Of a stretch of 64,000 nucleotides of DNA, positions 1-64,000 are shown in pieces (position 1 is the first letter of the stretch; each line of letters starts with the position of its first letter). Source of the stretch: an uncultured delta proteobacterium. GTDB taxonomy: Bacteria; Desulfobacterota; Binatia; Binatales; Binataceae. The stretch is taken from assembly GCA_963724765.1 (NCBI GenBank), contig CAVRVY010000002.1, forward strand, positions 497,166 through 561,165, given 5' to 3'. Both the position numbers and the translations under genes were made by a program. Below the pieces are notes generated by a model that worked only from the letters and a program-made list of their open reading frames with translations, searched no databases and had not been told where the DNA came from.

Positions 1-127
1 ACTTGGTGAAGGTTGAGGTATACCGCCTGATGCATCTGGGGACTGCAAGCCATCAGCGCCATCTGGCGAGAATTAACGCCAGCCTTCATCCGGCCCCAGT
101 CGTCAAGCCTGAAGATCCTCACCGACA

Positions 128-225
128 ACGGCACGCGCATTCTCAAGTTCTATCTCCACATTAGTCCAGAGGAGCAGCTCGAGCGCTTCGAGCAGCGCTT
201 CGATGATCCGATGCGGCAATGGAAC
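128..225 (+). pseudogene. Internal fragment of a PPK2 gene, duplicating ~3964-4061
   Basis: aacggcacgcgcattctcaagttctatctccacattag...gagcagct...cgatga..cg.tgcggca.tggaa is a close copy of the NGTRILKFYLHISPEEQL segment of the PPK2 gene at 3484-4359. Confidence 0.8.
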
Positions 226-470
226 AAAAAGCTACGGTATTCATCATGGCTTCCATCGTCCTTACTAGAAGCATGCGCATCATGATTGCGTTTGGTGGTC
301 GCCGTGAGCTTGACGCTTGTGGCCCTGTTTACTTATGTGATGAGCGACGACCTGGCGTGATGGTCTCGCAGCCAACCGCAGCGCCGCTTTCAGGCGCCGT
401 CGAAAAATAACAGAGCTCCGGAGACTTTCATCATCAGAGAGTCATCTCAAGTGAGTACTGAGCGAAACCG

Positions 471-1067
471 ATGAGCGGGAAACCAAAACCTAATATCGTC
501 TCCTATCTGGGATTCGCCGCATGGCTTGTCTATGGCCTCTTGGGCGCGCGGGAGTTCTGGAGAACGGCAGCATGCGCAGGGTTGGTGATCATGCTGGCGA
601 TTGTCGCAAACGAGATTCGTACCCGGAGCGTCAAGATAATCGATTGCACCTCGCTCGCCTTTTTCATCCTTGTGATTTTCGAGCTCGCCACCATTGGTGA
701 AGGGTATTTCATTCGCTACCAGACCATCTTCGGATGGGGCTTATTCGCGGTAGCCGCATGGGTAACGATGATTGTCGGCGTTCCCTTCAGGCTTCAGTAC
801 GCTCGAGAGAGAGCGCCGCATGAGCTGTGGGACAAGCCATTGTTTCGCCGCGTTCAATTCCGCCTCAGTGTGGCATGGGCGATCATCTTCACACTCGATA
901 CCATTTTGGCAGCTATCGCACTCGGCGTTGGCCACCGATTGCTGCTGATCGCGGTCATACCGGGTGCGAGCATGTTTGTCGGCTTCGCGCTGACTGTGCT
1001 CTATCCAGCGTACTACCAACGCGAGTTCGCCACGCAAATGGTGCACGGGTCCGCCTCCGCTTCGTGA
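471..1067 (+). CDS. Multi-pass membrane protein of unknown function
   Basis: 198 aa with about 6 hydrophobic segments; first gene of the run with the ATPase and PPK2. Confidence 0.7.
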   Translation: MSGKPKPNIVSYLGFAAWLVYGLLGAREFWRTAACAGLVIMLAIVANEIRTRSVKIIDCTSLAFFILVIFELATIGEGYFIRYQTIFGWGLFAVAAWVTMIVGVPFRLQYARERAPHELWDKPLFRRVQFRLSVAWAIIFTLDTILAAIALGVGHRLLLIAVIPGASMFVGFALTVLYPAYYQREFATQMVHGSASAS

Positions 1068-1168
1068 AGGAACAGAGGTGACCACTTACGCCTAACACCA
1101 ATGGATCACTGAGCGGCCTTACGAGCGAAGAGGCCGCTACGCGGCTCAAGAAGTTCGGCCCCAACGCG

Positions 1169-3409
1169 ATGCCCGATACGACGGCGCATCCGTTGCGTTC
1201 GGCGTTGAGCAAATTCTGGACGCCAGTTCCATGGATGCTCGAGGCTGCGATCGTGCTCGAGGTGGTGCTCGGCAAGTACGTCGAGGCCGCGGTCATCGCG
1301 GCCCTGCTGGTGTTCAACGCCGCGCTCGGGTTTTTCCAGGAGTCGCGGGCCCAGGCAACTCTGGCCGCGCTGAAGTCGCGGCTGGCGCTGAACGCGTCGG
1401 TCCGGCGCGGCGGTGTTTGGACGACCGTGCCCGCTGTCGTATTGGTGCCGGGCGATATCGTGAAGCTGTCTTTGGGTGCTGTGGTGGCTGCCGACGTGCG
1501 CCTGCTCGAAGGGTCAGTTTTGCTTGACCAGTCCATGCTTACCGGCGAATCCATCCCTATCGACGCTGGTCCGGGCGTGCCGACCTATGCCGGCGCGCTG
1601 GTGCGTCGCGGCGAGGCGGTTGGGGAGGTCACGGCGACCGGAACACACACGAAGTTTGGACGCACCGCGGAGCTGGTCCGCACCGCTCATGTCACCAGTT
1701 CCGAGCAGAAGGCGGTTCTCCGTGTGGTGCGCAATCTTGCCTTGTTCAACAGCATCGTCATTGTCCTGCTGGTGGTATACGCCTACAGGCTCGCGATGCC
1801 GCTGGCTGAAATCATACCCCTGGTGCTGACCGCGATCCTCGCGTCGATCCCGGTGGCGCTGCCTGCCACCTTTACCGTTGCCGCAGCGCTGGGCGCACGC
1901 GCACTGGCGCGCCTGGGCGTGCTTCCGACGCGGCTCTCGGCCGTTGACGAAGCGGCAACGATCGACGTCTTGTGCGCCGATAAGACCGGCACGCTGACAC
2001 GCAACGAATTGACGGTGACGGCAGTCCGTCCTGCGCCGGGCTTCGACGAAACCGGATTGCTGGAACTAGCGGCGGTAGCGAGTGCGGACGGCGGGCAGGA
2101 TCCGGTCGATGCAGCCATTCGCACTGCAGCTTCGGGCAAGAGCGCCAAGCTGCCGAAATTGATTAAGTTCATTCCCTTCGATCCCGCAAAGAAGACCTCC
2201 GAGGCGACTGCCGTGGATCCAAGCGGGGGCGGCACCATACGGGTGGTGAAGGGAGCCTATGCCGCAGTGATCGGCCTTGCGCCATCATTGCCGGAGCTGT
2301 CGGGCACGGCAAAGGAACTGGAGGCGCAGGGCTTCAGGCTGCTCGCCGTCGCGACTGGTACCGCCGCGGCGATGCGCCTGGCGGGACTGATCGCGTTGAG
2401 CGATCCGCCACGCGCTGACTCGGCGGCGCTGGTCACGGAGATGCGCACTTTGGGCGTGCGCACCGTGATGGTTACGGGAGACGCTCCCGCGACGGCCGCA
2501 ATCGTAGCTCGTGCGGTGGGACTCGATGGAGTCGTTTGTCCACCTGGCCCAATTCCCGACGCTGTGACGCCTGAGAAATTTGCGGTCTTTGCCGGCGTCC
2601 TCCCCGAGGACAAGTATAAACTCGTGAAGGCCTTTCAGAAGGGCGGCCACAATGTTGCGATGTGCGGCGACGGCGCCAACGACGCGCCGGCCTTGCGCCA
2701 GGCGCAGATGGGAATCGCGGTATCGACAGCGACCGATGTTGCCAAGTCGGCGGCCGGTATAGTCCTCACCACGCCGGGACTCGGCGGCATCGTGGCCTCG
2801 ATCAAGGAAGGCCGCATGACCTTTCAGCGCATCCTGACCTACACGCTGAGCTCGGTTACCAAGAAGATCGTACAGGTGCTCTTCCTGGCGGTTGGTCTGG
2901 TGATGACTGGACACGCGATCCTGACCCCGATGCTAATGGTCATCATTATGCTGACCGGCGACTTCCTGGGCATGTCGTTGACGACCGACAATGTGAGTCC
3001 CTCGCCGGTGCCCGATGCCTGGCGAATCGGCAACTTGACGCTGGTGGGGATCTTTATGGGAGTTTGCGAGTTGGCCTATTGCACCGCCATTTTGGCCATC
3101 GGCAAATTCCGGCTGGGGCTTGGAATCGAGGCGCTGCAAACGATGGCCTTTCTCGCCGTTGTGTTCGGCAATGAGGCGTCGCTCTATGCCATCCGCGGAC
3201 GCCGACGGCTGTGGTCCACGCCAAGCCGCTGGCTTGTTCTGTCGTCGGTAGGGGATCTCCTGATCGCCTCGATATTGGCCGCCTGCGGGATCGTAATGAC
3301 GGCTCTGCCCGTCATTATTGTGGCCGGCATACTGGCCGCGGCAGTTGTCTTGGCATTCGTCGCGGATATCGCGAAATTCCCGGTCTTGAAGCGCCTTAGG
3401 ATCGCCTAG
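1169..3409 (+). CDS. P-type ATPase, H+-exporting (type IIIA-like)
   Basis: Motifs TGES, IPVALP, DKTGTLT, DPVD, TGD, GDGANDAPAL; in-frame GLTSEEAATRLKKFGPN upstream suggests the true start is near 1080. Confidence 0.93.
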   Translation: MPDTTAHPLRSALSKFWTPVPWMLEAAIVLEVVLGKYVEAAVIAALLVFNAALGFFQESRAQATLAALKSRLALNASVRRGGVWTTVPAVVLVPGDIVKLSLGAVVAADVRLLEGSVLLDQSMLTGESIPIDAGPGVPTYAGALVRRGEAVGEVTATGTHTKFGRTAELVRTAHVTSSEQKAVLRVVRNLALFNSIVIVLLVVYAYRLAMPLAEIIPLVLTAILASIPVALPATFTVAAALGARALARLGVLPTRLSAVDEAATIDVLCADKTGTLTRNELTVTAVRPAPGFDETGLLELAAVASADGGQDPVDAAIRTAASGKSAKLPKLIKFIPFDPAKKTSEATAVDPSGGGTIRVVKGAYAAVIGLAPSLPELSGTAKELEAQGFRLLAVATGTAAAMRLAGLIALSDPPRADSAALVTEMRTLGVRTVMVTGDAPATAAIVARAVGLDGVVCPPGPIPDAVTPEKFAVFAGVLPEDKYKLVKAFQKGGHNVAMCGDGANDAPALRQAQMGIAVSTATDVAKSAAGIVLTTPGLGGIVASIKEGRMTFQRILTYTLSSVTKKIVQVLFLAVGLVMTGHAILTPMLMVIIMLTGDFLGMSLTTDNVSPSPVPDAWRIGNLTLVGIFMGVCELAYCTAILAIGKFRLGLGIEALQTMAFLAVVFGNEASLYAIRGRRRLWSTPSRWLVLSSVGDLLIASILAACGIVMTALPVIIVAGILAAAVVLAFVADIAKFPVLKRLRIA

Positions 3410-3483
3410 AGGCGTGACTGAGCATCGGCAGTACCTAAAAAAAATAGTGCGTCGCTAGCCAAGTCTTAGGAGAACCCGCGACG

Positions 3484-4359
3484 GTGAACTACCGCAAGAG
3501 ATTCGTCGTCGAGCCCGGCGCCAAGGTCCGGCTCGGCAAAATTGACCCGGAATTCAAAGACAAGCACGAAACGAAGGACAGCGCGACGCTGGAGATCCAG
3601 AAGCATGTCGAGCGCATGGCCAAGGCGCAGTATCTGCTGTACGCCGACGGCAAGCGGTCACTGCTGGTCGTCCTGCAGGCGCTAGACGCCGGTGGCAAGG
3701 ACGGCGTGGTGCGCCACGTGTTCAGCGCCATGAACCCGCAGGGGACGTCGGTCTTTGGCTTCAAGCAACCGAGTGAGTTAGAAGCCGCACATGATTTCCT
3801 CTGGCGCGCCCACCTGCACACGCCTGGCAAAGGGGAAGTTGTGATCTTCAACCGGTCGCATTATGAGGACGTACTCATCGTGCGCGTGCACAAGTTGGTA
3901 ACGGAGGCGGTTTGGTCGAAGCGTTATGAGTTGATCAATGACTTCGAGAAGCTCCTCAGCGAGAACGGCACGCGCATTCTCAAGTTCTATCTCCACATTA
4001 GCCCAGAGGAGCAGCTGGATCGCTTCGAGCAACGGCTCGATGACCCGCTGCGGCAGTGGAAAATCAGCGAGGCCGACTACTCGGAGCGCAAGTTGTGGCC
4101 GGATTATATCGAGGCGTACGAGGACGCCATGGAAAGGACGAGCACTAAGCACGCCCTATGGTACGTGATCCCGTCCAACCACAAGTGGTTCCGCGATCTG
4201 GCCATCTCCGAGATTCTCGCCGACACGTTAGAGGACATGGAGCTGAAGCTGCCGCCAACGCGGGTGGACATTGCGGATATCCGACGCAAGTATCACACCG
4301 CGCAGGCGCAGCAGGCGCGGCGAGGCCACAAGCCGCCGAAGCAGTCGCGCAAGAAGTAA
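3484..4359 (+). CDS. ppk2: Polyphosphate kinase 2 family phosphotransferase (class III-like)
   Basis: QALDAGGKDG Walker A, HDFLWR, FNRSHYEDV, KFYLHIS, WYVIPSNHKW. Confidence 0.92.
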   Translation: MNYRKRFVVEPGAKVRLGKIDPEFKDKHETKDSATLEIQKHVERMAKAQYLLYADGKRSLLVVLQALDAGGKDGVVRHVFSAMNPQGTSVFGFKQPSELEAAHDFLWRAHLHTPGKGEVVIFNRSHYEDVLIVRVHKLVTEAVWSKRYELINDFEKLLSENGTRILKFYLHISPEEQLDRFEQRLDDPLRQWKISEADYSERKLWPDYIEAYEDAMERTSTKHALWYVIPSNHKWFRDLAISEILADTLEDMELKLPPTRVDIADIRRKYHTAQAQQARRGHKPPKQSRKK

Positions 4360-4442
4360 GCACGCCTCTATGAGCTAGTGGACGTGACACACGGAAAGCT
4401 GCAACATAGCGAGCGCTGCCCATTGCTCTTTGCCGGCAAAAC

Positions 4443-4519
4443 TGGCGCCCCCTGCGGGATTCGAACCCACGGCCCCAGGATTAGGAATCCTGTGCTCTAT
4501 CCATCTGAGCTAAGGGGGC
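4443..4519 (-). tRNA. tRNA-Arg(CCT), reconstituted at the left att site
   Basis: Cloverleaf on the minus strand: acceptor GCCCCCT/AGGGGGC, D arm GCTC/GAGC, anticodon arm CAGGA-TTCCTAA-TCCTG, T arm GTGGG-TTCGAAT-CCCGC, G-CCA end; 77 nt. Confidence 0.97.
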
Positions 4520-4521
4520 GC
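4481..4521 (+). repeat. Left att core (41-bp direct repeat)
   Basis: ttaggaatcctgtgctctatccatctgagctaagggggcgc, identical to 59483-59523. Confidence 0.95.
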
Positions 4522-4532
4522 GCCAATATTTC

Positions 4533-5795
4533 TTATGTTTTCAAGGCATTTAGCGGCTTTATCGATTTGAGCCGACCCGCCTGACGTGATTTAGTGCCCA
4601 CTTTTTGCCCACTTTTTTCGGGATTCGGGAGGAACCCCTGCGCGAAGCGGTCGGCCGCGCCCGTATCGGAATCCTTGAACCAGTGTGAATAGACCTTCAG
4701 CGTTACTGCCGGGTTCGAATGACCAAGGCGATGCTGCACCTCGGTGATCGGTGCGCCAGACGCTATCAGCCCGCTCGCATACGAGTGCCGCAACGTCTTG
4801 ATGTTGGCGTCCCTGAGCCCCGCGCGCCGCAGCGCGGGATATAAACCCTGGCGCAAGACATTCGAGCGATGCAGGGGTTGACCATCGAGGCGACAAAACA
4901 CCAGATCGTGTTCCGACCTCGGGCTCTGCAGCTTCCAAACCTTCAAGGCGGCAATCAGCCCCGCCGGCAGAGGCATCGTGCGATATCCTGAGCGCGTTTT
5001 GGGTTCGTAGAACTTCGGGCGCACACGGCCCTCTTCATCGGTCTTGCGTGCCCACGACAGCGAACGCCTCACAAAAAGCCGACCGTCGTCGAGTTGGATA
5101 TCGGTCCACTTCAGCGCGTAAGCCTCCTCGGGTCGCAGCCCTGTGGCCGCGACCGTCGCGAACAACGTACGGTGAAGGCCCGGCTCGGCATGATCGAGCA
5201 ATCTTCTGATCTCCTCGGCGGTCAGTACCTCGTCTGGTCTCACGGCCCGCAATCCTTGACCGCTCTCCGGACGGTCCGCGTCCGTAGTTACTTCTGCAAC
5301 CTCCCTACGTGGCCTCTCCGCGATTGCTGCCGGGTTCGTTGCGGTGTAGCCGCGCCGGATCGCAAGCTTAAACACCGCGGCACATGTCGTCAGAACCGCG
5401 CTCACGGTCTTGGCGCCTAGTTTCGTGCACAGCTCGTCGCGGACGCTCTCGATCAGCGCAACGTCGATCCGATCGAGCCGTAGGTTGTCGAGCTTCGCCA
5501 GGTGGCGCAGGTGAACACGCCAGCCTCCAAGCGTCGCGGGATGGCGATTCGATTTCTCGCGCATCCACTCTTCGCCGACCTTCGCAAAAGTTGGAATCCT
5601 CGCGGGATCGACGTACTCGCCGCGGGCGGCCTTGACGGCCGTGGTGGCGAGGTATTTTTCAGCGGCTTTCTTCGTCGGGAACTCAATCCGCTTCCGTGGT
5701 CCCGTCAGTCCTTGCGGCCGATAGTCGAGCCGCCAGGTGCAATCGCAATCGCCGCCCATGCATGCGGGCTTGTGATACCGCTTGATCAAAGCCAT
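4533..5795 (-). CDS. int: Tyrosine recombinase/integrase
   Basis: TGLRPEE (R), LRHSYAS (HxxR region), LGHSNPAVTLKVY (H, Y); N-terminal arm-binding-like region. Confidence 0.95.
   Translation of the reverse strand: MALIKRYHKPACMGGDCDCTWRLDYRPQGLTGPRKRIEFPTKKAAEKYLATTAVKAARGEYVDPARIPTFAKVGEEWMREKSNRHPATLGGWRVHLRHLAKLDNLRLDRIDVALIESVRDELCTKLGAKTVSAVLTTCAAVFKLAIRRGYTATNPAAIAERPRREVAEVTTDADRPESGQGLRAVRPDEVLTAEEIRRLLDHAEPGLHRTLFATVAATGLRPEEAYALKWTDIQLDDGRLFVRRSLSWARKTDEEGRVRPKFYEPKTRSGYRTMPLPAGLIAALKVWKLQSPRSEHDLVFCRLDGQPLHRSNVLRQGLYPALRRAGLRDANIKTLRHSYASGLIASGAPITEVQHRLGHSNPAVTLKVYSHWFKDSDTGAADRFAQGFLPNPEKSGQKVGTKSRQAGRLKSIKPLNALKT
4594..4613 (+). promoter_or_regulatory. Putative integrase arm-type sites (TGCCCACT x2)
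   Basis: Tandem TGCCCACT with 11-bp period; the same pair recurs at 59356-59377 near the other att. Confidence 0.6.
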
Positions 5796-5804
5796 GGCGT
5801 TACT

Positions 5805-6008
5805 TCACCTCTTCCCAGTCCGCGACCGTTTCTCGGCGGCAATTTTTTGCAGGAGTCTGGCGGTGGGTTCGGAGATCGCCATTTCGCCGCGCTCCCAGCG
5901 GGCCACGGTGTTCGAGGTTACTCCTATGGCCTCGGCCAAGGCCACCTGAGTCCAGCCGAGTTTTTCTCTGAGCACACGAATTTCCACACCGCTCATCACT
6001 ATACGCAA
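5805..6008 (-). CDS. Xre-family HTH regulator
   Basis: LREKLGWTQVALAEAIGVTSNTVARWERG. Confidence 0.88.
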   Translation of the reverse strand: MRIVMSGVEIRVLREKLGWTQVALAEAIGVTSNTVARWERGEMAISEPTARLLQKIAAEKRSRTGKR

Positions 6009-6032
6009 CGTATAGCAAGGCCGGTGGAAAAG

Positions 6033-6437
6033 TCAAGCGGCTTGGCTGGCGCGCGCGGTCAGAAAGCGTTGCACTTCTTCAATTTTAAAACGGACATAGT
6101 GACCGAGTTTGATAGAAGGCAGATTGCCCATCCGGGCCTGTTCCCTGACCCACGATTGCGGGACTCCAAAGAGCTTGGCGAGATCAGGGGCGCTCAGAAG
6201 GGCGCTGCCAAGGCTCTTGCTGTCGCTGTAGGCGATGCGCTCGCTCAGCATCAGGGCGAGCAGCGCACCTTCGAGGGTCTTGAGCGCTGCGACGCGCCCG
6301 GCAAGCTGGGTCAAGAGCTGGGGCACGGACTCGAGAACAATTCCCCTTGTCAGCGAGGGATCGGCCAGAAGCTCCTCGATAGTTACGGGCGATAGCGATG
6401 CCCGCGGCGTGGGACGATGCGGTGCTTGATACGACAT
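6033..6437 (-). CDS. Excisionase-like winged-HTH protein
   Basis: C-terminal LLSAPDLAKLFGVPQSWVREQARMGNLPSIKLGHYVRF; start uncertain; upstream of int. Confidence 0.78.
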   Translation of the reverse strand: MSYQAPHRPTPRASLSPVTIEELLADPSLTRGIVLESVPQLLTQLAGRVAALKTLEGALLALMLSERIAYSDSKSLGSALLSAPDLAKLFGVPQSWVREQARMGNLPSIKLGHYVRFKIEEVQRFLTARASQAA

Positions 6438-6994
6438 GAATACTCCGACAGCACAAGCGTTCCACACCTCCACAACAGACTCATCCACTGAATCATTGAG
6501 CAACCGCGATGCCGTTCTTCGACGCGCCCTGCGAGACACGGAGTTAGGCTCACGCGGTTTTGATTCGCCTCTTGCGCGAGAGGATTTGGCGATCAGACGG
6601 CGGAAAGGCCGGTGTGCATGTACAAGTTCTGCACAGGGAGCCGAAATCCCATGGAATTGGTTAAAGAATTCGCCTCCTCGGCCGATCCCGTATGCAAATC
6701 TTGCACATTTTGATTCACCCGATCTCGTCCGCCCTCAGAGCGGTTTGGACAAGCGCCTAGCGCAGCTACACGAGGATCGGAACGCGACGTTGGTCAAGGC
6801 TGGACGTGGTACAGACTTGTTTCGCTCTCAATTGCATGAAGTTTCATCAATTTCATTCGTCTAACTTTAATAAGCCGTCAGATGAGAGAAACAAATTGTC
6901 ATGACCTTATCAAGTTATCAATAGATTCACTAGTGCGATCATGGCCGTCGTGCGGGAGGGGTGATGGAGAGTCAGAAAGGTTCGCGAGCGAACC

Positions 6995-7969
6995 ATGCTA
7001 GTAGGCCGGTCGCCAGCGGCACGTCGGCTTATCAGCCTGATCGAACAAGTCGCCGCTACGACTGCTCCTGTCCTCATCACGGGTGAGACCGGTACCGGCA
7101 AGGAACTTGCCGCGAAATCCATCCACACGCGTTCCGCGCGCCGTGTCCGGCCATTTGTTGCGATCAATTGCGCCGCTGTACCGGAGAGCCTGGTCGAAAG
7201 CGAATTATTCGGGCATGAGCGTGGCTCGTTCACCGGGGCTCATCAGCAACAAGCAGGGTGTTTCGAGCGCGCAAATGGCGGCACGCTGCTGCTCGACGAG
7301 ATAACGGAGATGCGGCCTGAGATGCAGGCCAAGCTGCTCCGGGTGTTGGAAGAGAAGGAGATCAGGCGTCTGGGCGGGGGCCGGGAGATTCCAGTCGATG
7401 TGCGGGTCCTGGCGGCGTCCAACCGTCAGCCTCAGCGCGCCATCCGCGAGGGCCGGCTTCGCCAAGACTTGTACTTCCGGCTGTGCGTGGTTTCGATCGA
7501 GCTTCCGCCGCTGCGCGAACGGATTGAGGATGTGCCGTTATTGGCTGCGGAGTTCCTCCGACAGTTCAATCGGGAACACCGCAAGGCGGTTCAGGGAATA
7601 GATGAGGATTGCTTCGTCTCGCTCAAGGCCTACTCGTGGCCGGGCAATATTCGTGAGTTGCGCAACGCTATCGAGCGCGCGGTCATCTTGTGCCGCTCGT
7701 CGATGCTTTCCTCTGGTGATTTGCCGATTGATCTGGCCGACCAAGCTGCGATGGGGCGCGACCCGGATTTCACGATTCGGCTTGGCGCGTCGCTGAAAGA
7801 GGTCGAGGCCGAACTGATTTTCCGGACATTGGCATCCGTCGGCGGAAACAAGACCCGCGCGGCCCGCATTCTCGGCGTCGCACGGCGTAGCCTTTACAAC
7901 CTGCTCGAACGCCACGAAGGATACGCAGCGACCGGCGGTCCGAATGATAAGCGTACTCGCAATAGTTGA
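6995..7969 (+). CDS. Sigma54 enhancer-binding protein (AAA+ plus Fis HTH) without a sensory domain
   Basis: GETGTGKE, ESELFGHERGSFTGA, LLLDEI, WPGNIREL, GNKTRAARILG. Confidence 0.9.
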   Translation: MLVGRSPAARRLISLIEQVAATTAPVLITGETGTGKELAAKSIHTRSARRVRPFVAINCAAVPESLVESELFGHERGSFTGAHQQQAGCFERANGGTLLLDEITEMRPEMQAKLLRVLEEKEIRRLGGGREIPVDVRVLAASNRQPQRAIREGRLRQDLYFRLCVVSIELPPLRERIEDVPLLAAEFLRQFNREHRKAVQGIDEDCFVSLKAYSWPGNIRELRNAIERAVILCRSSMLSSGDLPIDLADQAAMGRDPDFTIRLGASLKEVEAELIFRTLASVGGNKTRAARILGVARRSLYNLLERHEGYAATGGPNDKRTRNS

Positions 7970-8640
7970 AATAGCGTTCGAATCGACGACCTGCTGATTA
8001 CGAAACTCTTCTCTACCGCGAAGATGGTGACAGAAGGTGACGCAGCGATTTTCGCGTGACCAAGAAATGCCTGTCAGACAGGGACATTCAGTGACAACCG
8101 CTGATTTTGAATCATCATCGAGGCCCAGGAAGCGCGCCATATCGGATTTTCCGCCAATGCAGGCATCGCCAGTGCCGTATCATGACCAGTCCTCAGGTCC
8201 TCGCGCAGCGTTCTCGCCAGATACTTGAGAATGTCCAGAAATCCGCGAGCCGCCGCAGTAAGCACCGCTTCGGTGACGACGCGTAGTGGCGCGGCGAAGG
8301 TCCGCCGCAGTCGCCCGGTATCGCAGTCAAGAACCTCTTTAACTCGCGCGAGCTTTCTGGATCGGACCGCGCGGATGAACCTGCCGACCGCCGCTTTCGA
8401 CAGATCGGGCGCCAGAGGGCCACCATTCTATCGCGGTCCGCGCGTTGTTCACCAAGTAAAAAGATGATCGGGGCAAGCATAACCATGCCCCACTCGCTTC
8501 ATCGTGCGCCGCGACAGCCCGTTCGGCTGAAGATCCTCGGCGCTTCGTGGCGGCGAGGCGATTTTGTCCTTGAACCATCCGAGAACCTTGCCCATGTGTA
8601 GCCTATAAGTTACAATCAACGAGGTTCGCAGGTATCAATA

Positions 8641-9234
8641 ATGGCTATCATCAAGATCAATCCAATCAGGATCGAGGGGCGATGGCGCTCCGGCATCGCG
8701 CTGGATCTGCACACAACGAGCAGCACGCCGATCGGACCTAACGAATTTGGACATATGCAGTTTGACACGGTGCGGCCAGCGATCGCTGAACTGCTTTATC
8801 GATTGAAAAACCGGGCCGACCGCGAGGCGGCGGTGCCAATAATTGAGACGGCGGCGAGCTTCTTGTCGGACCAGCGCGACAAATTCGACGCCATCGTGCC
8901 AGTGCCTCCGTCACACCACCGAACCGTACAGCCGGTTATCATTCTCGCTGATGGAATCGGAAAAGCGCTGAGCGTTCCAGTTCTCTCGTGCATTAGGACG
9001 ACTCGACCGACATCGCAGTTGAAGGACATCACTGAACCTGAGGAGCGGAAGAAGCATGTCGAAGGGCTCTATGAAGTGGACGTAGAGCAAACGCGCGGAC
9101 TAAAGCTCCTTCTTTTCGATGACCTTTTCCGTTCTGGAACGACCATGAATGCGATCACGGATATACTGCTCAATCCGGGCAAAGCGAGGGTCGTCCGTGC
9201 CCTGACCATCACCAAGACACGGAGCAAGCAATGA
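8641..9234 (+). CDS. ComF-like type I phosphoribosyltransferase
   Basis: IVPVPPS and PRPP-binding LLLFDDLFRSGTTM; ATGA overlap with the next gene. Confidence 0.85.
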   Translation: MAIIKINPIRIEGRWRSGIALDLHTTSSTPIGPNEFGHMQFDTVRPAIAELLYRLKNRADREAAVPIIETAASFLSDQRDKFDAIVPVPPSHHRTVQPVIILADGIGKALSVPVLSCIRTTRPTSQLKDITEPEERKKHVEGLYEVDVEQTRGLKLLLFDDLFRSGTTMNAITDILLNPGKARVVRALTITKTRSKQ

Positions 9235-10172
9235 ACACGATTTTTATTGGTGGCTCGCGGCACGTCTCTCGTTTGCCGGCAGAGGTGAAAAGACGTCTGG
9301 ACAATGTAGTTACCAGCGGTCACCAAGTCATTGTCGGTGACGCAAACGGGGCCGACAAAGCCGTGCAAAAGCATCTTCTGGATAAGCGTTACGATAAGGT
9401 CGTCGTCTTCTGCACGGGCGATACCCCAAGAAACAATTTAGGAACCTGGCGCACGCATCATGTTGATATACCCAAAAATACTAAGGGATTTCATTTCTAC
9501 GCGGCTAAGGACCGCGAGATGGCGCGTGAAGCTGATTTTGGATTGATGATCTGGGATGGCAAAAGCCCCGGCACGGTTCTTAACGTGATGCGCCTCGCAA
9601 TCGCCGGAAAGATTGCCGTTCTTTTCAACGTGCCTGAGAAAAACGTCGTCAACATCAAGACATTGGACAGTTGGAAGAACTTCATCTCCCATTGTAGCCG
9701 AGATGTCCAAATGGAGATAAAGCAGCGGGCCACTCCTGAGGAATGGCGGCTCGCCGAATCCAATAATCAAGCGAGCTTTTTGCCGTCGCTTGATGAGGCG
9801 GGCGCTGCACTTAAGAGCGCGCCCCAGCGAGAGTCCTCCTCGGAACCCCTGAACTCAAGTGCGTTGGAGGAGGTTGTCAAAGTACTGAACCGTGCGTTAG
9901 CTCACGGTGATGCAACCGCGATAATGAACCAACTTGGCATCATTGCGCGCGAACGTGGGATGAGTCACGTCGCGCGCGAAACTGGTCTTGCGCGTGAAAG
10001 CCTTTATCGGTCTCTCGACGCAAAAGGGAATCCCGAATTCGGCACGGTCTTAAAAGTGCTCGCATCCATAGGCCTGCGGCTTGAGGCTAAATCGGAAAGC
10101 CTTCCGACCGCACCCGACCAAGACCAGTCGTCCCTTGGAATGCCCGGAAGAGGAAAGCCGGGAATTGCATGA
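9231..10172 (+). CDS. SLOG (YspA/DprA-like) domain fused to an HI1420-type antidote HTH
   Basis: IFIGGSR, VGDANGAD, KDREMA, WDGKSPGT; C-terminal GMSHVARETGLARESLYRSLDAKGNPEFGTVLKVL. Confidence 0.8.
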   Translation: MNTIFIGGSRHVSRLPAEVKRRLDNVVTSGHQVIVGDANGADKAVQKHLLDKRYDKVVVFCTGDTPRNNLGTWRTHHVDIPKNTKGFHFYAAKDREMAREADFGLMIWDGKSPGTVLNVMRLAIAGKIAVLFNVPEKNVVNIKTLDSWKNFISHCSRDVQMEIKQRATPEEWRLAESNNQASFLPSLDEAGAALKSAPQRESSSEPLNSSALEEVVKVLNRALAHGDATAIMNQLGIIARERGMSHVARETGLARESLYRSLDAKGNPEFGTVLKVLASIGLRLEAKSESLPTAPDQDQSSLGMPGRGKPGIA

Positions 10173-10271
10173 CGGATTGGGGACAATAAAAGGCCGATCT
10201 GTTCTGATCTTGCAGGGAGACCGGTTCATATCGGCGCTAACCTACTCACAACCGCGAGTCCGATCGAGAAA

Positions 10272-11624
10272 ATGGAAACCGCGCAAACCAACACACCTGA
10301 CTCTCACGACGTGACGTTGCGGTCTTTATTGAAGCTACGGAATGGTTCGAAGAATATTCTGCAGAATCGCGAGAATTCGCAGCTGGAATTCAAGGAAACG
10401 TTCAATCTTGGCAGCCTTGCGAAATATGGCCGTACGATGGCGGCTTTCGCCAACAACAGGGGTGGCTACATCGTCTTCGGCGTTGAGCCCTCTCCCCATC
10501 GCCTGAAAGGTGTGAACAAAACCAAGTTCGAGGAGTGTGACCCCGCGCAAGTAACGCAGTTCCTGAACGCTCACTTCGGCCCCGAGATCATCTGGGAAAT
10601 GGAAACCGTCGAATTCTTCGGGACATCGCTCGGCTACATTTACATTTCTGAGGCAGATGAAAAGCCGGTCGTCGCCATATCAAACGCGGCAGATATCAGA
10701 AGCGGAGAAGTTTATTTTCGGTACAAAGGTCAGACTTCGACCATTCGATACCCAGAGCTCAGAGCAATTATTGACGCTCGAATTACGCGTGAGCGACAGG
10801 CGTGGCTTCAGCACCTCCGTACGATTGAGCGGGTTGGTCCCCGAAATGTCGGCATCCTCGACACCATCCATGGAAAGCTTTATGGGGCCGGGACTCCGTT
10901 TTTGATAGATGAGAAGCTGCTACGGCAGCTTAAATTCATTCGGCGTGGTCAGTTTTCCGACGGCGAGGGGGCGCCGGCCCTGCGCGTGCTTGGAGATGTG
11001 CAATCGATCAAGGGTATCGAGAAAGAAAAGCCCGTGCCGACCGGTATCCACGCTGACGATTTGATAACGGCATTTTTGGCGCAACGGCCTTTGGACGAAT
11101 CGGAGGCTCGAAGCTATCTGAGGGAGGCCACGTATCAGAACACGCCGTACCTGCCGATCCATTACCTCGTCAATCTTTCCGGGTTGTCTCAATCGGAGGC
11201 CCAGGGCCTTATCAAGACAAGCCAGTCGTCGCTGACGGGCCAAAAGAAAAATCTCACTGAAAGAATTGCGCGAGATCAGGCCGTGAAGCTAATGGGTACC
11301 GTACAATCCGCTCCCAATATCTTGACCTCCACGGAATTTGAAAGGTCATTCGAGCAAGCTAAGACCGTCAAAGAACGGCGTTCTCTTCTTGTTGCGACAA
11401 TGCTGCGAAGCCCGAGGTTGTTGCAAGAATTTGTACCCAGCCTGCCGCTCGGGCTGTTATCCGAAGCCGTAACCCACCTCAATACGTCGGATCTTCGAAA
11501 GCTTAAGGGAGACCTCCTCGAACTTCTCCTGAGCGCTTTCGCGAACCGCTTTCAGGACGCGTCGAGTTCGGAAAGATCAGCTTTCAGGAAGGCCGTGGCC
11601 TTCTGCGACGAAAAGCTGAATTGA
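10272..11624 (+). CDS. Schlafen/AlbA_2-domain protein with an unrecognised C-terminal region
   Basis: RENSQLEFKE...MAAFANNRGGYIVFGV AlbA_2 signature. Confidence 0.82.
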   Translation: METAQTNTPDSHDVTLRSLLKLRNGSKNILQNRENSQLEFKETFNLGSLAKYGRTMAAFANNRGGYIVFGVEPSPHRLKGVNKTKFEECDPAQVTQFLNAHFGPEIIWEMETVEFFGTSLGYIYISEADEKPVVAISNAADIRSGEVYFRYKGQTSTIRYPELRAIIDARITRERQAWLQHLRTIERVGPRNVGILDTIHGKLYGAGTPFLIDEKLLRQLKFIRRGQFSDGEGAPALRVLGDVQSIKGIEKEKPVPTGIHADDLITAFLAQRPLDESEARSYLREATYQNTPYLPIHYLVNLSGLSQSEAQGLIKTSQSSLTGQKKNLTERIARDQAVKLMGTVQSAPNILTSTEFERSFEQAKTVKERRSLLVATMLRSPRLLQEFVPSLPLGLLSEAVTHLNTSDLRKLKGDLLELLLSAFANRFQDASSSERSAFRKAVAFCDEKLN

Positions 11625-11844
11625 TGCCGTTCGGTCGCGTTTACCGATGTTGCCGCGATATGCTGCAACGCTTGGGAAATGGCGCCCGAGCGGGATTCGG
11701 AAAAGAGATCATCTAAAATGCGGTAAAATGCGGCTCGCACGGTTTCTGCTGCCGCAGGATTCCGTTGAAGAACTTTTGCCCGCGTCGGTTCGGCGAGAGG
11801 CGCGGCGCCCGAACGTATTGCGCGAGCGCCGCGCGGCTTCATTC

Positions 11845-12726
11845 CTAAGAGAGCCGACCGAGGATGTAATCGGCGGCGCGCTGCGCATGGGCGGCAGCAT
11901 GGATCATAAGCTTGCGGTCAGCACGAAGCCGGTTTAACCAGCCAGAGACGTATGCGGCTTGGTTCTGGATGACCGCGTTTGAGATTCCGGCTTCGGCACA
12001 GAGGAATGCGGCTCCCAATTCCGCGCACAGTTCTTCTTTCGAGTAGACGGCGGAACCGAACGGGGCGGCTTCGCAAACCCCTTCTCGCGCAAGGCGTTTC
12101 TCACTTCCAGAACTATGGACGCTCTCATGCATCGCAGTGGCGTAAAATTCCTCGGCGCTGGTGAAAAGTTCACGCGGCGGCAGGGTGATGCGATCGGTAA
12201 TCGGACTATAGAAAGCTTTGGAGCCTGCGTACTGAATCTCGGGCGGGTTGGGCATGCCGGCGATGATCCGCTCGGCCGCTTCGATCGGATCGTGCTTGTG
12301 CGTCTCGACCTTCGGCAGCTTGTCGAGCACTGCCTGCGGCAGTTCGCATTGTTCGAGGTTGAACAGGCGATAATATCTGAGCAGGAACCGGCGGCGCGTC
12401 TTCCCGCCGGTCTCCTCGTTGTCGAGGTCTTCCGTGCTCTGCTTGGCATCGTCAACCTTCCAGAACACGACAACCGTGCTCTCCTCGCCTTTGCGGATGT
12501 GTCCGCCAAGTTCGTTCGCCTGGCGCATCGTCAGCCAATACGGTGAAACGTATTTGGATGCCGAGAGCAGAAAGTGGTTGATGCCGCGATATGGCTTCTT
12601 GCTCACAAGGTTGCGCGGTAGTCCGGTTGAGGTCCACGGCCTGCGCCACGGTACCACGCCGCTTTCAAGCAGATTGATGATCTTTTCGGTCACGATTGCG
12701 TAGATGTCCATTTCCGTAGTCTCCAA
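11845..12726 (-). CDS. ardC: ArdC-family antirestriction protein (ssDNA-binding plus zincin domains)
   Basis: PWRRPW, YRGIN, WLTMRQA, IRKGE, HESVH, YSKEELCAELGA. Confidence 0.92.
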   Translation of the reverse strand: METTEMDIYAIVTEKIINLLESGVVPWRRPWTSTGLPRNLVSKKPYRGINHFLLSASKYVSPYWLTMRQANELGGHIRKGEESTVVVFWKVDDAKQSTEDLDNEETGGKTRRRFLLRYYRLFNLEQCELPQAVLDKLPKVETHKHDPIEAAERIIAGMPNPPEIQYAGSKAFYSPITDRITLPPRELFTSAEEFYATAMHESVHSSGSEKRLAREGVCEAAPFGSAVYSKEELCAELGAAFLCAEAGISNAVIQNQAAYVSGWLNRLRADRKLMIHAAAHAQRAADYILGRLS

Positions 12727-12785
12727 TTGTGATTTGGATGGTTGCGGGAGAACCGCTTGCGCGGCTCTCCCGTGGTGGGTTGGAA

Positions 12786-13181
12786 CTAAAAGGGGATGTC
12801 GTCGGAAGCTTCAGCCTTGGACGTGTTCCCGTTCGAGCCGTTGCCGAGCAGGCGGAGTTGTCGCGCGACGATTTCGGTCCGGTAGCGCTTGCCGCTGCCG
12901 TCCTTGGCTTCGTACTGGCGGGTAGTGAGCCGACCTTCGACGTAAACTTGCCGGCCTTTGCCCAGGAACCGCTCGCAGGTGTCGGCCAGCCGTCCGAACG
13001 CGACGATCCGGTGCCAATCGGTGCGCTCCTGCTTCGCGCCGTTGCGGTCCGTAAACCGCTCTGTGGTGGCCAACGAGAAATTCGCCACGTTCTGCCCGGA
13101 CGGCAGGGCACGAACCTCGGGGTTAGCTCCCAGATTGCCGATCACGATCACCTTGTTGATTGCCATAGCCATAACCTCCAT
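12786..13181 (-). CDS. ssb: Single-stranded DNA-binding protein
   Basis: NKVIVIGNLGANPE, TDWHRIV, VYVEGRL, C-terminal DDIPF. Confidence 0.95.
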   Translation of the reverse strand: MEVMAMAINKVIVIGNLGANPEVRALPSGQNVANFSLATTERFTDRNGAKQERTDWHRIVAFGRLADTCERFLGKGRQVYVEGRLTTRQYEAKDGSGKRYRTEIVARQLRLLGNGSNGNTSKAEASDDIPF

Positions 13182-13191
13182 TGGTTTTGTT

Positions 13192-13366
13192 GCGCCCGCT
13201 TCCCGTCATCGGGCAGGGCGTGCTGCGCTTTGTTTTCATCACCGCGCAATTTTTTTCCGCGCGGCCCTCTCCAACTGGACAGGAGGGCCGTGCGCAGATT
13301 TCCAGATGCGCGAGCGGAGCGGGCGGCAGGACGTGACAGAGCGAAGCGGCCCGAAGGGCTGGCGCG
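13192..13366 (-). promoter_or_regulatory. Long imperfect hairpin upstream of ssb (Frpo/ssi-like ssDNA promoter candidate)
   Basis: Nested pairs gcgcc/ggcgc, ccgcttc/gaagcgg, gtca/tgac, cgcgca/tgcgcg, gcggccctc/gagggccgt. Confidence 0.55.
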
Positions 13367-13854
13367 TCGTGCTTGTATGGTGTCCACTGCCGATGCTGCT
13401 GCTCGCTCATAGTGAAAGAGGAACTGAACATTTTTTCCCTCGACCTTGTATGTGTTGAAGAACCAACTTTTCCCCTCGCGCCCTCACTTGATAATGGGTG
13501 CGAGGGAAAAGTTGATTGGGGACGTGGGGGTGGATGTGCGGCTAAAAAATCTGAGATGCGCTGCCGCGACGATCTGCGGAGGCGGGCCAGGATTCTTTTC
13601 CTGGCCAACGACGCCGATCGTGGCGAGCCAACCAATGAATGAGATCGGCTAAGATGCGAAAAAAGTTTCCCGAAGAGGTGTCGCCGCCGGCCGTGCTGAA
13701 GGGTAATTCCTTGTGCGCTAGATTGGCGCCCTCGTCCGGGGCTCAGGGCTCGAACGGTATCCAGAGGCGCAAGCGGCGTCCTCGAATGGACAAGCAAGAG
13801 CGTGAGTTCCGGCTCCGAGGCTCGGGGAACCAAGTCGTGGAAGGAGGAAGGTTG

Positions 13855-15052
13855 ATGAGGTTTGCGGGAATCGACGTCGGAGCGGAGCGTCACATGGTGG
13901 CAATGGTGGATACGGAGGGCAAGGTGCTATGTCGTTCCAGCCCTTTTGGCGAGGACGCGTCGGGCTATGCGCATCTGTTCGAGCTGCTCGGCCCACCCGA
14001 GGGTTGTCTGCTCGCCTTGGAAGCCACTGGACACTACTGGCGGAATCTATTCGTCGCTTTGTTAGCAAAGGGCTACGCAGTCGCGGTGTTGAATCCATTG
14101 CGTACGCGGCGCTTTGCCGAGGAGGAGCTGCAGCGGACCAAGACCGACGCGATCGATGCGTTGGGAATCGCGCGGTTTGCTGCCCAGAAGCGACCGCCAG
14201 CGACGCAACTGCCTGACGTCGCGACGGAAGAGCTGCGTGAATTGGCGCGGCTGCGCGAGCGGCTCCAGGAGGACTTTGCGAGCCGTCTGAGGCAGTTACA
14301 TCGAGCGGTTGACCTTGGCTTTCCCGAGTTCACGCGGTATGTGCGCACGCTCGAGAGCCAGCTCGCCGCTACCATTCTGTCGCGCTACCCAACTGCGGCG
14401 TCGTTTCGTGGGACGTCGCGTAAAGAAGCTCGCTCGGATCGTTTACGACGGTTCGCACAAGATCGGTGAAGAACTCGCTCGCGCTCTGATCGAGGCAGCC
14501 GCAAAGTCAGTCGGGAGTTATCACTCCGAGCCCTACCGATTGCGGATCAAATACCTCTGCGAGGATCTTGATGTGCTGCGCCGCCGGCTGAAGGATCTCG
14601 CGCGCGACATTGAAAGCAAGATCGACGATCACGAGGTAGGCAAACTCCTAACGACGATCGATGGGATCGGACCATTAACCGCCGCCTGTCTGATTGCAGA
14701 ACTCGGAGATCCGGCACGCTTTCGCAGTGCCGGCGCGATCGCGAGCTATGTTGGCGTTGCGCCACGACTGCGGCAATCAGGGAAAAAGCGCTTCTTTTCC
14801 GGCAGCCCCACTATTCCGTTCGGGAATGCTCGTCTGCGCAAGGCGCTCTGGATGGTGGTTCTCAACGCCGTGCGATGCAATCCGTGGCTGCGCCAGTATT
14901 ACGAGCGCCTTCGGGCTGCGGGCAAACCGGGCAAGGTCGCCGTAATCGCAGCGATGCGAAAGCTGCTCGCAGCGGTATGGAGCGTGGCTATTCACCGCCG
15001 ACCCTTCGTTCCGCACCTATCTCCACCCGCAACCGCCAGCGTCGTGACGTAA
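13855..15052 (+). mobile_element. IS110-family recombinase/transposase, one frameshift near 14420
   Basis: GIDVG, LEATGHYW, KTDAIDA (DEDD); IDGIGPLTA...YVGVAPRLRQSG (catalytic Ser), GNARLRKAL. Confidence 0.92.
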
Positions 15053-15329
15053 GCGTGTGACTGCATCCGGCCGGTGACACTGCGGGCGCGGCACATGAGT
15101 GGCACCTTCTATCAGGGAAGGTGCCAAAACGACACAATCTTATGTGGACATCGACGCGTGTGCCGGTTCCCTGGCGTCAGCGACCTTCTGCACAGCCGGC
15201 GGTCGGTCTCGCAACTAACAGCGAACCCTAGTTCACTGCAGGGCGAATCGTGCGCTCCGCAGGAAGCGGAGCGGCCTGCCGCGTTCGAACCCCGACGAAC
15301 CTTCACACTCCGCGTCTGCGGACTGAGGC

Positions 15330-15576
15330 AAATGGCGTGGGCGCTTCCGCCGCAGGAGTTGAGGCGCTTTCGGAATTCCTGACCGGCCTATCCGCAACGC
15401 CTGGCATGGCCTTCCTGTTGGTCCTACATCGAGACCCAACCCATCCGAGCCTGCTCATCGATATTCTGTCGAAAACGACCGGCGTACCAGTGCTTGAAGC
15501 ACAAGACGGCATGGCATTGGAGATGGACCATGTTTACGTCGTTCCCGCCATCTGCACCGTCGCGGCGATAGGTTGA
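15330..15576 (+). pseudogene. CheB methylesterase fragment (CheBR fusion type)
   Basis: GVGASAAGVEAL...LVLHRDP...VYVVP; truncated. Confidence 0.72.
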
Positions 15577-15806
15577 AGATGCTCCAGGTGCGCCGCGTGT
15601 CAGACAGTCGCGTTGCTGATGTCGGTGATGTCCTGGATCGCCAGGAGGAGAGCGGATTCGCTTCGAGCAATCGGGAGCAGGCTTTTAGCTCATCGAAGAT
15701 ACTGACCCTTATAGCCGGCATCTTCCTCTTCTGGATCGGCGAACCCAGATCCCGAGGTGATAGATTTGGACCGGGCCGGTCGCTGGGTTGCTTCGCGCAC
15801 GTGCCG

Positions 15807-16127
15807 CTACAGTCCCATCGTCGTGAAAGCCGCCTTGACCCGCTCGCGCATCCGCGCGTAGTTGCGCTCGAGCTTGGGCTTGCGCCGCGGCCCGGGCCGC
15901 TCGCGCAATTCCGCTTCCAGATCTTCGAGCTTGGCGCGCAGGTCCTTGAGCTTTTTCGTGGAGTCGTTCAGCTTTTTGAGCAGCTTCTCGTTGGCCTCGG
16001 GACCACGTTCTTCATCGGGATCCGCAGGCTCTTCGCTTTCCTCGAAGATATCGCACAGATCGGCCTCGCCAGCCTCGATTCGGTCGCCAAGGTCGATAAG
16101 AAAATCCAGCGTAACCGGCGACTTCTC
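15807..16127 (-). pseudogene. Startless fragment resembling the non-conserved region of RpoD
   Basis: Manual translation SPVTLDFLIDLGDRIEAGEADLCDIFEESEE...KLERNYARMRERVK; recognised from memory only. Confidence 0.4.
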
Positions 16128-16518
16128 GCAATGGCCGCCGTCGGCGGAGTTTACTTGGCATTGCCCAGAGAACTCGTCATCGGCCCGACATGGCTGCTGC
16201 CGAGCGTCATCGCTGTCTTACTCGCCCCGACCATCGTGACTCATCGCATGGGGCGGCATTCGTTCAATCACGTGTTGATCCCCATCGCGAAGCAGCTTTC
16301 CATTTGGAGCGGATCGGGAGATCCACAAACCGCCGTGGCAGTTTGGAAAGCGTGATCTGACGCTGCCCGATCCCGGACTCAAGGTGTCGTCTGCCGGACG
16401 TACCGGGTGAGGTGAAATCTGCCTGGTCTATTCTTGTGCATGGCGCTTGTCGTGTCGGTCGCGATGGTCGCGGTTTTGGGGCTGCTGGCAGGTGTGCTAA
16501 GCAATCCAATCAGGAGAC

Positions 16519-18243
16519 GTGGATCGTTTGGTCCCTCGAACCGGGCCAGCCAGGGAGACCGGAGCGGAGGACGCTACGGCACAAAAAATTGAGGAGCCGT
16601 TGCAACGGAGCTTTACGTCTCGACCGATGGAACACGAGGCGGATTTTACTGGAGATCGAGCCGGTAGTCGTTATCAGCTCCTTCTTCAGGTTCTTGAGCT
16701 GGCGGAGGCGCCATTCAGCGTCAGCGCAATGCTGGGGGCGCTGGCGAGCGTTATTGAATCGGTAGTCCCGGTGGACGCGATTCCCGTCGTAACGGTGGAT
16801 GAGCAGGTCCTGCGTTTCTACGCGGCTTACTTCAACGGGGTGCCGCGCAAGGATGGCGATTCGCTCGCGGATTATGCGATGCGAGCTCTGCGCCGGTGTC
16901 CTGTCGGGCGGGCGGAAGCGCGTGTGCTGGAGACCTTCCCAATCCGTGGTTCAGCAACTGAGCACGTGGGCCGCACCCGCGGTGTGCTGGTGCGCCATGG
17001 TTTGGATCGCGAGCCGCTCTTCCTAGGTGACCGGCGGCTGCGGTGGTACGGGATGAACTCTTACGTCCGGGTTCCTCTGTTTGCCAAGGAACGGCTGCTT
17101 GGCTCGATCGCATTCTGTCGAACAGACGCCCGCCCTGGCTTCACCAACAACGAGGTTCAGATTCTGACTGAAGTCTCACGGCCCGCAGCGATCGCGCTTT
17201 CTCGTTTTCTGGCTTACGAGGAGATCGAGCGCTTGCGGCACAGCAGTTTCCCCTGGGTTACAGGTGAGGATCACCCAGCCACTGACGAGATAATAGGTAC
17301 CTCGGAAACGCTTCGGCGGGTGATTGAGCGGGTGAGCAAGGTGGCGCGGACCGATGCCCCGGTTTTGATTTCAGGTGAGACCGGCACCGGCAAGGAATTG
17401 CTCGCGAATATGCTGCATCAGCTGTCTGGGCGGCGCGGCCGATTGGTCAAGGTGAATTGTGCAGCCTTGCCCGAAACCCTGATGGCCGCCGAGTTATTCG
17501 GCCACGAGCGAGGCGCATTCACCGGTGCCTGGCAACGCCGCGAAGGCCATTTTGAGACCGCGGCTGGCGGCTCGATTTTACTTGACGAGGTCGGCGAACT
17601 ACCGCCGCCTGCGCAGGCGGCCCTGCTGCGGGTGCTGCAGGACGGAGAATTCCAGCGAATCGGTGGCAGCCGGACTCTCCGGACGAATGCGCGAGTGATC
17701 GCTGCGACAAACCGCAGCCTAGTCGAGGCGGTTCGTCAAGGCCGTTTCCGTGAGGACCTCTTCTATCGACTCAATGTAGTGCCTATCAGGGTGCCGCCTT
17801 TGCGCGAGCGCACCGAAGACATTGTCGAATTGGCGAACCGCTTCGCAGCGCGTTACTCGCAGGCTATGGGCCGCACACCAGGCGTCTTCGAGCGCGAAAC
17901 ACTCGATGCGTTGCTGTCGTATGCGTGGCCAGGAAACGTTCGCGAGTTACAAAATGTGATAAGGCGAGGAGTAGTCCTTTCCAATGGTCCAGCGATCGAC
18001 CTGGACGACGAATTCCTAGGACAAGTGCATGGAGTGGAAAACCCGGCCACAGTGATCGGAGCCAAGGTAAGTGGGTGTGAGCGGGAACTGATTGAACAGG
18101 CTCTCAAAAAAGCAGCAGGAAAAGTCGCTGGTCCGAAAGGGGCCGCTGCACGGCTGCGCATAGCGCCTTCCACGCTTGAGTATAAGATAAGAAAGTACCA
18201 TATCGATAAGCTCCATTTTCGTGCCGACGCGGCAGGCGACTGA
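16519..18243 (+). CDS. GAF-domain sigma54 activator (FhlA/NifA-like)
   Basis: GAF (SYVRVPLFAKERLLGSI), GETGTGKE, GAFTGA, WPGNVREL, C-terminal HTH; start may be 16627. Confidence 0.9.
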   Translation: MDRLVPRTGPARETGAEDATAQKIEEPLQRSFTSRPMEHEADFTGDRAGSRYQLLLQVLELAEAPFSVSAMLGALASVIESVVPVDAIPVVTVDEQVLRFYAAYFNGVPRKDGDSLADYAMRALRRCPVGRAEARVLETFPIRGSATEHVGRTRGVLVRHGLDREPLFLGDRRLRWYGMNSYVRVPLFAKERLLGSIAFCRTDARPGFTNNEVQILTEVSRPAAIALSRFLAYEEIERLRHSSFPWVTGEDHPATDEIIGTSETLRRVIERVSKVARTDAPVLISGETGTGKELLANMLHQLSGRRGRLVKVNCAALPETLMAAELFGHERGAFTGAWQRREGHFETAAGGSILLDEVGELPPPAQAALLRVLQDGEFQRIGGSRTLRTNARVIAATNRSLVEAVRQGRFREDLFYRLNVVPIRVPPLRERTEDIVELANRFAARYSQAMGRTPGVFERETLDALLSYAWPGNVRELQNVIRRGVVLSNGPAIDLDDEFLGQVHGVENPATVIGAKVSGCERELIEQALKKAAGKVAGPKGAAARLRIAPSTLEYKIRKYHIDKLHFRADAAGD

Positions 18244-18364
18244 CGCGATTCAAAACTCGGAATTCTGTGAGTTCGTTGACAAACTCCTGAGATCTTGCGA
18301 ATACCTTCGCAAAATCTTCCAGGAGGCGCGCATGTCAGACGGAGTATCATGCCGCAAACTGGCA

Positions 18365-18379
18365 TGGCGCGATTCTTGA
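18365..18379 (+). promoter_or_regulatory. Putative sigma54 -24/-12 promoter
   Basis: TGGCGC-N5-TTGA (consensus TGGCAC-N5-TTGC), 55 bp upstream of the dioxygenase and just after the activator gene. Confidence 0.55.
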
Positions 18380-18434
18380 TTCATAGAGACACTGGTGGTC
18401 GCCGGCATTCAGGTCAAGCCAATGGTCGTATGCG

Positions 18435-19700
18435 ATGATGGATCCAGAAAAATTGATAAACTTAGAGCGCAAGACCGTCAGCCCGCGGGTTTTTTCCGAT
18501 CCTGAAGTCCATCAGGCGGAGCAGGAACGGGTCTTCACGCGATGCTGGCTGTACGTCGGACATGATAGCCAGGTGCCGAACCCGGGCGACTTTGTCAGCG
18601 GCTTTATGGGAGAAGAGCCGGTGATTGTATGTCGCGGGCCCGACCGGCAAATACGCGTGTTCCTCAATACGTGCCGGCATCGCGGGATGCTGGTGTGCCG
18701 GGTGGAAGAGGGCAACGCGAAATTTTTTCGATGCCCCTACCACGGATGGACCTACGATCTTGAGGGAAACCTGACCGGCGTTCCGGACTACCGTAAGGCT
18801 TATCACGGCGACCTCAAGCGTGAGGAATGGCCATTGCTGCAGGCGCCCAAGGTCAGTTCCTATCATGGGCTGATCTTTGCCTGCCTAGATGAGCATGCAG
18901 TCAGCCTGGAAGAGTACCTTGGAGATTTCCGGTGGTACCTGGATCTGCAGTTCAACCGTACCGAGAGCGGGATGATGACGCTGCCGGGTACGCACAAATG
19001 GACGCTCAAGGCGAACTGGAAGTTTGCCGCCGAGCAATTTGGCGGCGACAACTACCACGCGATGTGGGCCCATGAGAGCGGCGTCAGAATTTCCCTCGCG
19101 CAGCAGTTTGGCGGCGAGCATCCGTGGACCAACGACTGGGAAGCGAAGACCAAGGAAGGTCATGGCTGGATAAATTTTGCTTTCGCGGATCCGCCGGGAA
19201 TCGCGGAAGTCGTCGGCCCCTACACGGCGTGGCTGCGCGAACAGGCGCGCAATCGCCTGACGCCCACTCAGATCGAGCAAATCGGATGCGTACACGTGGG
19301 AACCGTGTTTCCGAATTTCTCGATACTCTCGTTCCTGGGATTTCTGTCCGTGCGCGTCTGGAATCCGCGCGGGCCGACGCAGCTCGATGCGTGGTCATGG
19401 GGAATGGTCGAACGTGATGCGCCGGCGGAAATAGTAAAGCTCGCGCGCGACATCCAGATACGTACTTTTTCGCCGGCGGGAATCTTCGAGCAGGACGACG
19501 GCGAGATGTGGTCATACTGCACCGAAGCGTCGGGCGGTGCGTACCGCCGCCGATTTCCATTGAACTATCAGATGGGAGCGGGGCATGAGCGGGCCGACGC
19601 CGATCGTCCAGGCCTGATCCATCCACCCCCGACTGAGATCGGCGTGTTCGGTTTTTGGGAACGCTGGCGCCGGCAAATGGCCAACGAAGGAACGCGATAG
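18435..19700 (+). CDS. Rieske aromatic ring-hydroxylating dioxygenase, alpha subunit
   Basis: CRHRG...CPYHGW Rieske motif; NWK, DNYHAMWAH, EQDDGE mononuclear Fe site. Confidence 0.95.
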   Translation: MMDPEKLINLERKTVSPRVFSDPEVHQAEQERVFTRCWLYVGHDSQVPNPGDFVSGFMGEEPVIVCRGPDRQIRVFLNTCRHRGMLVCRVEEGNAKFFRCPYHGWTYDLEGNLTGVPDYRKAYHGDLKREEWPLLQAPKVSSYHGLIFACLDEHAVSLEEYLGDFRWYLDLQFNRTESGMMTLPGTHKWTLKANWKFAAEQFGGDNYHAMWAHESGVRISLAQQFGGEHPWTNDWEAKTKEGHGWINFAFADPPGIAEVVGPYTAWLREQARNRLTPTQIEQIGCVHVGTVFPNFSILSFLGFLSVRVWNPRGPTQLDAWSWGMVERDAPAEIVKLARDIQIRTFSPAGIFEQDDGEMWSYCTEASGGAYRRRFPLNYQMGAGHERADADRPGLIHPPPTEIGVFGFWERWRRQMANEGTR

Positions 19701-19702
19701 TC

Positions 19703-20200
19703 ATGGATCGCGTCGGTTTGCGACAGCAGCTCGAAGAGCTGCTCTATCGAGAGGCCTGGTTGCTGGATCAGGATCGGCTCGAAGAGTGGCTGGATCTGCT
19801 CAGTGAAAACATTCACTACTGGGCGCCCGTGCGGGCCGACATGAATCGAGGCAAAGAGGACTTCAGTCCGCCGCTCAGATTGGCATTCTTCGATGACAAC
19901 AAGGACGGGCTCAGACTGCGCGTCGCCCGGATTCGCACCGGCGCTGCGCATGCCGACGAGCCGCCCTCACGCGTGCGTCACCTGATAACTAACGTTCAGG
20001 TAGTGGAAACGCCGGACGCGGAAACGGCGAAAGTCGCCTCAAATTTCCTGGTATTCAAAAGCCGCCGCAACCGCGAAGAGAACCTGTTCGTCGGATGCCG
20101 GGAGGATACCTGGCGGCTCCACGGTGGCGCATGGAAGCTCGATGAACGAATGATCCTGCTCGATCACAACGTGATCGAGAACATCACGGTGCTCTTCTGA
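19703..20200 (+). CDS. Ring-hydroxylating dioxygenase, beta subunit
   Basis: LYREAWLLDQ...EWLDL, PPSRVRHLITNV, GCREDTW. Confidence 0.92.
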   Translation: MDRVGLRQQLEELLYREAWLLDQDRLEEWLDLLSENIHYWAPVRADMNRGKEDFSPPLRLAFFDDNKDGLRLRVARIRTGAAHADEPPSRVRHLITNVQVVETPDAETAKVASNFLVFKSRRNREENLFVGCREDTWRLHGGAWKLDERMILLDHNVIENITVLF

Positions 20201-20229
20201 GCGGTCTGCCCCCACTGGATATTGAAACG

Positions 20230-21027
20230 ATGGACCCGAGCGCAGCACAACTATTCGACCTGGGTTCTAAGGTTGCCCTGGTTACGGGTGGCGCCAAGGG
20301 AATCGGACGCGGCATCGCCGAGGTACTGGCGGCGGCGGGCGCCGCAGTCGCAGTCGCGGACATCGACATTGAGGGCGCGAACTCCGTGGCGCAGGCGCTG
20401 CAGAACCGGGGCCTCGGCGCGATCGCAATCCAGACCGACGTGGCCCAGGAGGAATCGGTAAAGGCCCTGGTGCAAGGGGTGTATGATCACTTCAAGCGCC
20501 TGGACATCCTGGTTAACAACGCCGGCATTTTCCCGATGAAGCGGTTGCGCGAACTCGACGCGGCGACCTGGGACCGCACGAACGGAGTCAATCTTCGCGG
20601 GGCCTATCTCTGCACGCGGCACGCCGCCGAACGAATCATCGCGGGAAACGCGGGCGGGCGGATCATCAACATCTCAACTATCAATACTGCGCGCACGTAT
20701 CTGGGTATGGCGCACTATGACGCCAGCAAATACGGACTCAACGCGTTGACTAAAGCGAGCGCTCTCGAGTACGCGCCGTTTGGAATCACCGTCAATGCGA
20801 TCGCGCCGGGCGCGGTGAAAACTCCCGGCTCGCTCAAGGTGCGGAGCGAACTGGGAGGCGGATCCGTCGAGGCCGCGGATGCGGAGTTCGCAAAGCGCAT
20901 CCCTCTAGGGCGCTGGGCCGAACCCGAAGATATCGGTCGAGCCGTGTTGTGCTTGGCCGGGCGAGCGGCAGATTATATTACCGGGCAGATTATCTATGCG
21001 GACGGAGGCTTGATGCTCGGGTTTTGA
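20230..21027 (+). CDS. SDR dehydrogenase (probable cis-dihydrodiol dehydrogenase)
   Basis: TGGAKGIG, NNAG, YDASK; operon position. Confidence 0.88.
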   Translation: MDPSAAQLFDLGSKVALVTGGAKGIGRGIAEVLAAAGAAVAVADIDIEGANSVAQALQNRGLGAIAIQTDVAQEESVKALVQGVYDHFKRLDILVNNAGIFPMKRLRELDAATWDRTNGVNLRGAYLCTRHAAERIIAGNAGGRIINISTINTARTYLGMAHYDASKYGLNALTKASALEYAPFGITVNAIAPGAVKTPGSLKVRSELGGGSVEAADAEFAKRIPLGRWAEPEDIGRAVLCLAGRAADYITGQIIYADGGLMLGF

Positions 21028-21063
21028 GCAAACCCGAGCTTTGCACGACAGCGGAAGGTCATC

Positions 21064-21954
21064 ATGACAAGTGTTTCACAACTCGGGTACCTGGGACTTA
21101 AGGTCTCGAATCTCGATGCATGGGAAAACTTCGCCACGCAAATTCTGGGAATCGAGAGCGTGGGTCGGAACGAGAACAGCGGCTTGATGTTCCGGATCGA
21201 TGAATATCAGTACCGCTTCGTGCTCGAGCAAGGCGCCAAGGACGACCTCGACCTGATCGGATGGCAAGTCGACGACGAGCACGCACTGAGTGCCGTGGCG
21301 GATCAGCTAACGGCGGCCGGAGTCGAGGTGCAGCGCGGTTCGGCAGCGGAGGCGGAAACGCGCCGGGTCGTGGAGCTAATCAAGTTCAAGGATCCGAGCG
21401 GGATTTCGTCCGAAGCCTTCTACGGTGCGCTGACCCGGATCGATATACCATTCAGGCCGGCGCGGCCGATCGCCGGCTTTGTCGCCTCCGGGATGGGCCT
21501 TGGGCACATCACGATGGGTGTCGACGATATGCAGCAGAGTCTCGCGTTCTATCGCGACGTTCTGGGCATGCGGCTGAGCGATTGGGTGCAGCCGCAGCCC
21601 GAGCGCGACGTCAGATCGCGCTTCAACATCGCCTTCCTGCACTGTAACCCGCGCCATCACTCGCTCGCGTTCTGGCAGGCGCGGATGCCCAAGCGGCTCC
21701 ATCATTTCATGCTCCAGCTCGAGTCGCTGGATGACGTGGGTACGACCTACGATCTCTGCCAGCAGCGAGGAGTGCCGCTCGAACTCACGCTCGGCCGCCA
21801 TACCAACGACCGGATGTTGTCCTTCTACGTGCGGACTCCCTCGGGCTTCAGCGTCGAGTATGGATGGGGCGCGCGAACGGTCGACGATCGCGACTGGCAG
21901 GTGCAACTGCATCGTACCGGCAGCATCTGGGGACATCATAAAGCGGGCGCCTGA
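21064..21954 (+). CDS. Type I extradiol ring-cleavage dioxygenase (BphC/NahC/HsaC family)
   Basis: QLGYLG, GLGH, HCNPRHHS, LHHFML, GRHTND, EYGW. Confidence 0.93.
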   Translation: MTSVSQLGYLGLKVSNLDAWENFATQILGIESVGRNENSGLMFRIDEYQYRFVLEQGAKDDLDLIGWQVDDEHALSAVADQLTAAGVEVQRGSAAEAETRRVVELIKFKDPSGISSEAFYGALTRIDIPFRPARPIAGFVASGMGLGHITMGVDDMQQSLAFYRDVLGMRLSDWVQPQPERDVRSRFNIAFLHCNPRHHSLAFWQARMPKRLHHFMLQLESLDDVGTTYDLCQQRGVPLELTLGRHTNDRMLSFYVRTPSGFSVEYGWGARTVDDRDWQVQLHRTGSIWGHHKAGA

Positions 21955-21972
21955 GCCGACGGAGAAAAGTAC

Positions 21973-22989
21973 GTGGCAAACTATAGGAAGAAAGAGGCGC
22001 GCGATTGGGCGTGGGCCAACATGCGCGGAGTGGCTAACGTGGTGAATCCCACGTTTACCGAGGATCTGTCCGGGCTCAACGAAAAGGCTATTCGCTACGA
22101 TGTTCGCAAGGAGATCGAATACGGGTTCTGGGGTGCGTTGCTGATTGCTGAAACTGCGACCACTCCTGAAGAATATGTACGCTTTACGCAGTGGGCGGCG
22201 GACGAGGCGCGCGGCAAGCTGCATCTGATATTTCACGCATCCTTCAACACCTTGGCGCAGAACGTTTCGGTCGCGCGCGCTGCGCACGAGGCCGGCGCGG
22301 ACCTGGTGCTTCTTGCTTATCCGGCCAACTTTTACGCGCGCAGCAACCAGGACATTTATGACTACACCAAAGCTTTCTGCGACCAGGTCGACATGGGAGT
22401 GATCCTCTTCCCGGTGCCGCTGTGGGGCTTCGAGCGAATTCATCCTGCCGGAATGGAAATTGACCTGATCCGCAGATTGGTCGACGACGTGCCCAATATC
22501 GTTGCAATCAAGGCGGAAGGCGGGATGCCGACGATCGGCGGATTCGTCGAAGTGTACAAGACGGTCGGCAAACGGGTAATTGTGACTTCGCCGTTGGAAT
22601 GGGACGGCATCCCACTGGCGTCGCTGGTACCGATCCAGTTCATGGGCACCAGTAACTACGAATTCTATGGTCCCACCATACCCAAAATGTTCGCCCTGAT
22701 GCAGGAGGGCGAGTTCACCGAGGCGATGAAGCTATTCTGGAAAATCCATCCGGCACGTCTGGCGAATCTCCAGGCTATGTCGCTGCTGGCGGGCTCCAAC
22801 TTTCTCCATCGGATGCTCTGGAAATATCAGGGCTGGCTGCAGGGCTTCAATGGCGGACCGCTGCGGCAGCCCACGATGCGCCTTGTGGACCGCCAGTTGC
22901 GACCGTTGCGCAACGCGCTCGAGCAATGCGGCCTCAATCCATGGCCCGAGCCGGACGGCGATTTCTTTGTAGGCCGCAACCCGGCCTGA
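21973..22989 (+). CDS. DHDPS-family hydratase-aldolase (NahE/PhdG-like)
   Basis: DHDPS-like layout; Schiff-base Lys in NIVAIKAE; follows the extradiol dioxygenase. Confidence 0.8.
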   Translation: MANYRKKEARDWAWANMRGVANVVNPTFTEDLSGLNEKAIRYDVRKEIEYGFWGALLIAETATTPEEYVRFTQWAADEARGKLHLIFHASFNTLAQNVSVARAAHEAGADLVLLAYPANFYARSNQDIYDYTKAFCDQVDMGVILFPVPLWGFERIHPAGMEIDLIRRLVDDVPNIVAIKAEGGMPTIGGFVEVYKTVGKRVIVTSPLEWDGIPLASLVPIQFMGTSNYEFYGPTIPKMFALMQEGEFTEAMKLFWKIHPARLANLQAMSLLAGSNFLHRMLWKYQGWLQGFNGGPLRQPTMRLVDRQLRPLRNALEQCGLNPWPEPDGDFFVGRNPA

Positions 22990-23001
22990 AGCCGTCCCCC
23001 G

Positions 23002-23991
23002 ATGCTCCTTTTGAACGCGAGCGAGGTCGAACGCCTGGCCGACATGACGAGGCTTGTGGCGGCCGTGGAAGCCGGGGTGCGCGAGCAGGCTACTGGACAG
23101 GTGGTGCTGCCACCGCGTCTCAACCTTCCGAACGGGCGCGGCTTCTTCCGGATTATGCCCACCGTTATGAACGGCAGCGGCATCATGGGATTCAAGGCCT
23201 TTCATGGATCGGTGCAGGACGGCGTCCGTTATTTTATCGCTATCTACGAGCAGGCCAGCGGAGTTCTGTTGGCAATGATGGACGCCCACTATCTGACGGC
23301 CGCTCGGACGGGCGCCACGACTGGTGTCGCAACCAGATTCATGGCCTGCCGCAGCGCGCGCCGGGTTGCAGTGATTGGTTCGGGGCTCGAGGCCCGAACG
23401 AATCTCCTCGGTGTCTGCGCGGTGCGCGACGTCGAGCGCGTCACCGTTTTTAGTCCAAATCGTGAGCGCCGAGCAGCCTTCGCCGAGCGCATGAGCCGGG
23501 AGCTAAAAATCGAGGTCAGAGCCTGCGACACCCCCGAAAGCTGCGTGGAGGGAGCCGACATCGTGGTGGTCGCCACCAATACCACGGGCAAGGGCGATGG
23601 GATCGCTTATCGCGGCGCGTGGGCTCGCGCTGGGGTGCACATCAACGCAATTGGTTCGACGATGCCCAAGTTGCGCGAAATTGATCCGGAGAGCTTTGCC
23701 CGCGCAGAACGAGTAGTAATCGACTGCCAGACAAGACAAATCGAAGAAGAATCGGGTGACGTCATCGACGCGCTCGCCCACGACACCTACGACCGCAGCA
23801 AAGTTATCGAACTGCAGGAAGTCGTCGCCGGGCGCGCACCTGGCCGCGAGGCGGACGAGCAAATCACGCTGTTCAAGTCCGTCGGCACGGCGGTTCAGGA
23901 CGTAGCTAGCGGGTACGCCGTTTATCAGGAGGCGCGCCGTCTCGGCGTCGGCTCCGACGTGCCTGATTTTCTCGAATTGAAGATTTTTTAG
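23002..23991 (+). CDS. Ornithine cyclodeaminase/mu-crystallin family oxidoreductase
   Basis: LTAARTGA, VIGSGLEA, HINAIGS, ITLFKSVG. Confidence 0.9.
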   Translation: MLLLNASEVERLADMTRLVAAVEAGVREQATGQVVLPPRLNLPNGRGFFRIMPTVMNGSGIMGFKAFHGSVQDGVRYFIAIYEQASGVLLAMMDAHYLTAARTGATTGVATRFMACRSARRVAVIGSGLEARTNLLGVCAVRDVERVTVFSPNRERRAAFAERMSRELKIEVRACDTPESCVEGADIVVVATNTTGKGDGIAYRGAWARAGVHINAIGSTMPKLREIDPESFARAERVVIDCQTRQIEEESGDVIDALAHDTYDRSKVIELQEVVAGRAPGREADEQITLFKSVGTAVQDVASGYAVYQEARRLGVGSDVPDFLELKIF

Positions 23992-24204
23992 CGGTGGAAT
24001 CATTTTCCATCGCCCGATCGCCCGGTAGCGGGGTCGAGTTATGGGTGTGAGAACCGGCAAGCAGTACGTCGAAGGACTTCGGGCGATGCCACTAAATTAC
24101 GGCGGCTCGACGGTTGCCAGTATGATGACGGCGAATCGCTTCTTGATACGGGCAAACGTCGGCAAGCGGAGGCGGATCGACGATTTCGACCGGCGTTCGA
24201 GACA

Positions 24205-24710
24205 ATGAAACGAGTCGGCACGAGCAACCCCACGCGCAAGTCGATCACCGAACTAGCCCAGTTTCGCAGCGCGGCGGTTGTCAAGACTTTGCGTCGATCT
24301 CTCGGCCTTGAAAGGACTCACCGGACTTAGCCCGAAGCAGTTCGATGGACTGGTAGGGCAGCTCAGGGTCCGTAGTTTTTCGCAAGCGCGCGATCATTTA
24401 CAGCGCAAAGCAAGAAAGTGACACGATCCATATCATACTCTCGGGCATCGCCCGGCTCACCTCCGTCAATCGCAAGAACGAACGTGTTCTGCTCGAGGTG
24501 CTCGGCCCTGGCGACGTGGTATGCATGCCTCCACTGCTGCCCGACGTGCGCCACAGTCTGGAATGCGAAGCTTTCACCGATTGCGAAATCGGCGTGCTCA
24601 GCGCAGACGCTATGGTCGAAACCGTCGGTCTTGAGTACGACAAATTCCTCCTCGCGCTGAAGCTCACGATGGGCCGCTGGTGGGCGCTGCTGTCAAACCA
24701 TTCTGACGCG
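24205..24710 (+). pseudogene. Crp/Fnr cNMP-binding domain remnant
   Basis: IILSGIARL...VLLEVLGPGDVV...CEAFTDCEIG; frameshifted, no HTH. Confidence 0.55.
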
Positions 24711-25211
24711 GAGGGAAACAACCAAGCTGAAGACCATCGAGCTGCGACGCCGGCTGCATCACCAGGCTGCAGCCTGAACTTCGACTCTGATGGGCCTGAT
24801 CCTCTCTTAAATCCATTGCTAACTTGTCCAAAAGGTTCTGACGACATACAGCTTGACGGACCCCACGGGTATCTAGCGCAGCGAACGCCACCACCTAAAG
24901 CGGCGCGAAGCGGAGACCGCATGGGCGGAGGGGTAAGGGGACGGGCCGCGACGCGGAGTTTACGGAGCGCTCGTGGGGCGGCTCACAGCGCAGCGCCGCG
25001 CGGCATGTTGCCGTGGACCGGAGGGGTATGATCACGGTGGGACGGAAGGGCTTCTGGTAGCCGATGAATAAGCGGCAGATGGTCTTCTGGCGCTTGGGGA
25101 TTGGTGTGAGGCCGGGTTTGGAGAAGCGCGATCAGGTCGTAGTGCTCTTCAGGGCGAATGGCGAAGCGCGCGACGGGCGTGGAAGCACAGCGACGAGATT
25201 CGCTTAAGTCG

Positions 25212-25976
25212 ATGAAACTGCAGATTCTGTCAGATCTTCATTTGGAAATGGTCACGCCGCCGTATTCATGGCGCATTCCGGAGAGCGTTGCGGAGGTCGT
25301 GGTTCTCGCCGGCGATATCGGCGTAGGGGTCATCGGGGGTGAAGTGGGCGGTACGAGAGGCTGAGCGTCTCCGGAAGCGTGCTGTTTATGTGCCGGGCGA
25401 ACCACGAGTATTACGGAGAGCGGCTGAACGTGCTGGAGAAGATGAGGGCGGTGGCGCGCGGCTCCCGGGTTTCTGTTCTGGATTTGGACGAAGTGATGCT
25501 GGAGGGAGTGCGGTTTCTGGGCGCCACGCTATGGACCGACTATCTGGCTTTTGGGCGCGAGCATCGTCGGGACGCGATGGATAAGGCGGCCCGGTTCCTG
25601 AACGATCATCGATTGATCAATCGTCCGGACGGCTTTACGCCGGGGGATGCGCTTGAGCGTCACGAACGCGGACGAGCGTGGCTGGAGGCAAAGCTCGCCA
25701 CCAACTGGGATGGTCCGACCGTCGTGGTTACTCACCACGCTCCGTCTCTCCTGGGCACGGACGGGAGATTCCGGAACGATTATCTGACCGGCGGCTTTCG
25801 TTTCCGACCTGAAGGAGATCATCGGGAAATATTCGCCGACCACCTGGATACATGGCCACACGCATCACTGCGTTCAGTACATCGTCGGGAAGACTCGGCT
25901 GGTCGCAAATCAGATGGGCTATCCGCACGAGCCCGCGACGGGACAATTCGATCCGGGTTTGGTGGTCGATATCTAG
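25212..25976 (+). CDS. Calcineurin-like metallophosphoesterase (frameshifted)
   Basis: SDLHLE, LAGDI, xNHE, GATLWTD, THHAP, WIHGHTH spread across frames. Confidence 0.8.
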
Positions 25977-25996
25977 TTGCCGGGACCGGTGTAGCC

Positions 25997-26277
25997 GCCG
26001 GTGCAAGACTGACCCAGGGTCACCGTGAGCGGTTCATCGAATCGATCATCTCGACCTGCTACGTCGCGATGATGAGTTGTGGGCCGTCGTTCTTGGCGCT
26101 GTTCGCGCGCGGCGATGCCGGCTGTACAAGCAGGACCTCGTCGGGCGCGGGAATCAGCAGCTGTTTGGGCGAAAGCGAATCGGCTTTGGTGGGATTTATC
26201 CAATCATCGGGGGCGGGGTCGTCGAGAACGACGGGCATGCGGTTATGAATGGGCCGCATCAGCGCGTTGGGCTCGCA
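25997..26277 (-). pseudogene. Diverged second copy of the SRAP 3' end
   Basis: MRPIHNRMPVVLDD...PKQLLIPAPD...NSAKNDGP parallels the C-terminus of the gene at 27119-27829. Confidence 0.85.
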
Positions 26278-26293
26278 CGTAGTGACCTAGCGC

Positions 26294-26602
26294 TCATGCC
26301 GCGGCGGTCAGCGGTCGCGCACGTTCGATCCGCTTGCGTTCGCGGGGCGAATGCATCGCTTCCCACAGATCGCTGCGCCGCTGCACGTTCAGCCAGAAAT
26401 CCGGGCTGTTGCCGAACACGCGGGCGAGAATGAGGGCTGTCGCCGCCGTCACATTGCGACGATTGTTGCATAGTTCATTGACATGCTTGCGTTGCACGCC
26501 CATCGCTTCAGCCAGCGCGCCTTGCGTCAGGCCCATCGGCTCCATGAACTCTTCAATCAGAATTTCGCCAACGCTCGCTGGCTTGCGCTTCGTCGTCAGC
26601 AT
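26294..26602 (-). CDS. higA: HigA antitoxin
   Basis: GEILIEEFMEPMGLTQGALAEAMGV...FWLNVQ. Confidence 0.9.
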   Translation of the reverse strand: MLTTKRKPASVGEILIEEFMEPMGLTQGALAEAMGVQRKHVNELCNNRRNVTAATALILARVFGNSPDFWLNVQRRSDLWEAMHSPRERKRIERARPLTAAA

Positions 26603-26610
26603 GGCTCACC

Positions 26611-26907
26611 TCACAGATAACTATGGTCGTCCAGATAGACGCCTGTCGCTTCACCTCGGCCGCCATCCCACTGGAAGATGAGCCGCCATTGTTTGTTGAC
26701 GCGGATCGAATGGAAACCTTCCAAATTGCCGTGCAGCTTTTCAAAATGGTTGCTGGGCGGCACTCGTAAATCCTGAACCGTCGTCGCATCGTCGATCATC
26801 TGGATTTTGCGGAACAAACGGCTTTCCAGATCGGATGGGATTTTCTTTGATCGAACGTCCTCGACAAAGAATTCGCGCAGCCAGTCATCCCGAAAGCTCA
26901 CGATCAT
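26611..26907 (-). CDS. higB: HigB (RelE-like) toxin
   Basis: MIVSF, DLRVPPSNHFEKL, SIRVNKQWRLIF, DDH; toxin-first order. Confidence 0.9.
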   Translation of the reverse strand: MIVSFRDDWLREFFVEDVRSKKIPSDLESRLFRKIQMIDDATTVQDLRVPPSNHFEKLHGNLEGFHSIRVNKQWRLIFQWDGGRGEATGVYLDDHSYL

Positions 26908-27118
26908 TCCGTGACTCCATTATGAACCAATGTACCACTCTATGGGATCACCCGCAAGCTCGATGCCCGATCTGCCGGAAGCACTGCACAACCGTTCACG
27001 TCGGCCGCCCATCTATCGGACGGGGCATCAACGCTCTCGATCAGCCTGACCTGCTTGAGCAGCCCCTGCCGGGCTGGCGACAGCCGCTTGTAACCGCCGT
27101 CGCAAAACTGACCCAGGG

Positions 27119-27829
27119 TCACCGTGAGCGGTTCAACGAACCCATCATTTCCACCTGCTCAGTCGCGACGAGCAGTTCTGGACCTTCGTTCTTAACGCTG
27201 TTGGCGAGGGGAGATGCGGGTTGCGCGAGCAGGAGATCGTCAGGCGCGGGAATCAGCAGCCGTTTGGGCGAAAGCGGGTCGGATTCGGTAGAATTCATCC
27301 AATCATCAGCGGCACGGCCGTCGAGAATGACGGGCATTCGGTTATGAATGGGCCGCATCAGCGCATTTGGCTCGCAGGTGATGATTGTGAAGGTCGTCTC
27401 GGGCCGCTCCTTTTCGGGAAACCAGTCTTCATATAAGCCGGCGAAAAGGATCAGCTTGCCATCGGCGCGATGAATCCACATGGGCCGCCGCGCACTTTTC
27501 GGGCCGGTCCATTCGTAAAATCCGTCCGCCGGCACGACGCATCGCCGCTTCTTGAAGGCGTCGCGGAACGACGGGCGCTCCTCGACGGTCTCGCCCTTGG
27601 CGTTGATGCATTGGGTGGCACGCGAGGTGTCCTTCGCCCAGCGATTAACTAGGCTCCAGCGCGCGGGGACGATCTTTCGGGTTTCGTACTCAGTTATGAG
27701 GATGAAGAGGCGCTGCATCGGCGCAGCGTTGTAGCGGGGCGTATAATCGGGCAACTGCTCGGGTGGAACACCCAACTCGGCAGCAAGCGAGTTGCGATCG
27801 CCGCGCGTCAGCGTGTATCGACCACACAT
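27119..27829 (-). CDS. SOS response-associated peptidase (SRAP/YedK/HMCES)
   Basis: N-terminal MCGRY, RCVVPADGFYEW, IHNRMPVIL. Confidence 0.93.
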   Translation of the reverse strand: MCGRYTLTRGDRNSLAAELGVPPEQLPDYTPRYNAAPMQRLFILITEYETRKIVPARWSLVNRWAKDTSRATQCINAKGETVEERPSFRDAFKKRRCVVPADGFYEWTGPKSARRPMWIHRADGKLILFAGLYEDWFPEKERPETTFTIITCEPNALMRPIHNRMPVILDGRAADDWMNSTESDPLSPKRLLIPAPDDLLLAQPASPLANSVKNEGPELLVATEQVEMMGSLNRSR

Positions 27830-27830
27830 G

Positions 27831-28021
27831 GCGGGGAATTTTAACTCAGCCGGCGATTGCCGTACAGCAAGCGACGCAATTTGCTCGTGCTGGCCTGCTC
27901 CCCAATTTCCCCGCAGTCATAGGTAGAGTCGGTTGAAGTAATGCCCCTGGCGGGGCGATGGAACAAGGGGCAGTCCGCGGAGCCCCCCGAGGCCGGGAAG
28001 AGCCTCGACGAACCCTCTACC
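27831..28021. other. Structured non-coding element (hairpin plus multi-stem junction)
   Basis: gcggggaa/ttccccgc; ggtagag/ctctacc with ggtt/aacc; tgcccct/aggggca; cgaggc/gcctcg. Confidence 0.45.
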
Positions 28022-28183
28022 GACCCTCGGTCATAATGGGCCGACGGACGTTTTGATGTTGTCCGGAACTTGGTCGTTTTCAGGACATTCAGCAGATAGT
28101 ATATCGTCGTATAGATTGGAAACCTTTAGTGGAGCGCCACCGCCGGGCCCAGATTTTATGCGCTGCCGGCTCTGTTCTATGAT

Positions 28184-31100
28184 TTAGACGGTCTTGCCTA
28201 CCGGGGCTTTTTCGAGTTGCCTGCGTTCGTCTTCGAGCTTGTTTTTGCGCTTTTTCAGGTCGGAAGCGTATGACTTGAGATTTTCGAGGTCGCTCGCGAC
28301 CTCATCGTGAGCAGGAAGTACACTCCCTGCCGCTAAGGGCTTGTCGTGGCCTGAGTACTCCGATGCCCGCTTCATCCCAAAAAAGACGCGGCGATAGTCT
28401 TCGTCCTCGACGCGCACGCCCTTTAATGATTGGGTCGCCACGTCACGCTGAAAACGCCCTACAACATCGTTCAGGAGGAGTTCTTCAACGAGGCGCTCCC
28501 AAGTCTCACGCAAGTCGCTGTAGAAATCCTTGACCTTCTCACGGTAAGCGTCCCTCGAGGATTCAGGGATTTTGCGGAGAGCCGCTAGTGTTGTGTCCCA
28601 TTAATAAGTTTACAGATGCGCTGGAGTTTGTTGAATATCGAGTCGGCGGTGGCAGTCCAGACGAAGGGCCGCTTGTGGGCATTGTAATGAGCCACGTAGG
28701 CGTCGATCTTCCCCACCAGTTCCCGGACGTTGCGGAACGAGCCGCGGCGAATCGCTTGCTGGGTGATAAGCGCGAACCAGCGCTCGATCTGGTTGAGCCA
28801 GCTTGAGTAGGTGGGCGTGAAGTGAAGGTGAAAGCGCGGATGGCTGGCGAGCCACGCTCTGACTTTGGGATGCTTGTGAGTCGCGTAGTTGTCGGCGATC
28901 AGGTGCAGTTCAAGATCGGCCGGCATATTAGCATCGAGATGTTTCAAAAAGCTCAGGAATTCCTGGTGGCGATGGCGCGGCTTGCACTGGGAGATGACCC
29001 CGCCGTCGACGATGTCCAGTGCCGCGAAGAGCGTGGTAGTGCCGTGACGATAGTAATCGTGAGTCACTCCCTCGACATAACCGAGCCCCATTGGCAGCAC
29101 TGGTTGGGTGCGCTCCAAGGCCTGCACCTGGCTCTTCTCATCCACGCACAATACCAGCGCGTTGTCCGGCGGATTAAGATAAAGCCCAACGATGTCGCGG
29201 ACCTTTTCGACGAAGAACGGGTCGGTGGACAGCTTAAAGCTCTTGCTCCGATGTGGTTGCAGGCCGAACAGCGCGAAGTAGCGCGCGACCGTGCTCTTGG
29301 AGATGCCAGTATGCGCCGCCACGCTGCGCACGCTCCAGTGGGTGGCGACGGCGGGCTTGCTGTGCAGTACCTTGCGCAGCAAGCCCGCTACCTGTTCGTC
29401 GCTATGGCTGCGCGGTCGGCCCGGACGAAGTTCCGCGTGCAGCCCGGCGATGCCGCGTTGCTGATAACGCTGGCGCCACAGACTGACCACCGGAGCACTA
29501 ACCCCGCAGCGCCTGGCGACCTCTCTGTTGGCGGCGCCAGCGGCCGACAGCAGCACGATCTGTGCGCGCCGCACCAACGAATGCGGCAGGCTGCGCGAAC
29601 GCACGATCGAGCGCAGTTGCGACCGCTCCGACTGAGTAATCATCAAGGCTGCATTCGGCCTGCCCATCCCATTCAACCTCCACCGGACCATAGCAGATGG
29701 GCCTCACTCCTGTAAAGTTATTTGTGGGACACAATACTAGTTTGCGTTCGAGGTCGCCCAAGCGGGCCGTCACTTTTTTGGCCTGCCACGGTTCTTCGTT
29801 GCCGAAAACGGTTCCAAAGCCTAGCTCTGGCGTGCGCCGAATCCAGTGGCAAACGATCGGTACGGTTTGCTCTGCGGCCGCAAGGCGCAGCTCGTGGTAA
29901 AAAACCAAGTCATGGGTAAACACTATGACCTGGCGCCCGTTTCGAGCTTCGACGACGAGGCGGCGTGCGACGCGGCGTGTGCGCTGGCAATCAAGCGATG
30001 AAACGGGGTCGTCGATGATGATTCCGCTGTGGTCGGCGATGCCATCTACCTCGGCGAGAAAACAGCCGATCGCGAGCGCACGGAACTCGCCGTCGCTGAG
30101 AATTTCCTTGTTACGAACCTTAACGGCTGCCTCAAGTCCTACACCGATGTAGCTCGCACCGTGGTCGCTCCGGTCGTGAATCTTGAAAGGAAGGTAACCC
30201 AATTCCAAGTGTTGGATTTCCCTCGAAAGTCTGTTTTCGAAGCCCGTCGTGAGGTGTTGCTTCCGCAACTCCGTATTCTTCCGGGAGATTGCGGTGGTAT
30301 CGCAAGCGCTCCTACAGGCTACGACACGACTCAGTAGATCCAGGTCCTCTCGACGCTTGAGCAGTGCGGGCAAGCTGACGGAAAGTGTTTTTCGTGCACG
30401 ATTATTCTTTACCTTCGCTTCGAGTTGTTTGCGAGCCTCTGGACTTTTCATCGCATCGTGGCTCGCTGCCTTAACCTCCAAGCGAGCGCGGGCGGCGTCG
30501 AGTTCAGGGGCCGGGCCTTGTGGGAGGTCGGGGACTTGTTCCCACTCGCCACTGGTGAATGCGGTTAGAATGTTTTTCTTACTGAGAGTCAAGGCATCGA
30601 GATAGGCGAGTACTTGCTCCATGAGAGCGTTCGCCTCAGGGTCCTCACTTATCAGGGACTCCATCATGGCCTGAACATCGGCGCGCGGACGAAGCAGAAG
30701 CCGCTCGACATTACTCTTTGCATCCTCGCGAGTTCGTTCCTCGTGCGCTGCGTGAGCCTCCGCGGCGCCCTGCACATATTTGTCGAAGCTTTTGAACCGA
30801 GTAATCGCGTCTGGATCAAGAATTTGCTGGCAGAGGACGCAACGTGCTCCATCACGCGTAACAGGAAATAAATCGTTCGGATACGCGACCGCGCTGTATT
30901 CCTTGGCGTACCGGAAGAGAAGCCTCCAAGCGTTTGATCCGAATCCCAAGAGGACGTCGCCGGCTGTTGCCTGTGCTGCCGCGAGCCTTGCCGCTTCCCT
31001 TGCGGCCTTTGCTGCTTCGCAGGCGCGGCGGTAGCCTTCCGCAGCTTGTCGGTCCAGCCTTGAGGTTGCTGCCTGAAGGGCTTGCTCGATTGTGCTGATG

Positions 31101-32038
31101 GTCTGAACGAGAGTCCGACACTTCCGCGCCAGCACTTCTGGGTCCTCAATCAGTCGGCGTTCATCTTCCTGGACTGCGAGTTCGTCCTTCTGTGACCAAG
31201 CACACGCAGCTTCTATGATTTCCTTCGTCGGAATATCTTGCGGGAGAGCGCCCTTGGCTAGCCGCGAGATGAGGGTTGACGCCCCGGTGTCTGCCGGAAC
31301 AGATGGCAGAGGAGTGGCAATGCGTTTCTCAATCTCGGTTCGCTCGCCATCTAAAACATCAGAGAGTTTTTCGCAAAGCCCACCCAGTCTGGTCATAACG
31401 TCCAGACCTGCTGGGAGAAACTCAATCCTGTTCTGTTGGTCGGCGTAGAGGGATACGGTCTTCGCATCGAATACGGAGATGCGCGATAGTGCCTCGGGTG
31501 GCTCACCAGCCCCGTCTTTCCACCGGACCTCTGTGGGTTCGGTCGTGCCGACCGTGAATCGCACTGTTGCCTCAGGGCGCGTACCGACACTGGAAGGGTC
31601 GAAGGCGTTGCCGCGAATATCTTCCTCTCCACCTTCGCGGACATGACATAGCTTTTTCAGAATGCGGCAGTAGCCGCTCTTTCCACTTCCGTTGTCGCCG
31701 TAGATTACTGTAAGGCCGCTGATGCCGAAATTGAGAACCTGTCCGGTCGCTAAACGATTCGTGTTTACCAAGTGCCCGAGGGAATTGAGAATGACTGGTG
31801 GTGCGTCGGATGGCTGCTGAGGAATGTGAGAAGCGGAGAACGGAATCGGTGTGGGTGCGGCTCCCTGATGGAGCCCATACTGTGCCTTCAGCATGGCCAA
31901 GGCACTCCGGAGATCGGAATCGGTGAACTCGGCCTGTGCGAAGAGCCTTCGGATGACGTCTTGTTGCCACCCGGCCCTGGTTTGCGAGAAGGCTAGTATG
32001 TCATCGGCAATGGACATTGATTTTCCCAACGTAGCCAA
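28184..32038 (-). pseudogene. RloC-like ABC/SMC-type ATPase with zinc hook and putative C-terminal HEPN, split by IS630
   Basis: GDNGSGKS, CVLC, LSDGE, IIIDDPVSSLD, FTHD; removing the IS restores the frame ERKLAALRK...DLRETWER...KRASEYSGHD. Confidence 0.72.
28585..29740 (-). mobile_element. IS630-family insertion sequence (transposase 28585-29691)
   Basis: Terminal IRs CTAGTGTTGTGTCCCATTAATAA / CTAGTATTGTGTCCCACAAATAA at a CTAG (TA) target; VDEK, DNYATH, SWLNQIERWF. Confidence 0.95.
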
Positions 32039-32083
32039 ATGTCAAGCGCAGGGATAGCTTATAGTCACACTAAAGCATGGTCA

Positions 32084-32197
32084 TTAGAGAATTGGTCGCA
32101 CTCGGCTTGAGTTCGCCTGCGGCACGCGCGGCCCCGCCGCGCCCACATGCGCGGCCCGCATGCCGATTTGCCAGTCTGCCGTGTGGAGGAACTTCAT
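32084..32197 (-). pseudogene. 5' remnant of an SbcD/Mre11-type nuclease
   Basis: Manual translation MKFLHTADWQIGM..., ending after 37 codons. Confidence 0.65.
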
Positions 32198-32266
32198 GTG
32201 TCGGCTCCTGAAAGCTCACCTGCTGCTATGAGGCGCTGCGTAATCGCGGTCAGGTATAGCGGTTGG

Positions 32267-34960
32267 TCAAATTGTCTGTTTGTATTCCCTGAAGCCATCA
32301 ATCAATTGTTGAAATGAGGTTGGCTTGTACTTCTTGAAACTCTCTTCGTCCACGTAAACAAAGTCGTATTTCACGTCCGGCCTGCACCCGATTGATGTCT
32401 TCGCACCATTGCCGCAGCCGTTCCATCTTCAGCGGCACATCCAGGTCTTCCTGCCCTTTGGTTTCGACAATAAAAATCCGCTGGTCGGACAGCTTGACCA
32501 GAAAATCCGGGTAGTAGTTGGAAATGTCGCCGTCCGCATTCACGTAGTCCAGCTTGAAATTCACCGCCAGATAATTCTTGGCGTAGGAAATCACGTCGTC
32601 GCAGTCGTCCAAGAAAGCGGGCGAACAGCAGCTCAAGTTCGCTGTCGCCGATGATGCGGTTGAAGACGCTCTTCTTCGGGACGAGGTAGCCCTGGTCCTT
32701 TGCCACAAAGGGCCGCGTTTGCCGCAGCTTGATTGTGTCGCGGATTTCGGCGTCGCCCTTGTCCTGCACGGTCAGAGCATTGATCGCCTTCTTGAACGTC
32801 TCGATCAGGGTTTTGGTGGCGGCCAGTTCCGAGAGGTTGCGCAGCGTGTTCGGGTCTTCCAGCTCCACCGGACGGTCAAACAATTCGGTCTGCACAAAGG
32901 CTTTGACCTTGCCGTACAGCACGTCGTAGCCGCTGACCAGCCGCAAATCCTTCATGATGGTTTGCGCGAAATAGCCGATCACGCTGCGGTAGTCGGCAAC
33001 GCCTGCCGTATCGAGGATGGTGGTATGCGTCACCTCGCCGGTGGTGATGTCCTTGAAGACGATCTCCCGCTGTTGTTCCTCGCTGAACTGCAGGTAGGCC
33101 ACGCGCTGATGCGCCAGCGCGCCGACATCCAGATCGCTCAGGTTCTTGTATTCGCGATAGATGCGGGGCGTCAGCACGGGGATTTCAATATCCAGCGCGT
33201 CGATGTCTTTCTTCTCGTTTTCCTTGTCGATCTCCACCACCAGCGGGGTTTTTGGCTGGGTGCCTTCGCCCATCGGCTTGCGCTCCAGCACCACGCCTTC
33301 GGCCTGGATGGATTCCACGAAATCCATGAAAGCATCCGTGCCAACGACGCTGACGTATTCTTCCACGCCGCCGGGATACATCTTGCGCAAGCCGCGCCCG
33401 AGCGTTTGCTCGGGCAGGATGTTGCTCTTGGCGGAATAGGCGCGCAGCCCCACAATGGTGGTGACGTTGCGCACGTCCCAGCCCTCTTTGAGCACCATCA
33501 CGGAGATGATGGCTTTGTAGGGGCTGTCCAGCCCGTCGATCGCGTTGGCTTGCTCGCGCAGCTAGTCCAGTTCCTCTTTGCTCTTGCCCGACGTCGATTC
33601 GGAAATCTCGCCGTTGTTCTTGGTGTGAATCACCAGCACCGCGTCTTTCAGATCGGGATAGTGGCCTTCCAGATACGCGGCCACGTCGTCGCAGTTGCGG
33701 GTGTCGTCGGTCATCACGAACAGGATGGCTTTCTTGCCCATCTTTTCGTGCTCGGCATACGCCTTGCGCCATTCGATCACGCCCAGATGAATGTAGTCGG
33801 CGTATTTCTCGGTGAACTTGGCGCTCTTGCGCTCCACCAGTTTGGCGCGGCTGGGAGCATCGGGCAGGACGGGATGCTTCACCACGTTTTGCGAGATGGC
33901 TTCCACCAGCGGGTAATCGGCGACTGTCTGCACGAAAATCGCGCCGTTGTTGTGCCTGGGCGTGGCGGTCACGTCCACTTGCAGCGAGAGCGCGGACCCC
34001 TTTTGCTTCAGCCGGTTGTGAATATCCTCGATCGATTTGAACCACGCCATGCGCGGGTCGTGAATGTGGTGCGCTTCGTCGTTCAACACCACCAGTTCGT
34101 CAATGTCCCGCACGATCATGCCCAGGTCCACTTTGGAGTCGGTGGTCGCGCCGCTCGGCCGCTTGCCCAGGAAATAGTCCATCGTGTCTTCGTCATCGGG
34201 CGAAGCGGGAATGTCGTCGCCGGCATAGACGCGATGGATGTTGGTCAGGAAGATGTTGCCGGTGGGGCGGGTGATGCGCACCTCGTCCTGCACGTGCAGG
34301 GTCAATTGAAAATCGTCGCGCCAGTTGCGCCCATCGAAGCCGTCGTCGGGCAAGACCGGGTCGTCTTTCAAGAAGATGCGCAGGCCCTGAAAATCCTTGT
34401 AGATGCGGTCCAGCACGATGATGTTGGGGGCGATCACCAGAAAATTGCGCGCCAGTCCTGATTCCGGCTCGTACAGTTTGTGGAAAAAGCTCCACGCCAG
34501 CACCAGGCTCAGCACCTTGGTCTTGCCGGTGCCGGTCGCCATTTTCACCACGAACCGCCGCCAGGTCTCGTCAAACATCCCGGCCGACACCGCACCGGAA
34601 CTGTCGAAGCGCATCAGGTCGTACTTGTCCTTCACGCCCACCACGTCGTACAGATAGATGATGGTTTCCAGCGCCTCGCGCTGGGCAAAGTAATATTGAA
34701 ACTCGGCCATCGTGCCGTCAGCCTTGCGGCATCAGGTGCGGCGTATTGAACCACCAGTTGAGCAGGCTCTTGCTGGTGTCCGTCGCTCCCGCATAGCCGC
34801 TGTCCCGCCATTCCTTCACTTTCTTGCGCAGTTGCGACACCAGCGGCGGCATCAGCTTTTCCGAGCTGGACTCCCGCAGTGCTTCATCCGCCGGAAACCA
34901 GCGGATAGCCGGGTCGAGGATGGCGTAGGGCGATTCGGGAAAGTTGGGATGCAGCGCCAT
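32267..34960 (-). CDS. res: Type III restriction subunit Res (frameshifts plus an in-frame TAG at 33562)
   Basis: KMATGTGKT, NDEAHH, TATP, LKEGWDVRNV, QTLGRGLR, YYPDF...VETKG. Confidence 0.88.
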
Positions 34961-37215
34961 TATTTCTTCGCTCCCACGGTGACTTCGACGATCGTCATCG
35001 TGTCGTTGCCGAAGATGTCCACCACCTTCACCGCGATCTTGCGCCGCCCCGGCGGGCATTCCTGAAAGACGCTGGTCAGTTCCAGCGCACGGTCTTTCTT
35101 GGTGCGGAAGGATTGCCACTCGTTCTCAAAGATGTAATCCCCGGTCCACCGCTCTTCCCACGTCGCCGGTCGTCTTCGTTTCTTCGACGCGGACGATCTC
35201 GCGCTTGCTCTCAAAGTCGAAATCCACCGCCCAGTAATCGATCCAGTCGGTCCATTTCTTGGTGAGCCGCTCGCGCTTCACGATGCCCTTCGCGTCCTTG
35301 CTCACCTTAACGATCTGCCCCTTCTCCACGACGATCTTGCTGGCTTTGTCTTTGAGCGTCGCTTCGGCGTTGGCGATGGAATCCTGCGAGTAAAAGACCG
35401 AGAAGTCGGTCAGCTCCACCGCCACGCTGTTCTTCTTGACGTGCGGCTTAACCTCGATGGCCGCAACGTCGTGAAAGACCACCTGATTCTTTTCCACCGC
35501 CCGCTTGTCGAACACCTCGGCTGGGATGTACTTGGGGGCAATGTCGATGCCTTTGGCGCGGGCTTCGTCCAGCACGTTGGGAAACAGGCCCATCTCGAAC
35601 TCAAAGCCGAGAATGTCCACGCGGGTGATGTGCTTCTTGCGGCATTCCAGGATGATCTCTTCCACAAACAGGCGCGTCACCGGCAAGTTGACCGGGCCTA
35701 CAGCCACCAGCCGCCCGGCCTTCTTGCCGTGGAAGGTGGCAAAGCCGTCGGTCTTTTCGGCGCGGTAGGCGCGCAGGATCAGATCGACGAAGGCGGCTTC
35801 CTTTTGTTCCAACTGCTTTTGCTGTTCCGCCTCGCGCAGGTTGGGATTCACGCCGACGTAGTGCTGGCGTTCGTACTTGCCCAGGTTGAGGATTTCAAAG
35901 GCGCGGTAGTCTTTGCCTTCGGCCTTTAACTCCCGCTGTACGCCGATCAGTCGTTTGCGCGTGGTGTGGATGGCGAACTTGCCTAAGTCGGTGGCGATCC
36001 ACTTGCGGCCCAGCTTCTCCGCCACGGCGGCGGTAGTGCCGGAGCCGCAGAAGAAATCGGCGACGATGTCGTTTTCATTAGAGGAGGCAATGATGATGCG
36101 CTCAAGCAGGGCTCAGGCTTCTGCGTGTCGTACCCCGTGCTTTCAGCGGCTTGACTATTCACCGGAGGGATATCAACCCATACAGACTGCAGCGGCGTTC
36201 CCAAGGACTCGTCGAGGTATCGCTTGTATCTCGTCATTCCGGATGACGTGTAGACCAGTCGGCCTTGCTTTTCCAACTCCGCCATCTTTTCCTTTGTCCA
36301 TCTCCACACGCGCGTATGCCCGTGCCATTCAAATTTTAGGTTGGGACGATTCGGGTTTTGATTGAGGCAGTTGTCCAAAGTGTATCGTCTGCCCGTTTCT
36401 GGTTCGATTGCGTTGTAATGTGACTCGATCAACCCTTCTTTCACTCGCGTGTATTGCTGGTTCCAAACGGGATCGCCCATCCTTTTGTAATACAAGATGT
36501 AGTCATGGGTGGCGGGGTATAAATTCCCGTGACTCCTCGCTGCCACTCGTTGCCATACGATTTCTCTCAGGAAGTTTTCCGTCCCAAATACTTCATCAAG
36601 CACAGCACGAACGAGGTGATTGACTTGCGATCCCATATGCACATAGATGCTCCCATCCTCTGCCAGCAGATCGCGCATCAGTACCAGCCGCTCGTAAATC
36701 ATGGCGATGAAGGAATCGGCGCCCTTGCCCCAGGTGTCGCGGTAGGCGATTTCTTCCAGAATGTTGGGCTTCTTGGTGAAGGTGTCGTCGCCGATCTCGA
36801 TGTCCATCGAGAAATCCGCGCCGACGTCAAAGGGCGGGTCAATGTAGATCAGCTTGAGGCCGCCCTGCTTTTCGATCTCCTCGCGCAGCGGGCCGTTCTT
36901 CAGCGATGAGAGGATCAGCTTGTTGTCGCCCCAGATGAGCTTGTTGGTCCAGCCCTTGAGCTGGCGGCCGCGCGCGTCAAAAAGGCCCGGTTGCAATGCT
37001 CGATCGGCTGGCTTCTCCGCACGCGGCTCGTCCACCTGCTCGATCACCTGAAAGGGCAGGACGATATTGCAGACCTCGCTGGTCTTGCCGTTCCAGACCA
37101 GTTCCACCTCGCGCTTGTCCTCGAACAGCAGAAAGCGATACTTGTCCGGCAGCGGCTTGTCGGCCTCGATATAGCGGATGATTTCCTGCTGTTCCTGTTC
37201 GGTCAGTCGCGGCAT
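34960..37215 (-). CDS. mod: Type III R-M methyltransferase Mod (frameshifted)
   Basis: [29 protein letters not shown]; stop overlaps the res start. Confidence 0.9.
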
Positions 37216-37335
37216 GAAAATTCTCTTCTTCTCTTTGCGTTGGCTGTGGTCTGGGTTTTCATGTTCCCATAAGAAGCAATTCCGAATTTCAAGATCGCAA
37301 TGGAGATGGGGTTTGCGGTCCCGAGGGTTGTCTGT

Positions 37336-37668
37336 TCATGGGGACAGGCACCAGGGCGTAGTTACGAAGTGTGATGGTTGGTCCGTCCCGGAGCGCCGCG
37401 CGGCCGCGCTCTTGGCGTCCTCGAGCGATTGTGCGTCAAGTATCTCGCTGATCAGCGCCTCGCCCACCTCGCGCGCATGGTTCTGCCCGTCCCATTCGAG
37501 CACCGGCGAGAGCGACGAATCGTAACGATAAGTGACCGGCGGGTTGCGCTTTTTGAATTGCGCCTGCGTGCCGACCTCGGGGCGCAGCGGACTTTCCGCC
37601 TCGGGATGCCGATACGTCGCCGCCTCGCGCGCCCCCTTCGACTTGTTATTAGACTTTCGATTTGCCAC
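37336..37668 (-). pseudogene. N-terminal remnant of a different Mod-type methyltransferase
   Basis: YRHPEA...PEVGTQAQFKK...YRYDSSLSPVLEWD, then truncated. Confidence 0.6.
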
Positions 37669-38338
37669 GCGCCTTCCTCTGCTTCTTCTGGTCAGTCTTC
37701 CACACGAGATAGTGATCCAGGTACTTGACCTTGAGACAGAGCTTGCGTGATGCGGCGGCTTCCTCGTACAACTTCAAAAAGCGCATTGCATACCAAACAT
37801 ACTCTTGATCCGCGTGTGTCGGCTTCTCAAAGACCTCAAGCGCGGCCTCCCAACGAACCAAACTCCTCAGGCTCGAATCCGCATAGCTGTCGTAAATCGG
37901 AACAGCCGGAAAGTGAAAGTGCAAATATTTTGAAACGAACGCTCGTGGTACACGCCCCTTTCTCGTGATCGGACGCAGTAACTGAATGATCTCTCCGTGC
38001 ACTTCAGCAATTGACCGTAGCTTCCCCGCGTCGATTGGCTCTGAGACGCAGGAAAGTGCCTCGAACAGTCTGTCCACAGTTTCGGAATTGTCGATCAATT
38101 TCTCTGCTACCTGTGAGATTGAGCTACCTTGCCCGCCTTTGCTCTTCACCTGCCGTTCGATTCCGGTTTGGTATGTCCGCCCGATAATGAAAATCTTGGC
38201 GAATACCTCGGCTGAAGATGCATGGCCCGGGTGTTCGGTACAGAGCCGATATAGCGCGACGTCAAGAGTGCTCCACTCTTTTTCGTATTCCTCGATCGCC
38301 TTGTCGTACTCGTGCTTCAAGATCCTTGGAATTGCCAT
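37649..38338 (-). CDS. Uncharacterised protein with HhH-glycosylase-like motifs
   Basis: AFVSKYLHFHFPAVPIYDS and LDHYL, similar to HhH-GPD-like families. Confidence 0.55.
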   Translation of the reverse strand: MAIPRILKHEYDKAIEEYEKEWSTLDVALYRLCTEHPGHASSAEVFAKIFIIGRTYQTGIERQVKSKGGQGSSISQVAEKLIDNSETVDRLFEALSCVSEPIDAGKLRSIAEVHGEIIQLLRPITRKGRVPRAFVSKYLHFHFPAVPIYDSYADSSLRSLVRWEAALEVFEKPTHADQEYVWYAMRFLKLYEEAAASRKLCLKVKYLDHYLVWKTDQKKQRKARGKSKV

Positions 38339-38426
38339 TCGGTAACCTACGAGGAATCACGAACAGGTTTGAACTGGTGGCATCATGCCGCCCCATCCCC
38401 AAGAGCCCGTCGAGAGAGAGTGTTGG

Positions 38427-38834
38427 TCATTTGCGTGCCGGGTTCGGAGTGAGAAAATGCCTTCCGTTGAGAAGCTTCGGCGGAACTCGAATGAAGCCAA
38501 GTTTGCCCTTGAACGGAATCGGCTTCGCGAGGACTCGCGGGTTCCTCAGTCGCCAATGCCACTGGCCCCGAATTGCCCACTTACTCTTCGAGTTTCGGAC
38601 GCAATCAAAAATCTCGACCGAGCCGACGATAACGCCAGTTGGCAACTCGTCCGGATCAAGCCCGAGCTTCCTGGCTTCGTCGCGTTCAACCGTGAGTGAC
38701 GCCTGAATCAGAATGCGTCCGCGATAATCCGTTCTCAGCGGCTTATTCTCAACGTCCTTGCCGAGATGCAGAATCGCATATGCCCAAGGCTGCCGGACGG
38801 AGATCGCGCGCTGCTCATCTGTTGTACGTGACAA
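38427..38834 (-). CDS. ASCH domain protein
   Basis: AISVRQPWA, GKDVENK, YRGRILI, GVIVGSV, PIPFKGKLG. Confidence 0.88.
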   Translation of the reverse strand: MSRTTDEQRAISVRQPWAYAILHLGKDVENKPLRTDYRGRILIQASLTVERDEARKLGLDPDELPTGVIVGSVEIFDCVRNSKSKWAIRGQWHWRLRNPRVLAKPIPFKGKLGFIRVPPKLLNGRHFLTPNPARK

Positions 38835-39120
38835 TCCGAATCTCCCCCTCTAGGCGGCAAAACCGTGCTTCAGGGAGAAATCGCGCCCTAAGGCGCGATA
38901 GCGCCCTGATTAGTTATGAGAAGCAGAATAGCACCATCACGAGTCGCGCGAAAATCGAAGTGCAACAATACCTTGTGGGGGTGCAGCAAGCCCTGAAGCC
39001 GTCTAGAGCGATGCTCCAGCGGGGGATCTTCGGCGTAACGGCTTTCGGCCGCGCGGAAAAGAGGAAAGCAGCCGCCCGACAGATTTGCCCGAAGGCCTTG
39101 AAACCCAGCCCTAGAGTCGC

Positions 39121-40617
39121 ATGCTGTCTGTAGGCTGCGAGCTGACGCGGGTCGCAGCGAGGGAGGCGCAAACTGTGGTTGATGGTGGGTCATCCGATCG
39201 AGAGCGGAGTTTGGTAGGCCTCTTCCTGGAGTTCGCTGAAAAGTTACTTGCTCCTGCGCGGTCGTTGGTCGATGGCGAGGGCATGCCGAAGCGCATCGAG
39301 CATCCATTCTTGTTTCGCGCTCCCGAGTTCTCCGGGCCCGCGGCCTCGGGTTCGACCATAAGCTTCAGCGGGGTTGAGAAGCCCGATTTCCGGGGCCTGC
39401 TGCTGGTGAATCGGGAGCGATGGGCCAAGGCGGAAGCGGAACGCTGCGCGCGAGAGCATTTTGCGCATGGTGTGCGCAGAGGCCGTCGAGTGCTCGACGA
39501 AAACTGGCAGCCGATTGCTGCCCCTACGTTCGGTCATCTCGGGAACCAGCTCGGGAGCCGACTCACCTACGAGGTGTACTACGCCTTGGCCGATTTGTGC
39601 GACCGGGTTCAGACTCTTGACCCGACCAGCGAGCAGCTGCAAGAGGCATACGAGCGTCTGACGGAAGAGTGGACTTGCCCGACGGTGATGTGGCGTTTGG
39701 CGGCGCCGCTATTAAATTTCAAGACCGAAAATTGTCCCATGCAAATCGGTCAGAGCCTCGAACTCTCGGCGCTCAGCCCTGAAGATAAAACGAGCCTCTG
39801 GAACCAGAACGCTGGGTTTGGTCCTTTTGGCGAGCCGCAGGTGATGGACCGAGGCGATCTGGCGCGCGCGCACTTCGTTCTTCGGGGCTCGTCCACTACC
39901 GGGCGCGATGAATGTGGGTTCGGGCCCGAGGTCGGGAACGAGATCTTACGGTTTTTGACAGCGCTCCGGCTGCTCAAATCGGGTGATGTCGGCGCTCCGG
40001 GAATTCTCGGTGTGAGCAACGGGCTCTTTGAGAAGTCTGCCTCTCAATACATCTTCGACGGACGAGCGCAAAACTCGAGTCGCATGTACGAGTTAGGTGC
40101 GGCCGATTGGGATGGCGTCATGAAAGTCTACGACGCCCTTGGAGCGATCGAAGACAAGATGCAAATTTCGTTGAGCCGATTTAACCAGGCTTATGGCCGG
40201 CAATCCGGGGAAGACACCATTATCGATCTGACGATCGCGCTGGAAAGTTGTCTTTTGCCGAACACAAGAAAGAAAAAGGCTCCGCTGTCGAAGCGAGGGG
40301 CGGCGCTGCTCATCAACCGGAGGAATCCGGTGGAAACGCAAGCCCTACTGAAGACGGTCTATGAAATCCGTAGCGAAATCGCCCACAACGGGAAGCCGCT
40401 CTCTGACGAAGGAGTGCGCAGGAAAGTCGAGCGGCTCGGTCCGGTTATCACGAAGGACTTTCTGCACGCCTGCGAGAATGTTGCGCGCGACGTTCTGAGG
40501 GAATCCGCCCTGCGCCTCGCCGCAGGTGGTTCACTTGCCGAACTATGCCAAGAGCTTGATCGGCAAATATTGTTGGGACTAGCGTCGTCCAGTCGCGCAT
40601 CTTCGGCGCAGAAGTGA
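39121..40617 (+). CDS. ApeA-like HEPN RNase
   Basis: DLTIALES...YEIRSEIAHNG (RxxxxH); start uncertain. Confidence 0.72.
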   Translation: MLSVGCELTRVAAREAQTVVDGGSSDRERSLVGLFLEFAEKLLAPARSLVDGEGMPKRIEHPFLFRAPEFSGPAASGSTISFSGVEKPDFRGLLLVNRERWAKAEAERCAREHFAHGVRRGRRVLDENWQPIAAPTFGHLGNQLGSRLTYEVYYALADLCDRVQTLDPTSEQLQEAYERLTEEWTCPTVMWRLAAPLLNFKTENCPMQIGQSLELSALSPEDKTSLWNQNAGFGPFGEPQVMDRGDLARAHFVLRGSSTTGRDECGFGPEVGNEILRFLTALRLLKSGDVGAPGILGVSNGLFEKSASQYIFDGRAQNSSRMYELGAADWDGVMKVYDALGAIEDKMQISLSRFNQAYGRQSGEDTIIDLTIALESCLLPNTRKKKAPLSKRGAALLINRRNPVETQALLKTVYEIRSEIAHNGKPLSDEGVRRKVERLGPVITKDFLHACENVARDVLRESALRLAAGGSLAELCQELDRQILLGLASSSRASSAQK

Positions 40618-40693
40618 GTGTCAGGGAACGAGGGTGTCCACGATGTCGGAATACGTGTCGTCGATTCTTTGCCGTTGCAAAGTCGAGGTCGGC

Positions 40694-41512
40694 TTAGGGA
40701 TTACCGTTTGGGTTTACGGGCGCTGCTAGCGGCACGATCCGCCACTCGATGCCCGCCTCGCGCAGTTCCGGGAACCGAGCTCCTGGAATGTCCGGGCAAG
40801 CGAGCAGCCGTCGTATACGGGTGGGTTCGATGTGGTTCATCTCTGCGAAGAGGCGCCGATGTCGCCCGAGTTTTCCGATCCCTTCGTCCAACTCAGACGC
40901 CTTAACCTTCACTTCGACGATAAGGTAACGCGTTTCGCGATCGCGAAAGAGCAGGTCGAGGAAACCCGATTCACCTGATGCACCCGAAACCGGATGTTCC
41001 GCACCGAGGGATGTGAGTCCCGGTTCGAGCACGTCGGGGTTGGCGATCAGATGCTCGACGATACGGTCGTGATCTCGTTCACGGCCTTTGCGTCGGCCGC
41101 CCACAGTCCAAGGCTCGCCAGCGAGAAGGTGCTCAAGAAAGTCCTCGGGCGGTACGTAGCCGCCTTCCAGCATGCACGGGAACGCTTGGCAGAGCTCGCC
41201 GCCTGCGTATACGAGCAGGAATTGTAGCGGGAACCATTCATAGGGATATTTCCTGCTCCCGAACCGCACTTTGATCTTGCGCCGCATCGCGAGTTCGCGA
41301 AGCTGACGGAGAAGCTCCTTCCCTTCCGCTTCTTTCTCGAAAGCCTCGTGCTGCTCGCGGACTTCGAAGCTGTCAATCATCGCGCGGGTTTTCGCCTGGG
41401 CGAGCTGATCCAGTATGCGAGCGTGGATTCGTCTGATAGCGTCATCGGCGAGTACCGCGGGTTTATAGCCGTAAACGATTCGAAGCGCGGACAAGTTGGC
41501 AGGTTCGCCCAT
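40694..41512 (-). CDS. Protein with a C-terminal NucS-like PD-(D/E)xK nuclease domain
   Basis: NPDVLEPGL, GFLDLLFRD...LIVEVK, GIGKLGRH. Confidence 0.72.
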   Translation of the reverse strand: MGEPANLSALRIVYGYKPAVLADDAIRRIHARILDQLAQAKTRAMIDSFEVREQHEAFEKEAEGKELLRQLRELAMRRKIKVRFGSRKYPYEWFPLQFLLVYAGGELCQAFPCMLEGGYVPPEDFLEHLLAGEPWTVGGRRKGRERDHDRIVEHLIANPDVLEPGLTSLGAEHPVSGASGESGFLDLLFRDRETRYLIVEVKVKASELDEGIGKLGRHRRLFAEMNHIEPTRIRRLLACPDIPGARFPELREAGIEWRIVPLAAPVNPNGNP

Positions 41513-41516
41513 CTCG

Positions 41517-42023
41517 CTATCTCGCGCCGGCCACGAACCTGAATCCCCAGTCGGGCCCTATTTCGAGCATTTCATTGAGCGTCGCGCCGGCGGGAGCACC
41601 ACGTACTGTGACCGCAAGCTGGACCGGCACTCTTTCCGGCGCGTCATGAGGATCTGAAATCAAGGAGGGATCGATGCGACCGTGACTATCGATGCCGAAG
41701 ACGCATCGGCGCCCCGCGAGTTCAAACTGTACGTTGCGAGGCGAGACGATAAGGGTAACGGCTCTATCGTCTGGCAATGAAGGATCGTGAAGCTCTAAAA
41801 AATCCTGACTGCGTCCGCGATCGAATTCCCACAGGACTCCGGTGCTTGCGCGCAGAGCGAGCAAAATAAACCCAGCCAAGCCTCTGCGCCTGCTATCTGC
41901 ACTCCAGCCCCTCCCGTTTCTCCATCGTTGATCGTGCGAAAACAACTGGCCTAGCCGATATTCCAAGAGCTTGCGCTGAATTTCCTCAAGAGAAACCACC
42001 ACCGCCGCCATCTTTGCCAACAC
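41517..42023 (-). CDS. Hypothetical protein, coupled to the nuclease gene
   Basis: 168-aa ORF with AGGAGG RBS; ends 4 bp before the next start. Confidence 0.55.
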   Translation of the reverse strand: MLAKMAAVVVSLEEIQRKLLEYRLGQLFSHDQRWRNGRGWSADSRRRGLAGFILLALRASTGVLWEFDRGRSQDFLELHDPSLPDDRAVTLIVSPRNVQFELAGRRCVFGIDSHGRIDPSLISDPHDAPERVPVQLAVTVRGAPAGATLNEMLEIGPDWGFRFVAGAR

Positions 42024-42226
42024 CTCCTGAGATTGAATCCAACATACCAGAAGCGCACCTTGAATGCGTTTCTCTAGGAATGGAGTTTTGCACAGGCGGT
42101 CCGGCCACTGCCGCCGACCAAGAAAAGGGTTGGAGTTCGAATCAATGAGAGTATAAGCCTGACGGGTTTCGACAGTCTTCGCACGGGCGGACTGTTCTAG
42201 GGGTTCGCCATGGGCGCTCTATGAAC

Positions 42227-42784
42227 TCAATCCGACCTAAAACCGATTCGGCGCCGGTTGGGATCTGGGGGTGTCATCAGATCGCGGATGGCGTCAAAGA
42301 CGACCTTGAATTGCGCGTTGTACTTCTTTTCGAGGGCATCGAGTTTCCGGGCAAGGTCGGCGTGAGAGGCGAGCATTTGGCGCAGGCGGACGAAGGCACG
42401 CATGATCTCGACGTTGACCTGGATAGCGCGCTTGCTGTGAAGGACGCTTGAGAGCATCGCGACTCCTTGTTCGGTGAAGGCGTAGGGCGCGGCGCGCCTG
42501 AGGCCGCCCCAACTTGAAGTCACATTCTGTGATTTCAAGATGCCGAACTCCTCGTCGTTGAGCTGGAACATGAAGTCGGCGGGGAAGCGTTCGAGGTTCC
42601 GCTTGACGGCCTGAACTAGCGCGCGCGCCTCGACGCTGTAGAGCTGGGCAAGATCAGTGCTGAGCATGACTCTATGGCTGCGCAACAGAAAGATCCGTTG
42701 TTCGATCAGTTCGGCCACAGGAGCGGACGGCTCAGCAGGCGAAGGTTGACGCCTATTCGGATGACGGCGCTGGATGTTAGCCAT
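42227..42784 (-). CDS. ORF6N-domain DNA-binding protein
   Basis: [11 protein letters not shown]...[38 protein letters not shown]. Confidence 0.9.
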
Positions 42785-42809
42785 ACACTTTTCTGCCCGA
42801 ACCGACTCA

Positions 42810-44030
42810 TTAGATCTTACTGGTCGCTTTGCCCATCGTCGTTGTGCCGTTGCCGCTCCCATAGCGCGCTGTGCCTGGACTCATCGGCGTGGTGCTCGGA
42901 GCGCGCGCCGGCATGACCGACGTGCCGCGAACATCTTTAGGTGCGGGGACCCGTTGTCCGCTGTCAGGACCCAGATTGCTCAGTTGTTGAGTCTGTCGGC
43001 CGAAGTCCATCGCCTTGACCCAGCCGGCGCCTTCGCTGTTATTGCCCGCGCTGCCGTTGCCGAGTTGCGCGGCTTTGCTAAATCCGGTCTGGAGCGCGCT
43101 AGTAATCGGCCGAATGACTGTCTGAGCGATAAACGCAGCCTCGAAGGCATGGCTCAGAGCGAGGCCGACTGTGCCACCGGCAATGCTGGAGGCCATATGG
43201 GGAACGGCAATGCTCACAATCATGAAGACGATTGCAAAGGCGGTGTAGGTGAGCATCGCTGAGACCGGCAAGCTCCCGGAGCAAACTGTCGTTATGATTG
43301 AGCTTGGCGGGACGCCATAAGTGGTCCACCAAGGGAGCGTGCTCGGAACCGGCTTGCAGGCGGCAAGCAACGCAGCGCTCCACTGCGTGGCCATTTGAAC
43401 ACCAATTGCGAGTACAAGGTAGAAAAACAAGAGTCGAACCCCTACACGGAGGACGTAGCCGAAGTAACCCTCGGCGGCAGGGGCAGTGAAACGGTTCGCT
43501 CCGAGAGCAAGTAGGATCACACCTCCACCAACAACGAGGTACGATTCGATCAAGGTGAGTAACAGCATCGACGCAGTGATGACAAAAGCAAGCAGAACAA
43601 CGAAGGCCGATACGCTCTGCACTATCGCAAGTTCGATGTTCGTGATCATACTGGCGTTGGCTGGCGCGTTGAAGATTGTGCTGGCCATGTTGCTCCCGAG
43701 CTGGAGTACGGTCTGCGGGCTGAGCGCTGGAAGCCCTGTGACGGCGGCGCCTATCGCAGAAAAGCTCTTAATCACGGCAGTCATCCAAGAGAAGGCGTTT
43801 ACGATCATCAGATAGACAAACCCGCCGCTGAGCATGTGCTTCAGAAGGCGGCCCAGAAAATGGGGAGCATCAAGCTGCCCTTCCGCGTTGAACTGAATCC
43901 ACGTAACGAGGATGTCGATGAGCAGCAGGGCAACGAAGAGTTTGATGGCATACGGCTCGATCGCTGCGCTGTAGTTCGCCCCTGCGGTATAGAATTGGTT
44001 AGCAATATCGTTGAAATTTGAAGCGAGCAC
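42810..44030 (-). CDS. trbL: TrbL (VirB6)
   Basis: Polytopic; [19 protein letters not shown]; Gly/Ser-rich tail; position after trbJ. Confidence 0.88.
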
Positions 44031-44060
44031 GGGAGTCTCTCCTTTAACGGATCCCGCCTC

Positions 44061-44249
44061 CTACGGCTGTTTCGGCGGTGGCGCATCATGGAAGATGTCG
44101 GGAATGCCGGACGGAGCAGGCGCCGCGAACATCGCGCGCGATGGTTCTCGCGTTTCGTGCTGTTCGTAAAGGTGCCAGGCACCATAGAGCACAGCGCAAA
44201 CGCCGATGATCGCGAACGCTAGGACTAGCGGGTTTTTGATTAGCTTCAT
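44061..44249 (-). CDS. Small TrbK-like entry exclusion candidate
   Basis: Lies between trbJ and trbL; N-terminal TM segment; C-terminus shared with TrbJ. Confidence 0.55.
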   Translation of the reverse strand: MKLIKNPLVLAFAIIGVCAVLYGAWHLYEQHETREPSRAMFAAPAPSGIPDIFHDAPPPKQP

Positions 44250-44274
44250 TGCTGCAACCCTCCATTCCTAGAGT

Positions 44275-45024
44275 TTAAGGCTGTGGAGGCGGGGGAGCAT
44301 CGTGGAAGATGTCGGGAGTTCCCGGCGGAGGTGGTGCGGAAAATAGCGCTTGTGCCTCAAGATTGCTTTGGACCTGATTGTTGACCTGGTTCGCCGCTGC
44401 GACGTTTTGCGAATTCATCTCGGCCATTACGAGCTGGCGGAGCATTTGAACCTGCTGCACCTGCGCGAGCGCGATTTCGTTGCTGACCTGAACCGCCTGC
44501 AGATTGCCTATCGCCGTCTGGTTCTTAAGCTCAAGGTTCTGCAGCGTCGCCTGTTCGGCTTGGAAGTTCTGGGCCTGCGCCTGCGCTGAAGCGAGCGCAC
44601 CGTTGAGCGTGTTCAGCGTGGTCTCGACCGTCGTCTGAGGACTCTGGACCCCCGCGGTCGAGGCAGCGTTGTAGCCCGGATAGAGCTGCTGGAACTGCTG
44701 CGTGAGGCCCTGAAAGGTATACGAGAGTCCTTCCTGCTCGATTGATCAGATCGCCGAGGTTCGTAAGCAGATTCTGGTTCGACTGCCAGACACCTGCGCC
44801 GCCGCCGGTCGTGTTCTTGATCGCGTACTGTAGTTGCTGAGCGAGGTTCGTGACGGTAGCGGTTTCCTGCTGAAGCTGCTGGAGCTGGCGCGCGAACATA
44901 TTCGGGTCGAAGACAATCTGCGAGCCGCCGAACTGTGCGTGGGCAGGAATCGGACAGCAACCAGCGGGCAAACAACTGCAGCCAAGACGGCGGACAAAAA
45001 TCGGCAGAATCTTTTCGATTTCAT
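44275..45024 (-). CDS. trbJ: TrbJ (VirB5-like), frameshifted
   Basis: Signal peptide, IVFDPNM, Gln-rich, QQVQMLRQLVMA. Confidence 0.82.
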
Positions 45025-47546
45025 TGATGTATCTCCCCTTGATGAACTTTTCCGTTGGTGTGGAACGGCGGGATGCCGTTCACACTCAGGATCGCGTCGG
45101 TCGGGCGTTTCGACATGACCGTGGAGTCTGTCGAGATACTCGGCCCAGTCGTGCAATCCGCGCGCGCGAAGCCACTCGACGGTCCAGCGCTCTCCGTGCT
45201 GTTCGATCATCCGCCGCGCGGCGAGTATGTCGTCCTTCGATCCGGCGCCGATGAAGGCGAGCGCAGCGGGACCCAGCGAGAACTGGAACAGTCGGCGCCC
45301 CAGCGGTGAAACATAGTAGTAGTGCCGCTTTGGCGTGGCGTCAGCGATGATTTCGATCTGCCGGTCGGAGAGTCCGAATCGCCGGTACATCTCCCGTGTC
45401 GCGCTGTTTTTCGCCTCGGGGTTGGGCAGATAGAGCTTGGTCGGACAGGACTCGAGAATTACATCGCGATGAGGCGAATTGGCGATTTCGCTCAAGCTCT
45501 GGGTGGCGAGCACGACTGCCGCATTCTTTTTGCGCAGCGTACGCAGCCACTCCTCGATCTTCGGCTCCGAAGACGCTGTTGGTGAGCATGATCCACGCTT
45601 CATCGAGGATGATGAGCGTGGGCCTGACCGTCGAGGCGCTGATCGATGCGGTGAAACAGATAGGTCGCGACGGGCACCACAACCTTCGGCCCCATTGCCA
45701 TGAGCGTTTCGAGCTCGAAGGTGACGAATCGCCCTTCGAGCATCACGTCATGGTCCGCGTCGAGGAAACGCCCGAGCGGTCCTGCGAGCGAGAAGGCGGC
45801 CAGTCCGTCGCGCACCACGTTGTCCTGGACTTGAGTGACGAGGTTGCTGATGGTGCGCTGCTCCGCCGGACCCTCCGCTACCAGCGTGAGGCCGCGCCAC
45901 AACGCCTTGCGCTGATTGGGGACGAGCCGCACGCCCTGAAGTTCGAGCCAGTCTTCGAGCAAGGCCCTGCAGCTTCATGCGGTCGGTCTCATCGTCGATG
46001 CGGGCGAGCGGGCAAAGGGCACCTCCTCCTCTCCGAGGTCGAGGTGCTGCCCGCCCAGAGCCTTGGTGAGAACATAGGCGGAGTAGCCCTTGTCGAAGAA
46101 AAAGATTTGCCCGTCAGGGACCGCACGGAAGTTCGCCGCGATCGCGCCGAGCGCGACGCTCTTGCCGCTGCCGGTCGGACCGTAGATGCCGGTGTGGCCG
46201 GTGTCGCCGACGTGAAGATTGAGACGGAACGGCGTGCTGCCCGTGGTCGCGCCGTAGCACAGCGCCGGCGTGTCCTTCGGGTAGTAGGGGCAGGGGTTGG
46301 TCGCGAGGCCCGCCCAGATGCTCGTTAGCGGCAGAATGTCCGCAAGGTTCTGCGTGTTGACCAGCGGACGGCGCACGTCGTACCAGCCGTGTCCGGGAAG
46401 CGATCCGAGCCAAGCCTCTACGGCGTTGATGGTCTCGATCCGCGGATCGAAGCCCATGTTCTGGCAGACCTTGAAGACTAGCTGGGCGTTTTCGTCGGCG
46501 ACGTCGGCCCGGTCCTCGGTGATGATCACCTTTGGCGTGACGTAGCAATATCGGACCGCGCCGCCCTCGGCCTCGGTGATCGCCTCGTCCGCGTCGGCCG
46601 CCATCCTGAGCGCGTGCTGGTTCTGGAAGGCCGCTCCCGCGCCGGAGCCGAAATGTTCGCTGATGACGCCCCGAAGTCCGAGCCGCTTCTGGAACCAGTT
46701 GCGCCGGTATACCGTGAGCTGGCTGATCGCCGTCCGCGGCCCTACGGGAATCCCGCGCGTCGAGTAGCGATAAGATATCGGTAACTCGCTCAAGAACGCG
46801 GCCATCTCCGCATAGGAGAATGGAGGGAAGCCGGCGAGCGCGATGACGCGAATGTGCCTTCCGCCGATGCGCGGTTTGAAGCCGGCGATCAAGTCCTGAT
46901 TGCCGAGAACCGCGTCCAGATAAGTTGGCGTTCTCGGCGCGGCGACTTCGCACATCCGTCCGTTGATGCAGCTTGCGAGATGCGACAGCAGAGCGGGCAT
47001 ATCCAGCGGAGTCAATTTCCAGACGGGGCTTATCGCATCTTCAAATTCGCGGAGTCGCTGCTTGAACCATTCGAGCTGTCGTCGCCAGTCGGCGCGCGAC
47101 GGCGTGCCCGTCAGAAAGACACCCGCGATCCGCGTTTGCGTGTCGGCCGGCGGGCGATACGTGATGGTGAGAACGCATCTCGTCTCGAAGTGCTGGCCCT
47201 CGGCCGAGTATTGAATCTCCCGCTCGCGATCGAGCGTCGCGCTGACGGGATCGGGAAACGTGCGGCTCGGGTAATCGACGCTCGGATGACGGATGAGGTC
47301 GATGTTGTACATGAAGCCGTCATCCAGACGCGCAAGCGCGCGATTGGCCTGCGCGCGGTGGGCGTCGAGCTCTTCGACGCTCGCGGAATTGAGATCGAGC
47401 CCCGCACACTCGAAGGCCGACAGGAACGCGCCGTCCTTCATCGCGATGGTGTAATCGTCGATCGGGATCGCGTAGTTGAGCTGGTCGGGCAGACCGAGCA
47501 GCCTGCCGCGCTTTCGTCTTAAATCCTTGAACTCTTTGAGGAACAT
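45021..47546 (-). CDS. trbE: TrbE (VirB4 ATPase), frameshifted
   Basis: GPTGSGKS, FDKGYS, IILDEAW, LRKKNAAVVLATQSL. Confidence 0.92.
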
Positions 47547-47564
47547 ACTTCTTCCTCTCGCTCC

Positions 47565-47906
47565 TTACGCGCGCATCTCCTTGGGCGTCGGTACAGATGC
47601 GCGGATTCGGGGTGGCGATGCCGAGATTGGGGCGCGCGCCGGATAATAGTCCTGATAGCGGATGTGGCGGACGTAGACCTGGCTCAGTTGCGGATCGAAT
47701 TTCGCTGCCTGGACCAACGCCCAGTGGCCGACGGTCAGCAGGAACGCTCCCATGGCGACCGTGTACCAATGGAGCCCGCCGCCGAAAATCAAGGCGGCGG
47801 CGGTGATCCAGTTTGCGATCGCCAAGGGTCGCTCCGCCCCCGCCAGCAGAATCGGCCGGGTAAGCGATTGATGAATCGCGCTTACTCGCCGCTCGCCTTC
47901 AGCCAT
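47565..47906 (-). CDS. trbD: TrbD (VirB3)
   Basis: IHQSLTRPILLAGAER...KFDPQ...Y. Confidence 0.88.
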   Translation of the reverse strand: MAEGERRVSAIHQSLTRPILLAGAERPLAIANWITAAALIFGGGLHWYTVAMGAFLLTVGHWALVQAAKFDPQLSQVYVRHIRYQDYYPARAPISASPPRIRASVPTPKEMRA

Positions 47907-47924
47907 CGTCCTATCCTCCTCCGC

Positions 47925-48275
47925 CTAGAAGAGCGCTCCGCCCATCGGGAAGAGCGTCGTCATCACTTGGGTGGCCCCAAGCGCACAAGCCCCACCGAAC
48001 GCGAGCGAGGACATCTTGCGCACGCCGGTTCCGTGCTCGCTGACCGACCACATGATGCCGGTACCGATGACGGCTGCGGTGGTGATCGCGTGGGCGACCG
48101 GTCCCTGCAGGTCGGTCTGTAGCGTCGTCAGCGGGTGTCCCACGGGCAGCGCTCCGCCCGCGGCGATTGCTGCGAAGGCCCTGACTGGCCAGACAAAAGT
48201 GATCATTCCGTAGGCGTAAACGATCGATGATGCCCATTTTCTCCACGCGCCTTTCTTTCCTTCCAGCCGCTTCAT
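47925..48275 (-). CDS. trbC: TrbC (VirB2 pilin)
   Basis: PLTTLQTDLQGPVA, two hydrophobic helices, terminal GGAL. Confidence 0.85.
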   Translation of the reverse strand: MKRLEGKKGAWRKWASSIVYAYGMITFVWPVRAFAAIAAGGALPVGHPLTTLQTDLQGPVAHAITTAAVIGTGIMWSVSEHGTGVRKMSSLAFGGACALGATQVMTTLFPMGGALF

Positions 48276-48315
48276 TTCGCGTACCTCCTCTTCATTCGCA
48301 GATGACTTCAAAACG

Positions 48316-49302
48316 CTATTGCCCTGAGCCTTTGCTTGACTGCGTGTCTGGGGAAGTGAGTATGAATCCATCGGTCGCGCTGTATCCGTCGACGCGAACC
48401 AGTTCTTTCACGCGCCGTCCCGCAGGCGTGCGGACGATGAATGCGAGCAGGTTGATGGTCTCGGCGATGAGTTCCGGTTGCGGCGGAACGCCGGCCTCCT
48501 GCACGAGGCTGGAGAGCCTCGTGAGCGCGGCCTTGGCGCTGTTGGCGTGGATCGTTGTAACTCCGCCCGGATGGCCGGTGTTCCACGCCTTGAGCAGTGC
48601 GAGCGCTTCGGCGCCGCGCACCTCGCCGATGATTATGCGGTCGGGACGCAGTCGCATGGTCGTCCGCACCAGCCGCGTCATGTCCGCGGCCTCGGCGGTG
48701 TGAAGCTGAACGAGGTTCTTCGCGCGGCACTGGATTTCGAAAGTGTCCTCGATGATCACGTAGCGCTCGTTCGGATCGGAACGCTCGACCATTTCGTTGA
48801 TGAGCGCGCCGGCCAGCGTGGTCTTGCCCGAGCCGGTTCCGCCCGCGATTACGACGTTGCGTCGCGAATCGATGGCTTCACGCAGGATGTCGGCCTGCGC
48901 ATCGCGCAGGATCTCGTCGCGCACGTAATCGTCGAGCGTGTAGAGCACCTGGGCCGGCTTGCGCATGACGCAACACGGCTTTCGGGCGACCGGCGGAAGC
49001 AGTCCCTCGAAGCGGATTCCTCCGATCGGGAGTTCGCCTTCGACAATCGGATTGGCCGTATTCACCACGTTGCCGAGTGACGAGGCGACCGTGCCGATCA
49101 GGCTTTCGACCTGCGAAGCCGCGAGCACTAGACCGGCTTCGTGCATTCCCTTCGCGTACGATTCGAACCAGACCCGACCGTCCTCGTTGACGATGATCTC
49201 GGTGACGTTCGGATCGGCGATCGCCGCGAGAATCCGTGGGCCAAGTTGCCTCCGGAGCAGCTCGTCCAGCCGCCGCTCCTGGGTCTGCTGCGCCGAGATC
49301 AT
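48316..49302 (-). CDS. trbB: TrbB (VirB11 ATPase)
   Basis: GGTGSGKTT, RLRPDRIIIGEVRG, WNTGHPGG. Confidence 0.93.
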   Translation of the reverse strand: MISAQQTQERRLDELLRRQLGPRILAAIADPNVTEIIVNEDGRVWFESYAKGMHEAGLVLAASQVESLIGTVASSLGNVVNTANPIVEGELPIGGIRFEGLLPPVARKPCCVMRKPAQVLYTLDDYVRDEILRDAQADILREAIDSRRNVVIAGGTGSGKTTLAGALINEMVERSDPNERYVIIEDTFEIQCRAKNLVQLHTAEAADMTRLVRTTMRLRPDRIIIGEVRGAEALALLKAWNTGHPGGVTTIHANSAKAALTRLSSLVQEAGVPPQPELIAETINLLAFIVRTPAGRRVKELVRVDGYSATDGFILTSPDTQSSKGSGQ

Positions 49303-49799
49303 GCGTTGTCTCCGTCAGACTCCGCGTTGGAGTTGTGTTCTTCGCGACGAACGTCGTTCTGAGGCTCATCGCCGTTTGCAACCGCCTTCTTCCCACTCGC
49401 GCCCGGAGATTCCATCTGCCTGATGGTGTCTTCGACTTCGAGCCGCCATCCATGGTGCCGCCGCTCTCCACTGGCCAGAGCTTGTTCGCGCTGGGCCTCG
49501 GGAATCTCCGGCAGGTGGGTCAGCATGCTCAGCGCGAATTGATCGAGCATGGTGAGAAGCATCGTCACCTGTTTGCTCAGCGGCCGGATTGCTTGGGCGA
49601 TGTACGCTCGATTCGCGTCGATGATTTTCTTTTCGGTTGCGGCCAGCTTGGACTCGGACAGGCTCACGGCTGAATGTCCGTTTGAATGGACCAGACGCTC
49701 CTGGATGTAACGTGAGAGCGAAAGGCCAGCCTCTTCAGCCTCTTCCTTCAACCGCGCGAAGTCGTCGCCGCCGACATACGCTGTAAGTTGTCGCCTCAA
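49299..49799 (-). CDS. CopG/RHH-like protein between traG and trbB
   Basis: RQLTAYV...LSLSRYIQE; same position as in Tn4371-like ICEs. Confidence 0.6.
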   Translation of the reverse strand: MRRQLTAYVGGDDFARLKEEAEEAGLSLSRYIQERLVHSNGHSAVSLSESKLAATEKKIIDANRAYIAQAIRPLSKQVTMLLTMLDQFALSMLTHLPEIPEAQREQALASGERRHHGWRLEVEDTIRQMESPGASGKKAVANGDEPQNDVRREEHNSNAESDGDNA

Positions 49800-50049
49800 A
49801 GTAGTCTCTCCTTCTTCCGTCCGCGGTTGGTTGCGGCTGCTGGGTCGGCCGCCGTGATCGACGGCAAATTTCAGAAACGCGAGCTGCGCGCTCGGCTGGC
49901 GGTTGATCCGGCGCTGCGACAGAGTTGGGTTCCGGCTGCTGACTCGATCCGGGCAGAGACTTTCCGTCTGCGGCGTGATTCGCTTGGATATGGGTGATGC
50001 CGTCACCGCTTCCTGCGTTCTCTCCTTGGCAGGCGGCTTCGCGATACGG

Positions 50050-52875
50050 TCACTTTTCGAGCAGTGGCGGGATCGCCGCTCGCCGTTTGAAGAACGGCTC
50101 GGTGTAATAGCGGATCTTGGTGGCGCGGATCGCAGGCTGACCGCTGGTGAAGATGAGGGCTTCGCTGGAGCCGAGACGCGTCGCCTCGTCCGGCGTAATC
50201 AGAGGCCGCGCCACTTCCGGCTCCGAGAAACTCGCGCCCGTGCTGGAGAAAGTGCGGTGCGCGTGGCGAACCGTCGCTTCACCCGCCATCTGAGAAAGCA
50301 GCCGCGCAGTTTCGATACGGTTAGGGGTGAAAGCGACGCGGGTATGGCAGTTGGACGTGATCGCCTCGTCGTGCCCGTAGGCCGCATGAATCTGGCTCAG
50401 GTCCTGGGCGATGAGACATGCCTTGATGCCGTAGCCCGCGATCAGCGAAAGCGAGTCCGCAAACATATCGAGTCGTCCGAGACTTGCGAATTCATCGATC
50501 ATCAGAAGCAGCCGGTGCCGGTAGCCGGTTATCGCGCGGCCGTCGCGATACTCGAGCCGTTCGGTCAGACGATGAAGGATCTGGCTCAGCATCAGCCTGA
50601 TTAACGGCCGCAGACTGTCTTTGTGAGCGAGCGAAACGACGACGTAGAGCGAAACCGGCCGCCGATGGTTCATCAGATCCTCGATGCGGAAGTCCGAGAT
50701 CGCGGTATTCGTTGCGATGACCGGGTCGCGGTAGAGTTCGAGAAACCCTTTGATTTCCGAAATGACGCCGGATCGTTCGTTGTCGCTCTTGTCGAGCAGA
50801 CTGCGCATCGCGCGGGCGATAACTGGATGCGTCTTCGTGGGATTGCCCTGCGAGTCCTTCCAGCCCATTGACCCCTCAGGGTCGTGGACCGTGGTCATGA
50901 TCTGTTCCAGAGTCTGGTTAATCGGCTGAGCAGGGTCGGAAAGCCGCGCTTCGATGCCGCTCAATGTTGGATCGCGGTCTTCATAGAGCTGGGCGAGGGT
51001 GAATCCGGTGAAGCCTTCCACGCCCGCGCGCAGCCAATGGTCGGGAAGGCCTTTGCCATTCGGGTCCATGATCATCTGCGCGATGTTGCGCACATCCCGA
51101 ATTTCGTTAGGTGTGCGCAACCGGACTTCGGCAAGCGGATTGAACCGAGCGCCGTCCTCGTCAGGCGACGCCGGTGCATACTTCAAACAGATCTGACCCA
51201 TCCGTTTCCGTGCGCCTGCAGTCAGCGCCCAGTTCTCGCCTTTGAGATCGTGAATCAGGGCCGAATGCGGCCACGTGAGCAGCGTCGGAATCAACGATCC
51301 CGACGCCCTTGCCGCTCCGGGTCGGAGCGAAGACCAGTATGTGCGAAGGTCCGCAGTCGCGGAGATAGAAGAACCGACCCCAGCGGCGCCAGACGCCAAG
51401 GTACACGCCAGCGCGATGCGAGAAGGGCTTTCAGAATTTTCGCGCGTTCGGCGATCCTGCGAAGCCGCCGCGGCAGCAACCGGCTTTTGTCTATGAATCC
51501 GGCCGCTCGGAGATCCCTGGTATTGGCCCAGCGCGCCGATCCATGCAGGTCGGATGGATTGCGGAACCATCTATGCCGGGCGACCGCTATCGCGCCCATC
51601 GCGATTACGGTCAGGGCAATCATCGGGTAGACCGCCTCGCGCGCACACAGCTCCCAGAGCGGCGCGAGGGTCGGTTCCGAGTGCCAGCGCGACCACCAGA
51701 CCATCCAGTCCCACGGACGGTAGAGCGTCCCGATCATCGGAAAATCGCACCACGGCTGCGCCGAGCGCGGGCGAGTAACCGAAGAGTCGTGCGGCATGTT
51801 GCGTCGTAACCCAGTTGACCACCACGAAGGCCACGAGGAGAAGGGTGGAGAGGCGGAAAGGTGAGTGAGTGGTGGTGGGTAGGAGAGGGGGGGTGTGGGG
51901 CAGGTGCGAGGTGTGGGGGAGAAAAGCAAGTGCGAGCGAGCGTAGGTGCGTCTTCATAGAGCCTGTGGAGGATGAACGTAGAACGCCTCGGAGCCGGCGC
52001 GCGACGAGTGGTCGGGGAGCCGCGGCCGTGGGGTCCAGCCAGCTGAACGATGTTCTGCACGTCGCGCACCTCGTGAGGTGTGCGCAGCCGGACCTCGGCG
52101 AGCGGGTTGAAACGTGCAGCCCCGTTCGGGTGAGGCTGGCTCGAACTTGAGACAGAGCTGGCGCAAGCGTTTGCGGGCGCCGGCAGTCAGCGCCCAGTTC
52201 TCGCCTTTGAGATCGTGAATGAGGGCAGAATGCGGCCATGTGAGCAGCGTCGGGATCACGATCCCTACGCCCTTGCCGCTCCGCGTTGGAGCGAAGACGA
52301 GTATGTGCGTGGGACCGCAGTCGCGGAGATAGCGAGCGGCGCCAGACGCCAAGGTAAACGCCAGCGCGATGCGAGAAGGGTTCTAGAAGTTTCGCGCGTT
52401 CGGCGATCCTGCGAAGCCTCCGCGGCAGAAACCGGCCTTTGTCTATGAGTCCGGCCGCTCGAAGATGCCTGGTGTTAGCCCAGCGTGCTGATCCATGCAG
52501 GTCGGATGGATTCTGGAACCATCGATGCCGGGCGACCGCGATCGCGCCCATGGCGATTGCGGTCAGCGCAACCATCGGATAGACCGCCTCACGCGCGCAC
52601 AGATCCCAGAGCGGTGCGAGGGTCGGGTCGGAATGCCAGTGCGACCACCAAACCATCCAGTTCCACGGACGATAGAGCGTGCCGATGAGCGGAAAATCGC
52701 ACCACGGCTGGCCGAGCAGCGGCGAGTAGCCGAAGAGTCGTGCGGCATGTTGAGTCGTCATCCAGTTGACCATCACGAACACCGCTCCCAGCGAGAGCAG
52801 GACGACAATCTTGATCTGACTGAGACGCGTGTCGGCCGCGGTCCCTGAGAGGCGATAGGGACGTTGTTCAGCCAT
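50050..52875 (-). CDS. traG: TraG/VirD4 coupling protein with a duplicated N-terminal part and frameshifts
   Basis: HGSARWA, APTRSGKGVG, HDLKGENW, FNPLAEVR, IDEFASLG, GYGIK. Confidence 0.88.
50977..52790. repeat. Tandem diverged duplication within traG (~50977-51835 and ~51951-52790)
   Basis: HGSARWA and APTRSGKG segments both occur twice; purine-rich low-complexity junction at ~51840-51945. Confidence 0.85.
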
Positions 52876-53900
52876 GGCGATCCCTCCTTTTGTCGAAGCC
52901 GCGATCAAGTCCATGATCGATGTCGCGCCGCTGGCTGCGCGCCCGGCTCTTGATGATGTCTTTCGAGATCTGGCGTTCACGAAGATTGCGCTCGTGGTCT
53001 TGCGAGAGCTTCCAGCTTGCCTCACCAACACGCTGGGCGAGGCCCATGCCTTCGAGGAACTGCAATCGCGCCACGTCCTGCTCCGCCCTCACGCGGGCGG
53101 CATCGCTGCGCGGTTGGAACTGCTCGTAACTTACGAGGCCCGACTCGTTCGCCTTGCGTTGCAGCGATCGGTCGATTTCGGTCCATTGCTCTTTTCGGAT
53201 CACGCGCTCGCGCGCATGCAGCACCTCGGGTTCGAGTCGCGGGCCAAGCTCCCTCGTCGCGATCTCCTGGCTTCGTCCGCGCATGCCGAGCTTCAGGTAT
53301 TCGCGGTCGATCTGCAGAGGCCGTCCGTCATCGCGAACGCCTCGCACAAGCAGATGGACATGGGCGTCGTCGGTGTTGTGATGATCGATTGCGACCCACT
53401 GAAGCTTCGTATCGAGATCGCGCTCCATCTGTTCGACCAGGCCACGCACGTGTTCCCGAAGATCCAGCCTTGAGGCGTCCTCCGGTGAGACGATGAAGCG
53501 CCAGAGCAACTCGTCGTGCTTCTCCCAGTCGCGCACGAGCGCGACCATATCCAGCCCGTCATGCTCGGCATCAAAGCCCCTACCCTTTCCCTGTTCCTGC
53601 TGCGCTCCTTCGCGTGACAGGTAGCGGGCGTGAGCGGCCCAACCGCCGGTATGGTCGTTGCGCTTGAACGACGCTTTGACCACGGAACGGCGGGAGTAGA
53701 CGTGCGGGTCCAGCGCGACTCGCCGCCACGTCTGCCCGCCGCTGAGACTGCCCCACGATTGGCGTCGAATTCCCCACCTTACTCGCACTCGCCGCAACGC
53801 AACCGCCCACCACGGAATCAGCGGGCGCGGACGCTCCGTCTGCGCCGAGACGGAGCTTGATATCGACCTCCTTCTGGCCGAAGAACCTACGCCGGCTCAT
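52868..53900 (-). CDS. MOBP/VirD2-like relaxase (N-terminal frameshift)
   Basis: AHARYLSREG, RFIVSPED, WVAIDHHNTDDAHVHLLVRG (HUH). Confidence 0.88.
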
Positions 53901-53965
53901 GCGTCGACTCCGTGAGCAATGCGCTCAAGCTGGCAATGAGTTGCGCCGAATTCTCCGGCGCGTGT

Positions 53966-54280
53966 TCACCGCAGAGCCTCGATGATTTCTCTGACCTGCG
54001 CACTGCTGAGTGTGACCGAATGAAGTTCCTTTGCGCGGCTCCACGACTTCCACGCGCGCTTGCTGGTGGCCCGCTCTTCGAGCCGCTCTCGTCCGGCCGC
54101 TGCGACCCGTGCGCGCTGCGCCGCATCGAGGGTTGCGCTCTCGTGCGCGACGCTGAGTAACGCTCCGAGCAGGAAGTCTGGGGGCTCGCGGTCAAGGCCG
54201 GCTATTGCTACCAATCCGCCAAGATTGGCGAGGTGATGGACTCTGAGTCCTTGCTCGTGGCTATGTCCGTTTGTCGCCAT
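53966..54280 (-). CDS. TraD-like small conjugation protein
   Basis: LGGLVAIAGL...LLGALL. Confidence 0.6.
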   Translation of the reverse strand: MATNGHSHEQGLRVHHLANLGGLVAIAGLDREPPDFLLGALLSVAHESATLDAAQRARVAAAGRERLEERATSKRAWKSWSRAKELHSVTLSSAQVREIIEALR

Positions 54281-54283
54281 GAT

Positions 54284-54790
54284 TCACCAAGTGAGAACCG
54301 GCTTGAGCGCGGCTCGAACTTCTGAAAGCGGAACCGGTCCGAAGTAGCGCGCGTCCCAGCTCCGCACGTTATGGAAACCGAACAGCCAGACTTCGCCCGG
54401 CGCGACCTGGCGCCTGCCCCAAGGCACATGTGGCAATGGTCGGCCTATGCTGTCGCGTGCTGCGACGGCGCTGTCAGCGAACACCTGTCCGTCGACGGAA
54501 ACCCATCCGGGCTGCACTTCCAAAACGTCACCGGGAAGGGCTCCAACAATCTTCGCGACCGGCTCGGCTCCGCCTGGGCAATCGCCTTTCTGAAGGTAAC
54601 CGCGAGCGAGTCCTTCCTGTGCGATCGATGCCGGTAAGCAGGCACCAACGAGCTCGCCGTGTTTGACGGATACTCCGCGTACGATCCGGTAAATCCCTGC
54701 TGGTGCGGCGCTGTCGGTGAGTGAAATGCGCAGGCCAAGGACCCTGCCCAGCGCGACCAAGAAGGCCACTGCGATCACTGGTCCGAGCAT
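54284..54790 (-). CDS. traF: TraF S26 pilin-processing peptidase
   Basis: TDSAAPAGIY, KIVGALPGD, SWDARYFGPV. Confidence 0.88.
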   Translation of the reverse strand: MLGPVIAVAFLVALGRVLGLRISLTDSAAPAGIYRIVRGVSVKHGELVGACLPASIAQEGLARGYLQKGDCPGGAEPVAKIVGALPGDVLEVQPGWVSVDGQVFADSAVAARDSIGRPLPHVPWGRRQVAPGEVWLFGFHNVRSWDARYFGPVPLSEVRAALKPVLTW

Positions 54791-54901
54791 CGCCAAGACG
54801 GGTCTGCGCGCGTGCCGAAAACACTCGAAATGCAGCCTTGGAACGACCCGCTCCGAGGCGATTTTCGCCGTACTGTGCAGTTGGCCGACCAGGATGCTCT
54901 C

Positions 54902-55006
54902 AAGTGGGGGAAAGGCCGTGAGAATGTTGGAGAAAACGGCGGATCTGCGGCACTGCACCGCAGATGCTTTATCTTGCTCTACGAACGAACGACCTTTCCC
55001 CCACTT
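54902..55006 (+). other. Candidate oriT
   Basis: IR atctgcgg/ccgcagat (54943-54965) followed by TATCTTGC (RP4 nic is TATCCTG/C); enclosed by a 14-bp IR aagtgggggaaagg/cctttcccccactt. Confidence 0.6.
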
Positions 55007-55199
55007 CTTCACCACTCCGAACACAGCACTCAGAGCCCTCCGTCCGCCCGCACGCAAATCTCTGCAGTTCGATCATAGATCGCACTCCATCCCGAACTCC
55101 GACGCGCATCGCTTCACACTCCGCCCTGACCATCAGCAGCGCCGCCGGGAAGCATCCGATCTGAATGTGCCAGTCCGTTCGCTTTTGCAGGCTTTCGAG

Positions 55200-55415
55200 A
55201 ACGGTCTCTCCCCGCGGTCTTCCCCTCCAACCGCATCCATCTCGTCGCGCATCTGTCGCGTCAGGCGAATGATCGATTCGCAGATGTGTCGCGTTCAGAT
55301 CGAAGCCCGCCTCGCTGGTGCGCTCGCGAAGCCGATCGATCTCCGCCTTCACCGAAGCCGGGACGCGCAACGTGATCGTCTCGGTCGGTTCTTCCTTGCG
55401 TTTCAGCACTCCCAT
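55200..55415 (-). CDS. Small RHH-like protein next to oriT (frameshifted; end approximate)
   Basis: TETITLRVPASVKAEIDRL; GTGTACG repeats upstream at 55441, 55475 and 55486. Confidence 0.5.
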
Positions 55416-55493
55416 CGCCCGTTCTCCTTGAATCGGTTTTGTGTACGTTTCGTGCACAATCGCGCATGCGCTCCGTGTACGATTTGTGTACGT

Positions 55494-56658
55494 TCAGCCT
55501 TTGTAGGCCGCCGGGAACACGAGGTCCTCTGTGACCATCACGTTGAACTGGTAGCCGGGCCGGATTTCGATCGTCGGTGGGCGATTCATCCCCTGGCCGA
55601 TCATCTGCTGACCCACAGCGCCGAACTGTCCCGAGGCAGCGGAACCGGCCGTCTGACTCGCCATCGCCCACTGGTTCGGCTGTGAGTAGCCGTAGGGTCC
55701 GTAAGTGCCGCCGCCTCCGAACGTCGCCATCTGTCCGACCATCTGGCCGGCGCTGATAAGACTCATGAGCGCCGCGGTGCCGAACGTTCTCAGGTAGTGG
55801 TTGTTCACTTCGTCGGTGAAACCCGCGTAGCCGCCCTGATCGGCTCCCGGCATCTGCGGGAGATTCATGCTCGAGGTGTTCGGGAAGATGAGCCGCTGCC
55901 ATGCGATCTCGACCCGTTGCTGACCATAAGTGGAGGCGTTCTGGTATATGCCGATGAGTCTGCTGCCCTGCGGGACCAGCAGATATTTTCCGGTGGCGCT
56001 GTCGAAGACGTTCTGACTGACCTGGGCGAGGATCGGCCCCGGCAAGTCCGAGTTGATCCCGCTCACGAGCACGGCTGGAATCACGCTTCCCGCCATCACC
56101 GAGAACGCCGATGCGGGCGGGTGAAGCGTCACGGCCGGATCAGTGGAATTGCCAACGTTGAAGTTCGTGCTTTGCTGGCCATTCGCGCGGGCGATTTCCA
56201 GCGTCCCGCCGTCGTGGAACGCGGAGACCATCTGCGGCGATTCAAGCGCCTTCATGTACTTCTCTTCCGCCCACTGCGCGTAACGGCTTGGCGGTCGCGG
56301 CGGTGCCTGTTGGATGGGCGCTTGCACGGTCGCGACGACCGCTGGAGGCGGTACGAAAGTCGGTGCTGCGAGTGCGCTTGCCGCCGTGCGCGGCGAGGTC
56401 CGCGATCTCTCCGTTGTTGCGTGCCGATGCTCCGGGATCGTCAGCCGGCTTCTGCAGCGCACTCTGCCCGATACCGGATGACTCCACGCCCAGCGCCACC
56501 ACCACGCCGCTCACGATCGCGACGGCGGCGAACGCAATCAGTATGAGCCGGTTGAAGCGGCCGCCTCCGGGATGCTCCTGCTCCAGCAAGCCTTCCGGTT
56601 CGTCCCGAAGATCGCCCTGGCCGTCGAGTCTGATATCCTCAGTCGCCATGGTTCTCAC
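55494..56658 (-). CDS. trbI: TrbI (VirB10), frameshifted
   Basis: AGSVIPAVLVSGINSDLPG, VPQGSRLIG, PTIEIRPG. Confidence 0.92.
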
Positions 56659-57609
56659 CTCGCCGCTCCCGCGTAGCTGATCGTCACGCGGTCCTGATCG
56701 CGTCCGACTCCTGATACGAGAATTGCGTCGGTGACCAGGCGGTCGACGACGTAGTAGTTTCCCTTGACCCGGTAGTTCACCATCTGGGTTCCGCTGCCTG
56801 CGTTCACAAGCAGCGCGGGCGCCTCGCTCGACTTCATTCCCGGCGGCATCTGGATGTACACGTGCGAACCGTCATCGAAGGCGCGAATCGGCTTCCACGG
56901 AACGTTCGCTCCGCCCACCGTGTACGCGAAGTTGAGTTGTGCCGGATCGACGTTGGCAACCTTCACGACGTTGCCGGAGTCATCGCCCGGCGGATCGGCC
57001 GCCGCATCCTGTTGTGCCTTGGCGGCGGAGTCGGCATTTTTCATCGCCGTCATCAGCTCGTCGGGGTAGTAGAACTCGACCTCCTGCATCGCGTGGCTTC
57101 CGCGCGAGCGGAGCAGCAAGTGGTAGATGTGCTTCGTCGTGTAGATCGTAAGGTTGGTCTGGATGCCCGGAGCTTGCGGCTTAACTGCGAGATGCGGCAC
57201 AGGGTTTCGCGGGTCTCCCGAGGAAGCGGGCGTTGCCATCCAGCGCTCGCTGTCACCAATCGCAACGTCGGTGATCGTCTCTCCTGGCTGCAGCTGAATG
57301 TCGGAAGTTCGTAGCGGCTCGCAATCGACTGCCGGCTGGGGGCCTTGGTTATACGGATAGAGCGTGTAAGCCGGTGTCTCTGTAGATCGCCCAATCGCCG
57401 CTCTTGTCGTGCTCCTTGATCGCCTGCTGAACCTCGGGCGGCTGCGCTGCAAGGATCTGCTCCGCAGTTGGCGGAGCTGGCGGCGCTTCCGCTTTGGGTT
57501 CGGCTTCGGTGACCAGGTTGAGCGGTGGCGGTGCTGGTGGCTGTTTCGCCGCGCATGCTCCCAACGTCAGCGCCAAGGTGAATGCTCCTGCGATGGCGAT
57601 CCGTCTCAT
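56655..57609 (-). CDS. trbG: TrbG (VirB9), frameshifted
   Basis: DIQLQPGE, GDSERW, WKPIRAFDDG, VNYRV; lipobox LGAC. Confidence 0.9.
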
Positions 57610-57637
57610 CGCTCTGCCTCCTATCTCTGTTGCCGGC

Positions 57638-58306
57638 CTAACCTTGCTGTTCGGTCCAGCTGATCTGCGTTACGCAAAACCCGAGAGGGTTGCTGACGAT
57701 CGCGTCATCGGAACTCGGCGGTACAATTTCGGTTTGAAGCGCCGCCTCCCAATGGGACGGTGACCCGACAGCGACGCCGTTCAGGTCACGCTGCTGCTCG
57801 GTCCATCGCACCTGATAGCTGCGCGGCGAGAGCTGAAGGATCGAATCGATCTGAACCGAGACGGTCTGCTTCTCGGCGATCTTGAACGGGTTATGGGAGA
57901 AGTTGTCGGAGTGGTAGTACTCGTCGAGAAAGCGGTCCGCGGCGCCGCGCGTATGCGCGAGCAGTGCGTTGAGCGTCTGATGCTCTACCTGCGCATCGCT
58001 GGTGACCGAGCGGGCGTCGCGGATGAAGGCCGCTACCTCGTAGCGCTCCATTCGCGCGGTCACGTCCGGCAGGGCCACCGGCGTGAGGGGTTGCGGGACC
58101 GTCAGCGCGTATCCCAGCTTGTCGACTTCGACGACGTACGGGATGTAGCGGCTGCGATTGCTGAGCCAGACGATACCGCTCGCGAGAATCAGACTCAGGA
58201 GCAGGAGGCCGCCAGCGGCGATCTGCCAGTTGCGTTTGCCGAGAACGAGGTCGGCGTATCGTTCGTCCCATTCGCGACGCGCTTCGAGATATGGGTTGCT
58301 CTCCAT
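57638..58306 (-). CDS. trbF: TrbF (VirB8)
   Basis: NPYLEARREWDERY, PYVVEVD, SYQVRWTE, NPLG. Confidence 0.92.
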   Translation of the reverse strand: MESNPYLEARREWDERYADLVLGKRNWQIAAGGLLLLSLILASGIVWLSNRSRYIPYVVEVDKLGYALTVPQPLTPVALPDVTARMERYEVAAFIRDARSVTSDAQVEHQTLNALLAHTRGAADRFLDEYYHSDNFSHNPFKIAEKQTVSVQIDSILQLSPRSYQVRWTEQQRDLNGVAVGSPSHWEAALQTEIVPPSSDDAIVSNPLGFCVTQISWTEQQG

Positions 58307-58553
58307 GCGAACGCCTCACCGTGAAAATCTGGAACTCACACATCAAAGTGCGGCTCGCTGGATTTGTTGGTTGAGCAAGTTCCTTGCCATTGGCGGGCCG
58401 CGAGCGCGACCGAGAAACGGATGCGAAGGAATTAGTGCTGTGTGGGAACCGACACAGACGACGACATTCACCTGATAAAGAAGGGCTAGGCGGAGCGCGA
58501 GCTAAGGATTCAGGTCAAATAGGAGAGCGGAGAAACTGGGGGGTCTGAGCGGA

Positions 58554-59288
58554 TCAGCTTTGGGCGGGATAGTTATCCGGCCAGCGCTTTGCGGACTCGT
58601 CTTGTAGCGCGTCCAATGCGGTCTGTTGGGCGGCGAGTTCGAGATGCAAATCCGGAGAGGTTTCTTGACTGTGGGCTATTGTGAAGAGCGCGAGGTTGGC
58701 GAATCGAGAGGCGCGTTCGAGAGCATACCAACCGTGTCTGATTGCGAGTTCGTTGGTGTCTGGACCGGGCCGGAATTGTACGGCGTTGCCTTCAAGTTCG
58801 TAGCCCCTGCTCCGTTCTACAATGGGATTTAGGTGTTTGGGCATACAAAGCTGCTGATATTGGGAATACATTTTGTCGGCGTGTTTGGCGTCGCTGGTCG
58901 ATGTGCTCCAGTGCTTGTTTGGTGAGGGGACGTATGCGGCCAAAGCTTTCGTTCGCTTTGGCATGTGAAAGCCATTTTAGGCGTCGTCCTCGGTTTTGAT
59001 GTTCGCGATTGTCACCCACGCTTCGAAGATCCCAGCCGCCTGTGTAAGAGCTTGGAGAGGATAGCCGTGCTCAACCAGGATCATGCAACCTCTGAGGTCG
59101 TTCTGAATGGGCTGAAGAAGCAGAAGTCTGACCATTGTGGCTTTGGAGAGCTTCTCCGCCGGGGCGTCGTTAGCGTGAAGCTGGTGGCGAGATTCAGAAC
59201 ATCGATGGCGGCCTTTAGCGGCAAGCCGAGCGCTTTAGGGCGACGGCGGTCGCATTTGATTCCAGCTCGTGGAAAGATCTTCCGCCAT
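58554..59288 (-). pseudogene. Frameshifted DUF5677/HEPN-like protein
   Basis: Joined across frames: LVEHGYPLQALTQAAGIFE...KWLSH...YQQLCMPKHLNP. Confidence 0.4.
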
Positions 59289-59355
59289 GACGTTCCCTCC
59301 GAACCCATTCAAATGGTTACCCGCAGCGCCTCGGGCGCCCTGTTCGAGCGCGTTT

Positions 59356-59377
59356 CAGTGCCCACTCAGTGCCCACT
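59356..59377 (+). promoter_or_regulatory. Putative arm-type sites (CAGTGCCCACT x2)
   Basis: Tandem 11-mer with the same core as 4594-4613; TGATCTG repeats follow at 59395-59462. Confidence 0.6.
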
Positions 59378-59482
59378 TCCGGCTTTTTCAGCATGATCTG
59401 AGATGATGTCGATCCGCTGAGAACCCTTATATTTCCTGCACTATATGATCTGGGGTGATCTGAGAAAACGTCGTGGACAAGT

Positions 59483-59523
59483 TTAGGAATCCTGTGCTCT
59501 ATCCATCTGAGCTAAGGGGGCGC
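59483..59523 (-). repeat. Right att core (displaced 5' half of tRNA-Arg)
   Basis: Identical to 4481-4521; tRNA similarity stops at the anticodon loop. Confidence 0.95.
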
Positions 59524-59537
59524 CCGGCGGAGTCCCG

Positions 59538-59566
59538 ACCTTAACTCCATCGCGAAGCAGGCTCAA
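59538..59566 (-). promoter_or_regulatory. Probable native sigma70 promoter of the tRNA
   Basis: TTGAGC-17 nt-TAAGGT on the minus strand, just upstream of the 5' tRNA fragment. Confidence 0.5.
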
Positions 59567-59595
59567 GTTGGAAGGTTGCGGCGCGGCGCGCGCGC

Positions 59596-60231
59596 TTAGC
59601 TATGCCGCGTTTCCGCGTCGATCAAAGTTTCCGCCGCGCGCACCAGCGCCGACGCGCGGCCCGAGGGGCGCGCGGCCTCCGCGCAGAACCCTGATCCCTC
59701 GAGCACGATGCCAAGCTGATCCGCGAGCCGGTCCGGATCGGGCGCGCCGGCGGCCTTTGCAAGCTCGCGCAGCCGGGCGTGGCGCTCGGCCTTGAACCTG
59801 ACGATAACCGCGCGCGCCGGATGGCCGTCCTTGGGGAACTCGACCAGCGTGTTGCCGAACGGGCATCCGCGGAAATCCTCCCCGATGGCTTTGTCCGCGG
59901 TCGCGACGAACAGCGCCCGCAACTGCTTGCGCGGCGCATGCGCGTGGGGCCTGATGACTTCGTCCCACCATTGCCAGTACTCGGCGGCCGAGGATTCGAG
60001 GTAGGCGCAGACCAGGTCGTCCTTGGAGCGGAAGCTGCGGTAGAAACTCATCTTGGCCACGCCCGAGCGGGAGATCAGCGTATCGACGCCGACGGCGCGG
60101 ATGCCCTCGCGGTAGAACGAGTCGCGCGCCGTCTCGAGGATGCGCTCGCGGGCCGAGAGCGCCTTGGGCGGTGCGCCCGGCGATTTCTCGCCTGCACGGT
60201 GGGCGCCTGCACGGTGAGATTGATTAGCCAT
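59596..60231 (-). CDS. TetR/AcrR regulator
   Basis: ARERILETA...GIRAVGVD...SGVAKMSFYRSFRSKDDL, RGCPF. Confidence 0.92.
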   Translation of the reverse strand: MANQSHRAGAHRAGEKSPGAPPKALSARERILETARDSFYREGIRAVGVDTLISRSGVAKMSFYRSFRSKDDLVCAYLESSAAEYWQWWDEVIRPHAHAPRKQLRALFVATADKAIGEDFRGCPFGNTLVEFPKDGHPARAVIVRFKAERHARLRELAKAAGAPDPDRLADQLGIVLEGSGFCAEAARPSGRASALVRAAETLIDAETRHS

Positions 60232-60283
60232 GATCGTTGTCCCCGTTGATTGGCGCATTGCGTTGCTCGCCAATGGCCACCTC

Positions 60284-60331
60284 TTGACTGATACAGACAG
60301 ACCTGTATCATACATACAGAACGGCCTGTAT
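60284..60331. promoter_or_regulatory. Tandem palindromic operators overlapping a promoter
   Basis: GATACAG-N6-CTGTATC and ATACAG-N6-CTGTAT; TTGACT-16-TATCAT. Confidence 0.65.
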
Positions 60332-60382
60332 CAAAACACCAACTTACCTGAACGGGCCGTGGAGGAAAAGAGAGGAAAGAGC

Positions 60383-60646
60383 ATGTTGAACAACAGCATC
60401 AAATCCACCAACGTAAAAGCCAGGCGGCCCGTGCTGCAGAGCGCGCGCGAGGCCACGGCCGGGCAGGGGCTCCAGGCGAGCCGCGGCCTTCCCGCCGACG
60501 CGCGATCAGCTTCGCAGGCGGCAGTGCCGTCAGTGCCCGCCGACCGGCTCGGCATGGCCGTCACGCTCCTGTTGAGTCTCGCGCTCGTGGCCGGAGGCTC
60601 GCTGATGGTCGCGCAGATCTGGGCGAACCTGGCTATGATTCGGTAG
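60383..60646 (+). CDS. Small protein with a C-terminal TM helix
   Basis: Purine-rich RBS; hydrophobic C-terminus. Confidence 0.45.
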   Translation: MLNNSIKSTNVKARRPVLQSAREATAGQGLQASRGLPADARSASQAAVPSVPADRLGMAVTLLLSLALVAGGSLMVAQIWANLAMIR

Positions 60647-60797
60647 CACCGCGCGCAGCGTCTGGGTGATCCGCAGAGCGGAGTAGGAGCACGGCCATTG
60701 CGCAACCCGGGACGGTCGGACTAGTTGGGTACGAGGACCGCCGCCGCCGCTGGACCGGCGGCGGCATCAACCAAACGTCGGAAGGAGTTTAACCAGG

Positions 60798-61409
60798 ATG
60801 AAACTTTATTTTTCACCGGGTGCCTGCTCGCTCTCGCCGCATATCGTGGTGCGCGAGGCTGGAATCGCGGCTGACCTGGAACAGGTGGACCTCAAGACCA
60901 AGAAGACCAAGAACGGCGCCGACTTCACCGCGGTGAATCCGAAAGGACAGGTGCCGACGCTGGTGCTGGACAATGGCCAGACGCTGACCGAGGGCCCGGC
61001 TATCGTGCAGTACCTCGCCGATCAGAAGCCGCAATCGGGGCTGGCCCCGCAAAATGGCACCTTCGAGCGTTACCGGCTGCAGGAGTGGCTCAACTTTATT
61101 ACGGCGGAGATTCATAAGCCCTTCGGCTCGCTCTTCAGCCCGACGACGCCCGACGACTACAAACCCATCGCGAAAGAGGCGCTGGCCGCGCGCTTCGGCT
61201 ATGTCGACCGTCATCTGGCGAGCGGCGGTCCCTTCCTGATGGGCGCGCATTTCACGGTAGCGGATGCATACCTGTTCGTGATGACGCTCTGGGCGAAGTT
61301 CCTGAAAATCGATCTCGATCAATTCACCAGGCTAAAGGCCTACGCCGAACAGGTCGCGGCGCGGCCCAAGGTTCACGAGGCGCTGAAAGAAGAAGGCCTC
61401 GCAAAGTAA
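60798..61409 (+). CDS. gstA: Glutathione S-transferase (beta class)
   Basis: MKLYFSPGACSLSPHI, NPKGQVP, EGPAIVQYLAD. Confidence 0.93.
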   Translation: MKLYFSPGACSLSPHIVVREAGIAADLEQVDLKTKKTKNGADFTAVNPKGQVPTLVLDNGQTLTEGPAIVQYLADQKPQSGLAPQNGTFERYRLQEWLNFITAEIHKPFGSLFSPTTPDDYKPIAKEALAARFGYVDRHLASGGPFLMGAHFTVADAYLFVMTLWAKFLKIDLDQFTRLKAYAEQVAARPKVHEALKEEGLAK

Positions 61410-61552
61410 CGAAGCCGTCGCGTTTTCTCGCACTGGCGGCCCCGGATCGTCGGGGCCGCTAGTCTATCCTCGCGCGCCTCCGTGACACTTTCGCCTCGCT
61501 TCCACCGGCCGCCGCCTTCGGTTTTACTGAAGCCGGCGGAGGCCCGTATCGT

Positions 61553-62185
61553 TTGGACAGCGAAACCAGGATTCGGCGGGGCGCGTTCCTCGGCGTCTTC
61601 GTCGCGATGGCGCTATGGGAGGTCTTCGCACCGCGCCGGCCGCTCGCGCCCGGACGCTCCTGGCGTTGGCCCAACAACCTCGGCGTGGCCGCGTTCAACG
61701 CGATCCTTCTGCGAGTCCTGATGCCGGGCGCGGCGGTTGCGGTCGCCGCAGCCGGTGAGCTCGAGCACTGGGGCCTTTTCAACAATCTCCCGCCTGCGAT
61801 CGAGCGCCACCTGCCGCGAGCCGCGATCGTTTTGTTGTCGGTGATACTTCTCGAGGTCGCGCTCAACACGACTTCGATGTTCAATCACAGCAACGTGCGA
61901 ATTCCGCTCGCCGCCGACCGCGCGCTCCGATGGCTACTGGTCACGCCCGACATGCATCGCGTCCATCACTCGGTCATCCGCGCCGAGACCAATAGCAACT
62001 TTGGTTTCAACCTCTCATGGTGGGACCGCACGCTGGGGACGTATCGCGCGCAGCCGGAGCGCGGCCGTCTCGGGATGACGATCGGCCTCGATCAGTTCCG
62101 CGACCTGACCGCACTGAGGCTCGATCGGATGCTGTTGCAGCCGTGGCGCGGCGCCGCCGGCGCCTATCCGCTCGGCCGCGAGTAG
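61553..62185 (+). CDS. Sterol desaturase/fatty acid hydroxylase, apparently internally deleted
   Basis: FNHSN, HRVHH, NFG...WDR present; first His boxes absent. Confidence 0.7.
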   Translation: MDSETRIRRGAFLGVFVAMALWEVFAPRRPLAPGRSWRWPNNLGVAAFNAILLRVLMPGAAVAVAAAGELEHWGLFNNLPPAIERHLPRAAIVLLSVILLEVALNTTSMFNHSNVRIPLAADRALRWLLVTPDMHRVHHSVIRAETNSNFGFNLSWWDRTLGTYRAQPERGRLGMTIGLDQFRDLTALRLDRMLLQPWRGAAGAYPLGRE

Positions 62186-62269
62186 CCGCGGCGCGTCCTC
62201 GCGCGCGCTGCGATTGCGGTAACGCGCCGCGCCGCGATTGGGCTATAGTTGCGCCGGAAAGGTGCCCCC

Positions 62270-63447
62270 ATGAGCGCATATCTTTACGAAGTGCTCGAAC
62301 GTCTCGTTGCCTTCGATACCGTCAGCTCGAACAGCGACGCGCCGGCGATGGAGTTCCTGGCCGCGCGTTTCGGCGCGCACGGCTTTAAGGTCCATCTCCA
62401 TCGCATCGAGGTCGCCGGCACGCCGCAGCTCAACCTGGTCGCTTGGGCGGGGCCGCCGCGTCCCGCCGGCCTGACCATCTCCGGCCATCTCGACACGGTG
62501 CCGTACGCGGGGCAGCCGGGATGGAACCGCGACCCCCTCAAGCTCGGCGTCGACGCCGATCGCGTATGGGGCCGCGGCACGACCGACATGAAGGGCTTCC
62601 TCGCCGAATGCGTCGCTGCGGCGGCCCTGCTCGACCTGCGCGCGCTCAAGCGTCCGCTGGTCTTCATCTTCACCAGCAACGAGGAGGTCGGATGCCTCGG
62701 AGCCGAGAGCGTTTGCGGAGCGCTCGGTTCGATCCTGGGAGAGATTCCCGCGCCAAAGCTGGTATGGATCGGCGAGCCGACTTCATGGCAGGTGCAGCAC
62801 GCGCACAAGAGCATCGTGCTGTTCGACGTGACGGTGCGCGGAGTCGGCGGCCATAGCGGCGCGCCCGAGCAGGGCGTCAACGCGATCGCGGTCGCAGGCC
62901 GCGCGCTCGAGGCGATCGGCCATCTGCAGGCCGAGCGGCGCACGCCGAGCGACAAGTTCATGCGCATCTTTCCCGACTCGCCCTACGACGTGCTCAACGT
63001 CGGGACGATCGCGGGCGGTATCGCGCCCAACATTATCGCCGAGCAGTGCCGCTTCGCGATTACCTACCGCTCGCTGCCCGACGCCGAACCGCTCGAGATC
63101 TATCGCGAGGTCGAGCGCCGGCTCGCCGCGCTCGACCCGTACGACTACGCCTCGCACAATCATTGCGCGGCGATCGAGGTTGGCCCGCCGATGGTGGTGC
63201 CGCCGTTGCTCGCGCCGCGCGACACCGCGCTCGAGCGCGCGCTGCTCCAGGTCACCGGGACGCGCGAGGTCGACGGCGCGCTGTTCGGGACGGACGGCGG
63301 ATGGTTCGCGCGGGCCGGGATGGTTCCCCTGATCTGCGGGCCGGGCGATTCGATCAGGCGCACAAGCCCAACGAGAACGTCGGGCGCGCGGCGCTGGAGA
63401 GCGGCACGGAGAAGATACTCAAGGTCATCGCGCGCTTACTCCAGTAG
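62270..63447 (+). CDS. M20 acetylornithine deacetylase-like (ArgE), frameshift near 63345
   Basis: SGHLDTVP, GRGTTDMKG, NEEVG, GEPT, GGHS, QAHKPNE. Confidence 0.88.
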
Positions 63448-63556
63448 TAGCTTGAGTTGTTCTCTCGATCGTTTGCAGCCCGCGTTCTTAACTCCCTCCC
63501 CCCTCGCCCAAAACAATTGGGGGAGAGAATTAAGATAGGAAACCACTTGGTACTGA

Positions 63557-64000
63557 CTACGCAAACGTCGCGACCAGTTCGCGCAGGCGATCCTGGCGCC
63601 GCTCAGTATCGATACACCGTCGCCAACCAACAACGTGTCGAAATCGATCGCGAGCAGGCTCCGCACACTCTCCCGCAGGCGCGCCGGATCGTCCATCACC
63701 TGTTCGCGCAGCAGGCCGCATCGGCCGGGCGGGTTCCCAATCACCGCGTCGCCCACGATCAGTATCTTTCGCTCGGGCCAGTGCAGCGCCGACCTCGCCC
63801 GGGCGACTTGCCAGGGACCGCGACGACGCTGAGCGGGCCGACGCGCTCGCCCACACGGAGTTCGTCGTCGATAACCGCGCCATGGCTCCGCGCGTAGGCG
63901 GCGTCGGCGGGATGAATCGCGGACTCGGGCGCCGGCGCGCTCGCGCACGAGGTCGGCGGCGCGCACGTGGGACAATTCGTGAGCAGGACGCGCGTGGGGC
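63557..64000 (-). CDS. Metallo-beta-lactamase fold hydrolase (partial, frameshifted)
   Basis: HVRAAD, IHPAD, ILIVGDAVIG, FDTLLVGDG. Confidence 0.6.
   Translation of the reverse strand, partial: APRASCSRIVPRARRRPRARARRRPSPRFIPPTPPTRGAMARLSTTNSVWASASARSASSRSLASRPGEVGAALARAKDTDRGRRGDWEPARPMRPAARTGDGRSGAPAGECAEPARDRFRHVVGWRRCIDTERRQDRLRELVATFA

Follow-up and report, generated by a model that had tools for sequence, protein, structure and literature searches.

The locus raised the question of what a small PRTase gene and an overlapping gene for a SLOG-fold protein with an antitoxin-type helix-turn-helix (HTH) might do together as cargo of a 55-kb tRNA-Arg ICE. The cassette was analysed within the window, i.e., the whole 64,000-nucleotide (64-kb) stretch of DNA under study, in which the GC content was 0.53-0.54 over positions 8500-11500 vs ~0.60 on either flank. 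Gene 1 encoded 197 aa and gene 2 (9231-10172, + strand) 313 aa, the latter composed, from the N to the C terminus, of a SLOG-fold domain, a disordered linker, and an HI1420/HigA-type HTH (Table 1). The junction read ...gcaagcaATGAacacg..., with the ATG of gene 2 (9231-9233) placed on the TGA of gene 1 (9232-9234). At E<=1e-3, 1458 homologues were found for gene 1 and 3108 for gene 2, so neither ORF is a product of chance. The ORFs, profiles, folds, and GC content thus confirmed the layout given in the initial annotation, which had described a ComF-like PRTase coupled by an ATGA overlap to a SLOG::HI1420-type HTH protein in lower-GC DNA. The explanation that we consider probable is a two-gene cassette of the toxin-antitoxin type, in which the PRTase would be the toxin, the SLOG::HTH protein the antitoxin, and the HTH the means of autorepression. 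The substrate and the neutralisation are what we infer, together with the toxicity of the PRTase, phage defence, and an effect on nucleotide pools; for these last three we draw on published PRTase effectors that are homologous to gene 1.

Table 1. Positions of the cassette features in the window.
Feature	Position	Strand	Basis
-35 hexamer TTGCCC	8588..8593	+	consensus scan
Putative operator palindrome TGTAGCCTATAAGTTACA	8597..8614	.	downstream of -35, overlapping -10
-10 hexamer TACAAT, right arm of palindrome	8611..8616	+	consensus scan
Gene 1, stand-alone ComF-like type I PRTase, putative toxin	8641..9234	+	profile and fold matches
ATGA start/stop overlap	9231..9234	+	translational coupling; NTGA in 51/51 intact PRTase genes
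Gene 2 residues 1-178, SLOG-fold domain	9231..9764	+	model pLDDT 95-99, SLOG-only informative fold matches, invariant columns
Gene 2 residues 180-203, linker	9768..9839	+	pLDDT <50 at 180-196 and 198-203; gapped, variable columns
Gene 2 residues 209-286, HI1420/HigA-type HTH, putative autorepressor	9855..10088	+	PF21716, TIGR02684, 6af3, modelled helices 209-279
Gene 2 C-terminal tail with its stop codon, weakly conserved	10089..10172	+	

Pfam PF00156 matched gene 1 with 25.1 bits, just below its cut-off of 26.3. Foldseek analysis of the predicted structure (pLDDT 91.9) revealed PurF, APRT, and ComF at 1e-5 to 1e-6, including the PRTase domain of PurF (3.4e-6) and H. pylori ComF 7p0h (TMq 0.60). 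The PRPP loop was LLLFDDLFRSGTT (residues 156-168), and among 42 sequences the positions D22, H24, T25, R94, Q97, P98, K128, R136, D160, D161, G166, and T168 were invariant, as were L157, L158, and F159. The acidic pair and the small-residue G-T turn of the loop, on a five-stranded core, together with the matching PRTase folds, identified the protein as a type I PRTase. The ComF family has a zinc finger at the N-terminus; in its place gene 1 had an N-terminal three-stranded β unit (residues ~18-44), and no Cys was present in residues 1-116 of the translation. Since TIGR00201 (comF) also remained well below its cut-off of 233.55 (E 4.3e-12, 46.4 bits), gene 1 did not qualify as ComF, its ComF-like fold nonetheless. 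In the PADLOC search the best match was the C-terminal PRTase of PsyrT (2.2e-15, model positions 571-687 of 689), and ShosT matched weakly and partially (1.1e-5, model positions 66-214 of 237). ShosT was not found among the matches of the PRTase profile in the PDB sequence search, which were weak and confined to the PRPP loop, nor among the best 50 listed fold matches of the model. In the phage collection, six weak PRTase matches and no full-length match were found. LRR and MORN-repeat proteins carried this PRTase domain C-terminally (38-49% identity), in line with its use as an effector module; a significant Pfam SLOG-family match was found in 0/13 longer proteins with the domain, and neither of the two that were compared with the SLOG profile matched it. 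An apparent PRTase-SLOG fusion (P0293) was rejected, as the PRTase alignment covered residues 1-130 only and the remainder up to the SLOG start was an out-of-frame read-through.

The whole-protein model of gene 2 had a pLDDT of 87.9, with residues 1-178 forming a Rossmannoid domain. The informative PDB fold matches of this domain all belonged to the SLOG superfamily (LOG, ShosA 8zva, MoCo carrier, TRPM N-terminus, DprA, and YpsA; probability ~1.0, target TM 0.46-0.59), with ShosA 8zva in second place (E 1.4e-3, TM 0.36-0.37), and the shared fold of the model places gene 2 in that superfamily. At the sequence level, the DprA family PF02481 was sub-threshold in 32/47 members (best E 4.4e-4; 14.8 vs 29.6 bits for the window copy), and when the SLOG profile was compared with E. 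coli Smf by hhalign, the result was not significant (E 0.96), with the GxAxGxD motif alone aligned. The YspA/cpYpsA-related PF10686 was matched by 1/47 members (E 0.1), and YpsA (DUF1273) by none of the 47 even at E<=10. The SLOG domain had been called YspA-type, a label backed by structural likeness only: the best BFVD matches were viral proteins, DprA-like (7.8e-7) and YspA/DUF2493 (1e-5 to 1e-3). In the protein atlas the nearest clusters were unnamed, and one DprA-named cluster scored 0.92, which is a lead only. The C-terminal part was assigned by PF21716 (dnstrm_HI1420) over residues 213-286 (E 4.5e-21, 75 bits vs a cut-off of 27), TIGR02684 (85.2 bits, above the cut-off of 53.7), and the PDB HigA structure 6af3 (E 0.003). 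When the SLOG-HTH profile was searched against PDB sequences, the matches were all of the HTH and HigA type and the SLOG part was left unmatched. The antitoxin-type fusion partners of the SLOG family, which comprised 2324 clusters (50% identity) at E<=1e-3, included HI1420, HTH_37, and YhfG.

The predicted cassette promoter consisted of TTGCCC, a 17-nt spacer, and TACAAT (9/12 consensus matches), and a CTTGCC motif lay at an equal offset in related loci. The 18-bp palindrome (consensus TGTARCC-N4-GGYTACA) occurred once in the 64-kb window at <=2 mismatches, against a chance expectation of 0.15. The exact pattern was present in 33/80 loci, one copy each; at <=2 mismatches, 53 loci had it at a distance of 612-651 nt upstream of the SLOG start, and four off-target matches were seen over all loci. 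It was found in 52/67 HTH-bearing and 0/10 HTH-less loci, and in a variant carrying HTH_37 on the SLOG protein (n=1) a different perfect 16-bp palindrome lay upstream. The operator palindrome and its co-occurrence with the HTH fit self-regulation, as had been proposed for gene 2.

At least 482 species genomes contained a relative of the SLOG protein, and 80 loci were kept for comparison. A PRTase coding sequence lay directly upstream on the same strand in 71/80, with NTGA in all 51 intact PRTase genes, so the gene pairing set beforehand as a check was found to be conserved. HTH-less SLOG proteins kept it as well (L063, L070, L077, L081, and L087). The pairwise identities of the PRTase and SLOG proteins correlated (r = 0.83, reached by 0/2000 permutations). 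Both genes were intact in 48 loci. The PRTase was broken, truncated, or absent beside an intact SLOG gene in 21 loci and the reverse was seen in 2, an asymmetry that is inflated because the loci were collected with the SLOG protein as query, which cannot find orphan PRTases. Each of the two reverse cases was a frameshift in an 'MFD' MAG assembly. Counts of point lesions in PRTase and SLOG genes stood at 10:2 (binomial p = 0.002 with gene length allowed for). Finished Agrobacterium vitis plasmids carried the PRTase in two pieces next to an annotated antidote gene, and conjugative plasmids carried solitary SLOG-only genes. Asymmetric decay across these loci fits the polarity first suggested, with the PRTase as toxin and the SLOG protein as antitoxin. 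Several frameshifts came from MAGs and may be sequencing errors.

In the proposed mechanism, the PRTase would be the harmful partner; as with the PRTase parts of ShosT, RqlH/PsyrT, and the retron effectors, it would be expected to use PRPP, and nucleotide or DNA metabolism would therefore be expected to be disturbed. Gene 2 would be translated in step with gene 1 through the ATGA overlap, and its N-terminal SLOG domain would hold the PRTase harmless. The leading guess is that the SLOG domain would bind the PRTase directly, as RqlI attaches to RqlH's PRTase domain (PMC4670107, Russell & Mulvey 2015); alternatively, it may bind or process the product of the PRTase. Such binding is not general in the PRTase + SLOG class, because ShosA neutralises ShosT without binding it, according to the available text of two reports (PMC11961720; PMC12961424, Yang 2026). 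A stand-alone 197-aa PRTase might also need a partner or a trigger, since the PRTase domain of RqlH, although it is the toxic part of that protein, was not toxic alone (PMC4670107), nor was the Eco11 PRTase in an account of retrons whose PRTase effector lowers PRPP (PMC12746101), as far as the accessible portions of these sources go. The HTH, probably as a dimer, would sit on the 18-bp palindrome over the -10 of the sigma-70 promoter and repress both genes. When the element is lost, or when host gene expression is blocked during phage infection, the antitoxin would run down and the PRTase would be freed, resulting in addiction to the element and probably in abortive-infection defence.

Pairs of a PRTase and a SLOG protein (ShosTA, PsyrTA/RqlHI, and the DprA-PRTase unit of P2 hotspots) are proven anti-phage or toxin-antitoxin systems, whose chemistry is disputed as to the target of the PRTase and as to why the part of antidote always falls to a SLOG protein. 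PsyrTA was reportedly described by Sberro in 2013 and ShosTA by Millman in 2022, and Burroughs is said to have noted YpsA-family SLOG/PRTase gene pairs in 2015. The antitoxin HTH family of gene 2 (PF21716, TIGR02684) is common to the HI1419/HI1420 (HigBA-like) type II modules, which resemble the cassette in the upstream toxin gene, the downstream antitoxin gene, and the palindromic operator in the promoter. The partner toxin of HI1420-type antitoxins is a RelE/ParE-like protein, whereas the upstream gene of the cassette was a PRTase and gene 2 had an additional 178-aa SLOG domain. PsyrTA/RqlHI likewise combines a toxic PRTase domain with a SLOG (DprA-like) partner whose gene lies downstream and overlaps slightly (described in the available part of PMC4670107); however, PsyrT/RqlH is a RecQ-like helicase of ~690 aa with a C-terminal PRTase, whereas gene 1 has no helicase, and gene 2 carries an HTH, unlike PsyrA/RqlI. 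ShosTA shares with the cassette a PRTase toxin, a SLOG-fold antitoxin, and a location on mobile or defence islands. ShosT has 424 aa, with an N-terminal hydrolase/pyrophosphatase-like domain and the C-terminal PRTase as the toxic part (PMC11961720, Pu 2025, as far as its available text goes); gene 1 lacks the hydrolase domain, and in comparison with ShosT the description as a minimal PRTase was apt. ShosA, a type IV antitoxin that acts through the ssDNA and RecA to which it binds, is built of SAM and DprA domains and lacks an HTH, whereas gene 2 has no SAM domain and has an HTH. Gene 2 had no PADLOC match at E<=0.01 to the ShosA or the PsyrA/RqlI model, and its likeness to 8zva was at the fold level only. 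By the defining architectures, the cassette is neither ShosTA nor PsyrTA and is a member of the same PRTase + SLOG class, in agreement with the earlier view of a ShosTA-related system of distinct architecture. In P2-like prophage hotspots, a two-gene DprA-like + PRTase unit protects against T7 and lambda (Rousset 2021/2022; 10.1101/2021.01.21.427644); in the accessible description its DprA-like protein is a full one with no HTH fused to it, and it is set apart from the cassette by description only. PRTases are also the effectors of validated defence systems with other partners, namely NADAR alone in DS-32, which its authors likened to DarG in the available text (10.1101/2025.01.08.631726, DefensePredictor), and a reverse transcriptase with msDNA in retrons; these PRTases were compared by description only. 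The claim of novelty stood in part, as a PRTase gene pair with a YpsA-family SLOG branch had already been noted computationally (PMC6459960, Brzozowski 2019); that account, likewise compared by description, contains no HTH fusion, operator, or toxin-antitoxin logic in its accessible part. NCBI, too, already has a name for each gene ('ComF family protein' for the PRTase, 'addiction module antidote protein' for its partner), an annotation gap that the cassette family would fill. The current PADLOC models miss the partner. In the very widespread cassette family the pair is pared down to a PRTase of 197 aa and a SLOG domain of 178 aa, with a readable regulatory part added, and the family would be a compact model for PRTase toxin action and SLOG counteraction.

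The SLOG motifs GGSR (7-10), GDANGADK (36-43), KDR (93-95), WD (108-109), S-G-T (112-115), N118, and R121 were invariant. In total, 38 columns, many of them polar, were invariant across 36 SLOG domains, which suggests from the sequences a ligand pocket or active site rather than a mere protein-binding surface. Such conservation would suit a type IV-like pair, in which the PRTase would phosphoribosylate some cellular target, for example a base, nucleotide, or DNA, the SLOG domain, as an enzyme or tight binder, would remove or sequester the product and leave the PRTase untouched, and the HTH would set expression only, a reading that we consider unlikely. The top PDB fold match of the SLOG domain was the LOG enzyme 2a33 (E 1.2e-3), and LOG enzymes, which are SLOG members, hydrolyse N-ribosyl-5'-phosphate bonds, the PRTase reaction reversed. 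However, the catalytic Glu of the LOG motif PGGxGTxxE, which we take to correspond to the invariant N118, appears to be replaced in gene 2, and the LOG family had no significant sequence match among the 47 members even at E<=10. Other points in favour are fusions of the SLOG family to NADAR (P0340, P0342) and DUF4326 (P0375), the pairing of a PRTase with NADAR in DS-32 (10.1101/2025.01.08.631726), and ShosA, which works without binding ShosT in the available report (PMC11961720). Full-length NADAR-SLOG proteins were not found in the plasmid search. A fuller version, which is more doubtful still, would have the PRTase add a phosphoribosyl group to a nucleobase, whether of DNA, of RNA, or of the nucleotide pool, a LOG-like SLOG hydrolase reverse this, and the SLOG pocket report the product to the HTH to tune expression. 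If true, it would parallel DarT/DarG with new chemistry, and the SLOG-NADAR fusions and DS-32 would be versions of one theme.

In another reading, the two genes form a nucleotide-signal pair: the PRTase would make a small phosphoribosyl signal on cue, the SLOG domain would sense it, and the HTH would leave the operator, so that gene 2 would be a one-component regulator with a ligand sensor, as is the CARF-HTH protein Csa3, with neither protein a toxin as such. CARF-HTH proteins (2wte, 8y75) were among the weaker fold matches of gene 2, and SLOG fusions to the Abi effectors HEPN_AbiU2 (P0250) and Abi_alpha (P0254) resemble sensor-effector proteins. Nucleotide sensing by a SLOG domain is known from Thoeris ThsA, and SLOG proteins were predicted to sense or process nucleotide signals, according to the available text (PMC6459960). 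This reading is nevertheless improbable, as it leaves unexplained both the roughly tenfold commoner decay of the PRTase and the PRTase pairing of HTH-less SLOG proteins, and the pair itself would be the only genes regulated. Very improbable is a reversed polarity, with a harmful SLOG protein and the PRTase as antidote, or a plain nucleotide-salvage operon: over-produced YpsA, a SLOG protein, blocks B. subtilis cell division in the available account (PMC6459960), PRTases are ordinary salvage enzymes, and 11/24 sampled loci had ordinary housekeeping neighbours, but solitary SLOG genes and SLOG genes with dead PRTases are common (21 loci and the plasmids), which a toxin gene would not be expected to show, the HTH belongs to an antitoxin family, the neighbouring genes were not conserved across the 80 loci, and the cassette is carried on plasmids and ICEs with a patchy distribution across phyla at 65-95% identity.

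A third conserved gene was not found: the Schlafen, sigma-54 activator, and SSB genes of the window were present in 0/80 loci, its integrase in 1/80, and ArdC in 3/80. An ORF of ~700 aa without a Pfam match lay downstream in L009, L012, L013, and L017. The cassette was found on ICEs, plasmids, and defence islands, a setting that fits a toxin-antitoxin role, and a defence or mobile-element gene was among the three nearest ORFs per side in 13/24 sampled loci. The plasmid copies, which occurred in Agrobacterium, Xanthomonas, and Klebsiella, adjoined resolvase or RepA genes.

The two open reading frames of the initial annotation were recovered exactly as it had described them (coordinates and lengths in the table below), the four bases ATGA at 9231-9234 being common to both genes; its lower-GC setting was also borne out, with a G+C content of 0.53-0.54 over 8500-11500 compared with about 0.60 on either side. 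The product of gene 1 is a ComF-like type I phosphoribosyltransferase (PRTase), yet not a ComF orthologue. It scored 25.1 bits against Pfam PF00156 (cut-off 26.3) and matched TIGR00201 comF with an E-value of 4.3e-12, though at 46 bits against a cut-off of 233. The top match in the defence library (PADLOC) was the C-terminal PRTase of PsyrT (2.2e-15), followed by ShosT (1.1e-5). The predicted structure (pLDDT 91.9) matched the folds of the PurF PRTase domain, APRT and H. pylori ComF (7p0h; TMq 0.60, rmsd 4.8). Among 42 aligned homologues, the PRPP loop (L157, L158, F159, D160, D161 ... G166, T168) was invariant, as were R94, Q97 and P98, and also D22, H24 and T25 of the N-terminal β unit, which stands where ComF has its zinc finger; the first Cys of the translation is C117, with none earlier. 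With its catalytic loop under purifying selection, the enzyme is likely to be active. A sequence search returned 1458 PRTase relatives at E≤1e-3. The PRTase domain was also observed, at 38-49% identity, as the C-terminus of large LRR, MORN-repeat or possible β-propeller proteins (database proteins P0395, P0397, P0402, also P0399 and P0401), a sensor-effector protein layout that is apparently not described in the literature searched.

Gene 2 encodes a SLOG domain joined to an HI1420-type antitoxin helix-turn-helix (HTH), as had been proposed. The HTH occupied residues 213-286 (PF21716, 4.5e-21; TIGR02684, 85 bits against 53.7), and its nearest PDB sequence match was HigA (6af3). Residues 1-178 gave no Pfam or PADLOC match at normal thresholds; they were modeled as an alternating β/α domain (pLDDT 95-99), with a disordered linker (residues 180-203) leading to the HTH. 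All informative PDB fold matches of this domain were SLOG proteins, namely LOG (2a33, 1.2e-3), ShosA (8zva, 1.4e-3) and YpsA (2nx2, 1.1e-2), with MoCo carrier protein, TRPM N-termini and DprA as further matches. The best match among viral models was a “DprA-like” Streptomyces phage protein (7.8e-7, TM 0.66), and many “YspA cpYpsA-related SLOG”/DUF2493 proteins were likewise among the best. By sequence, 32 of 47 SLOG family members gave sub-threshold matches to the DprA family, and none of the 47 matched the LOG or YpsA families. The SLOG profile did not match the E. coli Smf profile significantly, and VGDANGAD and SGLARGID alone were aligned. The earlier designation “YspA-type” therefore held for the structure, through the viral YspA/DUF2493 folds, but not for the sequence, where a single member of the 47 gave a sub-threshold match to the YspA-related family. 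Because the folds matched SLOG proteins while the sequence matches were sub-threshold or absent, the domain represents a SLOG family of its own, placed near DprA and YspA.

For the SLOG protein, 3108 relatives with lengths inside the range searched reached E≤1e-3, and a scan of species-representative genomes gave at least 482 coding relatives, the best 80 of which were studied as loci. Their hosts belonged to Alphaproteobacteria, Xanthomonas, Pandoraea, Dyella, Myxococcales, Binatia, Vulcanimicrobiota, Acidobacteriota, Luteolibacter, Thermodesulfobacteriota and Planctomycetota. In 71 of the 80 loci (69 at E≤1e-5 and two further remnants at 1e-3), a PRTase coding sequence of the same orientation ran right up to the start of the SLOG gene, and in all 51 intact PRTase genes the terminal TGA overlapped the SLOG start codon (ATG, GTG or TTG). 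Pairwise identities of the two proteins were correlated (r = 0.83; 0 of 2000 permutations as high), which shows that they are inherited as a single unit and is not proof of binding. None of the other genes of the window travels with the pair: the Schlafen, sigma-54 activator and SSB genes were found in 0/80 loci, the integrase in 1/80 and ArdC in 3/80.

The core of the family is PRTase plus SLOG; the DNA-binding end may be missing or replaced by another. On Klebsiella IncFII/IncR and Sagittula plasmids, a ComF-like PRTase was followed by a SLOG-only protein of about 185 residues, with RepA or a resolvase adjoining the pair. When the profile was limited to the SLOG domain, it matched 2324 clusters (formed at 50% identity) at E≤1e-3, of which 411 reached ≤1e-30; most were 180-200 residues long. 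Among 41 longer proteins scanned out of 150 profile matches listed, the SLOG domain was fused to the HI1420 HTH, HTH_37, the antitoxin domain YhfG, an N-terminal NADAR, to DUF4326, and C-terminally to HEPN_AbiU2 or Abi_alpha. These fusions suggest that the SLOG family may serve as a reusable sensor or antidote module of conflict systems. The database proteins P0340, P0342, P0375, P0250, P0254 and P0312 were such fusions, with NADAR, DUF4326, HEPN_AbiU2, Abi_alpha and YhfG.

When the 120 nt preceding the PRTase starts were lined up, an 18-bp palindrome, TGTARCC-N4-GGYTACA, was found between a CTTGCC -35 and the -10, the latter being part of its right arm. The copy in the window was the sole match with at most two mismatches in 64 kb (0.15 expected). 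Exact palindromes, one copy each, were present in 33 of the 80 loci; with at most two mismatches allowed, 53 loci had the palindrome 612-651 nt upstream of the SLOG start codon, and off-site matches numbered four over all loci combined. It accompanied 52 of 67 HTH-bearing SLOG genes and 0 of 10 without the HTH (Fisher p = 3e-6), and among loci keeping the PRTase 5' end the counts were 52/58 and 0/4 (p = 4e-4). This association with the HTH fits self-regulation of the cassette. In one distant pair, on a Sinorhizobium plasmid, the SLOG protein carried HTH_37 and a different palindrome, perfect and of 16 bp, lay upstream.

Both genes were intact in 48 of the 80 loci, the PRTase was disrupted or absent beside an intact SLOG gene in 21, the reverse held in 2, both were damaged in 6, and 3 were cut by contig ends; this tally covers loci collected through the SLOG protein, to which orphan PRTases are invisible, and part of the frameshifts in MAGs may be sequencing errors. 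The 21 PRTase-defective loci comprised two in-frame stops, eight frameshifts, one N-terminal truncation, six with a C-terminal remnant and four without PRTase, and the two reverse cases were each a frameshift in an “MFD” MAG assembly. Single-gene point lesions numbered 10 in the PRTase, the shorter gene, versus 2 in SLOG (binomial p = 0.002), an asymmetry that fits the PRTase as the harmful partner. One of the frameshifts was in the isolate genome of Roseiarcus fermentans (locus L018), and in finished Agrobacterium vitis plasmids the PRTase lay in two pieces next to an annotated “antidote” gene. Solitary SLOG-only genes without PRTase occurred on Mesorhizobium and Methylobacterium conjugative plasmids (locus L085, 2501-3037; locus L086, 2432-3037), possibly as orphan antidotes or in an anti-defence role. 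In L085 the SLOG gene adjoined a pRiA4b ORF-3 gene, and DUF736 followed about 0.8 kb downstream; in L086 a zincin/ArdC-like gene and DUF736 were 1.5-2.5 kb away from it.

The cassette fits a toxin-antitoxin module with the toxin gene first, the order also of HigBA/HI1419-HI1420. The PRTase would take the place of the RelE-type toxin of those systems, and the antitoxin would have acquired the SLOG domain as its neutralising part. We infer the probable action of the PRTase from its relatives. The genotoxicity of RqlH requires its PRTase domain, to which RqlI binds (PMC4670107); ShosT binds PRPP, is not bound by ShosA and loses toxicity with the PRTase mutation D331A/D332A (PMC11961720, PMC12961424); and the PRTase of retron Eco11 cuts PRPP by about half (PMC12746101). 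The gene 1 PRTase most resembles the PsyrT/RqlH type, and on this ground neutralisation by direct binding of the SLOG domain is favoured. The SLOG domain as an enzymatic or product-binding antidote is a less favoured alternative, consistent with its many invariant polar residues, the NADAR fusions of the family and the DS-32 pair of PRTase plus NADAR (10.1101/2025.01.08.631726). PADLOC 2.0 detected the PRTase alone and missed its partner, and no paper found in full-text literature searches described a SLOG-HTH protein as the partner of a PRTase; what comes nearest in print is the pairing of a PRTase gene with one branch of the YpsA family (PMC6459960). The cassette has the defining architecture of neither ShosTA nor PsyrTA but shares their class of action, and is therefore rated a variant within the ShosTA/PsyrTA class rather than either system. 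It is real and widespread, and its function is putative.

Within the window, an integrative conjugative element (ICE) carries the cassette as cargo. The Schlafen/AlbA_2 gene begins 99 nt past the cassette within the same low-GC patch, with no terminator predicted in the gap, and its product weakly matched PADLOC PDC-S50 (4.3e-5); since it was absent from all 80 related loci, it is a separate cargo gene, possibly defensive. The genes at 27119-41512 are further conflict-type cargo.

Features of the gene pair and of the element carrying it (window coordinates)
Feature	Position	Strand	Remarks
ICE	4443-59523		~55 kb
tRNA-Arg(CCT)	4443-4519	-	
Direct repeat	4481-4521 and 59483-59523		41 bp, perfect; covers 5' half of tRNA gene
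Integrase	4533-5795		
Sigma-54 activator 1	6995-7969	+	324 aa; AAA+ domain from very start, no sensor domain; top PADLOC match RtcR_PspF2, 1.6e-106
Interval between activator 1 and cassette promoter	7970-8587		~620 nt; short overlapping ORFs on both strands, no convincing gene among them; may be a decayed gene
-35 (sigma-70-like promoter directly upstream of cassette)	8588-8593		TTGCCC; 17-nt spacer
Palindrome	8597-8614		TGTAGCCTATAAGTTACA
-10	8611-8616		TACAAT
Gene 1, PRTase	8641..9234	+	197 aa, ORF call
Gene 2, SLOG-HTH	9231..10172	+	313 aa, ORF call
Schlafen/AlbA_2	10272-11624	+	450 aa; PF04326 6.6e-19
ArdC	11845-12726		
SSB	12786-13181		
IS110-family transposase, split	13639-15052	+	DEDD_Tnp_IS110 13639-14469, Transposase_20 14309-15052; overlapping ORFs in different frames, probably frameshifted
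Sigma-54 activator 2	16519-18243	+	GAF domain
Ring-hydroxylating dioxygenase genes	18435-20200		downstream of activator 2
SRAP	27119-27829		
DDE transposase	28585-29691		
AAA_13/AbiEii-like ATPase	29498-32038		846 aa
TnsA-like endonuclease fragment	32298-32708		
DNA methylase	35983-37215		
NucS-like nuclease	40694-41512		
Type IV secretion genes	~42800-58300		VirB4-, VirB6-, VirB8-, VirB9-, VirB10-, VirB11-like and coupling protein

The full-length SLOG-HTH protein was present on 14 plasmid records, including Xanthomonas phaseoli pXAM48, Agrobacterium plasmids and a Brucella anthropi plasmid, and a near full-length PRTase relative on 58; 41 of all 67 PRTase-matching plasmid records were typed as conjugative. 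Neighbouring genes were surveyed in 24 of the 80 loci, chosen for complete flanks and a spread of taxa; among the three greedy-called ORFs closest to the cassette per side, 13 loci had a defence or mobile-element gene, the remainder being housekeeping-like. The defence neighbours were type I R-M, Mrr, Gabija-like UvrD+OLD, Cap17-like, SAVED-2TM, HEPN/Toprim and AAA_15/KAP, and those of mobile elements were T4SS, ParA, transposase, prophage capsid and ImmA/IrrE. In several loci from Alphaproteobacteria the cassette was immediately followed by an ORF of about 700 residues without a Pfam match (L009, 5923-8019; L012, 5968-8106; L013, 5910-8111; L017, 5927-8158); this may reflect homology among the ORFs or simply an ICE backbone that the loci have in common.
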